Positions 1 through 64,000 of a stretch of 64,000 bases of DNA are shown here, piece by piece. Each line of letters begins with the position of its first letter. Positions within the stretch are counted from its first letter, which is position 1. Under the pieces are notes generated by a model, which worked only from the letters and a program-made list of their open reading frames with translations, made no database searches and had not been told where the DNA came from. The stretch comes from Bacteroidales bacterium (lineage in GTDB: Bacteria; Bacteroidota; Bacteroidia; Bacteroidales; UBA4181): the NCBI GenBank assembly GCA_031547085.1, contig JAVBSH010000064.1, forward strand, positions 7,707 through 71,706. The letters are read 5' to 3'. The translations under genes were made by a program, and so were the position numbers.

Positions 1-27
1 GGCCAATTATTTCATCATCTAAAACCA

Positions 28-3000
28 ATGACCATGAGCACGAGAATATGGAACCTGTTTTCTCCCAAGCCGGTGGTGCTGTTGCCGCTCCGCATGGAGA
101 TCAGTTACAGGAATGAGAATAAAACAGCAAAGATACGCTGGTATCCGGACGACTGCCATTTGTATATGGATGAAAAGGAGATGGCTTCGTCGGACTCAAG
201 CATGGATTTTGCCCTTGGCGAAGGCTTCAAGCTGCACACTTTTCCCGAACGTATTTACCTATATACCGTCAGCGCGGATGGTTATATGCGCCGCCTTAAA
301 AAATGCAACAAACTGAACCCCGATCTTCGTTTCAAGTTGCCCCAATTGACGCCGGATGTGGATAATAACCAGCCGGCAGACCCGTCGGTGCAGTGGTTGA
401 CGGATTTTGTCGATGCCGAAAAGAACGGGATGGGCGCTACCATCGAAGGACTCCGGTTCAAGCGCTTGAAGAAAGCCGAATGGCTGATTGCCATGGGGGT
501 ACGGAAGAATTCGGGAATGATCCTGCACGACTTGTTGGCGTATTTCCGGAAAACCGATGCGTTGCGGATCCTCCGTCCGGGCGAACCGACCAATAATTCG
601 GAGGATGAGTTGGTGGAACCGCTTCCCGATGAAATAGATGAATTAGACGTTGAGGATGTGAACGACGCCGACGAGCCGATAGCTCCGGCAAAACAGCCGG
701 GACTGAAAACCAATGCCGATTTGCTGAAGGAATACCTGAAAACAGACGAATTTGACGCCGATCCGAATGCCGGGCAGATAGACCACAGTCCGCTTGGATT
801 TGTCAATACATTGATGGAAACGGCCTGTTTCAAAAATCTGGAGCCGAATGCAATCATCAACAAACTCAACTTTCCCAAGCTCTTCCAAAACATGGCGGAC
901 AAGCGCAGGATCAAGAAAGCCAAAAGCGTTTACCGCGATCACCTGAACCCTTCGGGACATCTGCCGGCCATTCGCATTGGCGACAACCCTTACGGAATTG
1001 TATTGACCTATCGCAAAGGCATGTTTGGCGAGGCTCCTTTTTACGAAAAATACAAAAATGAGCTTAAAAAGCTGTCCCGTTCGCACAACCGCACATTGCA
1101 CACGTACCGGAAAGACTCGTTGGCCGACCGCATGAATGCCGTGTTGCGCCAAAGGCCCGGGTCGAACCGGATCGATATCAAGGAAGGCGAGGTGAAAGAT
1201 GTGTTGCGCACCGACCAGATGGAGAATGTGCAACACAAAATCATCCGCGATGTCTTAGATAATGTGGGGATAATTCTTTTCGAAGACTTGAAGAATACAC
1301 TCCTCGACGTCAAAAACAGTCTTGAACGGAATAAAAGTTTTTTGGGTGTCAATACCTATTTTGAAAAGATTTTCAGGTACTACCTTTTGAATATGAAAGC
1401 TTGGGATGAGGCCGACTACACAGTCTTCTTCAACAATATGGTAATACTTGAGGATAAATACAATGAAATCGAAAAAATTAAGGTAGAGATGATGAAATTG
1501 TGCGACGAGTCCGGCACTACCGTCAGGCAGATACTGGACAAGTTCGATGAGATTGATAATGTCACCAAGAGCTTACGTTTGTCCGATACCTTGCGGAGTT
1601 TTTTTGCTTCACAAATGGATGCGTCGCCTTTCATTGATTTAAGTGAAGATTTATTCAAGGATTTTTGGACAAAAGTCGAGGATATGAAAAAACAAGTCTA
1701 TGATTTACTCTATTCGACGAAAAGTTCATTAGATGGAGAAACCAAGGCAGAATTGCAAAACTCGAAAACGATCAAGGAATTATTGGAGTTACACCCTCCT
1801 GCAGGAGTGAAGCTTACAGACGAAGAAGAACTTATTGAAAAAGAAAATCTTCTGAAAAAAAACGGAAGTGCCCTCTCTACGGTGAAAGCATTGATTAGCT
1901 TGGGCACCATTGCCGATAACCTCAGAATGATATGTACCGATGTTTTCAGTTTCACCCAAAAGCCGCCCCAATCATCCGTTTATTGCCCGATAGTCAGAAG
2001 CATGTTGAAAGACGTCAAGGAACCGGACACCACTCTCTTAGGATACACGTCCATTTTTGTAAAAGCAGCCGTGCAACAGACACAGGCTGTTCTAGTGGAC
2101 GAAGTTAAAAAAGAAGGTGAAGGCGAAACCGAAAAGATTATCGATCATTTTATCAATTACAAAAAAGCGATTGATGATTTCAAGGTGCTCACCAAGGATG
2201 TAAAAATCGTAAGGGCGGCCGTTGAACGCTTGCTGTATCAGCAGGTGCATTGGGACAGGCATATTATCTGTAATTTCTTAGAATTGTCGGCGCTGAATAC
2301 CATTACCGACGCCAAATTGATTGCCAGCATGACCGATGCTGCCGAGCTGGCGGAAAAAATGGTAGGCGAAAACAAACAGGTGAGTATTGAATTGTTTCAA
2401 AGCAAGATATACGACCTCATCGATGCCTTTTCGTACCGGATGGACGCCTGGTTTACGGCATACGCCGATAAACTGTTGAAAAAACGCAACAAACACCAAT
2501 TGGCGGAGCGCAGCATGGGCGTTTTTGGTTGGTTGGAAAAACCGGTGACCGACACGCCGAAGGCAGTCGGGCAACAGATGAACGAATATTTCCAGGCGCC
2601 GTCCATCGACCAGGCCAAAACCGTAGCGGTGTTGCGGGCGGCCTCGCTGGCCGAAGAGGAGGCCTACCAGATCAACCTTTCGGCTAAGCGTGTGCAATTG
2701 GCCAACTGGTACGGCGAAGGATTGGCCTGCGGCTATTCCGAGTCGGAGTTGCTGGGCTATTTCATTGAACGCGAAATCAACGATGACCCCGACAACAACG
2801 GCATCCTGAAAATTTACATCCCGCCCCTGCGGAAAAAGTACCCGATGGAGTCGAAAAGCATCACGGTGGATGATCCGAAATATACGTTGAAATTAATTGA
2901 CGGGAAAAAGTTTGCCGATGAAGCAGATTTTAATGCGGTATTAAGCATCGGAGATTTTAATGACTTGAGTTTTCCGTCCGGAAATAAAAATATCAGAGGC

Positions 3001-4893
3001 ATCTGCAATGATAAAATCAAAAAGATCGCCGAAAAAGCCGCTTTGATCAGGGATGCATTCGCCGACCTGGCTTTTGCCGAGACCACCTACCAGCATATAC
3101 GCGGCAACCGCGCCCGCGAAAACGCATGGTTGCAGGTAGCCAAAGGCGAATTGCTGCCGATGCCGGCCGAATTCACCGAGTCCTTCCGGACAGGCACGCG
3201 CTTGTTCCAGAAAGTCATTATCCCGATTGGCCGGGCACCGGAAACAGCCGGTTTGTATATGGATGACGGGCAGGCCAACCCGCGCAATGTGGTCGATATT
3301 CATATTTCGTCATTCTGCCGCAACGTATTCGAGCAATTCCGCTATGCATCGTTCGGTTTGAAGGTTTCCCCATCGTTTGACCAGTTATTTCCGCTTACCG
3401 GAACCGATGACGGGAGGGAAGTAAACGCCAGGGGCTTATTCCCCGGCATCATCGACATCGCCGAAACAGGCTTGGATGTGATTGACCTTGCTTTGGGCGG
3501 TAAAAACGAATTGGAGTCGGCCTTGAAGATGGTGATCCTGAAACATGCCCGCAGCATGACAAGCGACGAAGCCATACTGGAAAAACTGTTGCAGTTGCTC
3601 AACAGCCTGTCGTTATACGACGATATCTACGAACCATCGATTGATGGTATGGACAGTCAGGTGGAAAAAATCAGGACCCTTTTGATGATGGCTCCGCCCG
3701 TGACCATGGATCTGTTCGAACAAACTTCCGGCAGCCTTTCCGAACAGGTTTCCGGACAAATGAAACAGGCTAGGCGGCTCAAAGCCATCTGCGAAAAGTT
3801 GGTGAAACAAGCGTACATGAGCATCGACAAGCTGAACGGTGTAACGTTGGCCGGAATGGTAGATCAATGCAGTATCTACGATTTTCATTACGTTGGTGTT
3901 CCCAATATGCTGGAATTAGCCGCTATGGAAGGCTTTGACCTCCGGGCGATGCTGACCGTCAGAAACGCATACCTGACGGAAATCGAAGACTTGCTGAATG
4001 GTAACATCAAGCTCTACAATTACGAAAAGGTAACCATCGCCAAAGTGACCGGACTATTCGGGACACCTAAGGTGGAATTTGATGACCGCGAACCGTTCGG
4101 CGAACCCGAGGAAGGCGCTACCATCGAAGATAAAGCTATCAGTATCGCCTTGGAAAGGATGATTCTAAAACTGGAACATATCATTCAAAATTTTAGCGGT
4201 AAGAACTGGATGATTGCTCCTTTGCCGGAACTCGACGGCATTACGATGAAACAAGCAGCCGTGAATAGCGATGCCCAACTGAAACAGGTCGCTAAGGTTA
4301 GGAAGCCTTTGGAAATCCTGTTCCAATTGCCGTTCGAGCATGACCTTGCCTTTAGCGAAGGCGCACCGGACGAGTTATTCGACTTCCGACATGCGGCTTC
4401 ACCTGATGAGGAAGATGCGGATAAAACTGACGACAACCGTCCGGAAATTTGTTATCATATTGTCCGCACCGGCGACGAAAGCGGCTTTGTATACGGCCTA
4501 TTGGTCGACGAATGGACGGAGAACATTACCGGGCCCACGGAAACGTCGGCTTTGCTGGTGAACTACGACGCCCCGCAGAGCGAACCGCCCAACTGCCTGA
4601 TCATGGCTGTTCCCAATGTGATGCAATGGTGGTGGGACAATCGCAAGGTGGCGAAATCCATCCGCAATGTCATCGATGCCATGAAAATCCGCTCAATCAC
4701 CACCGATGAAGTGGAGATAGCATCGTTTGCTCATCTTTTCCCGCCGTTTACGCACAGTTTCACCCACAGCGATGGCATTGCTAAAAGCGCCGCCGGCAGC
4801 GAGCCGGAAAGCATCGACTGCAAACCGGCTGTCACTCAAGAGACTGGCAGCGGTCTGGCTTCATACGATACCGAATTCAACATTAAACAATAA
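28..4893 (+). CDS. Large uncharacterised protein (1621 aa), no signal peptide
   Basis: Long ORF with motif-like blocks (LLPLRME, IRWYPDDCH, GHLPAIRIGDNPYGI, SYRMDAW, QAPSIDQA, LLGYFIER, GLLVDEW, NYDAPQSEPP) and a helical K/E-rich central part; function unknown. Confidence 0.9.
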   Translation: MTMSTRIWNLFSPKPVVLLPLRMEISYRNENKTAKIRWYPDDCHLYMDEKEMASSDSSMDFALGEGFKLHTFPERIYLYTVSADGYMRRLKKCNKLNPDLRFKLPQLTPDVDNNQPADPSVQWLTDFVDAEKNGMGATIEGLRFKRLKKAEWLIAMGVRKNSGMILHDLLAYFRKTDALRILRPGEPTNNSEDELVEPLPDEIDELDVEDVNDADEPIAPAKQPGLKTNADLLKEYLKTDEFDADPNAGQIDHSPLGFVNTLMETACFKNLEPNAIINKLNFPKLFQNMADKRRIKKAKSVYRDHLNPSGHLPAIRIGDNPYGIVLTYRKGMFGEAPFYEKYKNELKKLSRSHNRTLHTYRKDSLADRMNAVLRQRPGSNRIDIKEGEVKDVLRTDQMENVQHKIIRDVLDNVGIILFEDLKNTLLDVKNSLERNKSFLGVNTYFEKIFRYYLLNMKAWDEADYTVFFNNMVILEDKYNEIEKIKVEMMKLCDESGTTVRQILDKFDEIDNVTKSLRLSDTLRSFFASQMDASPFIDLSEDLFKDFWTKVEDMKKQVYDLLYSTKSSLDGETKAELQNSKTIKELLELHPPAGVKLTDEEELIEKENLLKKNGSALSTVKALISLGTIADNLRMICTDVFSFTQKPPQSSVYCPIVRSMLKDVKEPDTTLLGYTSIFVKAAVQQTQAVLVDEVKKEGEGETEKIIDHFINYKKAIDDFKVLTKDVKIVRAAVERLLYQQVHWDRHIICNFLELSALNTITDAKLIASMTDAAELAEKMVGENKQVSIELFQSKIYDLIDAFSYRMDAWFTAYADKLLKKRNKHQLAERSMGVFGWLEKPVTDTPKAVGQQMNEYFQAPSIDQAKTVAVLRAASLAEEEAYQINLSAKRVQLANWYGEGLACGYSESELLGYFIEREINDDPDNNGILKIYIPPLRKKYPMESKSITVDDPKYTLKLIDGKKFADEADFNAVLSIGDFNDLSFPSGNKNIRGICNDKIKKIAEKAALIRDAFADLAFAETTYQHIRGNRARENAWLQVAKGELLPMPAEFTESFRTGTRLFQKVIIPIGRAPETAGLYMDDGQANPRNVVDIHISSFCRNVFEQFRYASFGLKVSPSFDQLFPLTGTDDGREVNARGLFPGIIDIAETGLDVIDLALGGKNELESALKMVILKHARSMTSDEAILEKLLQLLNSLSLYDDIYEPSIDGMDSQVEKIRTLLMMAPPVTMDLFEQTSGSLSEQVSGQMKQARRLKAICEKLVKQAYMSIDKLNGVTLAGMVDQCSIYDFHYVGVPNMLELAAMEGFDLRAMLTVRNAYLTEIEDLLNGNIKLYNYEKVTIAKVTGLFGTPKVEFDDREPFGEPEEGATIEDKAISIALERMILKLEHIIQNFSGKNWMIAPLPELDGITMKQAAVNSDAQLKQVAKVRKPLEILFQLPFEHDLAFSEGAPDELFDFRHAASPDEEDADKTDDNRPEICYHIVRTGDESGFVYGLLVDEWTENITGPTETSALLVNYDAPQSEPPNCLIMAVPNVMQWWWDNRKVAKSIRNVIDAMKIRSITTDEVEIASFAHLFPPFTHSFTHSDGIAKSAAGSEPESIDCKPAVTQETGSGLASYDTEFNIKQ

Positions 4894-4898
4894 CGATC

Positions 4899-6344
4899 AT
4901 GGTACATTTTATCCAAAAATTCATTGCCCGTCAGTTCGACCATGAGGAAGAGAAAGCAGCAATACCGGTTGAAACAGGGGAAAATAGCACCAAAAGCAGC
5001 TATCATCCTTCCATCAAGGAAGGGTTGCAGGCAAAAGTAAAAGACCCGCTCTGGTTCCTTTGCCGGCAGTGGCAAATGGCCGAATTTGAGGCCGGCAACG
5101 GCGGTTCGCCGATCCGTATGACCTACGAGATTGAAGACCGATCGATGGACGAGATCGTTTATCATGACGGACACGCTCAAATTTTCGATATTTCCGTTCC
5201 CTTGGAACCGATCATCGAAGGAGGCTCGGACAAGTCGATGTTCGACAACGCTGCCGGTTTCGAGGACGATGTCATTTCCGACCAGATACAGAAAACACCC
5301 AGGGCATGGAAAAGCGACCGTTTGGAGTATTCGTTCAAACTACGCGAAAGCAGTGAACCTGACAATGCCAGAAAGATGGTGCTGAATGCCAGGGAATATT
5401 TTGGCGAAAGGATGGATTGGTACAGTTTCACGCTGAACAAAAAAGCCCAGGCAACGAATACCAGGAAGATCGAAAGTATTCCACAACCGGTGGATTTTCC
5501 CGGAATGCCCAAGGTGAGGTTTTGGGAGTTTGAAGACTACCGCATTAACATCGAGAATCTGGTGCGGGATCATCCGTTGACGATGCTGCTCACCGACTTT
5601 TTGATGCTGTTTTCCAACGATTATTTCATCTTCCCGATGGAGCAAACCGCAGGCACCCTCCGCAGCATCGGCAAGGTGGAAGTGACCGACGTGTTCGGCG
5701 ATACGGTTGCCATCCAACCGCATGTCACCGTGCAGGACGACGGGTTCGCCTTGTTTGCCCACAACGAGGACGACAACTCCGACAGCGTTCGCTGTACATC
5801 GGCCAACCTGTTCCTACCGAACAAGATTGCCCAGTCGTACACCAGCGACCCGCTGGAAGAAATCATTTTCTACCGCGACGAAATACAAGAGATGGTGTGG
5901 GCTGTGGAACGAAAGTACTGGAACAAGGGTGTAATCGACCGCGCCGACGAATTGAGCCGTAAAGAACCCGAACAAACACAAGCAGCAGGCAATACAAAGT
6001 CATCCTTGCCAAAGTACATCATCAAAACACCTGTTCCCGAACACTGGATACCCTACCAGCCGCAGCAAACCGGTAACAGCCAGTTCATCCTCCGGCGGGC
6101 GCGTACCGACAGCAAGTTCAACAAAGACAACCCGCAGTACAAGTCGGCCATCCTCTCCGAGTCGAAATGGATTTGCGAGGAAGAAATACAGTCCGTGCCG
6201 GTATTGTTGACTCAATACGTGGAAATGACCAGCGTACAAACAGGCGACGAAAGAAAACGTATCTTCTGGATCGGCCGCCAAAAACAAAGGGGTAAAATGA
6301 AGGAACAGATCAAATTAAGCTTCGACCGGCTCGAAAAGGTTTAG
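4899..6344 (+). CDS. Uncharacterised protein (481 aa), co-transcribed with the upstream ORF
   Basis: 5-bp gap after the upstream stop; motifs DPLWFLCRQWQMAEF, GMPKVRFWEFED, FSNDYF, RDEIQEMVWAVER, VPEHWIPY; no signal peptide. Confidence 0.9.
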   Translation: MVHFIQKFIARQFDHEEEKAAIPVETGENSTKSSYHPSIKEGLQAKVKDPLWFLCRQWQMAEFEAGNGGSPIRMTYEIEDRSMDEIVYHDGHAQIFDISVPLEPIIEGGSDKSMFDNAAGFEDDVISDQIQKTPRAWKSDRLEYSFKLRESSEPDNARKMVLNAREYFGERMDWYSFTLNKKAQATNTRKIESIPQPVDFPGMPKVRFWEFEDYRINIENLVRDHPLTMLLTDFLMLFSNDYFIFPMEQTAGTLRSIGKVEVTDVFGDTVAIQPHVTVQDDGFALFAHNEDDNSDSVRCTSANLFLPNKIAQSYTSDPLEEIIFYRDEIQEMVWAVERKYWNKGVIDRADELSRKEPEQTQAAGNTKSSLPKYIIKTPVPEHWIPYQPQQTGNSQFILRRARTDSKFNKDNPQYKSAILSESKWICEEEIQSVPVLLTQYVEMTSVQTGDERKRIFWIGRQKQRGKMKEQIKLSFDRLEKV

Positions 6345-6373
6345 AAAAACATAAACATTTAAAATTTAAGCGT

Positions 6374-6751
6374 ATGGAAAGTAAGAATAATGTAATAACG
6401 ATTGCTTTATTAGTGATTATCGGCATATTATGTATCGTAAATTTATTTTGGAACAAAGAAAGTGACAGTCTTAATAAAGCTATCAACACGATCAATATAA
6501 TGCAAAAAGACCTTGAGGGCATAAAAGGCAGCGTATCAAGCGCAAATGGCTCCATTACAGCCATTTTAGACAGTCTAAAAAAAACCAATTCAGCATTGAG
6601 CATACTTGAAAAAGATCGCGAAAAGATTGAAGAAGACATGGCGCAATTGTTAAATAAACACAAAAAAACTTTGGAAGGTTTGATTGTTGAGATAAAAAAG
6701 AACCAAGAAAAAAACAGAGTGCTTCGAACAGAAGCGGAAGCCTATAAGTAA
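6374..6751 (+). CDS. N-terminal TM-anchored coiled-coil protein (i-spanin-like)
   Basis: One hydrophobic helix (VITIALLVIIGILCIVNLFW) then heptad-rich coiled coil; upstream of the endolysin. Confidence 0.6.
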   Translation: MESKNNVITIALLVIIGILCIVNLFWNKESDSLNKAINTINIMQKDLEGIKGSVSSANGSITAILDSLKKTNSALSILEKDREKIEEDMAQLLNKHKKTLEGLIVEIKKNQEKNRVLRTEAEAYK

Positions 6752-6794
6752 GAGAGACTCAAGTAATAAAAAATTAAACTTAAAAAATTGAATA

Positions 6795-7361
6795 ATGAAA
6801 TATATATGTTTTTTATTCTTGCTTTATGCAACAACCAGCGGAATATATGCTCAAGGAGATCCATTTAAACTTCCTGACATTGATTTTTGTTCGTCATTCG
6901 ACAAGCCTTTAACGCTTCTCAAGGGACAATCTATTGCTTTTACAGTTCCCTGCGACACGCTGTACATCATCAATAAAGGGAGATTTAACATGTATGACAA
7001 GCTCCACAGTTGGATTTTATCAGGAAAATCGGACTCGCTAAGTAACGTATTATTGAATATACACTTGTCAATGATGGATAGTACTGCCGTATTTTTCAAA
7101 AAGTTGAATGACAGTAATAAAGATTTGGAAAGGCTTGCTAAAGATATGAATAAATACACCACAACCACTCTCACACAAGCGCAAATATCACTGAATTCAA
7201 CTATGGAATCATTAGATAAAGCTTCAAAAGATATAGCTGAAGTGAAGGAAAATTTAGACAAAGCGCGTAAGGAAATCAGATGCGACAGGTGGAAAGCCGG
7301 CATTATTGGTGGCGGTGCGGGCTTTGTGCTTGCAACAACTCTATTTCTGATTTTTAATTAA
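6795..7361 (+). CDS. Exported coiled-coil protein with C-terminal Gly-rich TM helix (spanin-like)
   Basis: Signal peptide MKYICFLFLLYATTSGIYA, coiled coil, C-terminal GIIGGGAGFVLATTLFLIF. Confidence 0.55.
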   Translation: MKYICFLFLLYATTSGIYAQGDPFKLPDIDFCSSFDKPLTLLKGQSIAFTVPCDTLYIINKGRFNMYDKLHSWILSGKSDSLSNVLLNIHLSMMDSTAVFFKKLNDSNKDLERLAKDMNKYTTTTLTQAQISLNSTMESLDKASKDIAEVKENLDKARKEIRCDRWKAGIIGGGAGFVLATTLFLIFN

Positions 7362-7372
7362 AACCTTACATC

Positions 7373-8164
7373 ATGCAAACCATTTCAAAAAACGCAACAA
7401 ATCCGGATGTTGTCATCTTACAGCAATTATTGTCTGCACATGGTTTTCCGGTATCTTTTACAGGTATTTTTGACAACGCAACCGATATCGAGACACGCCG
7501 GTTCCAGAAAGCAAAAGGGTTGAAAGACGATGGGATCGTGGGGCCTGTTACATGGACAGAGCTTAAGCGCCTAGATCATCTCATATTGATTGACAACGGA
7601 CATGGATATGATACCCCGGGAAAACGTTCACCGCAATGGGCCGATGGCTCGCAACTTTTCGAATGGGAGTATACCCGGGAAATAGCGCAACGTGTAGAAT
7701 CAGAACTGAGAAAGCATAAAGTTCACGTGGTAAGAATCGTGCCGGAAGATATCAATATCCTGCTAGCCGACCGTTGCAAACGGGTCAACAACCTTACAGG
7801 ATTAGTAGGGGCTGATCAATGTTTTTTGGTTTCGATACATTGTAATGCTTTTGATGGCCAAGCCCGTGGTTGGGAAATACATACTTTTTCGGATGCCGGC
7901 AAAAGTACAGGGTATGCAACCAAATTCTGGAATACTGCCCGGGATTTGCTCAATGGCATTAGCACGATGCGTTCGCAAAGCGCAAATCATCCCGTACGGA
8001 ACAGCAATTTTATGATTTTGCGAAACACACAATGTGCTGCAGCATTGACTGAAAACCTGTTCATGGATAATGAAAAGGATTGCCGGTATTTGCTATCACC
8101 CGAAGGTAAGTCAACCATTACGCAAATTCATGCACAAGCAATATGCAAAATATTGGGAAAATAA
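7373..8164 (+). CDS. N-acetylmuramoyl-L-alanine amidase (Amidase_3) with N-terminal peptidoglycan-binding domain; endolysin-like
   Basis: PG_binding_1 pattern (LQQLL..FQKAKGLKDDGIVGPVTW); Zn-site motifs DNGHG, FEWEY, SIHCNA, TENLFMDN; no signal peptide. Confidence 0.9.
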   Translation: MQTISKNATNPDVVILQQLLSAHGFPVSFTGIFDNATDIETRRFQKAKGLKDDGIVGPVTWTELKRLDHLILIDNGHGYDTPGKRSPQWADGSQLFEWEYTREIAQRVESELRKHKVHVVRIVPEDINILLADRCKRVNNLTGLVGADQCFLVSIHCNAFDGQARGWEIHTFSDAGKSTGYATKFWNTARDLLNGISTMRSQSANHPVRNSNFMILRNTQCAAALTENLFMDNEKDCRYLLSPEGKSTITQIHAQAICKILGK

Positions 8165-8192
8165 ATAATAACTGAATTATAAAAATAAGATC

Positions 8193-8429
8193 ATGAAAAA
8201 GATTGCAGATTTTTTTTATTGTGTGTTAACATTAGCAGGATTAATCGTCGGCACGATTTATTTATTCTGGAAAGGCCAGTGGCTTATCGGTAGTGCCATG
8301 ACCATCGGATTTTTTTGGCATTTGATCAAGATATGGAAAGACCTGGTCGGGAGTATTCGATGGATCATCTGCGGATTTAAGAAAACTGTGGACAATACGA
8401 AAAAACAATTGGATACCACCACAGAATAG
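8193..8429 (+). CDS. Small 2-TM membrane protein (holin-like)
   Basis: 78 aa, two hydrophobic segments, charged C-tail, directly after the amidase. Confidence 0.55.
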   Translation: MKKIADFFYCVLTLAGLIVGTIYLFWKGQWLIGSAMTIGFFWHLIKIWKDLVGSIRWIICGFKKTVDNTKKQLDTTTE

Positions 8430-8475
8430 GCTTTTGACGTCTGAAAATAATTTTATAACATAAAACAGAATAAAA

Positions 8476-8889
8476 ATGGAACAGAACTTTTCTCAAGAAT
8501 TTGTAGGATATATAATTGGTACAGGGTCTCCTGCTTTTGTAATTGCTTCGATAATATTTATCTTATGCGGATCTTTTATCAATATTGCATTTGACGTACA
8601 CAATCGTAATGAAAAATCGAAAAATACACCTCAAAAATTTTCCTGGTCATTTTTTTGGCTCGACAATAAATTACGCATAATCCTTTGCATTATCATGGCG
8701 CTTTGTGTCGCTCGTTTTTTTTCTGATATTTTCCCGCAACAAAAGTTAAGTTTATTTAAAGCATTCTGCCTTGGCTTAATCTTCGATTGGATGTTGGTGT
8801 TTCTGCGCCATTTGCAACGTCTGATCAAACAAAAATTCAATATCAAAGAATTTGGAAGAGCTGAATCGCCAGACATCACAGAACAGTGA
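8476..8889 (+). CDS. 3-TM membrane protein (holin-like)
   Basis: 137 aa, three hydrophobic segments, basic C-terminal tail; last gene of the operon. Confidence 0.6.
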   Translation: MEQNFSQEFVGYIIGTGSPAFVIASIIFILCGSFINIAFDVHNRNEKSKNTPQKFSWSFFWLDNKLRIILCIIMALCVARFFSDIFPQQKLSLFKAFCLGLIFDWMLVFLRHLQRLIKQKFNIKEFGRAESPDITEQ

Positions 8890-8955
8890 CCTACCACTGA
8901 ACAAATCCACATTTTTCAAGATGTAGTAAACACTTTGAAATAATAAAAACAAACA

Positions 8956-8989
8956 AATGGGGTGGTCCCAAAGATCGAGCCACCCCATT
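8956..8989 (-). terminator. Intrinsic terminator downstream of TBDR-1
   Basis: Perfect 10-bp stem aatggggtgg/ccaccccatt followed by a T-rich run on the minus strand. Confidence 0.75.
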
Positions 8990-9006
8990 CATCAAAGATA
9001 CTCAAA

Positions 9007-11406
9007 TTAAAACTCTACATGCACCCCCCAATACCATTGGGCACCCGTTTTATCCATAAATCCAAACTCCTGCGATTTCGAATTGAAAATATTGTTCACA
9101 TTCATGAAAACGGAACAGGATCTCATGAACTGGTATGCAACGCGCAAGTTCACCAGCATTTTGGCTTTAATATCGAAAGAGCCATATTCATGGATCAAGG
9201 TTTGTTTGCTAAAGCCATAACCGGTTGATGTGATCGTCCAGTCACTGGTAGGCAACCAGTTGACCTCAAATCCGCCATAAAATGATGGGGTAGCCTTATT
9301 GGTGGTATTAACCAAACTATCACGGATATTGCTGATCGCCGTATTATCACTCCAAATACCCGGTTTACCGGCTATATAGGCATCTGCCAAATCGGATTTT
9401 TCATCGGCTGTCAGCACATCATGTTTTTTTAGTTCGGTATACTGGTAGGTACCAAATAAGCGGAAATTTAAATATTGATTGATCACTACGCCTATTTCTG
9501 CGGTTGCACCATACTGTTGACTCGTTTCCTTGACATTATTATATGTCTGATGCCGTTCATAAGGGTAAGGGGTATTGGTGTACTGATTAAGGGTATAATG
9601 TATGGTATCGATCCCCAGCACACTAATATCCTTCAGCTTGGTGTAGAAAGCCTCACCGCTGAACAACACATGTTTTCCCAATTTGCGCCGGTAGCCCAAC
9701 TCAAACATGTCCATGATTGCTAGTTCGAGATTCGGATTTCCATCTAAGTTCACCGTAAAATGATTTTTGGGATCGGGATTAGCGGGAGTATCGAAAGAAT
9801 GCATATACGGTGCAGGAAATACGTTATTGATGATCAGTGATGCATTCGATTTCATGTCGAGCATGAATGGGCTGCGGTTGGCACGAGAATAAGTAGCCCG
9901 GATCGAACTATTTTCGTATAATTTATAATTGGCCACCAATTGCCAGGTGGGGTACCCTTTATCGGGATCGGTATTCTGTTCGTAACGGAATGCACCCACC
10001 AAACGGAGTTTTTTGAATAGAGAATAGTCCAAACGTATGCTGGGCGCAAAGGAACTCATGATTGCTTCGCCGTTAAGGTACGAATCTTCACCGGGTATCA
10101 CGTAGGGAATGTCGTTCAACATGCTCCTCGCATAGCTTAATCCTGGACGAACATTCAATCGTTTATCCAATAATTGAAAATTATAATCGGCATTCACATA
10201 TAAGTTACCCAAGTCGAGTTTATAACCAGGCGATCCCATCGACATATCTTCAGTACCCCACATATAGCTTGCCTGCAGATTAAAACCATATATCATCGTG
10301 CGCATATCGACATACTGGGTTTCAAATTTCCGGGAAGTATGCGCAACAAAACCATTGTCGGTATTGGAAGAAATGGTAGTAGAACGTTGCGTCCCGATAG
10401 CAAAGTCGACATTGATGTTTTCGGTCGGGTTATAGAATATATAACCATTTGCGCCATATGCATCCAACGATAGCGAAGGATCATCATACATGGCATCAGG
10501 GTCCATCCCCACCAGTGTTACCGAATCCACGGGGTAATAGCCGCTTGCGGGAAGTTTTGGCGTCAAAGATTCTGATCTCCACATCCACACATCTTCCTGC
10601 GCCCGGTCGCGGTAATTGTAATTTCCTGAGAATCTGAATTTCAATTTGTCGTTTATTCCGAAAGAAATGGCCAGGTTTTGTGCACCGGAAACCGCCATTG
10701 AAGAAGCCCCCTCATTAAAACGATTACCCGACTGAAGGTTAGCCTCTACCGAAGGTTTTTTCGAAGCCACTTTTTGTGTGATGATATTGATCACACCCGT
10801 AACAGCATTAGCGCCATAAAGAGCGCTTGCAGGCCCTCGAACCACTTCAATGCGGTCGATATCGGCCAAGCCTATTGGTAATGATTCCCAGAAAGTACCG
10901 CCCGTAGTGTAGTTATACACAGGGCGTCCATCAATCATTACCAGGGTAAGCGTATTTTCGGACATGTAAGTTTGCTGTCCGCTTGGAATATTTTCATTAC
11001 CACGGATATGCACATCGTAATTACCATTAGTTTTCTCACGGACAATGATGCCGGGAATTAATCGTAATGCTTCGGGTATGGAAAGAACACCGGCACGGGC
11101 AATATCTTCAGCCGATATTACGGAAGTGGATAATGGCGTATCAAAAAAACTTTCGCTTGACTTGGATGCGATGGATACATCTTTATTAAGCACCATATTG
11201 AATAAATCATCAATGGAAACGCCCACAATATCAGCCAATCTCATTAGCTCATCTAACGGAAGGTCGGCTAACTGGTCGTAACTCATAGACAGTATGTCTT
11301 CCTTGGTCATTTTGTCAATCGGTTTCTGAGCAAAACCGGCTGTAGCGCTCAACATCACAACTAAAAGTATTACGCCTATTTTACGGGTTATATCAAGTAT
11401 TTTCAT
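9007..11406 (-). CDS. TonB-dependent receptor (YfiR-associated type), copy 1
   Basis: Signal peptide; plug motifs TLVMIDGRPVY and IDRIEVVRGPASALYGANAVTGVINIIT; C-terminal F; likely start MKILD (ORF extends to 11439). Confidence 0.9.
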   Translation of the reverse strand: MKILDITRKIGVILLVVMLSATAGFAQKPIDKMTKEDILSMSYDQLADLPLDELMRLADIVGVSIDDLFNMVLNKDVSIASKSSESFFDTPLSTSVISAEDIARAGVLSIPEALRLIPGIIVREKTNGNYDVHIRGNENIPSGQQTYMSENTLTLVMIDGRPVYNYTTGGTFWESLPIGLADIDRIEVVRGPASALYGANAVTGVINIITQKVASKKPSVEANLQSGNRFNEGASSMAVSGAQNLAISFGINDKLKFRFSGNYNYRDRAQEDVWMWRSESLTPKLPASGYYPVDSVTLVGMDPDAMYDDPSLSLDAYGANGYIFYNPTENINVDFAIGTQRSTTISSNTDNGFVAHTSRKFETQYVDMRTMIYGFNLQASYMWGTEDMSMGSPGYKLDLGNLYVNADYNFQLLDKRLNVRPGLSYARSMLNDIPYVIPGEDSYLNGEAIMSSFAPSIRLDYSLFKKLRLVGAFRYEQNTDPDKGYPTWQLVANYKLYENSSIRATYSRANRSPFMLDMKSNASLIINNVFPAPYMHSFDTPANPDPKNHFTVNLDGNPNLELAIMDMFELGYRRKLGKHVLFSGEAFYTKLKDISVLGIDTIHYTLNQYTNTPYPYERHQTYNNVKETSQQYGATAEIGVVINQYLNFRLFGTYQYTELKKHDVLTADEKSDLADAYIAGKPGIWSDNTAISNIRDSLVNTTNKATPSFYGGFEVNWLPTSDWTITSTGYGFSKQTLIHEYGSFDIKAKMLVNLRVAYQFMRSCSVFMNVNNIFNSKSQEFGFMDKTGAQWYWGVHVEF

Positions 11407-11438
11407 TACAGTTATTTTTTCAATTATTACACTTTTCA

Positions 11439-11945
11439 TTAAATGACAATGCCTAAATTAGCCAATGTACTGGCCATTTGCAGTCCCTGTTTTTGGAAAC
11501 GCGCCTTGTTGATCTCAAAATTGAGTTTTCCGCCAACAATCACATAATTGATACAGGCGCCCTGCTGTGCCAATCCATCCTTATCGGTAACCAACAGAAC
11601 AGGCTTACCTTCCACTTTCGACAATACAGCGCTGAAATCACTGCTTTTGTCCGTGGGGAGGTATAAGATATGACATTTGTCAACGGCACCGGGATTGTCT
11701 ACCTTTTTTACCACAATATTTTGCTGTCCGACCTTTTTACTGGCTGCCACTTTTTGCAACTCGCCAATGACAGGCGAATCGCCAAGCACGGCAATAATAA
11801 AATCGCCTTGCTTCATATCGGCAGGCCATTCTACATTCTTGGTAAAATTATACATGAACAATGCTTTAAACATTTCGTTCTGCGCCAATGTGACCGATAA
11901 CGGGCACAATAGGAACAACAACATGATCATAAAAAGTTTCTTCAT
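11439..11945 (-). CDS. YfiR/HmsC (DUF4154) periplasmic protein, copy 1
   Basis: KALFMYNFTKNVEWP, CHILY, INY..KLNFEIN, signal peptide; likely start MKKLF. Confidence 0.85.
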   Translation of the reverse strand: MKKLFMIMLLFLLCPLSVTLAQNEMFKALFMYNFTKNVEWPADMKQGDFIIAVLGDSPVIGELQKVAASKKVGQQNIVVKKVDNPGAVDKCHILYLPTDKSSDFSAVLSKVEGKPVLLVTDKDGLAQQGACINYVIVGGKLNFEINKARFQKQGLQMASTLANLGIVI

Positions 11946-12125
11946 CTTTTCAAATGATTTTGAGTTAAAAACATCTATTTTATACGCAACTAAACACATT
12001 TAGTTACACTTTGTTTTGTATTTTTTATTCTCAAGTATACTTCAACAAAGGCAGGATAATATTTTATTTTATGTTGATAATAAACATATTACACATCTAT
12101 GTGGTCAATATTAAATATAAAAACA

Positions 12126-12301
12126 ATATGATTATCAGGCACTATGCCTAAAGAGATATTTCCACGCGCGTACTCATACCTCGTACGTCATTGTAAACCA
12201 TAGATTGACTGCGTTGCTCCCTTCGGGGGAGTGCAGCATGCGGAGTGGAGACATCTTTGAGTTATTTTATCCTCTTTAGGCATCAAAAACGATCATCATA
12301 T
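12126..12301. repeat. Inverted-repeat-bounded element A (MITE-like)
   Basis: atatgattatcaggcactatgcctaaagag ... ctctttaggcatcaaaaacgatcatcatat; same end family as 12533-12729. Confidence 0.55.
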
Positions 12302-12392
12302 AAATTATACAACCGGTATAAACCAAATATCAACTATTCCGTAAAACAAAACATTAAAAAGCATGTGCATAAAATGTTATTTTGCCGGCTTC

Positions 12393-12441
12393 TTAGCTGT
12401 ACTTATCCTATACTTTAGCTGTACTTATCCTGTACTTGTCC
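12393..12441. repeat. Short tandem repeat
   Basis: ttagctgtacttatcct twice (22-bp period) plus partial gtacttgtcc. Confidence 0.7.
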
Positions 12442-12487
12442 CAACTGAACAGGTTTGCTCAGATTAATTGTGTATTAATAAAACAAA

Positions 12488-12519
12488 ACAATGACAGGTT
12501 TGGTTTAACCTGTCATTGT
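12488..12519 (-). terminator. Intrinsic terminator downstream of TBDR-2
   Basis: 13-bp perfect stem acaatgacaggtt/aacctgtcattgt, T-run on the minus strand. Confidence 0.75.
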
Positions 12520-12532
12520 CCTTTATAATTTA

Positions 12533-12729
12533 ATATGATTATCGGGCATCATGCCTATACGATTGAAAAATCACGTTCAGCGTAGTCTCCAGACTACGCT
12601 GGGTTAAAAGGAAAGCTCCTGCTTTCCATATTTACAAGGCAGGAGCCTTGCTTTTAACTGCGACGTAGCGAAACGCTACGCCGAACAGTCCGACCAACAA
12701 ACATTGGGCATGATAACCGATAATCATAT
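12533..12729. mobile_element. MITE-like element B with 23-bp terminal inverted repeats enclosing a REP/REPIN-like multi-hairpin (12575-12686)
   Basis: TIR atatgattatcgggcatcatgcc vs ggcatgataaccgataatcatat (21/23); the inner 112 bp recur inverted at 15860-15971. Confidence 0.65.
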
Positions 12730-12732
12730 AAT

Positions 12733-15171
12733 TTAAAATCCGATACGCAAACCCCAATACCAAATAGCCTCTGTTTTATCCATGAATCCAAATTCGTGAG
12801 ATTCCGAATTAAAGATGTTGTTCACACTCATGAAAAAACTACTATTCTTGCCAAACTTGTATGCAGCACGAAGATTCACCAGCATTTTAGCCGGAATGTC
12901 GAAAGTACCATACTGGTGTACATAGGTCTGCTTGGTAAATCCATAACCTGTGGATGTAAAAGACCATTTATCCGAAGGCAACCAATTCAATTCGTACCCG
13001 CCATAGAACGTAGGCGTTGCTTCATTATTACCATCAACAAAGTTATCGGCAACCTGATCCCAAGTATAGGTTACGTCATCGGTACTCCAGTCTACATTAG
13101 GATCGTTAGTTGCACCGTCGGCCATGTGAGCGGTCCTGTTTCCTGTGTATGTGCTATGGTTTTTCAAATCGGTCTGCTGCAAAGTACCGAACAAACGGAA
13201 ATTCCATGCACGGTTGATAACCACGCCTACCTCGGCTGTAGCTCCTATTTGTTGGCTTGTCTCCTTAATATTGCTGTAAGTGTTGTGCTGTGCATACGTA
13301 TATACCAAAGGAGGCCCACCACGATATGTAAACGGAGCCGGATAACCGCCCATTACATTGGTCATCATCACCTTGTCGGCATCCATTGAACTCATATCCC
13401 GCAACTTACTGTAAAACAACTCCATATTCAATAATACGTGTTGTCCCAGTTTCTGACGATACCCCAGTTCAACCATATCCATAACAGCCAGTTTCAGATT
13501 TTTATTACCTTCAAGATAAGCTGTATATCGGTTTTTAGGATCGGATGGATCGAGGGAATGAATCAACGAGCTTCCCAATCCAGGTACATCGATCATGATC
13601 TTGTCGCGCATTACCAGTGTGGCATCGGCTTGCACATCGAGCATAAAAGGGCTACGGTTGGCACGGGAATATACCATACGTACCGAACTACCCTTATTGA
13701 TGCGGTAATTGGCTATCAGCTGCCAGGTAGGATAACCCTTATCAGGATCCGCATTTTGCTCATAACGGAAAGCGCCGACGAAACGCAATTGTTCGATAGG
13801 TTTATAATCAACCCGAAGACTCGGTGCAAACGAACTCAATGTTTCCCCGGCATTGAGAAAAACTTGCGCATATGCATTGTCTGAAACTTTGGATGTAGAA
13901 TAACTAAACCCGGGACGAATCCCCAACTTTTTACCCAGCAACTCGAAATTATAATCCAGGTTAATATTGAATGCCGAAATGTCAAACTCATATCCAAGCG
14001 AACCCAACGATAGGTTTTCATATCCCCACATATAATTAGTTTGTAGGTTGAACCCGTATGCAGAAGCCCTTAAATCGGCATATTGTGTCTCTATTTTGCG
14101 GGTAGTGTGGGCTACAAATCCCATGTCGGTATTGGACGAAATCACAGTTGAACGTTGCAAACCGGTTGACAGGTTGACACTGATTTCAGGATTCGGATCG
14201 TAAAACGCATACCCGTTGAACGAATAAGCATCCAGAGCCATGGTGGGATCTTCGTACATTTCATCAGCATCCATTCCTACAAGGGAAACGTCCTCCACCG
14301 GGTAATAACCTCTTTCGGCAAGGTCGGGAGTCTGGTTATCATCTTTCCACAAGTATACATCTTCCTGGGCGCGGTCGCGATAATTGTAATTACCCGATAG
14401 CCTGAACTTCAATTTATCATTAGCGCCAATCGACAGCCCCAGATTTTGCGATCCGGAAGTAGCCATTCCCGAAGGCATACTGGCAAAACGGTTACCCGAT
14501 TGTATGGCTGCATCTACCGAAGGTTTTTTGGAATCTACTTTTTTGGAAATAATATTAATGACACCTGTTACAGCATTGGGGCCATACAACGCACTTGCCG
14601 GACCGCGAACCACTTCGATACGGTCAACATCATTCAGGCCAATAGGTAATGATTCCCAGAAAGTTCCGCCAGTAGCATAATTATACACCGGGCGGCCATC
14701 GATCATCACCAAAGTCAATGTATTTTCGGAAAAAATCGTTACCTGTCCGTAAGGAATGTTGTCGTTTCCACGGATATGGATATCGTAATTTCCATTGGTT
14801 TTTTCGCGTACGATCACTCCGGGGATCAACCTCATAGCCTCAGGTATGGATAACACGCCCGAACGCACAATATCTTCGGAAGTAAGCACCGTTGTGGATA
14901 AAGGAGTATCGAAAAAGCTTTCGCTTGATTTGGAAGCAATAGATACATCTTTATTCAGCACCATATTGAACAAGTCATCAATGGAAACGCCCACAATATC
15001 AGCTAATCTCATCAACTCATCTAACGGAAGATCGGCTAACTGGTCATAACTCATGGCCAACACATCTTCCTTGGTCATTTTATCAATTGGCTTTTGTGCC
15101 ACAGCAACGGCACAAAACATCATCATTAAAAGTATGATGCTTATTTTACGAAACGTGTGAAAAATTTTCAT
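12733..15171 (-). CDS. TonB-dependent receptor (YfiR-associated type), copy 2
   Basis: Paralogue of 9007-11406; same plug motifs; C-terminal F. Confidence 0.9.
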   Translation of the reverse strand: MKIFHTFRKISIILLMMMFCAVAVAQKPIDKMTKEDVLAMSYDQLADLPLDELMRLADIVGVSIDDLFNMVLNKDVSIASKSSESFFDTPLSTTVLTSEDIVRSGVLSIPEAMRLIPGVIVREKTNGNYDIHIRGNDNIPYGQVTIFSENTLTLVMIDGRPVYNYATGGTFWESLPIGLNDVDRIEVVRGPASALYGPNAVTGVINIISKKVDSKKPSVDAAIQSGNRFASMPSGMATSGSQNLGLSIGANDKLKFRLSGNYNYRDRAQEDVYLWKDDNQTPDLAERGYYPVEDVSLVGMDADEMYEDPTMALDAYSFNGYAFYDPNPEISVNLSTGLQRSTVISSNTDMGFVAHTTRKIETQYADLRASAYGFNLQTNYMWGYENLSLGSLGYEFDISAFNINLDYNFELLGKKLGIRPGFSYSTSKVSDNAYAQVFLNAGETLSSFAPSLRVDYKPIEQLRFVGAFRYEQNADPDKGYPTWQLIANYRINKGSSVRMVYSRANRSPFMLDVQADATLVMRDKIMIDVPGLGSSLIHSLDPSDPKNRYTAYLEGNKNLKLAVMDMVELGYRQKLGQHVLLNMELFYSKLRDMSSMDADKVMMTNVMGGYPAPFTYRGGPPLVYTYAQHNTYSNIKETSQQIGATAEVGVVINRAWNFRLFGTLQQTDLKNHSTYTGNRTAHMADGATNDPNVDWSTDDVTYTWDQVADNFVDGNNEATPTFYGGYELNWLPSDKWSFTSTGYGFTKQTYVHQYGTFDIPAKMLVNLRAAYKFGKNSSFFMSVNNIFNSESHEFGFMDKTEAIWYWGLRIGF

Positions 15172-15208
15172 TATAGTTGTTTTCTATTATTAATTTACTT
15201 CTTATTCA

Positions 15209-15715
15209 TTAAATGACAATGCCTAAATTAGCCAAAGTACTGGCCATTTGCAGTCCCTGTTTTTGGAATCGCGCCTTGTTGATCTCAAAATTGAGCTTTC
15301 CACCAACAATCACATAGTTGATACAGGCACCTTGTTGTGCCAACCCATCCTTATCGGTAACCAGCAAAACAGGCTTGCCTTCCACTTTTGACAATACAGC
15401 ACTGAAATCACTGCTTTTGTCCGTAGGCAAATATAGGATATGGCATTTATCAATGGCGCCGGGATTGTCTACCTTCTTCACCACAATATTCTGCTGCCCG
15501 ACTTTTTTACTGGCGGCCACTTTTTGCAATTCGCCAATGACAGGCGAATCGCCCAGCACGGCAATAATAAAATCGCCTTGTTTCATATCGGCAGGCCATT
15601 CCACATTCTTGGTAAAATTATACATGAACAATGCTTTAAACATTTCATTCTGCGCCAGCGTAACCGCAAATGGACACAAGAGAAACAGTAACATGATCAC
15701 AAAAACTTTTCTCAT
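15209..15715 (-). CDS. YfiR/HmsC (DUF4154) periplasmic protein, copy 2
   Basis: Mature part differs from copy 1 at one residue (GAVDK/GAIDK). Confidence 0.85.
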   Translation of the reverse strand: MRKVFVIMLLFLLCPFAVTLAQNEMFKALFMYNFTKNVEWPADMKQGDFIIAVLGDSPVIGELQKVAASKKVGQQNIVVKKVDNPGAIDKCHILYLPTDKSSDFSAVLSKVEGKPVLLVTDKDGLAQQGACINYVIVGGKLNFEINKARFQKQGLQMASTLANLGIVI

Positions 15716-15859
15716 TTTTATATTTATTTTTATTATTTTTCAATCCGTTATACGGGATAAAACAGATTTAGTTTCATTTTGTTTATCATTTTATACCAAG
15801 GTGAAAATGGTTTTAGCTTTGCTGAGCTCGCAAGCTCGGTTCGGATTTTCCGAAGTGGC

Positions 15860-15971
15860 ATTCGGCGTAGCGTCTTCGCTCCGTCGCAGCTAAAAGCAAG
15901 GCTCCTGCCTTGCATGGTGGAAAGCAGGAGCTTTCCTTTTAGCGCGACGGAGTCTGGAGACTCCGCCGAAC
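15860..15971. repeat. REP/REPIN-like palindromic element, inverted copy of 12575-12686
   Basis: ttcggcgtagcg...aaaagcaaggctcctgccttg...ggaaagcaggagctttcctttt...agtctggagact...gaac matches the reverse complement of 12575-12686. Confidence 0.8.
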
Positions 15972-16011
15972 AACGATCCGAAAACCACTTTCACTTTAGT
16001 ATATATGACAA

Positions 16012-16041
16012 AACCCCTGAATTACTTAAAATTCAGAGGTT
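16012..16041 (-). terminator. Intrinsic terminator after the GAF sensor gene
   Basis: aacccctgaatt/aattcagaggtt stem (one G-U pair on the minus strand) then T-run. Confidence 0.6.
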
Positions 16042-16105
16042 CTTAAACACATTCAGATACATCAATAATTTACTACAAAATATTCACATGGAAATTCATA
16101 CCGTT

Positions 16106-18040
16106 TCATGATAACCTGATTTCTGCCGTCACACACAAGTATTTACTAATCTCACGATAGTTATTCCTTTGAGGTACAAATATCTGGCGACAAATGTATA
16201 CCTTATCACCAATGGTTAAACGGTCTGTGGTTTCCTGCATTTCACCTTCGCGCAATTGCTGCCACACCCACTCATATTCTTTGCCGTTCATATCCTTTTT
16301 ACTGTTCAGCAAGTCAGTATACTTATGGCCTAATATCCGGTCACCATTAATCTCCAATTTATTTTCCACATTACGATTAGCCCGTAGCACTTCAAAATCG
16401 ACCGACAACTCGATAACGGGAAAGGCTTCTTCCATGGCATTGCTGAAACTTTGATATTCCTGTTCTTTCCGTGTCCATTCTTCCTGGGTAGCCTGCAATT
16501 CTTCCATGTTTTGACGCAATTCCTCTTCTTGCTCCGACATTTCCTGCGTCTGTAATTTAGCCTGTTCAAGCAATTTTGTGGTACGTTCGCTCACTTTCAA
16601 CGACGAAATAGTGGAAGCAATGCTTTCGCTTACTTTTTCGATAAATTCCCTAATATAAGGCTGAAATTCGACAAATGCCGCCAGTTCCAAAACTCCGAAA
16701 ACTTCTTCGTTCACCTTCAACGGCACAATCAGTATGGCCGATGGCGCTTCGCCTCCCAACCCGGACGTTATCTCCACATAATCGTGGGGAACCTCGGTCA
16801 TATATATCGTTTCGCCTTCCTGGAAACAAGTTCCGGCAAGCCCCTCTCCTACTTCGATCCGCTTCTCGGCAAATTTCTTACGATCGTAAGCATAACACGA
16901 ACGCATTTCGAGGAATTTATTTTGCGGATCACCATCATTGACTACAAAAATGCCACCCTGATTAGCTTCGATGTACCGTACCAGGTTATACAACACTTCG
17001 TGCGTCATCGTTTCCATATCAGTATTATTGTTGCGAAGTATTTCAGCAAATTTAGCCACGCCTTGTGCTGCCCAGTTCCGGCGATCGTCTTCCTCCTTAC
17101 GTTTCTGCTCTTCGCTATCGGCCCGTTGCAGGCTTACACGCATATTGAGCAACGAATTGCCCAGCACGTCGTCGTTACTCAATGTCTGGAATTCAGCATC
17201 CAGATGGCCTTTCCCTATTTCGTCGGCAAAATTGGTCGTCGATCGCAAACCATCAATCAATATATTAATCGAAGTGGCAATCATACCGATCTCATCTTTT
17301 TGCTTGATGGCCGATTTCTCAGAAAGGTTACCTGTCGCCAGTTTACCGATAAGCGAGTCTATTTTCTGCAATGGTTTCACAATAGAGAAATGACTATATG
17401 TAGCCGATATCAAAACGATCATGATCAGGATAACATTGGTAGCCATAATCAGCCGTTGAAATCCGGTAAAGTCATTGGTGATTTGATCCTGGGCATATGT
17501 TGCCTGTTGCCTGAAATCCTGTTCCAGACGGACAACACGGGCTACCAGCTTTTGTGCAATCAATGCCGAATTTTCTGCCATAGTGGGAGTCAACATTCGA
17601 GCGGTTTCATCACTATAACTTTCAAAATTGGAAAGCAATTGCATGATGTTCTCTTGCTCTACAAACAAGGTGTCCTTAACAGCTGTAACAATTCCCTGCA
17701 ATTGGGCCTGTTTATCGGCAGCCCAATTCACAGATAATTGCACAAGGCTATCGCTCAATGTTCCAAACTCCTTTTGATGAATGGCAACAAGGGCTAACTT
17801 ATTGTCGGTATCGGGTGTCTGTTCTACAAAAACCCAGTTTTGCGTCAGGAAATTGGCATAGGTAATCATGTCCGACAGTTGAGTTAAATTATCCCGGCTG
17901 GGATTAAGCTCCGTCATGATTTTATTCTCGAGCGCCTGATATTTACGACCTGTACGGTTGGTTAAATACAGACTGATTAATACGGCAAGGATGATAATTC
18001 CAAACCCAGAACCCAACTTTTGCGTAATGGTCAACTTCAT
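16106..18040 (-). CDS. Membrane sensor: periplasmic domain, HAMP, GAF, coiled coil, PAS; no catalytic output domain
   Basis: MCP-like N-terminus (ITQKLGSGF+TM), second TM + IVKPL..DEIG HAMP, GAF (GEGLAG, LIVPLKVNEEVFGVLELA), EEELRQNMEELQATQEE, PAS-like C-terminus. Confidence 0.8.
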   Translation of the reverse strand: MKLTITQKLGSGFGIIILAVLISLYLTNRTGRKYQALENKIMTELNPSRDNLTQLSDMITYANFLTQNWVFVEQTPDTDNKLALVAIHQKEFGTLSDSLVQLSVNWAADKQAQLQGIVTAVKDTLFVEQENIMQLLSNFESYSDETARMLTPTMAENSALIAQKLVARVVRLEQDFRQQATYAQDQITNDFTGFQRLIMATNVILIMIVLISATYSHFSIVKPLQKIDSLIGKLATGNLSEKSAIKQKDEIGMIATSINILIDGLRSTTNFADEIGKGHLDAEFQTLSNDDVLGNSLLNMRVSLQRADSEEQKRKEEDDRRNWAAQGVAKFAEILRNNNTDMETMTHEVLYNLVRYIEANQGGIFVVNDGDPQNKFLEMRSCYAYDRKKFAEKRIEVGEGLAGTCFQEGETIYMTEVPHDYVEITSGLGGEAPSAILIVPLKVNEEVFGVLELAAFVEFQPYIREFIEKVSESIASTISSLKVSERTTKLLEQAKLQTQEMSEQEEELRQNMEELQATQEEWTRKEQEYQSFSNAMEEAFPVIELSVDFEVLRANRNVENKLEINGDRILGHKYTDLLNSKKDMNGKEYEWVWQQLREGEMQETTDRLTIGDKVYICRQIFVPQRNNYREISKYLCVTAEIRLS

Positions 18041-18227
18041 TTTTGATGAAACGTTTTTACAAATTCAAATATAATGTCTAGCATAAATAAAGGTGCAGAA
18101 TCTCCCGTTTTTGCACATACTTTACATAAACAAATGCAACAAGAAAATGTTGCAAACGTATTATTATACGTAAAAACCCAGAAAGAGTTACAAAAAAGAG
18201 ACATTATCGGTATTTTGTTTATCCTTC

Positions 18228-18911
18228 TTACACTCCAAACCGGTATCCAATACCCGATTCGGTAATCAATAATATAGGTTTCGAAGGATTATCCTCGATC
18301 TTTTTCCGTAGTTGCGCCACAAATACCCGTAGGTACTGGCTCTGTTCCATATAACTGTGTCCCCATATTTCTTTAAGGATGTATTGATGTGTCAGCACAC
18401 AACCCGTGTTCTGGGCAAATAAGGCGAGTAAAGCAAGTTCAGTAGAAGTAAGTTTCAACAATTCACCGTTCTTTTTCACAGTATGGTTCGCAACATCGAT
18501 TGCAAGATCGGCTATTTCAATCACAGGAATATCTTCCCCCGATTGGTTTTGGCGGATAGCTGCACGGATACGTGCCAACAGTTCGCCCGTCCGGAAAGGT
18601 TTTACCAAATAGTCGTTAGCGCCAAAGTCCAAAGCCTGGATAATATCGTCCTCCGAATTACGGACGGATAGAATCAGTATAGGTTTGGAATACCATTCCC
18701 GCAAACGTTTCAGTACCTCCATGCCGTCCTCGTCGGGTAGCCCCAGGTCAAGGATCACCAAATTGGGATGATGACCGGCAGCCATTACCGTTGCTTCCTT
18801 TGCTGTGGCTGCTTCAACGGTTTTGTAACCATTGGCTCCCAAAGTTATAGCAAGAAGCCGGCGGATAGGCAATTCGTCATCAACAATCAAAATCAATCCG
18901 TCCTTGTTCAT
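18228..18911 (-). CDS. kdpE: Response regulator KdpE
   Basis: ILIVDDE, LDLGLPD, YLRVFVAQLRKKIE, TESGIGYRF; follows kdpD. Confidence 0.95.
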   Translation of the reverse strand: MNKDGLILIVDDELPIRRLLAITLGANGYKTVEAATAKEATVMAAGHHPNLVILDLGLPDEDGMEVLKRLREWYSKPILILSVRNSEDDIIQALDFGANDYLVKPFRTGELLARIRAAIRQNQSGEDIPVIEIADLAIDVANHTVKKNGELLKLTSTELALLALFAQNTGCVLTHQYILKEIWGHSYMEQSQYLRVFVAQLRKKIEDNPSKPILLITESGIGYRFGV

Positions 18912-18970
18912 TTTTGATTTTCAATTGACTATTCTTGATTATCATGGTAAGTAAAACATTCCTTATTTTA

Positions 18971-21643
18971 TTATTCGTTACCGTATGAAATTTCTGTCGG
19001 TATTTGAATGGTGAAGCGAGCACCGCCGTTTTGCCTGTTTTCAGCAGACACACTACCTTTATGTGCCTCCACGAAGCCTTTTACAATGGACAATCCCAAC
19101 CCAAGCCCTTCGGTTTTATTTTCGCGATTGTCCTTAGCCTGATAGAACTTGTCGAACACATGCGGTAAAACATCCGGTGCAAATCCCGGGCCACGATCCA
19201 TTTCCTGCAACACCAGCCGGTTATTGTCGTAAAATGCCTTAACGCGGATGGTAGTCCCAGACGGGGCATACTGACTCGAATTATACACCAGATTGTACAA
19301 CACCTGCTCCATCAAACCAAAATCGAGCCTGACCAATGGCATCGGATCAGGAACAACCACATCTACCCGGAAAGAATGAAGTTCTTCGCTAAGGCTTTTC
19401 GTCACGCGATTGATCAGGTCGCGGATGTCACACCAGTTGAGGCGTAGGGCTAACCGTCCCGATTCAAGCCGCGACATATTCAGCAGATTTTCGATCAACC
19501 GGTTGAGTCGTTTGGATGCTTTGAATATTTCTTCGTAAAGCTCAGTCTTCACATGGTCAGGATACTGATCGGTCAGCAAAGTATCCGATGCACCCATGAT
19601 CGTAGCCACCGGTATTCGCAATTCATGTGAGATGGAATTGAACAACGTTTTATACAGCCTGTCCGACTCATTTAGCAAAGTTGTCTTGGTGGCAACTTGT
19701 CCCAGATATTGGTGTTCGATAGATAAAGACATCTGTGTCAGGAAAGTATCCCAGAAAATAGCCGTCTCCCCGGCAAATGCATTAACTTGTTTCACAGCTG
19801 CAACACCCGGTTTGGTGCGCGAACCTTTCAACGGGTAATAAGTATATTCGCCCGAGGGCAATGTATCGGTAAACCGCCCGGCATTACGCGCATGCTTGAA
19901 TACCCATTCGGCAACACCTTGTTCGGCATTAGAGAAAGCATGTCCCTTTGGAAGATATCTTTTGTTAGTCAAATGTCCATTACCATCCTGTAAAACAAAA
20001 AAGGCATCAACACCAAAATATTTCTTAATATCGGCAGTCCCTGCGGCAACTACTTCCTTTACATCCGTAGCATTGGCAAGCTGCTTGGTAAGGTGGAACA
20101 ACGCATTGGTACGTTCCTCACGGTTAACAGCTAATTTTTCCTGCTTCCTGACCCGTGAAGTAAGAATACCGTTAACAAGGGCGATAGAATAAAACATCAG
20201 GAAAGTAAGGATATTCGACGGAGTGTTGATATGAAAATTGAATTGTGGTGGGATAAACAAAAAATTCCAACATAAAGCTGCTAGTGTAGCAGCCAACAGG
20301 ATAGGACCAATACTGAAAAAAATGGACAAAATGGACAAAACTAAAAGCAGGATGAATGACACCGATTGGTAGCCGGTTTCCCCGATAAGGGGCAGACACA
20401 ATAAAGCTGTTATGGTGACTACCGAAGCCGCCAAAACATATTCACTGAATTTGGATGTAAATCCCGTAAAGGTAAGTTTGCCTTTACGCTTACCTGCGGG
20501 TCTATCTTCCGAACCAAGTACATACACATCAATATTACCGCTTTCATCGATCAGGCGATTAACAAAATTCTTTTTGGTGAACACAGGAGTAAGTAAATTG
20601 CCCCTCCATGGTTTCCCGACAAGGATGTGGGTTATGTTTTCTTTACGGGCAATATTCAGGCAGGCTTTCACCAGGTCGTTACCCGAAGTGGTAATCACTT
20701 CCCCGTCCAATTGCCTGACAAGGTTAATATTAGCGGCCAACTGCTTTTTCGCCTTATCGTCCATCGGTTGCACGGTTTCAACATGCAGAGCCACCCAGTC
20801 CGCACCCATCGAGACAGCCAGGTTCCTTGTCCACCGTATCAGTTGCGCCGAAGTTGGACTTGCACCGATAAGCACAAGCAAGTGCAGACCCGATTTCCAT
20901 GGCCCCGGGATGCGCTTTTGCTGCATATACTTCTTAAGCTGTTTGTCGACCCGGTTGGCCACAATACGAAGCGCCATTTCCCTCAGGGCAGTGATATTTC
21001 CTTTGCGGAAAAAGTTTTTGACAGCCTCTTTGGAACGTTCAGGGGTATAAACTTTACCTTCGGCCAGGCGGGTGAAAAGTTCGTCGGGAGTAATGTCCAC
21101 AAGTTCTACTTCGTCAGCATTCTCGAAAACCTCATCCGGAAGTGTTTCCCTGATAGTGATTCCTGTGATCTCGGCAATAGTGCCGGTACAACTTTCGAGG
21201 TGTTGTACATTGACTGTGGTATATACATTGATACCGTTATCGAGCAGCTCCAGTACATCCTGATAGCGTTTCAAATGACGGCACCCGGAGGCGTTGGTGT
21301 GCGCCAGCTCGTCCACCAGCACCAGGTACGGATGCATTTCGAGGATGGCATCCAAGTCCATTTCCTCGAGCGTCGTATTTTTATAAACAACCTTCTTACG
21401 GGGAATAATGGTTAGTCCATCGAGCAAGGCTTCAGTTTCGGAGCGATGGTGAGTTTCCACATAACCCACCACCACATGTACACCCTTGACAAGGTCGGTT
21501 TGTGCGGCTTGGAGCATGGAATAGGTTTTTCCTACACCGGGCGACATACCGAAAAATATTTTCAACTTGCCTTTCCGCTCCGTTTCTTCTTCCTGCCGGA
21601 TCGAAGCAAGCAATTCATCAGGATTCGGGCGATTATCTTCCAT
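18971..21643 (-). CDS. kdpD: Sensor histidine kinase KdpD
   Basis: RPNPDELL, GKLKIFFGMSPGVGKTY, LVDELAHTN, SISHELRIP, GLGLGLSI. Confidence 0.97.
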   Translation of the reverse strand: MEDNRPNPDELLASIRQEEETERKGKLKIFFGMSPGVGKTYSMLQAAQTDLVKGVHVVVGYVETHHRSETEALLDGLTIIPRKKVVYKNTTLEEMDLDAILEMHPYLVLVDELAHTNASGCRHLKRYQDVLELLDNGINVYTTVNVQHLESCTGTIAEITGITIRETLPDEVFENADEVELVDITPDELFTRLAEGKVYTPERSKEAVKNFFRKGNITALREMALRIVANRVDKQLKKYMQQKRIPGPWKSGLHLLVLIGASPTSAQLIRWTRNLAVSMGADWVALHVETVQPMDDKAKKQLAANINLVRQLDGEVITTSGNDLVKACLNIARKENITHILVGKPWRGNLLTPVFTKKNFVNRLIDESGNIDVYVLGSEDRPAGKRKGKLTFTGFTSKFSEYVLAASVVTITALLCLPLIGETGYQSVSFILLLVLSILSIFFSIGPILLAATLAALCWNFLFIPPQFNFHINTPSNILTFLMFYSIALVNGILTSRVRKQEKLAVNREERTNALFHLTKQLANATDVKEVVAAGTADIKKYFGVDAFFVLQDGNGHLTNKRYLPKGHAFSNAEQGVAEWVFKHARNAGRFTDTLPSGEYTYYPLKGSRTKPGVAAVKQVNAFAGETAIFWDTFLTQMSLSIEHQYLGQVATKTTLLNESDRLYKTLFNSISHELRIPVATIMGASDTLLTDQYPDHVKTELYEEIFKASKRLNRLIENLLNMSRLESGRLALRLNWCDIRDLINRVTKSLSEELHSFRVDVVVPDPMPLVRLDFGLMEQVLYNLVYNSSQYAPSGTTIRVKAFYDNNRLVLQEMDRGPGFAPDVLPHVFDKFYQAKDNRENKTEGLGLGLSIVKGFVEAHKGSVSAENRQNGGARFTIQIPTEISYGNE

Positions 21644-21646
21644 ATA

Positions 21647-22219
21647 TCATTTCATCTCATCTAACCGCAAATTTAGCAATAATACATTGATCCGCGACTC
21701 ACCGAACAAGTTAAATTGAGGTTTTTCCGTCATTTCTTCCACCAACGATTGTAATTTCCATTTCTGTTGATCGGAAAACTTTCGTGTTTTGGCAATCCTG
21801 TTGATTTGCAATGTGGCAGCTTCGGGCGAAATATGCGGATCCAATCCACTGGCAGAGGCAAATAACATCTCTGACGGGATTTTTCTACTGGGTGATATCC
21901 CGTTGCGGACAATAAACGCCTCTTTCCGTTCCTTCACTTGGTCATACAGTTTCCTACTGGTCAATCCTAAGTTGGATGCACCCGAAGGTAACGTACTGTA
22001 GCCGGTAGCCGACGGACGCGAACTAAAATAAGCAGCACTGTCGAACTGCTGGCCGACGAGCATGCTACCAATTATTTTTCCGTTTTTTTCGATGAGCGAA
22101 CCGTTGGCCTTATCGGGGAAACAAACCTGGGCAATGCCGGCAATGAACAACGGGTAAACGACGCCCAATAGAACCGTCATAACGACGAGTATTTTTAATG
22201 ATGTGGTGAATGTTTTCAT
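21647..22219 (-). CDS. kdpC: K+-transporting ATPase subunit C
   Basis: ANGSL, YFSSRPSA, SGASNLG, SASGLDPHISP, INVLLLN; likely start MKTF. Confidence 0.95.
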   Translation of the reverse strand: MKTFTTSLKILVVMTVLLGVVYPLFIAGIAQVCFPDKANGSLIEKNGKIIGSMLVGQQFDSAAYFSSRPSATGYSTLPSGASNLGLTSRKLYDQVKERKEAFIVRNGISPSRKIPSEMLFASASGLDPHISPEAATLQINRIAKTRKFSDQQKWKLQSLVEEMTEKPQFNLFGESRINVLLLNLRLDEMK

Positions 22220-22273
22220 GATGATATTTTTGTCCACGAATTCACACGAATTTTCACAAATTTGTAAATTGGA

Positions 22274-24343
22274 TCATATTATTTCTAAAATCAAATCTAT
22301 CAATTTAATACCAATGAACGGCGTTACTAATCCGCCTAACCCGTAAATGAACAGGTTCCGCATGAGCGACACCGTAGCCGGCTCTGTCCGGTATTTTACA
22401 CCTTTCAGCGCCAGCGGCACCAGCAGGATAATGATCAGGGCATTGAAGATCACAGCGCTCAATACAGCATTTTCAGGTGACGACAATTTCATGATGTTGA
22501 GCGCAGATAACGCACCCGTTCCCGAAGCGCCTGCATACAGGGTAACAGCAATGGCAGGAATGATGGCAAAATATTTGGCCACATCGTTGGCGATACTGAA
22601 CGTGGTGAGTGCGCCTCGCGTCATCAGCAGTTGCTTGCCCACTTCCACAACTTCTATCAGCTTGGTGGGGTTACTGTCCAAGTCGACCATATTCCCGGCT
22701 TCGCGGGCTGCCTGTGTCCCATTGTTCATGGCGATACCCACATCCGACTGCGCCAGAGCCGGCGCATCATTCGTACCGTCGCCAATCATGCCCACCAGGT
22801 GTCCTTTGGCCTGTTCCTCACGGATTCGTTGCAACTTATCTTCCGGCTTGGCTTCGGCCAGAAAGTCGTCTACACCGGCTTCAGCGGCAATGGCGGCAGC
22901 CGTAAGGGGATTGTCTCCAGTGATCATCACTGTGCGGATACCCATCTTACGGAGTTGTGCAAAGCGTTGTTTGATACCGCCTTTCACCACATCCTTCAAA
23001 TGAATGATGCCTAACACGCGGTTATCTTCAGCCACAATCAACGGCGTAGCTCCTTGTTGGGCAAGCTCTATAGCCTTTTCCTCGGTCTGTTTTGGAAAAA
23101 ATCCGTTGTTGCCCTGTACAAACGAACGTATGGCTTCCACCGAACCTTTCCGTATCCGCTGCTGCTTACCATCCACCTTTATGTCCACGCCACTCATACG
23201 TGTCTGCGCGGTGAAAGGTACAAACTCGGCATCCAACCCGGTCAGATCACGTCCGCGGATACCGTATTTCTCCTTCACCAAAATAACTACCGAACGACCT
23301 TCGGGTGTTTCATCGCTCAACGACGAGAGTTGAGCAGCATCGGCCAACATTTGCATGTCCACCTTTTCAGCAGGAATCAACTCACTGGCCATACGATTAC
23401 CAAAAGTGATGGTACCGGTCTTGTCGAGTAACAGAACATCCACATCACCCGCCGCTTCGATAGCACGTCCGCTGGTAGCGATCACATTGCGCCTCATCAA
23501 ACGGTCCATGCCGCTGATACCGATAGCGCTCAATAATCCGCCGATGGTGGTAGGAATAAGGCAAACCAGTAAGGCAATCAACACAGGTAATGTGAGATTT
23601 TCCGATCGCGGCAGGCCCGATGCATCAAGACTATAGCCAAAGAAGGCCGGCAAAGTGACCACAGCAAGCAGGAAGATAACGGAAAGCGCCACCAACAGGA
23701 TAGTAAGGGCAACCTCGTTGGGCGTCTTTTTCCGTTGGGCGCCTTCCACCAATTCAATCATCCGGTCGATGAAGGTATTACCGGCATCGGACGTGATTTG
23801 GATCACAATTCGGTCACTCAACACTTTCGTACCACCGGTCACCGCACTACGGTCGCCGCCGCTTTCGCGGATCACCGGCGCCGATTCGCCTGTGATAGCC
23901 GACTCGTCCACACTGGCAATACCTTCGGTAATCTCGCCGTCGGACGGGATGGTGTCGCCTGCTTCGCACACCACGATGTCGCCTTTTTTGAGCAATGAAG
24001 CAGCAACGAGTTCTTCCTTGTCGCCCATCAACTTCCGTGCTTTGGTTTGTGACCGATTGGCTCGCAGGCTTTCAGCCTGCGCCTTTCCGCGTCCTTCGGC
24101 AACAGCTTCGGAAAAATTGGCGAACAACACGGTAATCCACAGCCAAATGGATAATTGAAAATTGAAAGTTGAAAATTGAGAATGAAAGATCCCCCATATT
24201 GTAATAACGGTTGAAAGTAAAGCGCCAACCGCCACAACGAGAATAACCGGGTTTTTAACCAAGTCGGCAGGATGCAGTTTTACAAAAGACATTTTTAAAG
24301 CATCGGCAATTTGCCCACTATTGAAGAAAGACTTCTTATTCAT
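22274..24343 (-). CDS. kdpB: K+-transporting ATPase subunit B
   Basis: [37 protein letters not shown]. Confidence 0.98.
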
Positions 24344-24362
24344 TTTTGATTATAGATTGTGT

Positions 24363-24431
24363 CCCACTGATTTCGCTGATTTACGCAGATTGTTAACCAA
24401 TTCTTCTGCGATGATCTGCGTCATCTGCGGG
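24363..24431. repeat. Inverted array of ~9-10-mer cgcagat/atctgcg units between kdpA and kdpB
   Basis: cactgat-cgctgat-cgcagat ... tctgcg-atctgcg-atctgcg. Confidence 0.65.
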
Positions 24432-24437
24432 AAAATA

Positions 24438-26123
24438 CTAAAACGAAACTCCGCTTTGTAACAACAGATGTTCGACAATTGGCCCCAGCGAAAGCACCGG
24501 GAAAAAAGTCAATCCGCCTACAATCAGGATGATGATTACCAACAGGCCTACAAAAAGCCAGTTATCCGTCAGGAAAGTACCTAACGATGCAGGTGTGATC
24601 TTCTTTTGCGCCATATTCCCGGCAATAGCCAGTACGGGAATGATCACTCCAAACCGCCCGATGATCATACCAACAGCAATCAGCACATTATAAAAAACAG
24701 TATTGGCATTCAGTCCGGCAAATGCACTGCCATTGTTACCTGCCGCAGAAGCAAACGTATACAATATCTCGGAAAGTCCGTGTGGCCCGGCATTCCCAAG
24801 ACTCGACAATCCGGCAGGTAAGCTACAAGAAATGGCCGAGAACAACAGGATAACCACTGAGGGTGCTATCACGACCAGCATTGCCATTTTTATTTCAAAG
24901 GCTTCTATTTTCTTCCCGAGGAATTCAGGAGTCCGGCCAACCATCAGCCCTGCTATGAATACAGTGAGGATTACAAAGATGAGCATGCCGTACATCCCCG
25001 CTCCCACCCCACCGAAAATGACTTCGCCGAGCATCATATTGATTATGGCCACCATCCCCGACAAGGGCGACAAGCTATCGTGCATGGCATTGACCGAACC
25101 GCTTGATGCCGCCGTGGTTACTTCCGACCACAGTATACTCCCGGCGATGCCGTTGCGGGTTTCCTTTCCCTCCATATACGATAGCCCTTCCCAAAGTCTG
25201 GAAGATTGGTATTCCGAATGCAAAGAGACAGTTAACCCTATGGCAAAAAGAATTGCCATGGCAGAAAAAATTGCCCAGCCTTGCCGTTGCGACTTGACCA
25301 TCCGTCCGTAAGTAAATGTCAATGCAACCGGTATCAGCAAGATAGCCACTATTTCCAAAAAATTGGAGAAAGGAGTCGGGTTTTCCAACGGGTGAGCGCT
25401 GTTTGCATTAAAAAATCCACCGCCATTGGTTCCAAGTTGTTTGATTGCTATTTGCGATGCGGCAGGTCCTTGCGGGATGATTTGCGTAGCGCCCTCAAGA
25501 GTTGTAGCGTCGGTGTAGGAATGAAAATTCTGTACCACACCTTGTCCTACCAGCAGAACCGCCCAAACAATCGAAAGTGGCAAAAGGATATAAAGGGTGG
25601 AACGTGTGAGATCGACCCAGAAGTTACCAATTTCCTTGACTGTCCGCCCTGTAATGCCTCGTACCAATGCTGCAAAAACAGCAATTCCGGTTGCAGCACT
25701 CACAAAATTCTGCACTGAGAGTCCCACCATCTGGCTGAAATAGCTCAATCCGGTTTCGCCGGCATAGCCCTGCCAGTTGGTATTGGTCACGAAACTAACC
25801 GAGGTGTTGAATGCCGAATGCCAGCTCATATTCCCGACATCCTGCGGGTTGAGCGGAAGCCATTTCTGCACCAGCAAAATGATAAAAAGAACAACAAATC
25901 CCAACAGATTGAACATCAGCAATGCTGTACAATATTTTTTCCAATCCATCGATTGTGCCGGATGTATTGATACGAACCGGTAAATACCCTTTTCGAGCCA
26001 TCCAAACACCGGAAGCATGAAATGTCTTTTTCCGTCCAATACCTTATATATGTAGTCGCCCAGAAAAGGAGTTACTACAACAAGTAAAAGAATGAACGGC
26101 AATATGTTACGTACAATATCCAT
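24438..26123 (-). CDS. kdpA: K+-transporting ATPase subunit A
   Basis: SFVTNTNWQ, IKQLGTNGGGFF, GLMVGRTPEFLGKKI, NNGSAF. Confidence 0.98.
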   Translation of the reverse strand: MDIVRNILPFILLLVVVTPFLGDYIYKVLDGKRHFMLPVFGWLEKGIYRFVSIHPAQSMDWKKYCTALLMFNLLGFVVLFIILLVQKWLPLNPQDVGNMSWHSAFNTSVSFVTNTNWQGYAGETGLSYFSQMVGLSVQNFVSAATGIAVFAALVRGITGRTVKEIGNFWVDLTRSTLYILLPLSIVWAVLLVGQGVVQNFHSYTDATTLEGATQIIPQGPAASQIAIKQLGTNGGGFFNANSAHPLENPTPFSNFLEIVAILLIPVALTFTYGRMVKSQRQGWAIFSAMAILFAIGLTVSLHSEYQSSRLWEGLSYMEGKETRNGIAGSILWSEVTTAASSGSVNAMHDSLSPLSGMVAIINMMLGEVIFGGVGAGMYGMLIFVILTVFIAGLMVGRTPEFLGKKIEAFEIKMAMLVVIAPSVVILLFSAISCSLPAGLSSLGNAGPHGLSEILYTFASAAGNNGSAFAGLNANTVFYNVLIAVGMIIGRFGVIIPVLAIAGNMAQKKITPASLGTFLTDNWLFVGLLVIIILIVGGLTFFPVLSLGPIVEHLLLQSGVSF

Positions 26124-26150
26124 TATTTTCGTTTATTGATTAAATCAAGA

Positions 26151-26218
26151 CAAAAGTAGGCGGGGGTTTGTTTTGATTTTGTAAAGAAAACAGTAGCAGT
26201 ATAAAGATTTTATAAAGA
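26151..26218 (-). promoter_or_regulatory. kdp promoter: TAnnTTTG -7 box plus probable KdpE direct repeats
   Basis: Minus-strand TACTTTTG at 26151-26158; TCTTTATA twice with 11-bp period (26200-26218) and TCTTTACA at 26180-26187. Confidence 0.65.
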
Positions 26219-26305
26219 CTAAAGATCTCCATCCTTTAATAGAATGAAGCTTTTTAGGAAAATTAAAAAAATATCTTTTCCAGCATTTTACCAATTAATA
26301 ATAAA

Positions 26306-26336
26306 AACACCCGGATTATTCGTTAACCCGGGTGTT
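26306..26336 (-). terminator. Intrinsic terminator after arylsulfatase 1
   Basis: aacacccgg/ccgggtgtt stem, T-run on the minus strand. Confidence 0.7.
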
Positions 26337-26358
26337 CCATGATCATTTTAAAGAACCT

Positions 26359-27936
26359 TTATTTCCTTGCAGCGGCAGCATTACGTGCATCGGCGGCGGC
26401 TTTCATGTTTGCTGTCACCTTATCAATTGTAAAGCTGGCCGGACTTTGGCGCGGCGGAAAATCTTTATAGGTTTCGAGATATGCAGCGACCATATCTATT
26501 ACATCAAAAATCAGGAAATTCTTGTCGAGCATCCATTTTTCGTAATTGATGGAACCGTCATAAGCATATTCATAAGGATCCTGGCGCAAGTCGATCAGGA
26601 AGGGTGCTTTGAGCGTCGATAACGGAGTACGCCAAATGGCCATTCCCGTTGCTTCCTGCAGAGAGAAAGTCACTTTATACTGGCCTTTCCGGGCAGCGGC
26701 TAAGTTACCATCGTCATCAAACAGATAAAACTCGTTGCGCAAAGATTTAGCCACTTTACCTTCGAGGAACGGTAACTGATTGTAGCCATCTAGGTGCACC
26801 TTGAAAGTTTTATTACCAGCTTTCACACCTTTCTTAACACTTTCCACCAGGTTAGCATCACCGCCGGCAGCAGCCACCAAAGTAGGCAGCCAGTCTTCAG
26901 CTGAGAATATATCATTTACTGCCATACCCGGTTGAAAATGACCCGGCCAACGGACAACACAAGGCACACGTACAGCGCCTTCCCAGTTGGTATCCTTTTC
27001 GGAACGGAAGGGCGAAACACCACCATCGGGCCATTGGTTTTTCATGGCGCCGTTGTCGGTAGTATAAATCACAATGGTATTATCGGCGATACCTAACTCA
27101 TCGAGCAAAGCAAGCAATTCGCCTACCATACCGTCATGTTCCACCATACCATCAGCTTGCAGGCCGAGACCGGTTTTACCCTGCGAGGCCGGTTTCAAGT
27201 GGGTATTCACATGCATACGGGTGGCATTGAACCATGTAAAAAATGGTGTGCCAGCTTTGACATTGCGATTGATGAAATTCTTGGCAGCAGCCAGAAATTC
27301 TTCATCCACAGTTTCCATACGTTTCTTGGTCAACGGGCCGGTATCTTCCACCTTACCATCGGCTGTAGAGCGGAGCACGCCGCGCGGCCTGTGTTTGGCC
27401 AGGAAAGCAGGATCTTTCGGATATTCCGGTTGTTCGGGTTCTTCCTCAGCATTCAGATGGTAGAGATTTCCGAAAAACTCGTCGAAACCATGCTTTGTGG
27501 GCAAATACTTGTCCTGATCACCCAGGTGGTTCTTACCGAATTGCCCGGTAGCATACCCCAATGGTTTCAAGAATTCAGCGATGGTAGGGTCTTCAGCCTG
27601 CAAACCCACAGGCGCACCCGGCATACCGACTTTCGTCAAACCGGTACGGAACGGACATTGCCCGGTAATAAACGCGGCACGACCAGCCGTACAGCTTTGC
27701 TGCCCATAATAATCGGTAAACATAACACCGTCTTTAGCAATTTTATCGATGTTGGGTGTTTTGAATCCCATAATACCATGACTGTAAGCACTGATATTGT
27801 GGTACCCGATATCATCGCCGAAAATCACCAGGATATTCGGTTTTTTCTGGGCATAACTGTTGCCTGCAAAAGCAAAGACCATCAATACTATTGTTGTTAA
27901 AAACATCATTTTCATTGTTTTAACTTTCTTATTCAT
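26359..27936 (-). CDS. Arylsulfatase (Cys-type formylglycine sulfatase), exported
   Basis: KKPNILVIFGDDIG, SCTAGRAAFITG, GKNHLG, signal peptide. Confidence 0.93.
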   Translation of the reverse strand: MNKKVKTMKMMFLTTIVLMVFAFAGNSYAQKKPNILVIFGDDIGYHNISAYSHGIMGFKTPNIDKIAKDGVMFTDYYGQQSCTAGRAAFITGQCPFRTGLTKVGMPGAPVGLQAEDPTIAEFLKPLGYATGQFGKNHLGDQDKYLPTKHGFDEFFGNLYHLNAEEEPEQPEYPKDPAFLAKHRPRGVLRSTADGKVEDTGPLTKKRMETVDEEFLAAAKNFINRNVKAGTPFFTWFNATRMHVNTHLKPASQGKTGLGLQADGMVEHDGMVGELLALLDELGIADNTIVIYTTDNGAMKNQWPDGGVSPFRSEKDTNWEGAVRVPCVVRWPGHFQPGMAVNDIFSAEDWLPTLVAAAGGDANLVESVKKGVKAGNKTFKVHLDGYNQLPFLEGKVAKSLRNEFYLFDDDGNLAAARKGQYKVTFSLQEATGMAIWRTPLSTLKAPFLIDLRQDPYEYAYDGSINYEKWMLDKNFLIFDVIDMVAAYLETYKDFPPRQSPASFTIDKVTANMKAAADARNAAAARK

Positions 27937-28134
27937 ACTTTCTTCTTTTATATAGATGATTTATTTGAAAAAATTATTGATTTACATTGTATCTGACATA
28001 ATCTGTAACAAAGTTTTGTTTGGTTTGTTGAATAACAAGATAATTTTACGGAATATAACGGATCAATATTTGTTTACTGATATTATTTCATAGTTTTGTG
28101 CCCGATTTATCAACCAATTTATAATTTAATCAAC

Positions 28135-28485
28135 ATGAATCAGGAAATACCAAGATTTAAAAACGATCCGATTGTAGTATTGCTTCTAGGATTTATTACT
28201 TGTGGTTTGTATTTGATATACTGGAACATTAAAACAGCCCAGGTATTGAATGCCGTAGCCGAAAAGGAGGTTATCTCACAGCCTATTGCAATTTTTGCCG
28301 GGTGTTGCTTCCCGGTAAATGTATATTTTTATTACCTGGCCGGCAGGGATGCATTACCCCAAGTATATAAAAAAGTGGGTGAACCGGAAAAGGACAACTC
28401 TACCCTGCTTTTGATCCTGGGAATTTTTATCCCGATGGTTGCAGCAATGATCGTTCAAGGTGATATTAACAAACTCTATAACTAA
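28135..28485 (+). CDS. DUF4234-like membrane protein
   Basis: LLLGFITCGLYLIYW ... IVQGDIN; TAGTTTTG box at 28091 supports the ATG at 28135. Confidence 0.7.
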   Translation: MNQEIPRFKNDPIVVLLLGFITCGLYLIYWNIKTAQVLNAVAEKEVISQPIAIFAGCCFPVNVYFYYLAGRDALPQVYKKVGEPEKDNSTLLLILGIFIPMVAAMIVQGDINKLYN

Positions 28486-28921
28486 GCATCCAAAAGTAGT
28501 TGGTAAAATTATGGGAATAGCTGGGGCGATTATCATCCTGGCTTTCCCATATGTTATTATGCTGACAAATCCGCATGTGGAGATGTCGCAATCTTTCTGC
28601 CCTATGAAAATGTTAACCGGACTCCCGTGTCCCGGATGCGGTATCACCAAATCGCTTGTATTTGCTTATCAGGGTGACGTATACAAAAGTATTTCCTACC
28701 ATATTCTTGGTTTCCCGGCAATTATAGCCTGTATTATTGCGATAGTAGTGCTCAGTATGGAAATCATTACCGGGAAGGAATACTTCCATAGTATTCTCCA
28801 TAGCCGCAGGCTGGCTTATTTTTTAGCTTACCTGTTGGGTGGTTACCATCTCATCCGTACCATCATCTTTATCTATCATCACAGCCTGACGGATATCCTG
28901 CACGAATCCATCTGGATGTAA
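28460..28921 (+). CDS. DUF2752-like membrane protein
   Basis: CPMKMLTGLPCPGCGITKS motif with flanking TM helices; start uncertain. Confidence 0.75.
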   Translation: MILTNSITKHPKVVGKIMGIAGAIIILAFPYVIMLTNPHVEMSQSFCPMKMLTGLPCPGCGITKSLVFAYQGDVYKSISYHILGFPAIIACIIAIVVLSMEIITGKEYFHSILHSRRLAYFLAYLLGGYHLIRTIIFIYHHSLTDILHESIWM

Positions 28922-29037
28922 GGCCGGCAACTATTTTTTCTCCGCAAGTATTTTTTCGAGCATCGCTACTTTCTCCAGCTTCGTTTTCAGCATGCGTTCA
29001 TAAAGTTCTGCTACAGGGAATTTCCAATTCATGAAAA

Positions 29038-29063
29038 AAGCCGTCCCTGTGAAGAAACGGCTT
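29038..29063. terminator. Terminator between convergent genes
   Basis: aagccgt/acggctt stem with an upstream A-run (T-run on the minus strand). Confidence 0.55.
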
Positions 29064-29091
29064 AAAAAATGATCGAGGTTTAAAACGGATA

Positions 29092-30657
29092 TTAGTTAGG
29101 TTTGAGGGTTTCAATCTCTTTCAAGCGTTTCAGTGCCTCCTGCTGTTTGAGCAACCCATAATTAATGCCTGACGGGTTCAATGTGCTACCTGCCTGATAA
29201 GGGTATTTTTCGAAATCGGCAAAGAAATTTTTCACTTGTTGTTGAATCGGAACCAACAGCCACATTTGTTGCATGCTCCACTCTGTTTCCATGCCGCTTT
29301 CGTCTTTACGCTCATAGGGATCCATACGCAAGTTATATGCCCTTGCCCACGAAGTAACTTCGCGATGCGATGTAGCTATATTCCCTTCGGAAGCAATAGC
29401 AAAAGCCACTTTCCAGTCGTTCCAGCGGATCGCGTTCAGGTTACCTGCCTGGTCGAAATACATAAAGTTTTCACGCGGGCCTTTTGTTTCTTTTCCCTGG
29501 AAATACGGCATGAAATTGTAGCCATCCAGATGTACCTTAAAGGTTTTCCCTGCACCGGTCCAACCTTTGGCCATTTTTTCCCTGATATCGGGAACACCGG
29601 CAGCAGCGCATAATGTCGGGAACATATCGAGTAACGAAATGATTTCGTTGCATTCGGTTTGTGGTTGAATCATACCCGGCCAACGAATCAGCATCGGAAT
29701 ACGGAAACCACCTTCCCAAGTAGTGCCTTTCTCACCTTTGAACGGCATCATACCGCCATCGGGCCACGATGCGATTTCACCACCGTTATCGGTAGCATAT
29801 ACAACAATGGTATTGTCGGTCAACCCCAGATCATCCAATTGTTTCAGTAACTCACCGATCATATTATCATGTTCTTTCATGCCGTCTGCTTCAATACCCT
29901 TACCGGTAAGCCCCACTGATTCGGGTTTCAGGTGGGTAAATACATGCATGCGGGTTGTATTAAACCATACAAAGAACGGTTTATCGGCTTTTGCCTGACG
30001 TCCCACGAAATCCTTATATGCCGCAAAGAACTCTTCATCAATGGTTTCCATGCGTTTTTTTGTCAACGGCCCGGTGTCTTCCACTTTACCGTCGGCTGTG
30101 GATTTCAATACACCGCGTGGACCATACTTCTTGCGGAATTCCGGATCTTTCGGGTAGAAATATCCTTCGGGTTCCTCTTCGGCATTCAGATGGTAAAGAT
30201 TGCCAAAGAATTCGTCGAATCCATGTTTCGTAGGCAAGTGTTTATCCCGGTCACCCAGGTGGTTCTTGCCAAATTGGCCGGTAGCATACCCTTGCGCCTT
30301 CATCACATCGGCAATGGTAGGCATCCAGTCGGTAATCCCATGGTCATCACCAGGCATGCCAATGGTAAGCAATCCTGTCCGAAATGGTTCCTGTCCGAGG
30401 ATAAACGAAGCCCGGCCTGCCGTACATGACTGCTGTCCGTATGCATCGGTAAAGATAGCGCCCTCCTTATACAACCGGTCGATGTTGGGGGTGCGGTACC
30501 CCATCATGCCGCGTGTGTAGGCACTAATTTGCGATTGCCCGATGTCGTCGCCGAAAATAACCACGATATTCGGTTTCTTCTGGGCAAAACTCTCTATTGC
30601 CAACATGCCTGCCATCATCAAAACAAGCAGCTTTGTTGATTTAAGACTCTTACACAT
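29092..30657 (-). CDS. Arylsulfatase paralogue 2, exported
   Basis: KKPNIVVIFGDDIG, SCTAGRASFILG, shared NLYHLNAEEEPE block. Confidence 0.93.
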   Translation of the reverse strand: MCKSLKSTKLLVLMMAGMLAIESFAQKKPNIVVIFGDDIGQSQISAYTRGMMGYRTPNIDRLYKEGAIFTDAYGQQSCTAGRASFILGQEPFRTGLLTIGMPGDDHGITDWMPTIADVMKAQGYATGQFGKNHLGDRDKHLPTKHGFDEFFGNLYHLNAEEEPEGYFYPKDPEFRKKYGPRGVLKSTADGKVEDTGPLTKKRMETIDEEFFAAYKDFVGRQAKADKPFFVWFNTTRMHVFTHLKPESVGLTGKGIEADGMKEHDNMIGELLKQLDDLGLTDNTIVVYATDNGGEIASWPDGGMMPFKGEKGTTWEGGFRIPMLIRWPGMIQPQTECNEIISLLDMFPTLCAAAGVPDIREKMAKGWTGAGKTFKVHLDGYNFMPYFQGKETKGPRENFMYFDQAGNLNAIRWNDWKVAFAIASEGNIATSHREVTSWARAYNLRMDPYERKDESGMETEWSMQQMWLLVPIQQQVKNFFADFEKYPYQAGSTLNPSGINYGLLKQQEALKRLKEIETLKPN

Positions 30658-30811
30658 AACTCTTTTTGTTTTTTGGATTAGATATTCAACGTTTTTAACA
30701 CTTATAAAGTGTACAAAAAAGGAACAAGCCTATGGCAGTTTTGTTTAGACGGCGTTTTATTTTCCATAATTGACAATAGATTGAATCCGTACCACGGCAT
30801 TCCACTGTCAA

Positions 30812-31210
30812 GTGCATAAAATTCACATGGTAATGAAACTTTTCATATCCCGATATCGTAAAAATAGGAAACATTTTTATGTATTTTTGATGGAAACACA
30901 AGACGAATGGATCAGGATGGCCAACCTGGTGTATGAGCTGGACCGCAGATTTCTGCAAAAAGGAGAAAATTCACAGACAATCAGGCGTCTGTACCAACGT
31001 ATGGTACAGACTATGGAAGATGCCGGGATATGGATGTACAATCCGATTAACGAGATTTACAGCGAAACACGCACCGACCTGGAAGCAACCATCAGCGAAA
31101 ATGCACGCAATAATTCGTTACGGATTATCGAGGTATTGAAACCTGTACTTTACTTGAAAACAGGTCATAGCCGCCAATTATTGCAAAAAGGTGTGGTCAT
31201 TGTAGGTTGA
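30812..31210 (+). CDS. Short GrpE-like protein
   Basis: Helical N-part then GIWMYNP..Y..IIEVLKP..LLQKGVVIV, resembling the GrpE beta-domain; in an operon with Hsp70; start uncertain. Confidence 0.55.
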   Translation: MHKIHMVMKLFISRYRKNRKHFYVFLMETQDEWIRMANLVYELDRRFLQKGENSQTIRRLYQRMVQTMEDAGIWMYNPINEIYSETRTDLEATISENARNNSLRIIEVLKPVLYLKTGHSRQLLQKGVVIVG

Positions 31211-32181
31211 TGGACTGTTTGTACATATCACCTGTCACGTTGCTCAACTGGGAACCGGACATGCTGCCATCGGAACAAGACATCCGTATGGCGCGGAAAC
31301 GCTGGTTGGCAGAGCTCGACCTGTTGGGTGCGGCAACCATCCCGATCTATGGCAAGGAATATGGCAAACAAGAAATCATCGATATTTTCGACCGGTTACA
31401 GGGTGATCTTTACTTACCCTACCATCTGGCCGTAGCCAAAGACCCGGTGATGTTACATTTCCTCGAAACGGGGGATTTCACCAAAGGGCAATCGTTCGGC
31501 GAATGTCCGGAATATGAAGACGAAGCGTTCATCGTCTGGATTGTTCCATATGTTATACCTGCATTTCAAAAACAACTGGCAGCTGCTTTTGCCACCGGAA
31601 CAGCTATTCATGCGGCTGCATTATACAAGCAACTATTTATCCCGGATGATTCGGAATCAGAAGCATGGAAACCGGCAGGTGACTACCTGCAACGGGCTAA
31701 TGCTTTTATGGAATATTTCAACGGCGCACCATGTACGGACGAGCGGATTGTCCAGATGCGGCAAAACATCACCATGAGCGCCATGCAGTTGCTCTGTTTA
31801 ATGCCACCGTATTTATACCAGAGTGCATACAGGGAGTATTGCCTTATGCTGGTAAACCTTATCGATCGTGTTCACGAATCGGGAAAAAGACAGGAAGCAG
31901 TTGCACTCCTGCAAAACGCACTAAACCTGCCGATGGATGAGGATTTACGTAATACTTATTACAAACACAATCTCAAAATTTACCTCAATAACGGCGCCAG
32001 GGTTAGTCCCTTCTTGCCCAAGGATGAAAATATCCCGCACCGATGGTACAAACAGAATCCCGAATCGATGGCCGGCCCACCTGCCGGAAATGTGACCGAA
32101 AAGAAAGGAGGACGTGAAGGCTGGGCTATTGCAGCTCTTATTATTCTCATTATCCGGATTATTATTATCTTTACACATTGA
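31210..32181 (+). CDS. Hypothetical helical protein with C-terminal TM anchor (paralogue A)
   Basis: TGATG overlap with the upstream gene; aligns by eye with 32178-33176; hydrophobic C-terminus. Confidence 0.8.
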   Translation: MDCLYISPVTLLNWEPDMLPSEQDIRMARKRWLAELDLLGAATIPIYGKEYGKQEIIDIFDRLQGDLYLPYHLAVAKDPVMLHFLETGDFTKGQSFGECPEYEDEAFIVWIVPYVIPAFQKQLAAAFATGTAIHAAALYKQLFIPDDSESEAWKPAGDYLQRANAFMEYFNGAPCTDERIVQMRQNITMSAMQLLCLMPPYLYQSAYREYCLMLVNLIDRVHESGKRQEAVALLQNALNLPMDEDLRNTYYKHNLKIYLNNGARVSPFLPKDENIPHRWYKQNPESMAGPPAGNVTEKKGGREGWAIAALIILIIRIIIIFTH

Positions 32182-33176
32182 CAAACACCGGATTATATAT
32201 ATCGCCTGTTACTTTGTTGGATTGGGACAACGATAAGCCACCTAGCCAACAGGAAATTCGTATGGCGCGAAAACGCTGGGTAGCCGAGCTCGATTTGTCC
32301 GGCAACTCAACCATTTCCATTAACGGGCAGGAGTTTGGTAAACAGGAAATCATCACTACATTTGATCGGTTGCAGAAAGACGAACACCTGGCATACCACT
32401 TAGCCGTAGATAACGACGGTGTGATGCGGCATTTCCTGGAAACAGGCGAATTCACCAAAGGTCAACAGTTTGTCGCCCTTCGCGAATACGAAGACGAGGC
32501 ATTCATCCAATGGATAACTCCTTATGTAGTTCCTGCTTTCCAGAAACTGCTGGCAAAATCATTCGCTACCGGTACGGCCGTTCATGTCGCCGCTTTGTGC
32601 AAACAGATGTTTCCGCCTGCAAGCATAGAGGCAGAAGCCTGGCAACCGGCCTGCGATTACCTTCGAAAGGCGACCGCTTTTATGGAATACTTCGTAGAAT
32701 CGTCCTTTCAGGAAGACCGGTTTCAACAAATGCAGAAAATCATTTCGCTGGGTACCATGCAATTGTTATGCCTCAAACCCGTGCATCTTTTTTCGCAAGA
32801 CATAGACGAATATTGCAGGCTTTTACATAAGCTTTCCCGCGAACTTCATAAAGAAAAACCGGAGGAATCGGTAGCTCTGCTGCACAACGGATCGAATTTA
32901 CCGATGAATGATTTATTGTGTAATATTTTCAGGATGCAGATCGATTTCTATCATCGTTATTATGGACAAACAGCCTGCCCTCGACAGGAAGAAGACGAAA
33001 ATATACCATTCGCGTGGTATGATCCGGCGCCTGCCACCGTTAATAAGCCGTTGTACCACTTGCGGCTCGAACCCGCCGTTACCCCTGTGGCAGAAAAGAA
33101 GAATATCATTAACATACTGATCGTTATCATCATTGCACTAATTGCGATTATATTACATCTTGCTTTAACAGACTGA
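32178..33176 (+). CDS. Hypothetical helical protein with C-terminal TM anchor (paralogue B)
   Basis: Shared LYISPVTLL, IRMARKRW.AELDL, HFLETG.FTKGQ, EYEDEAFI.WI, DENIP..WY. Confidence 0.8.
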   Translation: MTNTGLYISPVTLLDWDNDKPPSQQEIRMARKRWVAELDLSGNSTISINGQEFGKQEIITTFDRLQKDEHLAYHLAVDNDGVMRHFLETGEFTKGQQFVALREYEDEAFIQWITPYVVPAFQKLLAKSFATGTAVHVAALCKQMFPPASIEAEAWQPACDYLRKATAFMEYFVESSFQEDRFQQMQKIISLGTMQLLCLKPVHLFSQDIDEYCRLLHKLSRELHKEKPEESVALLHNGSNLPMNDLLCNIFRMQIDFYHRYYGQTACPRQEEDENIPFAWYDPAPATVNKPLYHLRLEPAVTPVAEKKNIINILIVIIIALIAIILHLALTD

Positions 33177-33200
33177 TATTTCATTTAGTACCATATCATC

Positions 33201-35687
33201 ATGACCATTGATTTTGCCATTGATTTAGGAACCACCAATTCGTTGATCGCCTCATGCCGCAACGGCGAAGTGGAAATATACCGTAACCCCGCAGGATTGA
33301 AACAGACGCTACCGAGCGTGGTGGCCTTCCGCAAAGAACGGACGTTGATCGGCGACAAGGCCCGCGAATACCTCGAAAAAGACCCGAATAATGTGATCGG
33401 CGGATTCAAACGCAAGGTAGGTACCAACGAATCGTATTTCATTCCCAACCGGAACGAGAATATGACACCGGTACATCTAAGTGCAATTATCCTGAAAGAA
33501 CTTCGCGAATTCATCCACACGGGCGAGAAACCGCAAAGTATCGTAATCACTATCCCGGCATCGTTCGACACCATCCAGAGCAATGCTACCAAACAAGCCG
33601 GTTACGAAGCTGGATTCGCCGAAGTGGTACTTTTGCAGGAACCTATCGCGGCAAGCCTTGCCTTTGCCAACAAAGCTTCTGGACAAGACCTGCAAGGCTA
33701 TTGGCTGGTGTATGATCTTGGCGGCGGAACATTCGATGCCGCATTGGTATCCATCGGAGAAGAAATGCGTATTATAGACCATCAAGGTGACAATTACTTA
33801 GGCGGGATGGATTTCGACACGGCCATCATCCAGCAACTGATCGTTCCCAAACTCGAAGCCATGAACCGGTTTCCCGGTATCGCAGGATTGCGAAGCGCCA
33901 GCAATCCATACAATCATCTTTATTACATCCTCCAGCACAAAGCCGAAGAAGCCAAGATCATGCTTTCTGGATATCCAAGTGCCGATGTTGAGTTCGAAAT
34001 AACGGATGCCGACGGCGAAGAACACGAGATATGCCTCACCATCGCCCGTGAGGAATTCGAAGCATTGATACGTCCGCAAATAGACCAGACCATCGATCTG
34101 GTCAGGCAGATCATGCAACGCAATTCATTGGTTGCAGGACAAATAGGCGAGGTCGTCATGATTGGGGGCAGCACATACATCCCTGCCGTACGCGAAACCA
34201 TCGGAAGGGAATTGGGTATCTGCGTTAATTGCTCCACCGACCCTACCACCGCAGTTGCCGTGGGAGCAGCATATTACGCAGCCACCAAAACGTGTAAAGT
34301 GGAACCGCGCACTAATGAAATCCACGATCCGGCCAAAAACGACACGCCGAAAATACCTATCAAAACGGCTTATGCCAAACATTCGCGTGATATGGAAGAA
34401 TTCTTTTCTGCCGCCGTAGCACTCGACGGGTTGTATCGTATCATTCGCGAAGATGGAGGCTACGATTCGGGCCTGAAGCCTTTCAACGGACGCATTGCAG
34501 AAGTATTGCCGTTGCTGGCAGGATGCGCCAACCGTTTCCGGTTGAAATTGTACGATAACCAACAAATGCCCATTGATGCAGATATAGCCGCCATTGAGAT
34601 CATCCAAGGCAAATATTCCATCCAAGGACAACCGCTTCCCAACGATATATGTTTAGAAGTAGACGATACTGCCAATAAAGGCAGCCTGCTCGAACCGGTT
34701 TTCGAGAAAAACGCCCTTCTGCCGTTGCGCAGGACAATGACCCGCACCATCAACCGTACCATATTGAAGGACAGCAACGACCGGCTACTCATCAATGTGG
34801 TGGAAGGCCACAGGTTCTACAGTCCGCAGTGTTGCGTCCCGATCGGGTTCATCGAAATCCCTGCCGGCAATTTACCCGCCGACCTCATCAAAGGTTGCGA
34901 TATTGAGATCTGTTTCGAAATGAGCGAAAGCCGCGACTTGAGTATCAGCGCATACATCAGCGCCCTGGAGTATGAACAGACGGCCGTTTTTAGTCCCAAC
35001 CAGCGGACAGTGCATACGGGACGACTGCTCGAGGAACTGAACTACCTGAAACGCGAGTGCAATGCACTGATGACAAAAACCGTACAAACCGAAGATTTTG
35101 AAACCGCCGCCCTGCTGAGGCGCAATATCGAACGGATAGAAGCACTCGAAACACAATGCCGGCAATTGGTTGCCGACGATGTGTCGGACGAAAAATACCA
35201 GATAGAAGAAAACAAACGGAAAATAGCCGCCGAAATCGATCACTTGAATAGCCGTTCGACCATGCTCGACATCAAGGAAGAATATTTTGCATACAAGGCC
35301 GACCTGCAAAGCAGGCTCGATACAATAGGTACGGAAATGCACCGGAGGCAGTTCCGAAGCATCGTAGTCAACGAATCGGAATGGATACAGGGAAGCCCCA
35401 GTGTCATCCGGCGCAAAATACAAGAAATGAGAAGCCTGGGATTCGAACTGAAAAAGAACGATTTCGACTGGATAGTCGGCATATACATGTATTACGCCCT
35501 GCTAGGTGACAATGCCTATACGGACAGGGTAAGGCTTAAACACTTGAGAACAGAAGCCGAGAGGATTATTCCGCAACGAAATGTGTCGGCTTTACTGGCC
35601 ATCATCAACCACATGTACGATTTGTTGACCGACGAATACAAAAACCGTGACCAGCCCGAAGGCATCAGGGGAACAGGATTATCGTAA
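33201..35687 (+). CDS. Atypical Hsp70-family protein (828 aa)
   Basis: IDLGTTNS, EPIAA, VYDLGGGTFD, LGGMDFD, IGGSTYIP; long divergent C-terminal half; not canonical DnaK. Confidence 0.9.
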   Translation: MTIDFAIDLGTTNSLIASCRNGEVEIYRNPAGLKQTLPSVVAFRKERTLIGDKAREYLEKDPNNVIGGFKRKVGTNESYFIPNRNENMTPVHLSAIILKELREFIHTGEKPQSIVITIPASFDTIQSNATKQAGYEAGFAEVVLLQEPIAASLAFANKASGQDLQGYWLVYDLGGGTFDAALVSIGEEMRIIDHQGDNYLGGMDFDTAIIQQLIVPKLEAMNRFPGIAGLRSASNPYNHLYYILQHKAEEAKIMLSGYPSADVEFEITDADGEEHEICLTIAREEFEALIRPQIDQTIDLVRQIMQRNSLVAGQIGEVVMIGGSTYIPAVRETIGRELGICVNCSTDPTTAVAVGAAYYAATKTCKVEPRTNEIHDPAKNDTPKIPIKTAYAKHSRDMEEFFSAAVALDGLYRIIREDGGYDSGLKPFNGRIAEVLPLLAGCANRFRLKLYDNQQMPIDADIAAIEIIQGKYSIQGQPLPNDICLEVDDTANKGSLLEPVFEKNALLPLRRTMTRTINRTILKDSNDRLLINVVEGHRFYSPQCCVPIGFIEIPAGNLPADLIKGCDIEICFEMSESRDLSISAYISALEYEQTAVFSPNQRTVHTGRLLEELNYLKRECNALMTKTVQTEDFETAALLRRNIERIEALETQCRQLVADDVSDEKYQIEENKRKIAAEIDHLNSRSTMLDIKEEYFAYKADLQSRLDTIGTEMHRRQFRSIVVNESEWIQGSPSVIRRKIQEMRSLGFELKKNDFDWIVGIYMYYALLGDNAYTDRVRLKHLRTEAERIIPQRNVSALLAIINHMYDLLTDEYKNRDQPEGIRGTGLS

Positions 35688-35828
35688 GGTAAAAAGTGTT
35701 TTCTGCCAATAATATCAACGTTAGGCGGCACCCGCAGACGGTGTACCGCATTTGAGAGTGAGGCCTGACAAAGGAGAATGGCTGAAAATCCTGTAAAGAG
35801 TAGGCGCGAAATAAAAAACAATAATAAA

Positions 35829-36524
35829 ATGATCAAAAAATTACAAATTTTCTTATCGGTTTATATGTTACTTATCTCACCAACAGCACTGTATGCTCAG
35901 AAAGATGTAACACAGTTTCTCGGCATTCCTGTTGATGGAAGCAAATCTGAAATGATAAAGAAATTAAAAGATAAAGGATATACAAGTAATTCATTTAATA
36001 AAGATATCCTTGTTGGCGAATTTAATGGAACAGATGTTAATATACATATTGTAACAAACAATAATAAAGTATGTCGAATTATGGTTTGTGATGCTAATGA
36101 AACGAGTGAAGTGAATATTAAAATAAGATTCAATAAGCTCTGCCAGCAGTTTCAGATTAATGAAAAGTATATATCAGCGATGTCATCATACTATTAAATA
36201 CCTGACAGTGAAGACATTTCTCATGAAATGACAGTTAAAAAGAAACGATATGAAGCGGTTTTTTATCAAAAGCCCTCAGACTTGGATACTGTTGATGTCG
36301 TAAAGGAAATACAGTCTGTTCTCTTGTCGAAATATACAGAGGAACAACTATCCAATCCAACCGAAGAAATACAAACAGAGATGATGATGGCAGGACTTTC
36401 ATATATGTTGGAAAAATTTTCAAAAAAAACTGTTTGGTTTATGATTAGTGAGCGTTATGGAAAATATTATATCAAAATGTTCTATGACAATGAGTATAAC
36501 AGAGCAAACGGAGAGGATTTATAA
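35829..36524 (+). pseudogene. Exported hypothetical protein split by one in-frame TAA (36195-36197)
   Basis: ORFs 35829-36197 and 36228-36524 are in the same frame; the reading IPDSEDISHE continues after the stop; signal peptide present. Confidence 0.75.
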
Positions 36525-36538
36525 TAAAAAGAAAAAAT

Positions 36539-36781
36539 ATGAAAAAAGAAAAACCTCGTACCGATATTCCTATTGAATGTGGTAAAACAAAAGACAGTTT
36601 TGATAAGTTAAAAATGCTGTGCAATGAAGAATTAAAAAAACTATCTGAGACCATTGAGATTTCTAATTTGGAGGTAATTTCAGCTACTTTTTGGACTTCT
36701 GGCTTTCCAGAACTTATTTGCGTGGGAAGTTTTAGCAGGAGAGAAAGCGGTTTAATTGCACTTGAGTTAGATTTTTCGTAA
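36539..36781 (+). CDS. Small hypothetical protein
   Basis: 80-aa AT-rich ORF with an A-rich leader, within the cassette. Confidence 0.55.
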   Translation: MKKEKPRTDIPIECGKTKDSFDKLKMLCNEELKKLSETIEISNLEVISATFWTSGFPELICVGSFSRRESGLIALELDFS

Positions 36782-36994
36782 TCTACTTTATAATACAAGG
36801 GGTGACCGCCTAACTTACGGCCTACTTTTAGGGCGGGGGCAACGATCGGTTAGCATCGTCCGTCACCCGCGCCACCGTCTGTCTCGGTAGACAGTGAAGT
36901 CCACCGCAAACCCGCTCGAGAGCAAGCTGTGGGAACGATCGGCACGGCTTTCATCCCGGGTGAAATTTTATACAGGGATTTACCAGTTTTTTCC

Positions 36995-37002
36995 TACTTT
37001 TG
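36995..37002 (+). promoter_or_regulatory. Bacteroidota -7 promoter box for purB
   Basis: TACTTTTG 21 bp before the ATG. Confidence 0.6.
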
Positions 37003-37023
37003 TCCTTTTAAATTAAATCCCAA

Positions 37024-38370
37024 ATGGAATTAAGCATTCTTTCTGCCATTTCGCCGATAGATGGCCGTTACCGGAGTAAAACCGAACCCTTAGCCGGTTA
37101 TTATTCCGAATATGCCTTGATACGCTACCGCATCAAGGTCGAAGTAGAGTACTTTATAGCATTGTGCGAAATACCCCTGCCCCAATTGCAGTCATTTGAC
37201 AAGTCGAAATACGAAAACCTGCGCAACATCTACAAAAATTACCATGTAGACGCTGCCGAACGGGTAAAAGCCATTGAAGAAGAAACCAACCACGATGTAA
37301 AAGCTGTGGAATATTACCTGAAAGAAAGGTTCTGTGAGCTTGGTATCGAATCGTTCAGCGAATTCATACATTTCGGGCTGACTTCACAGGATATCAACAA
37401 CACGGCCATTCCCCTGTCGAACAAGGATGCCATTGAGCAGATATATATACCGTATTACGACGACGTAATGCTGCGCTTGCGTAATTTCGCCCAGTCGTGG
37501 GCCACAGTCCCGATGCTGGCGCGTACGCACGGACAACCGGCTTCGCCCACCCGTCTGGGCAAGGAAATAATGGTCTTTGTCGAGCGGCTCGAAGTTCAGT
37601 ACAACCAATTCCGGTCGATTCCGTTTTCAGCCAAATTTGGCGGGGCAACGGGTAATTTCAATGCCCACCACGTGGCTTACCCGGATATCGACTGGAAGTC
37701 ATTCGCCAACAACTTTGTCAATCATACACTAGGATTGTGCCGCAGCCAAACAACCACGCAAATAGAGCATTACGACAATTTTGCCGCCCAATGCGACGCG
37801 CTGAAACGGATCAACAATATCCTGATCGATATGTGCCGCGACATCTGGACATATATTTCACAGGAATATTTCAAGCAGAGGATCATCAAGGCTGAAGTAG
37901 GCTCGTCGGCCATGCCGCATAAAGTGAATCCTATCGATTTCGAAAATGCTGAAGGAAACCTGGGTGTTGCCAACTCGCTGTTCGAACACTTAGCCTCAAA
38001 ATTACCTGTATCGCGCCTGCAACGCGATCTGACCGATTCCACCGTGTTACGGAATATTGGTGTTCCTATGGCGCATACCATCATCGCTATACATTCGATC
38101 ATCAAAGGTTTGGACAAACTGATTGTTAATTATCCCGCACTGGATGCCGACCTCACCCGCAACTGGATGGTGGTGAGTGAAGGAATCCAGACGGTATTGC
38201 GTCGCGAAGGATTTCCCAAACCTTACGAAGCGCTTAAAGAGTTAACCCGCACCTCGGAAGAAGGAATCGACAAGCATAAATTGAATGCATTCATCGACCA
38301 GTTGAATGTGTCGCCTAAGGTAAAGGAAGAGCTAAAGCAAATCACACCGTTCAATTATACGGGGATTTGA
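37024..38370 (+). CDS. purB: Adenylosuccinate lyase
   Basis: AISPIDGRY, TNHDVKAVEY, HFGLTSQDIN, GSSAMPHKVNPIDFEN. Confidence 0.98.
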   Translation: MELSILSAISPIDGRYRSKTEPLAGYYSEYALIRYRIKVEVEYFIALCEIPLPQLQSFDKSKYENLRNIYKNYHVDAAERVKAIEEETNHDVKAVEYYLKERFCELGIESFSEFIHFGLTSQDINNTAIPLSNKDAIEQIYIPYYDDVMLRLRNFAQSWATVPMLARTHGQPASPTRLGKEIMVFVERLEVQYNQFRSIPFSAKFGGATGNFNAHHVAYPDIDWKSFANNFVNHTLGLCRSQTTTQIEHYDNFAAQCDALKRINNILIDMCRDIWTYISQEYFKQRIIKAEVGSSAMPHKVNPIDFENAEGNLGVANSLFEHLASKLPVSRLQRDLTDSTVLRNIGVPMAHTIIAIHSIIKGLDKLIVNYPALDADLTRNWMVVSEGIQTVLRREGFPKPYEALKELTRTSEEGIDKHKLNAFIDQLNVSPKVKEELKQITPFNYTGI

Positions 38371-38371
38371 C

Positions 38372-38447
38372 AATTGTGAATTAAGAATTAAAAATTAAGA
38401 ATTAAGAGTTCCTAATTTTTTAATTCTTAATTTTTAATTCTTAATTG
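38372..38447. repeat. Inverted heptamer array (aattaag)n/(cttaatt)n
   Basis: About five direct 7-mers followed by about four inverted 7-mers. Confidence 0.8.
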
Positions 38448-38453
38448 ATAAAG

Positions 38454-40031
38454 ATGAGCCAGCTGGAGAAAAGGGAAGTACGGTATTTCAATACCACCGG
38501 ACCATGCAACCCGGAGGAGCATTACATGCTGGATGCGGAAGAACGCTTGGTTGGAGCGCAATTGCACCGCTATATCAGCGATAAGCTCTATTGGGTACTC
38601 CATGCTCCTCGCCAAACGGGGAAAACCACTTTCCTGAAAAGTTGGATGCGCGAAATCAATTCGGGTGACGAAGCCATCGCCTGTTATGTGAGCGTGGAGG
38701 ATTGCCAGGGCATCACCTCCGAAGAGGATGCGATGCTGACGCTCTACCGGGATATATACGACCATGCCAAGTTTGCAGGATTGCCGATACCCGAAATGAA
38801 TCTTGACACCACACAAGGACTTCTACGAAGCACGTTAATGCGTTGGGCTGAATTGGTGGCACCCAAGTCGTTGGTCGTACTCTTCGATGAGGTAGATGTG
38901 TTGCAAGGCGCACCGTTGATCAGTTTTCTGCGACAGCTACGTGGCGGGTTCGCCTCGCGTGGCGTTGGCTCTTTCCCTGTTTCGATTGCATTGGTGGGTA
39001 TGCGCGATCTGAAGGATTATATTACAGCCGCTAAAGAAGGTATTCCACCTAATCCCGGTTCGCCATTCAACATCAAGGCTGATTCTGCGACATTGTCCAA
39101 TTTTAGCAGAAACGATATTGCGAAACTTTTTGCACAACGGACGAAAGAAACCGGACAAGAAATTACGCAAGAGGCGTTGGATTATGTTTACGTGCAATCA
39201 AAAGGTCAACCATGGATTGTCAATTCGCTTTTTATGCGGGCAACACTTCGCATATTGGACATGGAAAGCCGCGAAACTGTGACGCTTGAACACGTCATTC
39301 AGGCACGTGAACAGATGATCATGGCCCGCGAAACACATTTGGACGCTTTGGGCGAACGCTTGCGCGACCCAAGAATCAAACAGGTGATTGAAACCATTTT
39401 GACCGGAGAACCAGACCCTACGATGGCCGAAGGTGACGCATTCCGCCTGTGTCTCGACTTGGGCTTGGTTACCATCGAAAACGGCACTCCCTGCATTGCC
39501 AATCCTATTTACCGCGAAATATTGGCACGATATCTCACCTACAGCCTGCAATTAGCCATTCCTGCACCTGATTGGAAATGGCAAAAATCCGACGGTTCAT
39601 TGGATATGGAACAACTGTTGAAGGAATTCCAGAAATTCTGGCGACGTCATTCCGAATTGTGGGAACAAAAATCGGATTACACCGAGGCTTTCCCACACCT
39701 GCTGCTGATGGCTTTCCTGCAAAGGGTGATCAACGGCGGGGGACATATCGAACGCGAATATGCGGCAGGCCGTGGCCGTATGGACCTGGCCATAGAATAC
39801 CACGGACGGTGGAACATCATAGAAATAAAATTAGTGCATAGTTATGACAGTTTTGAAACGGTTGCGGAAGAAGGTTTGGAACAGGTCAAAAGATACCGAG
39901 ATAAGATCGACCAGACGGCAACCGCTTACCTGGTAATTTTCGATCGACGTCCTGAAACCAGGCAAAAACCGTGGAATGAACGCTTGAAATGGCTCACAGC
40001 AGACGATCGTGTAACAATTGTGGTTTGTTAA
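38454..40031 (+). CDS. AAA-like ATPase with C-terminal PD-(D/E)XK nuclease-like domain
   Basis: FNTTGPC, APRQTGKTT (Walker A), VVLFDEVD (Walker B), GRGRMDL..IIEIK. Confidence 0.85.
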   Translation: MSQLEKREVRYFNTTGPCNPEEHYMLDAEERLVGAQLHRYISDKLYWVLHAPRQTGKTTFLKSWMREINSGDEAIACYVSVEDCQGITSEEDAMLTLYRDIYDHAKFAGLPIPEMNLDTTQGLLRSTLMRWAELVAPKSLVVLFDEVDVLQGAPLISFLRQLRGGFASRGVGSFPVSIALVGMRDLKDYITAAKEGIPPNPGSPFNIKADSATLSNFSRNDIAKLFAQRTKETGQEITQEALDYVYVQSKGQPWIVNSLFMRATLRILDMESRETVTLEHVIQAREQMIMARETHLDALGERLRDPRIKQVIETILTGEPDPTMAEGDAFRLCLDLGLVTIENGTPCIANPIYREILARYLTYSLQLAIPAPDWKWQKSDGSLDMEQLLKEFQKFWRRHSELWEQKSDYTEAFPHLLLMAFLQRVINGGGHIEREYAAGRGRMDLAIEYHGRWNIIEIKLVHSYDSFETVAEEGLEQVKRYRDKIDQTATAYLVIFDRRPETRQKPWNERLKWLTADDRVTIVVC

Positions 40032-40043
40032 AATATTGAAAAC

Positions 40044-41336
40044 ATGCTTTTATTAAAAAAAACATTATTAGCATCGGCCTTAATTTTTGGTCAATTATCT
40101 TTGATCTACGGACAATTACGTTTCGATGACTATTTCGAGCCGAAAACGCTCCGTTTCGATTTTTACTTAGCCGGTAATGCCGATCAGCAGAATATATATG
40201 TAGATTGTTTCCGCGAAGAACCGCAGTGGGGAGGTCCGCTCACACATCTTACCGACAATCCCGACTACGGGGAATATTGTTATCGTGTATACGACGAAGT
40301 ATCAGGAAAGCTGATCTATAGCAAAGGATTCTGTTCGTTATTCCAGGAATGGCGTACCACTGATGAAGCAAAGACGATCAACCGATCGTACAGTCAAGTG
40401 ATTGCGATACCATACCCCAAAAAGGACATCCGATTGGAAGTCCTGGCACGGAGCTACGCGACAGGAAAGTTCGAACCTTTGTTCCAAACCACAGTCGACC
40501 CGAAAAGTATCTTCATCAACCGCGAAAAACGCCCCTCGTACCCGGTGACTAAGATTGTCGATAACGGAATCCCAGCCAAAAAAGTCGACTTGGTATTCGT
40601 TGCCGAAGGATATACAAAGGAAGAAATGGACAAATTCCGTAAAGACGCTGCTCGTTTTACCGATTTTCTTTTCCAAACAAAGCCCTATGATAGCCGGAAG
40701 AAGGATTTCAACGTGTGGGCGGTGGAATGCCCTTCGGAAGAATCGGGTGTAGACATTCCGGGGCAAGGTATCTGGAAGAACACAGCGCTGAAGTCGCATT
40801 TCTGGACTTTCGGTATCGACCGTTACCTCACAGCGCCCGATCTGGCGATTATCCGCGACAAAGTATGGAACGTACCCTGCGACGCAGTGTTTGTCATTGT
40901 CAACTCCGAGAAATACGGTGGTGGCGGCATCTACAATTATTACGGACTTGGAACTGCCGGTCACGAATTGAGTTGTGTCGTGTTTGTCCACGAGTTCGGA
41001 CATTCGTTCGCCGGGTTGGCCGACGAATATTTCAGTTCCGAAGTGGCCTACAACGATTTCTACAACCTGAAAACCGAACCGTGGGAACCAAATATCACCA
41101 CACTGGTTGACTTTGGAGCCAAATGGAAAGATATGCTGCCCGCCGGAACACCTGTCCCGACGCCGGACACCAAGGAAAACGAAACCAAGGTAGGCGTGTA
41201 TGAAGGCGGCGGATATGTGACCAAAGGCGTCTACCGACCGATGATCAACTGCCGCATGCGCAGCAATCATTCGGATTTCTGCCCGGTATGCCAGCGTGCC
41301 ATTAGCAGGATGATTGATTGGAGTATTGATAAATAA
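40044..41336 (+). CDS. Peptidase M64 (IgA-peptidase family)
   Basis: Signal peptide, KTLRFDF, VAEGYT, HEFGHSFAGLADEY, CRMRS..FCPVC. Confidence 0.92.
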   Translation: MLLLKKTLLASALIFGQLSLIYGQLRFDDYFEPKTLRFDFYLAGNADQQNIYVDCFREEPQWGGPLTHLTDNPDYGEYCYRVYDEVSGKLIYSKGFCSLFQEWRTTDEAKTINRSYSQVIAIPYPKKDIRLEVLARSYATGKFEPLFQTTVDPKSIFINREKRPSYPVTKIVDNGIPAKKVDLVFVAEGYTKEEMDKFRKDAARFTDFLFQTKPYDSRKKDFNVWAVECPSEESGVDIPGQGIWKNTALKSHFWTFGIDRYLTAPDLAIIRDKVWNVPCDAVFVIVNSEKYGGGGIYNYYGLGTAGHELSCVVFVHEFGHSFAGLADEYFSSEVAYNDFYNLKTEPWEPNITTLVDFGAKWKDMLPAGTPVPTPDTKENETKVGVYEGGGYVTKGVYRPMINCRMRSNHSDFCPVCQRAISRMIDWSIDK

Positions 41337-41445
41337 AATTTCGAGTTTGAAGTTTAAAGTTTGCCTTTCGGCGAGCTCGCCAGTTCGGTTCAAGTTGGGC
41401 AAAACCTTGTTTTCCAGAAAATAGTAACAAAATAGCCATTAATTC

Positions 41446-43272
41446 ATGAAGCCTTTTTTTCGTTTGCTCAGTTTTGCCAAGCCTTACGGACGATATTGGC
41501 CTAAGTATGCCGTGTTTACTCTAATTGCTGCGGTAATGGGCACAGTTAATTTCGTATTGATTATTCCGGTAATGAAGGTACTATTTGAAGGTAATTCGGC
41601 AATTGTTGCAGAAAAGCCTCTAATGACAGAGGGATTTATCAAATATTGCATCGACATGTATAATTACTATTTATCTAATTTTACGGTGCAATATGGTCCT
41701 AAAGGAGCTCTTATTTTTGTGATTTTGATACTTTTAGGTGCTTCGTTACTGGCCAATCTTTTTAGTTATTTGTCGCAACGGACACTCACATCGCTGCGCA
41801 CCAATGTTGTACGCAACATTCGTAAAGCAATCTATGACAAGATATGCAGTTTTAATGTCGGTTATTTTCAGGATAAACGTAAAGGAGATATCTTATCGAG
41901 TGTTTCGGGAGATGTTGCTGAAGTGCAGGGATCAGTAGTCAATTCATTTCAAGTATTGTTTCGCGAACCACTGATGATCATCATTACGATGGGAGCACTT
42001 TTTATGATGTCGTACCGGTTAACATTCTTTACCTTACTTGCTTTACCGGTTGTTTCCTTGCTCATCGGAAGGCTGATCAAAAAACTCCGTACACATGCCA
42101 AAGAAAGCCAGAGTATCATGGGGCAAATTGTCAGTGTATTTGAAGAGACCATTTCAGGTATCAAAATCATCAAGGCATTTAATGCAGAAAAACAAATGAC
42201 TGACAAGTTTGACCGGATGAATAATAGACACAGGCTTGTTAACAAAAAAATTATGAACCGGATTGAAACCGCTACACCTCTTTCCGAATTTTTAGGTGTG
42301 AGCATTGTTGCCTGCATCATTTTTTATGCCGGTATGCTTCAAATCAATGGTAAGTTGGGAATGACGATGGAGGTTTTCATCGGATATATTGCCATGTATT
42401 ATCGGGTAATAGCACCTGCAAAGGCTTTGGGTAATGCCTACGGTAATATCCAGCGTGGTCTGGCTTCCGGCCAACGCATCTTTGCCATATTGGATCAGGA
42501 AAATGAAATTACGGAAATAGCCAATCCCGTTCCGATCAGCAAATTCAATGAAAATATTGATTTCCGTGATGTAACGTTCCGTTACGGAGCTGAGCCGGTA
42601 TTGCACAATATCAACCTAACCATCCCCAAAGGTAAAATGTATGCTCTGGTGGGGCATTCGGGTGCAGGCAAATCGACCATAGCCGACCTGATTCCTCGTT
42701 TTTATGATGTAACGAAAGGCGAATTGTGTATCGATAGTGTTAACATCAAAGATTACAAGCTTGATGACCTAATCGACCTGATGGGCATTGTTACGCAAGA
42801 ACCAGTGTTGTTCAACGATACCGTATTCAATAATATCGCTTTTGGGATGAGCAATGTGAACGAGGAGCAGGTGATCGCTGCCGCCAAGATTGCCAATGCC
42901 GACGAGTTCATTGTCAATCTCGACGAAGGATATTACACCAACATTGGTGACCGCGGCATGCGGTTGTCGGGCGGCCAACGCCAACGCATCGCCATTGCAC
43001 GCGCTGTGCTGAAAAACCCGCCTATACTGATCCTTGACGAAGCCACCTCGGCGCTCGATACCGAATCGGAACGATTAGTGCAGGATGCCCTCACCAAGCT
43101 GATGGCTAACCGTACCTCCATCGTTATTGCCCACCGGCTAAGTACCATCAAGCATGCCGACTGTATCTGCGTGCTCGAAAACGGACACATTGTGGAGCAA
43201 GGCACACATGATGAACTGATTGCCATCAACAATGGAATTTATAAATATCTGCACTCGCTGCAAGTAAAATAA
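41446..43272 (+). CDS. ABC transporter ATP-binding/permease (MsbA-like)
   Basis: TM domain, GHSGAGKST, LSGGQRQR, ILDEATSALD. Confidence 0.93.
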   Translation: MKPFFRLLSFAKPYGRYWPKYAVFTLIAAVMGTVNFVLIIPVMKVLFEGNSAIVAEKPLMTEGFIKYCIDMYNYYLSNFTVQYGPKGALIFVILILLGASLLANLFSYLSQRTLTSLRTNVVRNIRKAIYDKICSFNVGYFQDKRKGDILSSVSGDVAEVQGSVVNSFQVLFREPLMIIITMGALFMMSYRLTFFTLLALPVVSLLIGRLIKKLRTHAKESQSIMGQIVSVFEETISGIKIIKAFNAEKQMTDKFDRMNNRHRLVNKKIMNRIETATPLSEFLGVSIVACIIFYAGMLQINGKLGMTMEVFIGYIAMYYRVIAPAKALGNAYGNIQRGLASGQRIFAILDQENEITEIANPVPISKFNENIDFRDVTFRYGAEPVLHNINLTIPKGKMYALVGHSGAGKSTIADLIPRFYDVTKGELCIDSVNIKDYKLDDLIDLMGIVTQEPVLFNDTVFNNIAFGMSNVNEEQVIAAAKIANADEFIVNLDEGYYTNIGDRGMRLSGGQRQRIAIARAVLKNPPILILDEATSALDTESERLVQDALTKLMANRTSIVIAHRLSTIKHADCICVLENGHIVEQGTHDELIAINNGIYKYLHSLQVK

Positions 43273-43280
43273 TTGCGTTC

Positions 43281-43360
43281 GTAACGTTGGAACGTCTATA
43301 ACGTTTGTAACGTTATTTGCATTTTACACGTTATGAACGTTTCAACGTTATAAACGTTAT
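43281..43360. repeat. Array of ~9-mer aacgtt palindromic units
   Basis: About eight aacgt(t) units between the ABC transporter and MazG genes. Confidence 0.7.
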
Positions 43361-43697
43361 GACGATAAGTCAAGCACAACATACGGTAGACGAATGGATA
43401 CGACGCTACGGCGTTCGTTATTTCAACGAGCTGACCAATATGGCTATCCTTACTGAAGAAGTGGGCGAAGTGGCGCGAATCATTGCCCGGCGCTATGGTG
43501 AACAATCGGAAAAACCATCCGACAAGGAAAAGAATCTTGCGGACGAGCTTGCCGATGTATTGTTCGTGGTTATTTGCCTTGCCAACCAGACAGGTATCGA
43601 TCTTACGGAAGCATTGCAGCGCAACCTTGAAAAGAAAACCGCCCGTGATATGGAACGACACCAAGACAACAACAAACTCAAAACGGACAACCAGTGA
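43359..43697 (+). CDS. MazG-type nucleotide pyrophosphohydrolase (YpjD-like)
   Basis: YFNELTNMAILTEEVGEVARII, ADELADV. Confidence 0.9.
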   Translation: MTISQAQHTVDEWIRRYGVRYFNELTNMAILTEEVGEVARIIARRYGEQSEKPSDKEKNLADELADVLFVVICLANQTGIDLTEALQRNLEKKTARDMERHQDNNKLKTDNQ

Positions 43698-46168
43698 TTT
43701 ACCCGGATAATTTCGAAGAGAAGATTGGCTTTACGCGCATCCGCGAATGGTTGAAAGACTTGTGCATATCGCCGCTGGGAAGTCAAAGAGTGGATGAAAT
43801 GAAGTTCCTTACTTCGTTCGAGGCCATCGACGTGTTGACGGGGCAAACAGCCGAACTCCGCACCATCTGCCTGATGGAAGCGGGTTTCCCGGTACACGAT
43901 TATTTCGATGTAACACCTATGTTCCAAAATATAGCGATACCAGGCACTTTCCCGAATGTGGAAGATGTATTCGCTTTGAAGAAATCGCTGGAGACCATCC
44001 GTGATATCCTTACCTTTTTCCGTGGTAAGGGCGACGAATATCCACTACTGCGAAGCCTGATGGGCGATGTGGGTTATTTTCCCGACATTGTCAAGGCCAT
44101 TGACCGGATACTTGACCACCAGGGACACGTCCGTGACAACGCTTCGCCCGAACTGGCCGCTATCCGTCGTTCGATTTCCGAGAAGCAGGCAACAGTGTCG
44201 CGTACCATGCAGCGTATCATCAAACAAGCCCAGGCCGATGGGCTGGTAGATGAAGGTGTCGCTCCCGCTATCCGTGACGGACGGACGGTTATTCCCGTTA
44301 ATTCGTCATTCAAACGGAAGATCAACGGTATCGTGCACGATGAATCGGCTACCGGACGGACGTCGTACATTGAACCTGCCGAGGTAGTAGCAGTTAACAA
44401 TGCCATCCGCGAGCTTTATTTTGCGGAGCAACGCGAGATCGTGCGCATCCTTACTGCGTTTGCCGACCTGTTGCGTCCACACCTCGACGACCTGTATTCG
44501 GCCTTCGACTTCCTTGGAAGTATTGACTTCATCCGCGCCAAGGCATTACTGGCGCTGAAACAAAATGCCATCAAACCGGTATTTTCACCACAACAGGCCT
44601 TCGAATGGCGACGGGCCGTACACCCGGTGATGTACCTCAACTTCAGGAAAGAAAACCGCGAGGTGGTGCCGTTAGATATCCGCCTGACGGCCGACGAGCG
44701 TATCCTGCTGATATCGGGTCCCAATGCCGGGGGAAAAAGCGTATGCCTGAAAACTGTCGGACTGGTACAATACATGTTCCAGTGCGGCATGCTGGCTCCG
44801 ATGTCCGAAAACTCAGAAATGGGATTGTTCGAATCCATCTGCATTGATATCGGCGACGAACAGTCCATCGACAATGACCTGAGCACTTACAGTTCGCACC
44901 TGCTCAATATGAAGCAGTTTGTGCGTCTTGCCGGGCCGCGGACATTGGTGTTGATCGACGAATTCGGTTCGGGTACGGAACCTATCATCGGTGGAGCTAT
45001 TGCCGAGGCTATTCTTGCCAACATCAATGCGAAAGAGATATGGGGTGTTATCACCACACATTACAGCAACCTGAAACATTACGCGTCGTCTACCAGTGGC
45101 ATCGTGAACGGCGCCATGCTGTATGACAGCCACCAGATGCAGCCTCTGTTCCGCCTCGAAATGGGTAAACCCGGAAGTTCGTTTGCTTTCGAAATTGCCC
45201 GGAAAATAGGCCTCCCGGAAGAAATCCTTTCCGAAGCAGCCGACAAAGCAGGACACCAGCATATCGACTTTGAGAAACACCTTCGCGAAATAGAACGCGA
45301 CAAACGTTACTGGGAACGCAAACGCGAGGATGTCCGCCGACACGAGAAACGGTTAGACGAGATTTCCTCCAAACAGTTGACCGAACTGGAAAAGATCGAG
45401 AAGGAACGTAAAGCGATCATCGAGAATGCCCGCAAGGAAGCGCAACAGATACTGTCAGATACCAATCGTATCATCGAAAATACGATCCGCACCATCAAGG
45501 AAAATCAGGCAGAGAAGGAAACGACGAAAGTGGTTCGCAAGGAGTTGGAAACCTTTAAGGAAAAAGCGGAACAACAAAAGAGCGACGAGGAAGAACGTAT
45601 CCTCCGTAAGATCGCCCAGTTGAAGGAACGCGAAAAGAGACGCGCCGAAAAGAAAGACCAGGAACCCAAGGAACAACCCCAACCCGAAGAAAAAATTGTG
45701 GACAAGGTGATCCGAAAAGGCGATACCGTTCGGTTAGACGGGCAGGACACCACAGGCGAGGTGATGGAAATCAATGGAAAAAACGTCTCTGTGGCATTTG
45801 GAAACCTGCTGAGCACCGTAGCTGCCGACCGGTTGGTAAAAATATCGAAGATCGAATACAAGAAACAACGTACGCACAACGCCCCAACGGTACAGGTATA
45901 TAATGTGGGCGAACGCCGCCTGCGGTTCAAGTCGCACATCGACGTGCGCGGAATGCGCACCGAAGAAGCCATTCCCAAGGTGGAGGAATTAGTGGACGAA
46001 GCATCGATGCTCAACATTGGCGAAGTACGTATCCTGCACGGCAAAGGTAACGGTATCCTCCGGCAGATGATCCGCGAATACCTGCGCACCTCGCCCGTAG
46101 TGGAATCTTATGATGATGAAAATATCCAACAGGGCGGAAACGGAATCACAGTGGTGAAGATGAAATAA
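43694..46168 (+). CDS. mutS2: Endonuclease MutS2
   Basis: HDESATG, SGPNAGGKS, IGDEQSI, DEFGSGT, C-terminal Smr domain (DVRG..ILHGKGNG). Confidence 0.95.
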   Translation: MIYPDNFEEKIGFTRIREWLKDLCISPLGSQRVDEMKFLTSFEAIDVLTGQTAELRTICLMEAGFPVHDYFDVTPMFQNIAIPGTFPNVEDVFALKKSLETIRDILTFFRGKGDEYPLLRSLMGDVGYFPDIVKAIDRILDHQGHVRDNASPELAAIRRSISEKQATVSRTMQRIIKQAQADGLVDEGVAPAIRDGRTVIPVNSSFKRKINGIVHDESATGRTSYIEPAEVVAVNNAIRELYFAEQREIVRILTAFADLLRPHLDDLYSAFDFLGSIDFIRAKALLALKQNAIKPVFSPQQAFEWRRAVHPVMYLNFRKENREVVPLDIRLTADERILLISGPNAGGKSVCLKTVGLVQYMFQCGMLAPMSENSEMGLFESICIDIGDEQSIDNDLSTYSSHLLNMKQFVRLAGPRTLVLIDEFGSGTEPIIGGAIAEAILANINAKEIWGVITTHYSNLKHYASSTSGIVNGAMLYDSHQMQPLFRLEMGKPGSSFAFEIARKIGLPEEILSEAADKAGHQHIDFEKHLREIERDKRYWERKREDVRRHEKRLDEISSKQLTELEKIEKERKAIIENARKEAQQILSDTNRIIENTIRTIKENQAEKETTKVVRKELETFKEKAEQQKSDEEERILRKIAQLKEREKRRAEKKDQEPKEQPQPEEKIVDKVIRKGDTVRLDGQDTTGEVMEINGKNVSVAFGNLLSTVAADRLVKISKIEYKKQRTHNAPTVQVYNVGERRLRFKSHIDVRGMRTEEAIPKVEELVDEASMLNIGEVRILHGKGNGILRQMIREYLRTSPVVESYDDENIQQGGNGITVVKMK

Positions 46169-46170
46169 GT
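45912..46170 (+). repeat. Direct repeat copy 1 (mutS2 3' end)
   Basis: 259 bp, 14 mismatches versus 52916-53174. Confidence 0.95.
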
Positions 46171-46185
46171 AATTACTATTAACTG

Positions 46186-46218
46186 CTGGCTAAGTGCCTT
46201 GATCAGGCGCTTAGCCAG
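46186..46218. terminator. Stem-loop after mutS2
   Basis: ctggctaagtgcct/aggcgcttagccag; no clear U-tract. Confidence 0.5.
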
Positions 46219-46325
46219 AGATGCACACGAAAAGAAAAAGATGTAAGAAAAAAACATACTTTTTAAAACATCTTTCAATTTATTTCATACTTTTGTGGAC
46301 GATCTTGTTGCATTTATCAAAAAAA

Positions 46326-46490
46326 ATGAGTATGAAATAAATTTATGCATTTGTTCTGTCGTTTCCATTGCTTTAGACAGCAGTACTATATACGGTCAGG
46401 AAAAGAAATCGAAAAAACAACGTGAGGCGGAATAAGCCGAAAATGACCTGGCAACTTATTGATGCGCAACACTTTCATTTTTTTGAACAT
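46326..46490 (+). pseudogene. Decayed remnant of an exported protein (DUF4251-like N-terminus)
   Basis: Follows a TACTTTTG box at 46288; fragments read signal-like, then YGQEKKSKKQREAE* and QLIDAQHFHF, with stops and frameshifts. Confidence 0.4.
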
Positions 46491-46565
46491 TCCTTTCAAA
46501 AAATGAATTTCAGACAACTTATAAACTTATTGTAACAAAAGGTAGTAACTTAAAATTATACGAGC

Positions 46566-49500
46566 ATGAAAACACAATTTGTCTTTCGGAAAGAAAGTAT
46601 AAGAATACTTACAAGTATTATATGTGTAGTGATTTCGTTTGCAGCTTTGGCTCAAAATACATCACTTCCTGTTGGCGTAATGGAAGGAGCGATGGATGTA
46701 ACACCCAGTGGCGCATTAGCGTATTCTGTAAAAATTAAAATGCCGCCAATTAAAATCCCCTTACAGTCCGACCTGTCTACTGTATAGTTTATAATTCTCA
46801 AACAGGTAGTGGAATTATGGGACAAGGTTTTGAAATTAATGGTTTATCTGGCATTGTGGTTGGTTCTAAAAATTTCTATTCACACGGAGTGAATGAACCG
46901 GTATCTCTACAACCAAATGGAGAATATATTTTAGATGGGAATCCGCTAGTATTAATAAGTGGGAATCAGGGATGTAATGGTTCTGTTTATAGAACGGAAA
47001 ATGAAATATATTCACAAATAACATCTTTCGGAAATAATATCAACAATCCTCAATATTTCAAATTAGAAACTAAAGGAGGTGTGATTTATGAATATGGCAA
47101 TAGTGGCGATTCCCGTATGGAAGCGGGAAATTCATCTAATACGATTATGTGGTGTTTGAATAAGGTAACAGATAAAAACGGCAATTACATTCGGTATCAT
47201 TATAACAAGAACAATGGAGAATCTTACATTAGTAAAATTGAATACGGAGGTAATCAAGATTTGAGTATTGTTCCATATTGTAACATTGAATTTGAATATA
47301 TTGAACGTACTGATAAAAATATTATTTACGTTGCTGGTTATGCAATTCCTCAAACAGTTTTGTTAAAGTCAATCAAGGTAAAGTCTGAAAAATCAGTATA
47401 CAGAGAATATAAATTGGATTACGCGACCGAATTTTATTCTCATCTTACAAAAATAACAGAATATGGTACGGATGGCACACATTTAAATCCAACAGAACTT
47501 ACTTGGGGTACATCAACCAATCAATTGACAACAAACGATATTGAAATATTTGGTGGAGATTTTAATTATTACCCCGGAGATTTCAATGGCGATGGAATAA
47601 CTGATTTTATTAAAGCACCAAAAGCACACAATTCTGCGAATAAAAAATGTTATTTATTTATTGGAAAACCTGATGGAAGTTTTATAGACATGGGAGAATT
47701 TCTGACTGTTGATGATTATTATAAAGGTTTTTATGTAAAAGATATTGACGGAGATGGAAAAGATGAAATATTTCTTCACAAAGGAACTACTGAAAATTCT
47801 TTGCTTTCAATCAATCCATCAGATGAACAATACATTTGTTATAAATATGACGGATCAGGTTTTATACAAAATAGCACTTTCAACATTAATACGCAAAGTA
47901 GATTTTTTTCGCGTGGTTCAGGTGCTTTCGCTCCTTACAGAGTTGAGACTCCTCAACTATTAATTTGTGATTTTATTGGTTCCGGACAAAATCAAACGAT
48001 GATATTATATCACAACAATACCTTTTATGCCTCATACGAACTTCCATTATCAACAAATCCAGCAGAACTCACATCTGCAAACCAAGTAATTCCTTGCGAT
48101 TTCAACGGGAACGGGAAGGTCAACCTTCTTGTGACTAAAGGAAATAATGCCAAAGTATTGGAATACAGCAGCACAATGTTAAAATTTGAAACAATTTATA
48201 ATTCGGATAATGTAATTACAAGTTCACACCGCATTATGGCAGGCGATTTTAACGGAGACGGCAAAACGGATTTACTTTTGTACAAAAGCAATGTCTGGAG
48301 TATTTTATATTCAACAGGAACCTCTTTTGTAAATTTAAACACCAACCCGATTACAAAAACCATAGATCCATTTGCCAACACTACTGATAATAACTACTTT
48401 ATAGCAGATATTAATGGAGACGGCAAGGAGGATATTATTGAAATGTATAAACTAAATACAACTACAACACAAGTAAACATCTACAACAGTAACGGCAGAA
48501 GTTTTGTTCCTGAAAGCCATTCTCTTTCTTTACAATATATAACGCGAGATTTTTTTACATTTTCAAACTTTGGAGGAGACTGTAAAAACAGAATGCTTTA
48601 TCATAGAAATGTAACCACAGAAAAATTAAAGACCATCTCTTTTCACAATAAGGAAAATAGGCATTTAATTAAACGAATTAAAGATGGGTTTGGACAAGTA
48701 TCCGAAATTAAATATAAGTTACTAACCGACGGAGGAGATTTTTATGAAAGGGGTGCAAACAGTACTTTTCCACTGATGGATATCCAATATCCATTTTACA
48801 CTGTATCAGAAGCCATATCACCGGATGGGATAGGTGGCTCAAATCATACAACCTATCAATACAAAAATGCACGTATTCACAGGCAAGGAAAAGGTTTTCT
48901 GGGCTTTGGAGAAGTTAAATCGTCAAATATAGAGCAGGGGATATATACTGTCAGTCAATTTGACGTCAACGAATACAATCATGTTGCGTTAAAAAAGAGG
49001 GAAAAAAGGACAACTAGTAACCAGTTAATTTCTGAATCCTCTTATACCAACAGTTATATATTCTTGGGCGGGAAGAGATATTTTCCATACATTTCAAAAA
49101 TTGTGGAATATGATGCCCTCAAAAATATTCATATGTATCTTGATTATGTATATGACCAGAATGGCAATCTTACTTATCAAACAAAATCTTATGATAATGG
49201 AGATAGTGAGACTGTATCAAATGAATACACACAAATATCATCATTTTGTCCTTCAAATATTACCAAAAAGACCACAACAAAAATTCGTTCGGGAGATTCT
49301 CCATATGCACGTACTATCACTTATCAATATGATTCAAGAGGAAGAATGAATGTACAGACAAATGATCCGCAAACATCCAAAAGCACTATAATAACCAATT
49401 CTTATAATGGTTTTGGGTATCTGACACAACAAATACTTTCAGCAACAGGTGAAGAGTCTCGAAAAAAAACGTTTGGATACAGCCCTGATGGTAAATACCT

Positions 49501-52408
49501 TTTAAAAGAAACTAATAGTTTGAATATTAGCAAACAATATGAATATGATACATATGGAAATATAACCTGTATTGTTGATGAAAACATGTTGAGGACAACG
49601 TTCTATTATGATGGCTTTGGCAGATTGATAAAAACCGTTTTTCCTAATTCCAATACTTCGTTTACATCATATAACTGGAATTTAAATAACAACATCTGTT
49701 ATTATACAGAAACTAAACAAGAAGGAACGCCTACGGTACTAAAATACTTTGATAAATTGGGACGCAATATAACAACAAAGATCGTTTCTTTTAACAAACA
49801 AGAGAGTATAACAGTAACTGTGTTTAACAATATAGGACAAGAAATTAAAACGTCATTGCCTTATTTTGAAGGAGAAACGCCTAAATGGATTACAAAAACG
49901 TACGACAATTATGACAGGTTAACTTCTGTAGATAATTTGGGGCAAATTACTCGTTACGAGTATTCGGGCAATACTTTAAAAACAATACAGCCATCGGGAC
50001 AGAGTTCTACACAGTTTTTTGATAGCAGTAGTAAATTAACTAAAGTTACTGACAATGGGGGAGAAATACAATACGAGTATGCAAGTTCAGGAAACGTTCG
50101 GAAAATAACAGCACTGGGGGTTTATTATGAAATGTTTTATGACATGTACAATAATCAAATTAAATTGAAAGACCCCAACGCCGGTACGATTGAATATAAT
50201 TACAATGCCTTTGACGAACCAATTTATCAAAAAGATGCCAGAGGAAATGAAACAGTTCTATCATACAATTCGCTTGGTCAATTGACAAGTAAAGCAAGTC
50301 CGGATGCGACCATTAATTATCAATATGCGAATGATGGAAAACCGGTATTGGTTTCAAATGAAAGCACATCACAATCATTTGCTTATGACACTCACCGCAA
50401 TTTGATTGAAGTTACAGAAGCCATTAATGGAAATTTGTTTAAAACTCAATACGGTTATGATAATGTTGGCAACATTAAATCCATCAAATATCCATCAAAT
50501 TACGAATTGTCTTATATAAGAGATTCTTATGGAAACATTATTGAAATAAAACAGGCAACAAACAATAAGTCGATATGGAAACTAAGTGAAGGATATGCTA
50601 ATGGAACAGTGAAAAAGTACCTGCTTAACAATCAATTCAATGCCGTGAGGACGTATGATGAGAATGAACATCTATCAAAAATTGAAATAGGAAATATTTT
50701 CAGCCAATCCTACAATTTTGATATTCAAACAGGTAACTTATTAGAACGTAAAGACAATATAAGAAATCTCACGGAAACATTTGGATATAATAATGTTAAT
50801 GCATTGATCAGTTCTGCTGTCGATGGACAATCTGCGTATACTTACAACTATGATGCGCTTGGTAATATGACAAATCAAACATTGACGGGCGACATATCAT
50901 ATCAATTACCGGAACACATTCATGCTCCATCTTCTACAGAGAATATAAATGATATCATTTCTACCGAAGTGCAAAATATTTCCTACACATCATTTCAAAA
51001 AATACTTTCCATTGAAGAAGGCAAATTCAAACAGAATTTTGTGTATGGGGCAGACCAGCAAAGGAAGCAGACTGAATTGTTTGAAAATGGAATATTAAAG
51101 AAAACTCATTTTTACGCAGGCGATTACGAAAAAATCACAAGTTCCGGCACAACAAAAGAAGTTATCTATCTGAAGGTTGAGAATGTTGTAATTGCAATGA
51201 TTGAAAAAGAAAATGGGATTGAGAAACTGTATTATGTTTGTACCGACCATTTAGGTTCCATATTGTCAATTTTCACCGAGAATGCTGTCGTTGTTGAAGA
51301 ACAAAATTTTGATGCTTGGGGAAACAGACGAAATCCTACAGATTTGTCATACAATAACATTCCAAATCTTCAAATTTTATCCAGAGGATTTACAGGACAT
51401 GAACACATGAATGAGTTTGGTTTAACCAACATGAATGGAAGATTATATGACCCTATTTTGGCCAGCTTTTTAAGTCCAGACCCGTATGTTCAAATGCCTG
51501 ACTTTACACAAAGCTTTAACCGTTATGCCTATTGCATGAATAATCCGTTAAGTTATGTCGATCCTGATGGTGAGTTCTTTATTACGGCAACTGTCATTAT
51601 TGGAGCAATAATTGGAGGATATTCCGGATATAAGATCGCACAAGCAAAAGGTCTTGATTTTGGAGACTTTAAAACTTGGGCATATATGGTAGGAGGCGCC
51701 GTTATAGGTGGAGTGTCGGGTGGACTTGGATCTTCCATTGCAGCATCAAGTATTCCTTTTGCAAACACATTCTCTTTGGCGGCGAGTTCATTTACTAATT
51801 CTGTTGGTCTGTCAATAATAACAGGTGTACCTTTAGCGAATGTAAGTATAGGAGCTGCTTCGTATGATTTAACTTCCGGTACATTTAACTATCTTGGTAA
51901 AAAAGGCAATGGAGGAATGGAAAATTTGGGATATGGACTAGGAGCGTTATCAAATCTTAATGATGTTTGGAATGCTGCTTTTTCTAACTCCAAAGGTGAT
52001 GTGTTAAACACAGATTCCTTTAGTGATGAAGCTATTACTCCTCATACTGCATATAAAAATTCCATTTCACATGGTTCTATGAATAGGTTAAAGAAAGCTT
52101 GGCCTGAAAGACATATAAAATTTGGTATCGGGTTGCCTCGTAAAGGAAATTCAGATTATGGATATGCAGGAAGTTGGAATCTTACTGTACCTAATCTTAA
52201 CCAAACTCCATTAAACGCTTTGGCCTCTCTTAACCTTCCGTATCAAGGCCTTACTCTTAATTGTGTAAACGTAGCATCATTAGGAGTTTGGTTATCTGGT
52301 ATTCCTAATCTGCCATTTCACCCTTGGTTACATCATGGTTCAATGTATTTATATACAAATATTAGACCCGACCTTTTTTCTTATCATATATATAACAAAT
52401 ATAAATAA
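46566..52408 (+). pseudogene. SpvB/FG-GAP/YD-Rhs polymorphic toxin, frameshifted near 46780 (main ORF 46817-52408)
   Basis: Signal peptide + DVTPSGALAYS in ORF 46566; YNSQTGSGIMG in the next frame; GDFNGDG repeats; YD repeats; RGFTGHE..NGRLYDP..NPLSYVDPDG core. Confidence 0.85.
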
Positions 52409-52416
52409 CGGAAAAT

Positions 52417-52842
52417 ATGAGTGCACATCAATTACACATGATTGGAAAATTAGTGATTTTCGCAATCATATTTGCAAGCACATTAAATGCTTATTCGCAA
52501 AATACAGGTATTAAATACACATACGATGAATCAGGGAACAGGATAAATAGAAGCCCTGCTAATAATAATCCAACAGGTATTAGCATTATAAAAGAAAATG
52601 AAAACTTTAAACTCCAAATTTATCCAAATCCAACAACCGGATTATTCAACATAGATGTCATCGGCTTTGATTCAAAGTTTCAGGTAGAAATATTTAATGT
52701 GACCGGTTCTTCAATTCTCAATCGGAAATATTCTGGAAAAACGGTTTTGATAAATATTTCTAATTATCCTACAGGGGTTTATATAGTAAAAATGACCATT
52801 AACGGCGTAAGCAGGTACGGAAAAATTGTAAAAACAGATTGA
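52417..52842 (+). CDS. Small T9SS C-terminal-domain protein with one YD-like motif
   Basis: Signal peptide, YTYDESGNRINR, IYPNPTTG..GVYIVKM..KIVK. Confidence 0.85.
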   Translation: MSAHQLHMIGKLVIFAIIFASTLNAYSQNTGIKYTYDESGNRINRSPANNNPTGISIIKENENFKLQIYPNPTTGLFNIDVIGFDSKFQVEIFNVTGSSILNRKYSGKTVLINISNYPTGVYIVKMTINGVSRYGKIVKTD

Positions 52843-52915
52843 TTTATAAGACTGTGTGACAAAAGTTGGCAGTAGAAACGAGTGGTTTAATGAAAGCGGG
52901 ACATTATCTCGTCCA

Positions 52916-53174
52916 AACGCCGCCTGCGGTTCAAGTCGCACATCGACGTGCGCGTAATGCGCACCGAAGAAGCCATTCCCAAGGTGGAAGAATTAGTGGA
53001 CGAAGCATCGATGCTCAACATTGGCGAAGTACGCATTCTGCACGGCAAAGGTAACAGTATCCTCCGGCAGATGATCCGCGAATACCTCCGCACCTCGCCC
53101 GTGGTAGAATCTTATGATGACGAAAATATCCAACAGGGTGGAAACGGGATTACGGTAGTGAAGATGAAATAAGT
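52916..53174 (+). pseudogene. Direct repeat copy 2: 5'-truncated mutS2 Smr fragment
   Basis: About 95% identical to 45912-46170; G>V in DVRG and G>S in GKGNG. Confidence 0.9.
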
Positions 53175-53193
53175 GAAACGGTCAAACAACACT

Positions 53194-53273
53194 GACCTGC
53201 TGGGTCTCCAAGACCCGGTAGGTCTTAATGGCTGCTTGATAAAACCTACCGGGTCTTAGAGACCCGGCAGGTT
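53194..53273. repeat. REPIN-like doublet of palindromes
   Basis: gacctgctgggtct-cca-agacccggtaggtc ... aacctaccgggtct-tag-agacccggcaggtt. Confidence 0.8.
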
Positions 53274-53407
53274 CCTGTGCTTCGTCGACGACACATGCAA
53301 GGATAAAAATTGTATAAAACCACATACTTTTTTTAAAAACATCACCAACTTTCTATCTATATTCTTATCTTTGTGAACGATCTTGTTGCATTAACCACAA
53401 AATTATT

Positions 53408-54313
53408 ATGAAGTACAAAAAAGGCCTATTGGTTGGTTTGATATTTTCAAACACGTTTTTTTGTATTGGACAACAATCTGCGCCTTATGAATCCGTATCA
53501 ATTTATGAATTTGGAGCGCCTGTTACCAATTGTGATATAAATATGAAGAACCTTATCAGCAATTGGGTGCCGGAAAAGGTAGCTAATGCCAATGAGTACG
53601 AATTTTTAGAATGGTCTTTTGTTGAAACAATCAAAGATAGTTCCTGCTATATCCATTACAGGAATTATTTTTCAAGTAATGAACCTGTTTATAACTCCCA
53701 AAAAAGAAAAGGTGGATACTCGAATGGAAATGAATATGATTCGCTATGGATTTACCCCGGTTTTATTCACCTTGAACTTTATGACATAAGAGGTCTACCG
53801 GATAAAGCAAAAGTCATTTTATCGGAAGATGTCAGGCAGAAAGCAAAGGATATTTTTTTGAACGACTTCAATATTGATACCATCGCCCTTCTTTATCACT
53901 CTTACCACAAAACAGATTCAACAGAACGTTTTGAAACAACGGGAGGTTACAATGTATCTGGCAAATCTATTCGACATGTCTCTCATGATATTGCGTCTAT
54001 CGATTCTTTATCGCAGAATTATTTTGATGTGGTGATGACAAATAAAAAAAGTTATGATGATTTATCCATAGAAGAAACAAGGGAATTGTTGTTGGAACAG
54101 CTATCCATAGAACGGATAAACAAACAACTTAATTTTAACCATCGGGTGGAATTAGGAGATAAAGTTTTTTTAATCAAATTCGCACATAAAGAGGGGATGC
54201 ATCATAAGAAGGTGTACAATAATTACATTATTTGTAGCTCAGAAACGAATAAAGTTGTGATGGATTATTTTTTTGAGGGCATAAATTTTAAAAAATATAA
54301 ATACGATGAATGA
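53408..54313 (+). CDS. Exported hypothetical protein
   Basis: 301-aa AT-rich ORF, signal-like N-terminus, TATCTTTG box at 53366. Confidence 0.75.
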   Translation: MKYKKGLLVGLIFSNTFFCIGQQSAPYESVSIYEFGAPVTNCDINMKNLISNWVPEKVANANEYEFLEWSFVETIKDSSCYIHYRNYFSSNEPVYNSQKRKGGYSNGNEYDSLWIYPGFIHLELYDIRGLPDKAKVILSEDVRQKAKDIFLNDFNIDTIALLYHSYHKTDSTERFETTGGYNVSGKSIRHVSHDIASIDSLSQNYFDVVMTNKKSYDDLSIEETRELLLEQLSIERINKQLNFNHRVELGDKVFLIKFAHKEGMHHKKVYNNYIICSSETNKVVMDYFFEGINFKKYKYDE

Positions 54314-54329
54314 GGATTTTCTTATCGAT

Positions 54330-54476
54330 AAAGAATAAAACAACAGAGTAACCATAAAATAATCAATTTAAAAAGTAATAGTTTATGATGCAGTACAGTA
54401 ATTTCGACAGTGTAATGGAAACCAGATACCATTTCAAAAACGGGGCGAGTTCGAAAAGCCAGATGAGTAGAGGAAA
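54330..54476 (+). repeat. Leader repeat copy 1 (contains 35-aa ORF 54385-54492)
   Basis: Similar to 54921-55066; reads MMQYSNFDSVMETRYHFKNGASSKSQMSRGN. Confidence 0.8.
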
Positions 54477-54496
54477 CAATAATAATATATAAAACG

Positions 54497-54799
54497 ATGG
54501 CACTGAATATCTTTTTAGGCATGATCGGTCCGTGGCAACTAATGATCATGTTATCAATTTTGTTAATATTCCCAATATTTTATATTCTTCCGGTCATTCT
54601 TTGTGTTAAGCGAGCAGAAAAACTAAACCACAACCCAATCGTCTGGGGAATTTTAGGATTTCTATTTAGTTATATTGCTGTGCTGATTGCATATATACTG
54701 CCAGCAGAGGAAACAAAGCAATGTCCATATTGTGGCGAAAGAATATTAACCATAGCAAAAAAGTGTAAATATTGTGGTGAATGGCTTGAAAACAGGTAA
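54497..54799 (+). CDS. Small membrane protein with C-terminal double zinc ribbon
   Basis: TM helices, KQCPYCGERI..AKKCKYCGEWL. Confidence 0.8.
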   Translation: MALNIFLGMIGPWQLMIMLSILLIFPIFYILPVILCVKRAEKLNHNPIVWGILGFLFSYIAVLIAYILPAEETKQCPYCGERILTIAKKCKYCGEWLENR

Positions 54800-54804
54800 A
54801 TCAT

Positions 54805-54923
54805 TTTGACAGCTTACGGCATGTTCGGCGGAGTTTGTCCCGGGTTGAGTGGTAGAGTTGCGTTTCGTCGAGATGCCACATACAACTGGTACTACGGCAA
54901 GCCGTAAGCGCATAGTTGACAAA
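54805..54923. other. attC-like palindromic site
   Basis: tttgacagc/gttgacaaa outer arms and gcttacggc/gccgtaagc inner arms, right after a stop codon. Confidence 0.45.
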
Positions 54924-54974
54924 GAACAAAACAACAATGTGACAATAAAATAATCAACTTAAAAAGTAATCGTT

Positions 54975-55331
54975 ATGATACGGAACAGTAAATTCGATAG
55001 CGTAATGGAAGCCGAAAACCATTTAAAAAACGAGGCGAATTTAAAAAACCAGACAAGTAGAGGAAATATTTTAAGAAAAGCGTGTGTTGGGCTATTAGCA
55101 GCAGGCATTATCTTTTTTTTCATCAATGCCTATACCGGTGTCAGTAACCCTGAACGCTGGGAGTATAAAATATTGGAATTAAACATCGTTTATGGCGACA
55201 ATACGGTAAATTCAGATACCTTGAATCAGTTGGGAAAATTGGGCTGGGATATTATTTTTGTTACGGTTGGTGACCAAACAAATGGCAAAACCCCCACTCA
55301 TTTGTTCACCTTAAAACGGAAACTGCCATAG
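54975..55331 (+). CDS. DUF4177-like protein with the shared leader (leader repeat copy 2, 54921-55066)
   Basis: RWEYKI..LNQLGKLGWD..FTLKR; N-terminus MIRNSKFDSVMEAENHLKNEANLKNQTSRGN then a TM helix. Confidence 0.75.
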   Translation: MIRNSKFDSVMEAENHLKNEANLKNQTSRGNILRKACVGLLAAGIIFFFINAYTGVSNPERWEYKILELNIVYGDNTVNSDTLNQLGKLGWDIIFVTVGDQTNGKTPTHLFTLKRKLP

Positions 55332-55406
55332 TCGTTTTTTCCATAAAATGAACAATGTAATGAAGCTGGAAATGTCCTTGACGCTGAACAAGTGTCAAGG
55401 ATGCCT

Positions 55407-55543
55407 CCTGCAACTGGTGGTTTACCTTCGGGGTGCTGCTTCGTGGTGGTGTAATGGCGGCAGTGCCCTGTAGAAAGTTTTGTGCGGAATTGAACTTTTA
55501 TCACCCACATAAAAAGTAGCGTAAGCCGTCAAGGTGTTGTAGG
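55407..55543. other. attC-like palindromic site
   Basis: CCTGCAAC ... GTTGTAGG ends with inner tggtggtttac/gtaagccgtca pairing. Confidence 0.55.
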
Positions 55544-55704
55544 TAATGTTGAGCAAGGAACGTATGACACGTACCTGAATAGTTATGTCCAATGGCAGAG
55601 CGAGCTTAATGCTTAGAAATCCGAGAGGGGAATCCAAGATTATTATGGGGGATATACTGAAAACGCAGGATACATTTATCCTTGAATAATCCTATCATTA
55701 AATA

Positions 55705-56430
55705 TCAGTTCCCGGATGCGGACTGTGGTTCGTATTGCAGATGTCTTTTGTTGCGGTACACGCAATATGTGGCATCGCATATCTGGCAGGTATACGGACT
55801 AAAGCGTACATCGGAACCGATACCGATAAAGCCGCTGACCGACTTGATGGGCTGCATCAGGGCGCTCTCGGTGAGATGTATACCGCAGTTTTCTTCCGGT
55901 AAAAGGCCAAATAGCTTATGCTGCTCCTGTGTTGGCCAACCGCAATAACCGGGACTATACCTATTTGTGATTTTTAGTCCCTTCTGTTCCATATCCTTGC
56001 TGAGTTGTTGCTGGATAACATCAATGGCCGACTCAACCACTACACTACCCAGAATATCGGCAATAAATCCCTTTAATGGTTCGTTGGCAGCCATCATCTG
56101 TTTCGACCATTGCTCAATGCCATTGCCGGCTGTGCAAACAAACACAGCAATCTGTTCGCTGTGGTTCAGTTGATGATAAACGATTTTTTGCGGATTAAAA
56201 TCTGTTCCTGCAATACGGATACATCGTCCATCCCCATTAAAAGCAATCCGGTCGAAAATCTGGTATCCGCCGCAAATATCGAAACAACCGGCGGTTTCTT
56301 CCATCACTTCTTCGACAATAGCAAGGATATCGTCAGGTAAGACGCTTTCGTAGCCTAACATCGGGGCTGTGTCGTGAGGGTTTATTGCCAACTCACTATA
56401 TTTCAAGCGGATTCTTTTAAAACTATCCAT
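55705..56430 (-). CDS. Stand-alone B12-dependent methionine synthase activation-domain protein
   Basis: FVCTAG, ITNRYSPGYCGW, PIKSVSGFIGIG, C-terminal CxxC..C. Confidence 0.85.
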   Translation of the reverse strand: MDSFKRIRLKYSELAINPHDTAPMLGYESVLPDDILAIVEEVMEETAGCFDICGGYQIFDRIAFNGDGRCIRIAGTDFNPQKIVYHQLNHSEQIAVFVCTAGNGIEQWSKQMMAANEPLKGFIADILGSVVVESAIDVIQQQLSKDMEQKGLKITNRYSPGYCGWPTQEQHKLFGLLPEENCGIHLTESALMQPIKSVSGFIGIGSDVRFSPYTCQICDATYCVYRNKRHLQYEPQSASGN

Positions 56431-56543
56431 TGATAAACAATTGAAAGTTAACCAAAGCGATAAAACTCTTATATTTTGGATAATAGAGTTTATACAAATT
56501 AGGAAACAGGCTGAAAATAAATTGTTACAGTTTTGAACTTTTA

Positions 56544-56602
56544 CTTTGTGTCTTAGTGCCTTCGTGGCAATTTATCAGCCACAAAGACTCAAAGGCACAA
56601 AG
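56544..56602. repeat. Inverted 8-9-mer repeat hairpin
   Basis: ctttgtg-cttagtg-cttcgtggc ... gccacaaag-ctcaaag-cacaaag. Confidence 0.7.
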
Positions 56603-56634
56603 ACTATAAAATCTCTTGTACATAGAGAAGAACT

Positions 56635-58131
56635 TCACTGGTGCTGCGGCCTCAACAAATCACTGATGGTTTTCACCGGATTGAATGTTTCAATGGGGAC
56701 TTCTACAAATACCGTATTCCAATGCGCCATGGCTCCGTTCCACAGACCGGGTAATTCCTGGGCTTTCAGTTCGATGCCATCTTTCGATTTTTTCGAGATA
56801 AAACCCGTGTTGGGATCGCGGTATTGAAGAAGGTTGAAATGATGTCCTTCATCATCCTTCACAGCGCAAACCAAATCGACCGGGTTGAAGTGGGTGGCTT
56901 CTGCCGCCATTGCTTTCTGTTGCGGGTTGTTCATGTCGATCTGCGACGATTCTGCAATCTGCAACGAAGCCGACCCGTCGTTGTTACGCACCCAGAATGG
57001 CCCACCGCCCGGTTCGCCTTCGTTTTTCACCATGCCGCAAATACGGATAGGACGATGGAGAACATCCAACAGGTATGCCTTAACACCCTCGGCTGGCCAC
57101 GTCGAGATAGCTGCCGGAGGCTGGAATGAGAGCCGCCACGCCAGGAAATTCAATGCTTTTTTCACCAGTTCGTCATCGTAATCGCCATCACGGAGTAACC
57201 GATAATATTCGGTAGCTTTTTCCTGCAGTTCAATCAACAGTCCGGCCAGCGCCTTTTTATATTTGATGGTGGCTGGTTTCAACCGATCGGGTACTACATT
57301 ATCGATATTTTTGATGAAAATAATATCTGCATCAATATCGTTCAGGTTTTCGAGTAGCGCACCATGCCCGCCGGGACGGAACAGGATACTTCCGTCCGTG
57401 TTACGTACCGGCCTGTTGTCACGGTCGACGGCAAGGATATCTGTTGATGGCTTTTGCTGCGAAAAACTGACATTATAGTGTACATCGAACAAGTCGGCAT
57501 ATTTCTTTACTGTTTTTTCCACCAGCGCTTCAAAACCTTGCTGATGCTCGGGCGATACCGTAAAGTGCAGGTTAACCGTATCATCGGCGCTTACAGCATA
57601 GTTGGCACCTTCCACCAGGTGTTCTTCGAGGGCGGTACGTGCACCGTCCTCGTATTTGTGGAACAGCAACATTCCTTTGGGCAAATTGCCATAGTTCAAT
57701 CCTTCGTGCAAGAGAATAACCGCGGCTATTTTTTTCTTGTCGGACGCCTCGATATGTTGCCTGTCCATTATCTGCTTCAACTCAGGATAAAATGCAAAAT
57801 CCTCCAGCCGATCGAAAACTTCCTTCATGGCAGCGTTTTCTGCATCGTCGTCCGAATGCATATATTCGTACAGGTCTTTGAACATACGGGTGGCTGCACC
57901 CGAGGCCGGAACAAATTTAAAAACCTTGCGTTGGCCTAATTTCCGTTCGTATATCTGTTCCAGAGTTTTTGTTTCTTCAGCGGTCAACTGCCGTATGCCA
58001 TCGCCGACTGTTGCAGCGCGGTCGAGTCTCAAAAACGGGAACCCCTTCCTGAAGTATTCCAGTTGCCGTTCTACAACATCCATATTGATACCCTTGGCAA
58101 ACAATTGCTTTAAATCTTCCGTAGTAAACAT
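56635..58131 (-). CDS. DUF4301 family protein (nucleotidyltransferase-like)
   Basis: KFVPASGAATRMFK, FRPGGHGAL, FIKNIDNV, GEPGGGPFW, ELPGLWNG. Confidence 0.9.
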   Translation of the reverse strand: MFTTEDLKQLFAKGINMDVVERQLEYFRKGFPFLRLDRAATVGDGIRQLTAEETKTLEQIYERKLGQRKVFKFVPASGAATRMFKDLYEYMHSDDDAENAAMKEVFDRLEDFAFYPELKQIMDRQHIEASDKKKIAAVILLHEGLNYGNLPKGMLLFHKYEDGARTALEEHLVEGANYAVSADDTVNLHFTVSPEHQQGFEALVEKTVKKYADLFDVHYNVSFSQQKPSTDILAVDRDNRPVRNTDGSILFRPGGHGALLENLNDIDADIIFIKNIDNVVPDRLKPATIKYKKALAGLLIELQEKATEYYRLLRDGDYDDELVKKALNFLAWRLSFQPPAAISTWPAEGVKAYLLDVLHRPIRICGMVKNEGEPGGGPFWVRNNDGSASLQIAESSQIDMNNPQQKAMAAEATHFNPVDLVCAVKDDEGHHFNLLQYRDPNTGFISKKSKDGIELKAQELPGLWNGAMAHWNTVFVEVPIETFNPVKTISDLLRPQHQ

Positions 58132-58335
58132 ATTCAACTAATTAATTCCATTCTTACTTAACATCCGTTTTACAACGGGTGATTATACAAAAATAGGTAT
58201 AAAAAATAATTCTTACAATAGCACAGACACAATTTATAATCAACCTGAACTGGTATTCTCAATAATTTAAGGAAGCACGCAACTTTTTTTGCATTGTATA
58301 CGTTGTAGTAGGTAGATATTATAATTTTAGTTGCC

Positions 58336-58899
58336 ATGAATACACATATTATTTTAAAGACGGTATTGCCCAAAGATATCGATGCTTTATCGCCTTTGCG
58401 GGATATTTACGAATCGGCTTTCCCGATAGACGAACGCCGGATATTCGATACGGTGACTGAACTGGCTAGAACTAATCCTGATTTTACTCTTTACGAAATA
58501 CTCCGTGACAATGAACCTGTGGGACTTTTTTCTACTTGGAACCTGGACTGGTTCATGTTTGTAGAACATTTTGCCGTGTCGCAAGATTATCGCGGATGGG
58601 GCATCGGCCAACAGGTTATTGAGTCGTGGCTTGCCAAGCAGGCCTTACCCGTGGTCCTCGAAGTGGAAAGACCCGATAATGATATATCGAAACGCCGCAT
58701 CGGATTTTATGAACGGCTTGGGTTCCGCCACTGGCCAATAGATTACATACAACCGGCGTACTCCATCGACAAACATCCAGTCCCGATGCACTTGATGACA
58801 CATGGTGAGATCGACCTTGAGAATGCGCTGGACAACGTGCGGCGACGGTTGTATCAGACGGTATACGCAGGGACTTTGTTGCCGCAACCTTGGATTTAA
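58336..58899 (+). CDS. GNAT N-acetyltransferase
   Basis: AFPIDERR, VEHFAV..RGWGIG, VLEVE, RRIGFYERLGF. Confidence 0.9.
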   Translation: MNTHIILKTVLPKDIDALSPLRDIYESAFPIDERRIFDTVTELARTNPDFTLYEILRDNEPVGLFSTWNLDWFMFVEHFAVSQDYRGWGIGQQVIESWLAKQALPVVLEVERPDNDISKRRIGFYERLGFRHWPIDYIQPAYSIDKHPVPMHLMTHGEIDLENALDNVRRRLYQTVYAGTLLPQPWI

Positions 58900-58901
58900 A
58901 A

Positions 58902-59352
58902 ATGTCTATCCGAAAAACATTCTTCTTCGCCGGAATATTCTTGCCCTTACTGTATGCATCGGCACAAGACAGCACACATCTTTCCAAAAAAGAAATCCGG
59001 AAACTACGGAAAGAAGAGAAGGTAAAAGAAGGAAAACTCCTTATTACCCCGCTGATGGGGCCTGCCTATACGCCCGAACTTGGCTTTACCATCGCCGGCG
59101 GAGTGCTCACTTCGTGGCGGACGGATAAGAAGGACACGACCCTGCAACGGTCGTCGATACCTTTTAACCTCGGCGTTGGATTCAAGACGGACGGATTGAG
59201 CGCTTTTTTCATTTCGGCCAAACCGACAACGTTCTGGCTGCACGACAAGTTGCGTATCAATGCTGATTTCTGGCTCAATGAATGTACGCATCGACTTCGG
59301 CTTCGGCAAGAATACGATGGGGTTCTATTTCAATTTTAATGAGGCCTTTTAG
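58902..59352 (+). pseudogene. BamA/TamA-like surface-antigen beta-barrel gene with a large internal deletion
   Basis: Signal + GPAYTPELG N-part; shifted frame 59278-59352 reads MNVRIDFGFGKNTMGFYFNFNEAF*. Confidence 0.75.
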
Positions 59353-59477
59353 AGGTAAGAGATTAATAGGTAAGAGTGAAAAATATATGGAACCTTGATG
59401 CATAAATTTTCAATCTGAAGGTAGGGTATTTCACATGATATGTGTCTCAAGTTTGAGACATTCATATCAAAAAACAA

Positions 59478-60239
59478 ATGAAATACCTGAAAAAAATCAT
59501 TTTCCGATCAGTTAGCCTTGAAAGCTACCTAAGGGTGCTTCAATGGGGATTCTTTTTCCTGTATCATACGAAGTTGCTGAAACTAAGCGAGAATTATTCT
59601 TTTCATTATTTTGCAAAGAAAATAATACGTAAAGGTGATGTAATTATTGATATTGGTGCAAACCTGGGATATTATTCATTACTTTTCGCCAGATGGACAG
59701 GAAAAACGGGAGCTATCCATGCCGTTGAACCAATAGGGATTTTTAACCGGGTTTTTAACAAAAGGGCCGGCAGGTACGAGCATATCCGGTTGTATCCTTT
59801 TGCCCTTGGTGCGGAAGAAAAAATGGTTGATCTGGTTTCTCCATCACATACAGGTTATTTACGCACCGGGCTTCTGCATATATACGATCAACAGAAAGAT
59901 GGAGTAATTGAAAATGCTGAATTTCATTTTAAAGCACAAATGAAAAAACCATTTGAACTGTTTGGCTCATTGGACAGGATTGATTACATCAAGTGCGATG
60001 TGGAAGGGTTTGAGTACATTGTTCTTTCGGAAATGAAAGAAATTATTGGCAGGCATAAACCCAAAATACAAGTCGAAATCGGGAAAGAAAATGAGAAGGA
60101 AATAAATGGAATGTTTCAGGACATGGGATATATTCCCTATCGATTGATTAATAACCGGTTAATTTCTCCCGAAAACTGTCCGGATGGTACAAGAGGCGAT
60201 TATCTTTTTTTACACAGTCAACATGTAAGCATGAATTGA
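59478..60239 (+). CDS. FkbM family methyltransferase
   Basis: IDIGANLGYYS, AVEP, IKCDVEGFE. Confidence 0.9.
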   Translation: MKYLKKIIFRSVSLESYLRVLQWGFFFLYHTKLLKLSENYSFHYFAKKIIRKGDVIIDIGANLGYYSLLFARWTGKTGAIHAVEPIGIFNRVFNKRAGRYEHIRLYPFALGAEEKMVDLVSPSHTGYLRTGLLHIYDQQKDGVIENAEFHFKAQMKKPFELFGSLDRIDYIKCDVEGFEYIVLSEMKEIIGRHKPKIQVEIGKENEKEINGMFQDMGYIPYRLINNRLISPENCPDGTRGDYLFLHSQHVSMN

Positions 60240-60275
60240 TTATATTTTGTATATTTGGGAATACAAAAAGCAGTG

Positions 60276-61277
60276 ATGATGGACGATATACCATACGATT
60301 TATTGATCAGATATAGCCGCAAACAAGCCACGCAGGACGAGATCATGCAGGTTGAACAATGGCTTTCGGATGATGGTCATCTTTCGCTCTATCTGGATTT
60401 AAAAAAAGAGTGGACGTATATTGATGACCTTTCGACAGTGACGCCTGATAAAAACCGGGTTTGGCAAAAAATACAAGCAAATACCGGCAAGCAACGTCCA
60501 AAAGAAGGAACAAGGCAATTGCTCCTGTTTAAATCAGTAGCAGCGGCATCGGTGGCATTGGCTATTATTTCAATTGCTTTTTACATGCTTCGTATGCAAA
60601 GGGATCAAATTCAACCACTGCAATATACGACTATAAGCACCCGGGCTAACGAAAAATCGAAAGTGGAACTGGCCGATGGAACTGTTGTATGGCTCAATTT
60701 AAAATCCCACATAATTTTCGACAACCAATACAATATTGAGCAACGTGAAGTTACGGCAGATGGCGAATTGTTTTTTGATGTAAAACCTTCAAACAGGAAA
60801 TTTGTCGTTCATGCAGGCGGTATCAAAATCGAAGTGTTGGGTACATCATTCAATATCAAAACATCCGGCGTTGACGGCCACATTGACATATCGCTGGTGA
60901 AGGGAAAAATTGTTGTTCGCAGCAAAAAGGATAACGAGCGACTGTTCACGATGGATTCGTTGCAACATGCCACCATCAATAAATCCGACCTGAGCCATAC
61001 ACTACTTCCGAGCAATACCTCGAATTGTAATGCCTGGACAAGGGAAAGTCTACCGATGTATAATGAGCCATTGGGCAATATCATTAATAAACTGGAAAGT
61101 TGGTACGGGGTTACCATCGACATAACAGGTCTGGATCTCGATAAACGCTATACATTCGATTTGCAAAATGAGACAGTTAATGATTTTTTAGAGCTTTTTG
61201 CGACAATAACACCTATAGAATATGATATTGAAGGGAAAAAAATCAGTATCCGATCAAAAGTTCCCACAAGCCAATAA
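60276..61277 (+). CDS. FecR family anti-sigma factor
   Basis: TM, LADGTVVWLN, GELFFDV, IEVLGTSFNI, LESWYGVTI. Confidence 0.9.
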   Translation: MMDDIPYDLLIRYSRKQATQDEIMQVEQWLSDDGHLSLYLDLKKEWTYIDDLSTVTPDKNRVWQKIQANTGKQRPKEGTRQLLLFKSVAAASVALAIISIAFYMLRMQRDQIQPLQYTTISTRANEKSKVELADGTVVWLNLKSHIIFDNQYNIEQREVTADGELFFDVKPSNRKFVVHAGGIKIEVLGTSFNIKTSGVDGHIDISLVKGKIVVRSKKDNERLFTMDSLQHATINKSDLSHTLLPSNTSNCNAWTRESLPMYNEPLGNIINKLESWYGVTIDITGLDLDKRYTFDLQNETVNDFLELFATITPIEYDIEGKKISIRSKVPTSQ

Positions 61278-61283
61278 GATCCG

Positions 61284-62297
61284 ATGAAATTTCTTTTAAC
61301 AACATTTGTATTCATGGGTATTGCGATTTCGATGCAAGCACAGACCGATATACAATTTAACGGATCTCTAAAGGAATTGTTGGTGATGCTGCAACGTAAA
61401 TATGGATATAAATTCATGTATAGCAATGATGATATAAATGATCAGCAAAAGATAGAAGTAGGTATAACAAGTGCAGAAACAGAAGAGTCATTAGCTAAAA
61501 TGTTCAAGCAGATAAAAATACATTGCGAAATCAAAAATAGGCAGGTTACATTAAAACCAGAAAAACCTGTCGACTCAGAGGTATTGCCGCCACCATCGAA
61601 TCCGGCAGCGTCCATTGATTCGGTTGCAATACTTCCGGATTCTCGACACCCGATAGAACCGATAACGTCGCTCGATCCTTTAAAACCTCTAACGCCCGAT
61701 TTCCTGCATGCATATGAATCAAAAATGGCATCCATTTCCCGAAAAAGTGATGATGAGGAAAAAACAGCTAACCAAATGGCAGAGCTGGATATGGTTGTTC
61801 ACAAGTCACCAAGAAAAGTACCGGTATGGGCAGTGCACAGTAACCTGTTATACGATTTGGCACTGACACCCAACATGGGGATAGAATGCAGAATCGGATA
61901 TGCAAGCATTATTGTAAACGGGTATTGGGCGCATATCGATTGGGATGCAGGGAACAAGACCTATCGTTTATGGGCAGTTAGCCCCGAACTTCGTTTTTAT
62001 ATGCCGGAAAGTAAACGGTTTTATGCGGGAGCAATGTTTCAAAAAGGTGAATTGAATTTGAAACTGAACCAAACCGGCCGCCAAGGTTATTTTATTGGAG
62101 GGGGGCTTACATTGGGATACCTGGCAAACCTGGGCAACCGAACAAAATTGGATTTGAGCGTAGGATTAGGCTATGTCAATTACGAGTATGATTCCTACCA
62201 ATATATTGATCGTATGAATATCAGGACAGGTTCGGATAAAACAAATTGGTGGGGGATAACCAAAATCGGGATAATCTTCGTTTGGATAATAAATTGA
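61284..62297 (+). CDS. STN-like N-terminal domain + Pro-rich linker + DUF3575 outer-membrane barrel
   Basis: SLKELL..LQRKYGYKFMYS (STN-like); WAVHSNLLYDLALTPNMGIE, PELRFY, SVGLGY, WWGITK. Confidence 0.75.
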   Translation: MKFLLTTFVFMGIAISMQAQTDIQFNGSLKELLVMLQRKYGYKFMYSNDDINDQQKIEVGITSAETEESLAKMFKQIKIHCEIKNRQVTLKPEKPVDSEVLPPPSNPAASIDSVAILPDSRHPIEPITSLDPLKPLTPDFLHAYESKMASISRKSDDEEKTANQMAELDMVVHKSPRKVPVWAVHSNLLYDLALTPNMGIECRIGYASIIVNGYWAHIDWDAGNKTYRLWAVSPELRFYMPESKRFYAGAMFQKGELNLKLNQTGRQGYFIGGGLTLGYLANLGNRTKLDLSVGLGYVNYEYDSYQYIDRMNIRTGSDKTNWWGITKIGIIFVWIIN

Positions 62298-63017
62298 TTG
62301 ATCATGAAAACATTATTACACATATTGCTATTGTCAATATTAGCCGTGTCATGTGTACAGAAAACTTTGTATGATCCGGATATAGCGAAAGTCGTAGTAA
62401 AAGTCAACTGGGATAAAATGAACGAAGCCGACAGCCCGGATATTATCACTGTCCAACTTGCCGGAAAAAGCATCACGACAACCCGTGATCATCAACCGGA
62501 TACCATACTTATATCCTCCGGAAACCATGATGTATATGCATTCAACACACCGTCCGGCATAGCTATTGAAAATGGGGTTGCAAACATAGGTGTCGACAAA
62601 GATGGAAAATTTTTACCTTGCGCAGAAGTCTTTTATTCGGCATTTGGCGAAATATCGGCCAACAGGCAACAAGTGACAGTAGTGGAATTAACACCTGAAA
62701 GACAAATGCGCCAGCTTGTTTTGGCAATTGCCCCGTCCAGGGATACCATTATGTTAATGACCGGCACACTAAGCAGTGTAGCCCAATCATTCGACATACA
62801 AGCCGCAAAAGAAGAAAATGCCGGAACAGTAATTCTAAGCTTCATTAATGACACTTGTTATATCAATTTATTCGGAATTGTAGGCAGCAGTCAAAGCATT
62901 TTGCTAAACATAGTAACCAACCGTTTGGTGAAGGAAGCAAATATCGATTTGAGCGAAGCGCTTTCAGGTTTTAACATCGATAAATCGCAACCCAAAGCAT
63001 TGATGATCGTACCATGA
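62298..63017 (+). CDS. Lipoprotein, FimB/Mfa2/DUF5119-like
   Basis: Lipobox LAVSC, then VVVKVNW; beta-rich; adjacent to DUF3575. Confidence 0.6.
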   Translation: MIMKTLLHILLLSILAVSCVQKTLYDPDIAKVVVKVNWDKMNEADSPDIITVQLAGKSITTTRDHQPDTILISSGNHDVYAFNTPSGIAIENGVANIGVDKDGKFLPCAEVFYSAFGEISANRQQVTVVELTPERQMRQLVLAIAPSRDTIMLMTGTLSSVAQSFDIQAAKEENAGTVILSFINDTCYINLFGIVGSSQSILLNIVTNRLVKEANIDLSEALSGFNIDKSQPKALMIVP

Positions 63018-63526
63018 AAATAGATGAGAAGGGTTTCCGGGAGATATTTGAGGCCTATTTCGAACCGATATGTCGGTTCCTTAACCTGTATACCAAAAAC
63101 GAGAGCGTTATCGAAGATATCATACAGGAAATCTTTTGCAATTTATGGATCAACAGAGACGTCCTGCAAATCAAACATCTAAAGTCGTACCTGTATACTT
63201 CGGCACGAAACCGGATGCTCAATTATGTCCGTGATGAAAAACTTCATGCCGCTATTCTCGCCTCTTATCTTTTGGAAGAAAAAGAACTACATGATGCATA
63301 CGAATGTGTCGACCAGGAGGAATTCAATAAGAAACTGGAAGGAGCCATCGAAGAATTACCGGCTAAGTGTAAGAATGTTTTCAAAATGAGTCGGTACAAT
63401 AATATGACTTACAAACAAATTGCAGCTAAAGAAGGAATTTCCGAAAAGATGGTAGAAAAGCATATTGCAGTGGCCATGAAAAAAATCAAAGAAAAAATCA
63501 TCAATAAGCCTTTCATCATTTTATGA
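63014..63526 (+). CDS. ECF sigma-70 factor
   Basis: EDIIQEIF..W, SYLYTSARNR, LPAKCKNVF, YKQIA..GISEKMVEKH. Confidence 0.92.
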   Translation: MKIDEKGFREIFEAYFEPICRFLNLYTKNESVIEDIIQEIFCNLWINRDVLQIKHLKSYLYTSARNRMLNYVRDEKLHAAILASYLLEEKELHDAYECVDQEEFNKKLEGAIEELPAKCKNVFKMSRYNNMTYKQIAAKEGISEKMVEKHIAVAMKKIKEKIINKPFIIL

Positions 63527-63638
63527 ATTTATTATCCGCTCATAAAATGCCTGCGTTGATCTTTATATTGACAAAAGGAGAAATTACTTATCCTGTTTTT
63601 TACTACTTTTGACCTTCAATTCGTTAATCCACACTTCC

Positions 63639-64000
63639 ATGAAGATCAAAGACCTGTTTCTATGCATTGTCTTAACCATTGTATCGTGTACTACTACAAT
63701 ACCCGATAAGTTACTCGACGAGGGCGTAAGTTGTGAATTGGCCCAATTCCGGAAAGAAAATTATACGGATATCCGTTATTTGCTTGGGTTTTCGATCCCG
63801 GAAAACAAGCAGGATTCGATCAATGCCTTTGTCTATATATACCTGACCCTTGAAGAACCTACACCTATCATTCTTGACTTTACGGGAAATGCAGGAGGCA
63901 TCCAAAAATTGACTATCAACCACCGACCAGTAAAATATACAGTTGAAAACCAACATATCATTATTCCCGGAAAGGATACTTCGCCGGGGTCAAATGTTGT
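63639..64000 (+). CDS. Probable M1 aminopeptidase lipoprotein, partial (runs off the window)
   Basis: Own translation: MKIKDLFLCIVLTIVSC..EGVSCELAQFRK..Y.LGFSIP..IILDF; TACTTTTG box at 63604; catalytic motifs not in the window. Confidence 0.6.
   Translation, partial: MKIKDLFLCIVLTIVSCTTTIPDKLLDEGVSCELAQFRKENYTDIRYLLGFSIPENKQDSINAFVYIYLTLEEPTPIILDFTGNAGGIQKLTINHRPVKYTVENQHIIIPGKDTSPGSNV

Follow-up and report, generated by a model that had tools for sequence, protein, structure and literature searches.

The window analysed here is a 64,000-nucleotide stretch of a Bacteroidales contig. At its left edge lie seven closely spaced, forward-strand open reading frames (gaps of 5–46 nt), as the initial annotation described; they are real genes and form the back end of a nine-gene unit (Table 1). 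The reading frame seen to end in ANYFII* at position 22 also proved genuine and constitutes the end of gene B, which is preceded by the DUF6603 gene A. The locus including these two upstream genes is designated L001. Upstream, the unit is bordered by an AraC regulator, rpsL and rpsG; the AraC gene is divergent, and 450 bp separate it from the start of gene A. All nine frames are open, and the five frames of the lysis cassette behind gene D are intact.

Table 1. Genes and features of the locus (window positions unless a contig is given)
Feature	Position	Strand	Description
Gene A	G000:C230:3010-5004, upstream of window	+	664 aa, DUF6603 (PF20248 E 3e-84)
Gene B	G000:C230:5017-7728; last codons at 1..22	+	903 aa, no family; rest upstream of window
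Gene C	28..4893	+	1621 aa, conserved core protein
Gene D	4899..6344	+	481 aa, beta-rich, short subfamily, no fold match
125-aa protein	6374..6751	+	N-terminal TM (7-25) and coiled coil; inner-spanin-like (weak)
188-aa protein	6795..7361	+	read as signal peptide, coiled coil and C-terminal TM; possible spanin partner
263-aa protein	7373..8164	+	signal-less PG_binding_1 and Amidase_3 peptidoglycan hydrolase, endolysin type
78-aa small membrane protein	8193..8429	+	TM segment; holin-like by size only
137-aa protein	8476..8889	+	three TM; best holin candidate
GC-rich hairpin	8956..8989		between convergent genes; T-run on minus strand
TonB-dependent receptor gene	9007-11439	convergent	Plug domain

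The hairpin reported between the unit and the convergent gene exists, but because of the strand of its T-run it fits the convergent gene better; it was absent from the terminator-scan list, and promoter and terminator scans of the locus gave results at chance level only. Scanning the window genes against Pfam, PHROG and NCBIfam revealed no capsid, tail, terminase or integrase family above a meaningful threshold, in agreement with the initial annotation, and the locus, upstream genes included, is not a prophage, eCIS or Tc locus. The cassette lies outside a prophage, flanked by AraC/rpsL/rpsG on one side and the TonB receptor gene on the other, and phage structural genes were not found.

A four-gene core with an exchangeable enzyme slot

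Sequence comparison places C and D as the third and fourth genes of a conserved core, A-B-C-D, which is present in one operon at this locus. The motifs that the initial annotation took as marks of a widespread operon (LLPxRxE, RxDAW, VDEW..YDAP..PP, DPLWxLxRQWQxxEF and GMP..RxWEFED) are indeed conserved C/D consensus and do mark such an operon. Species that carry the core number in the hundreds and include both bacteria and archaea, with at least 604 confirmed D relatives among the 612 pattern matches listed (GTDB genomes) and 5,853 clusters found with a C profile (E ≤ 1e-10, fragments included). The order A-B-C-D is maintained across phyla, and DUF6603 was detected in 50 of 50 tested D-carrying genomes versus 0 of 14 control genomes. 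Carriers include haloarchaea and Heimdallarchaeota, archaea without peptidoglycan, and the distribution is patchy (0/60 relatives, 7/400 Bacteroidota, 4/400 Bacteroidales). C consists of conserved N- and C-terminal parts around a variable middle. The window's copy retains the invariant residues of the core, and its D forms a long branch in the D tree. The neighbourhoods of the core are mostly housekeeping genes, not defence islands, and no conserved gene family downstream of D was found across loci.

At the sequence level, the core matches no family beyond DUF6603 (PF20248), an uncharacterised Pfam family of which gene A is a member; its three companion genes are family-less. C and D had zero matches in Pfam, PHROGs, NCBIfam and PADLOC scans, the ESM Atlas held no usable match to D and only hypothetical clusters for B, and profiles of all four proteins found nothing among PDB sequences at E < 0.02. 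Compared profile against profile, B, C and D gave no sign of being paralogues; the one exception is a weak helical stretch shared by D and C (probability 40%). The core appears to be undescribed, since none of the literature searched mentions it: DUF6603, PF20248 and variants were not found (most subscription papers and all supplements lay outside the search, and a mention in a table is possible), and searches on eCIS with cargo, beta-groove with operon and gut expression returned nothing relevant.

The earlier view of C and D as signal-less was upheld by a simple hydropathy test, which detected neither a hydrophobic N-terminus nor a 19-residue membrane segment in either protein. The earlier picture of the gene neighbourhood was right about a widespread operon, but had missed the two upstream core genes as well as an exchangeable enzyme slot. 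This slot is a better hallmark of the system than the lysis genes. Directly before A, a gene encoding an enzyme was found in 22 of the 40 upstream regions of other loci, and the enzymes are PhoD-like (9), M64 (4), S8 (3), PLD (2), patatin, tyrosinase, galactose-oxidase-like and glycoside-hydrolase-like; an enzyme before a full-length A is a common, not a universal, feature of the core. The enzyme remains ahead of A in permuted gene orders (L053, L194, L196), and the two are duplicated together in L139 and L167. No loading motif common to different enzyme classes was found, except for a C-terminal domain shared by the S8 proteins and L145. A Tat motif was present in 0 of 46 candidate cargo proteins, and signal-like N-termini were not found by hydropathy, a crude test (not SignalP) in which the N-terminal strands of certain PhoD proteins reach the score of a genuine signal. 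Among the cargo are PhoD, M64, tyrosinase, PG-binding and wall-glycosidase types, whose relatives usually have extracytoplasmic roles. Outward-facing hints were also seen within the core, where B and D carry FG-GAP, lamin-tail and Ig-like inserts, and in single loci that contain lectin and Gp10_C genes after D (L062), an eCIS directly after D (L030) or an SMI1/KNR4 immunity gene (L110). In the window's copy, an enzyme gene directly before A is absent and A is without ~500 N-terminal residues of its full-length relatives; a separate A N-terminal domain was not found in this 86%-complete genome.

C is predicted to bind D through strand pairing that involves C residues 1496–1514. The prediction scored 0.62 against 0.00 for the best control; runs agreed in at least 50% of contacts with a partner pLDDT of at least 60, a mark reached by 116 of 157 solved pairs and 2 of 215 mismatched pairs. 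Natural fusions of C and D occur in L006 and L015. For the D model (pLDDT 75) there was no convincing match in the PDB (best Z 4.0; FN3-like Z ~3) or among viral structures, and the best match to an eCIS chain reached only Z 2.6; the missing fold match is not proof of a new fold. The A model (pLDDT 87) combines an N-terminal helical domain with a long, curved beta-sheet: an antiparallel meander of ~640 residues, greasy on one side (61% L/I/V/F) and polar on the other. Foldseek listed SlpA, ApoB100, LptD and LPD-3 for this model, and all structural matches were loose (query TM-score ≤ 0.15), including that to LPD-3 (Foldseek E 1e-3, TM 0.07). Porins gave Z 13–14 at an rmsd of 11–15 Å. Because the rmsd of porin matches was in no case below 10 Å (10–15 Å), A was not classed as an outer-membrane barrel.

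The lysis cassette and its association with the core

The cassette has phage-lysis character. Its description as a full phage-type cassette stands for a sound endolysin-type amidase and a plausible holin, but the calls of spanins and of a second holin are weak. The 263-aa protein is the signal-less PG-binding amidase that had been proposed: it matches PG_binding_1 and Amidase_3 (E 1e-12 and 3e-26) and an endolysin family (phrog_435, E 4e-36), contains the catalytic motifs DNGHG, EWEY, SIH and ENLFM, and lacks a hydrophobic N-terminus. No cassette protein matched a holin family in Pfam, PHROG or NCBIfam. The 137-aa protein is nevertheless a plausible holin, with its three TM segments and with relatives in prophage-like lysis regions of this and related genomes and beside an Amidase_2, whereas the 78-aa protein resembles one by size only and had neither a family nor a relative in any data examined. 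Of the presumed spanins, the 125-aa protein is weakly Rz-like (PHROG E 6.7e-4; TIGR03495 18 bits versus a cut-off of 92.75); a lipobox is absent from both it and the 188-aa protein, so neither qualifies as the lipoprotein outer part of a two-component spanin, although the two may form a non-canonical pair. No homologue of the 188-aa protein was found in a large database, and its architecture recurs in a stand-alone cassette of another genome (G014).

A general partnership of lysis genes with the core is not supported. Among 120 other unique loci for which 700 bp or more of downstream sequence was available, only one has an amidase after D; the four other Bacteroidales genomes examined have none in this place, and archaea devoid of peptidoglycan also carry the core. 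The single instance of co-occurrence, L213, independently has an Amidase_3 gene 51 nt after D, followed by a gene for a protein with an N-terminal TM segment; its D belongs to a different clade from the window's D. GC3 is 0.60–0.64 in A–D versus 0.33–0.48 in the cassette and core and cassette are therefore of different origins. Because of this difference in codon composition, the rarity of the pairing and the presence of the core in wall-less archaea, the cassette is not part of the core. In G014, which belongs to the same genus, the look-alike cassette stands alone behind an unrelated lipoprotein gene, and thus such modules move freely in the genus. The junction between D and the cassette is 29 nt, and a mobile-element gene was not found nearby.

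RNA from a natural gut sample suggests that the operon is expressed. One RNA contig of 14,608 nt begins at the start of A and takes in every lysis gene at a mean depth of 216. This is a single contig mean from one unstranded study, from which neither a common transcript nor the level of the cassette itself can be read. Flanking RNA pieces have a depth of 3–17, and the DNA run is flat at ~70–80.

Interpretation of the locus

We tentatively favour a model in which the core is a four-protein complex with an exchangeable enzyme and in which, at this locus, the complex is set free when a phage-type lysis cassette, appended to the core, bursts the cells that make it. A, B, C and D, all signal-less, would likely assemble into a large soluble complex. 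Within it, A would dock the enzyme, one A per enzyme, while its sheet may hold hydrophobic cargo or lipid, or meet the target membrane; B-C-D would provide a scaffold, sometimes bearing adhesin-like inserts. By analogy with type 10 secretion, the 137-aa holin candidate would give the amidase access to the wall, and removal of the outer membrane would fall to the pair of coiled-coil membrane proteins. Most hosts would release the complex through other lysis routes. With a truncated A and without an enzyme gene at the locus, the present copy would carry unlinked cargo or act cargo-free. The original proposal that C and D are subunits of a lysis-exported complex is thereby retained in part: the predicted C–D binding, the phage-like cassette and the one RNA contig agree with it, but export by such a cassette is not a general rule.

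The model would be wrong about release if a mobile orphan Bacteroidales holin-amidase-spanin module had landed behind D of a real core machine and were simply read through. We consider this rather doubtful. It would account for the rarity of an amidase behind D (1 of the 120 other loci), the composition break at the junction, the stand-alone cassette in G014 and the prophage-like surroundings of the relatives of the 137-aa gene. However, the junction is tight with no mobile-element gene nearby, the five frames are intact, the phylogenetically separate L213 has an amidase at the same position, the RNA contig is unbroken over the cassette whereas coverage of the genes on either side is fragmented, and it would be costly to keep an expressed lysis module by accident.

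An intracellular role of the core in conflict or enzyme caging is unlikely; on this reading it would hold a dangerous hydrolase until a trigger such as phage, with the cassette here replacing the lost enzyme as a self-destruct output. PADLOC 2023 defence models found nothing in 14 core proteins except one coiled-coil match (E 0.007), although PLD, patatin and S8 domains are also used as effectors in defence, and cargo gave weak DrmC and IetS matches. The patchy distribution and lack of signal-like N-termini would suit caging, as would the loss of cargo and of the A N-terminus in a copy that gained lysis genes; set against these are the usually extracytoplasmic cargo types, the outward-pointing adhesin-like inserts and immunity gene, and the housekeeping character of most core neighbourhoods. 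Nor is this copy at all likely to be a decaying remnant, cargo-less and with half of A deleted, from which a working machine is no longer made: despite the missing ~500 residues of A, the absent cargo gene and the long branch of its D, it has nine open frames, retained invariant residues, a C–D interface that is still predicted and an RNA depth far above its flanks. That the locus is what remains of a prophage, or an eCIS or Tc toxin locus that went unrecognised, as the phage-type amidase, the holin candidate and the eCIS genes adjoining the core in a few other loci (L030, L122) might suggest, is highly improbable and already largely refuted by the AraC, rpsL and rpsG neighbours, the absence of PHROG matches for C and D, and A–D profiles that find nothing at E < 0.02 among PDB sequences. 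A viral origin of the core was likewise rejected, since IMG/VR contained only one partial D match, at a contig end, and the one phage record that contains B looks like a bacterial scaffold.

The release model bears on a wider problem. Thousands of clusters over many bacterial phyla and archaea have a fixed four-subunit layout, a predicted interface and a plug-in enzyme slot, and the main question for the core is the exit route of its signal-less giant proteins and enzymes. This locus and L213, the only other examined locus in which the core–cassette pairing is known, would provide a first answer that is both concrete and testable, namely lysis through a cassette that has been captured. Purification is straightforward because carriers exist in culture (Chitinophaga filiformis, Pedobacter heparinus, Nitrosomonas ureae and Streptomyces). 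The locus probably encodes a new kind of machine, its rare lysis add-on possibly co-opted.

Comparison with known systems

The long amphipathic beta-sheet predicted for A is loosely reminiscent of bridge-like lipid-transfer proteins (LPD-3, TamB type), ApoB100 and outer-membrane barrels; by contrast, A lacks both a signal peptide and a membrane anchor, and monoderms and archaea have it too. Tc (ABC) toxin operons encode several huge subunits that lack signal peptides, have an exchangeable enzyme and now and then include a lysis cassette, features that make them a works-like analogy for the core. However, no SpvB/FG-GAP, RHS, TcdB or TcA domains were found in A–D of the nine-gene unit (Pfam; profiles versus PDB sequences), the C profile matched no TcA among PDB sequences at the sequence level, and the cargo of the core is a separate full-length enzyme gene rather than the RHS C-terminal tip of Tc.

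As described in a report covering Yersinia entomophaga YenLC/YenTc and Serratia ChiWXYZ (PMC10847048), cassettes sit directly within Tc operons, and release by lysis has been shown. Measured against type 10 secretion as presented there, the likeness lies in a holin candidate, a signal-less peptidoglycan hydrolase and spanin-like proteins outside a prophage and beside very large signal-less proteins. The differences are an Amidase_3 with a PG-binding domain here versus the PepB/ChiX cross-link peptidase there, the absence of a lipoprotein outer spanin, the Bacteroidales host and a putative cargo unrelated to Tc.

With eCIS (PVC, Afp) and tailocins, the core shares a patchy spread in environmental bacteria and archaea, variable effectors and putative lysis release, and eCIS sometimes adjoin it (L030, L122); sheath, tube, baseplate, spike and ATPase genes were absent among the nine genes by Pfam, and the window genes were negative by PHROG and NCBIfam too. 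A bolder proposal, which we put forward as speculative and rather unlikely as a whole, is that A-B-C-D constitutes a fourth lysis-released effector particle beside Tc toxins, eCIS and tailocins, common to thousands of bacteria and archaea. Its DUF6603 subunit would load a swappable folded enzyme (phosphatase, lipase, protease or oxidase), B-C-D would carry this enzyme to the membranes or walls of neighbours, and the captured, co-transcribed, type-10-like cassette found here would reveal the export route.

A four-gene core and its predicted structure

Seven co-oriented reading frames had been described at the left end of the window, in an operon expected to reach further left. All seven were found as described, and the fetched upstream DNA contained A and B. 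The unit comprises nine co-oriented genes, the DUF6603 gene A, then B, C and D, followed by a cassette encoding proteins of 125, 188, 263, 78 and 137 aa. B, C and D matched no family and no solved sequence, and no publication on DUF6603 was found by name in the literature searched. Among the 47 matches listed for D, which include D itself, the others are 24-35% identical and none is named. A genome scan gave at least 604 confirmed D relatives among the 612 pattern matches listed, and the order A-B-C-D recurred among 80 retained loci from Actinomycetota, Bacteroidota, Pseudomonadota, Acidobacteriota, Chloroflexota, cyanobacteria and other phyla. DUF6603 was positive in all 50 genomes taken from those 80 D-carrying ones and in 0 of 14 controls. 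A profile of the C-terminal 950 residues of C recovered 5,853 clusters at E≤1e-10, counting fragments. Plasmids, haloarchaea and Heimdallarchaeota also carry the core, and its distribution is patchy (0/60 relatives, 7/400 Bacteroidota, 4/400 Bacteroidales). That the four genes form a real, undescribed system is well supported.

A second, divergent subtype has DUF6603 and the N-terminal domain of B in common with the first. Its loci (L153, L154, L155, L157, L158, L163, L164 and L168) encode an A of 1070-1600 aa, a B-like protein of 650-810 aa, a C-like protein of 1200-1300 aa and a fibre-like fourth gene product, and some genomes carry both subtypes. Archaeal-looking loci (L193, L194, L196, P0008) have the permuted order C-D-enzyme-A-B and are related to a Heimdallarchaeota protein. 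One record filed as bacteriophage (MT835531.1, L173) was rejected as a phage example: it appears to consist mostly of bacterial chromosome of high GC content with a prophage at one end, and the B/A match within it does not belong to a phage.

C is predicted to bind D. The two are fused in a single frame in L006 and L015, and co-folding of the segments C 1035-1590 and D 40-481 gave a score of 0.62, the highest of three controls reaching 0.00. At least half of the contacts agreed between runs, with partner pLDDT ≥60. In calibration this mark was reached by 116/157 solved and 2/215 mismatched pairs, rates that are only approximate for the alignments used here. In the predicted interface, a conserved C strand (1496-1514) pairs with D 243-251. 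The D model is beta-rich (pLDDT 75) and gave no convincing fold match. In the model of full-length A from L111 (pLDDT 87), residues 1-230 form a helical domain and residues ~240-880 a long antiparallel meander. L/I/V/F make up 61% of one face of the meander, where Y/W are few; the opposite face is polar. The meander may form an open hydrophobic sheet; its likeness to barrels, ApoB100 and LPD-3 is loose only.

Features of the locus and of comparison loci
Feature	Position	Strand	Size	Remarks
Window start	G000:C230:7707 (source genome)
A	upstream of window		664 aa	DUF6603, E 3e-84
B	ends at window 22		903 aa
C	after B		1621 aa
D	after C		481 aa
RNA contig	37 nt inside A to window 9948		14,608 nt	mean depth 216
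Tandem duplication	window 9007-15715	-	810/186 aa and 812/168 aa	TonB-dependent receptor + periplasmic partner
Skipping joints	window 12686-15976		~3.3 kb	between short repeated elements, around second TonB pair
Polymorphic-toxin-like gene	window 46817-52408	+	1863 aa	FG-GAP, TcdB_toxin_midN, RHS-repeat; in a low-GC stretch (~0.34); small genes follow
Stand-alone cassette	G014:C90 (L187 8588-10230)	-	four genes	comparison genome
SpvB/TcB-like candidate	L097:5141-5707 (G080)			short N-terminal fragment upstream of core, spotted by eye

The lysis genes and their co-occurrence with the core

The initial annotation had read the small genes as a full lysis cassette. The call of the 263-aa protein as an amidase is solid; a lipobox is absent, and the 78-aa gene has only its size and a TM segment in its favour. 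The 137-aa protein has three TM segments; its relatives (31-42% identical) occur in two prophage-like regions of the source genome, each encoding a lytic transglycosylase, and in 3/14 same-genus genomes. These mutually related elements (C226, L084; C60, L085), which may resemble non-tailed Bacteroidota prophages, also contain holin-like genes and many small membrane proteins, with helicase/methylase-like genes in addition on C226; G009 and G010 have comparable regions. In G014, a relative of the 137-aa protein heads a cassette of holin-like, Amidase_2, TM-coiled-coil and signal-coiled-coil-TM genes, placed behind an unrelated gene for a leucine-rich-repeat lipoprotein; phage genes are absent from its surroundings. 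The arrangement favours reading the window genes as holin and spanin-like, and it also shows that such cassettes are free-standing modules in the genus.

Lysis pairing did not hold as a trait of the whole system. Removing duplicates from 162 other loci with the C-terminus of D left 144, and in 120 of these the sequence continued for 700 bp or more downstream; co-oriented genes there were scanned by Pfam, opposite-strand ones only with lysis proteins as queries. One of the 120 (L213) carries an amidase after D, an Amidase_3 gene at 51 nt followed by an N-terminal-TM protein cut at the contig end. Its D falls in a long-form clade, separate from the window D (FastTree, 50 hand-picked sequences, midpoint-rooted). 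L050 has a PG-binding protein ~2 kb downstream. Because holins are hard to detect, the count speaks chiefly to hydrolases. Lysis genes thus accompany the core only rarely and do not define it; the pairing probably arose at least twice.

The enzyme slot before A

In 22 of 40 loci surveyed over 14 kb upstream of A, the adjoining co-oriented gene encodes an enzyme: PhoD-like in nine (three via similarity to Pfam-called ones), M64 in four, S8 in three, PLD in two (one via similarity), and patatin, tyrosinase, galactose-oxidase-like and glycoside-hydrolase-like in one each. The other 18 have large unassigned proteins, housekeeping genes or no co-oriented gene. The enzyme still lies directly 5' of A in permuted-order loci (L053, L194, L196), the enzyme-A pair is duplicated in L139 and L167, and the PhoD form is present in a haloarchaeon as well. 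None of 46 cargo candidates has a Tat motif or, by a crude hydropathy test, a clear signal peptide. A would act as a cargo adaptor.

Proposed mechanism and alternatives

According to our tentative model, the A-B-C-D complex would carry cargo and, in the source genome, would be released by a captured type-10-like cassette. A somewhat less probable reading makes the cassette a mere passenger. GC3 is 0.60-0.64 in A-D vs 0.33-0.48 in the cassette (contig median 0.49). In a public RNA run from invertebrate gut, a single contig runs unbroken through the cassette; its flanks gave short pieces at depth 3-17, a nearby operon 30-37, and a DNA run was flat at ~70-80. This suggests that the whole nine-gene unit is transcribed, on the basis of an unstranded contig mean from one study that is compatible with more than one transcript. 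The joints near the second TonB pair, seen in both runs, are probably repeat-driven.

Some loci encode B and D proteins with FG-GAP, lamin-tail or Ig-like inserts, D is followed by lectin and Gp10_C genes in L062 and by an eCIS in L030, and L110 has an SMI1/KNR4 gene; we infer that the complex acts extracellularly. In L108 and L110 (G146), large toxin-like genes lie after D, along with an SMI1/KNR4 immunity gene and another gene for DUF6603.

That the core serves intracellular defence or caging, with lysis as the output, is unlikely. Decay of the window copy seems more doubtful still. The A of this copy aligns to only positions 514-1066 of the full-length A profile and has no enzyme gene before it; in the 86%-complete source genome, neither the missing part of A nor, apart from one weak M64 match, a cargo homologue was found. 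That the locus is a prophage, eCIS or Tc locus is very improbable. In line with the initial annotation, the flanks, a divergent AraC regulator, rpsL and rpsG upstream and convergent TonB-receptor genes downstream, give no prophage context.

The new findings are the coupling to lysis genes and how rare it proved in the loci counted, the interface predicted between C and D, and the coverage by RNA. Yersinia releases Tc toxin by means of such a lysis cassette (PMC10847048), a route that we propose as the analogue for the complex of the source genome.
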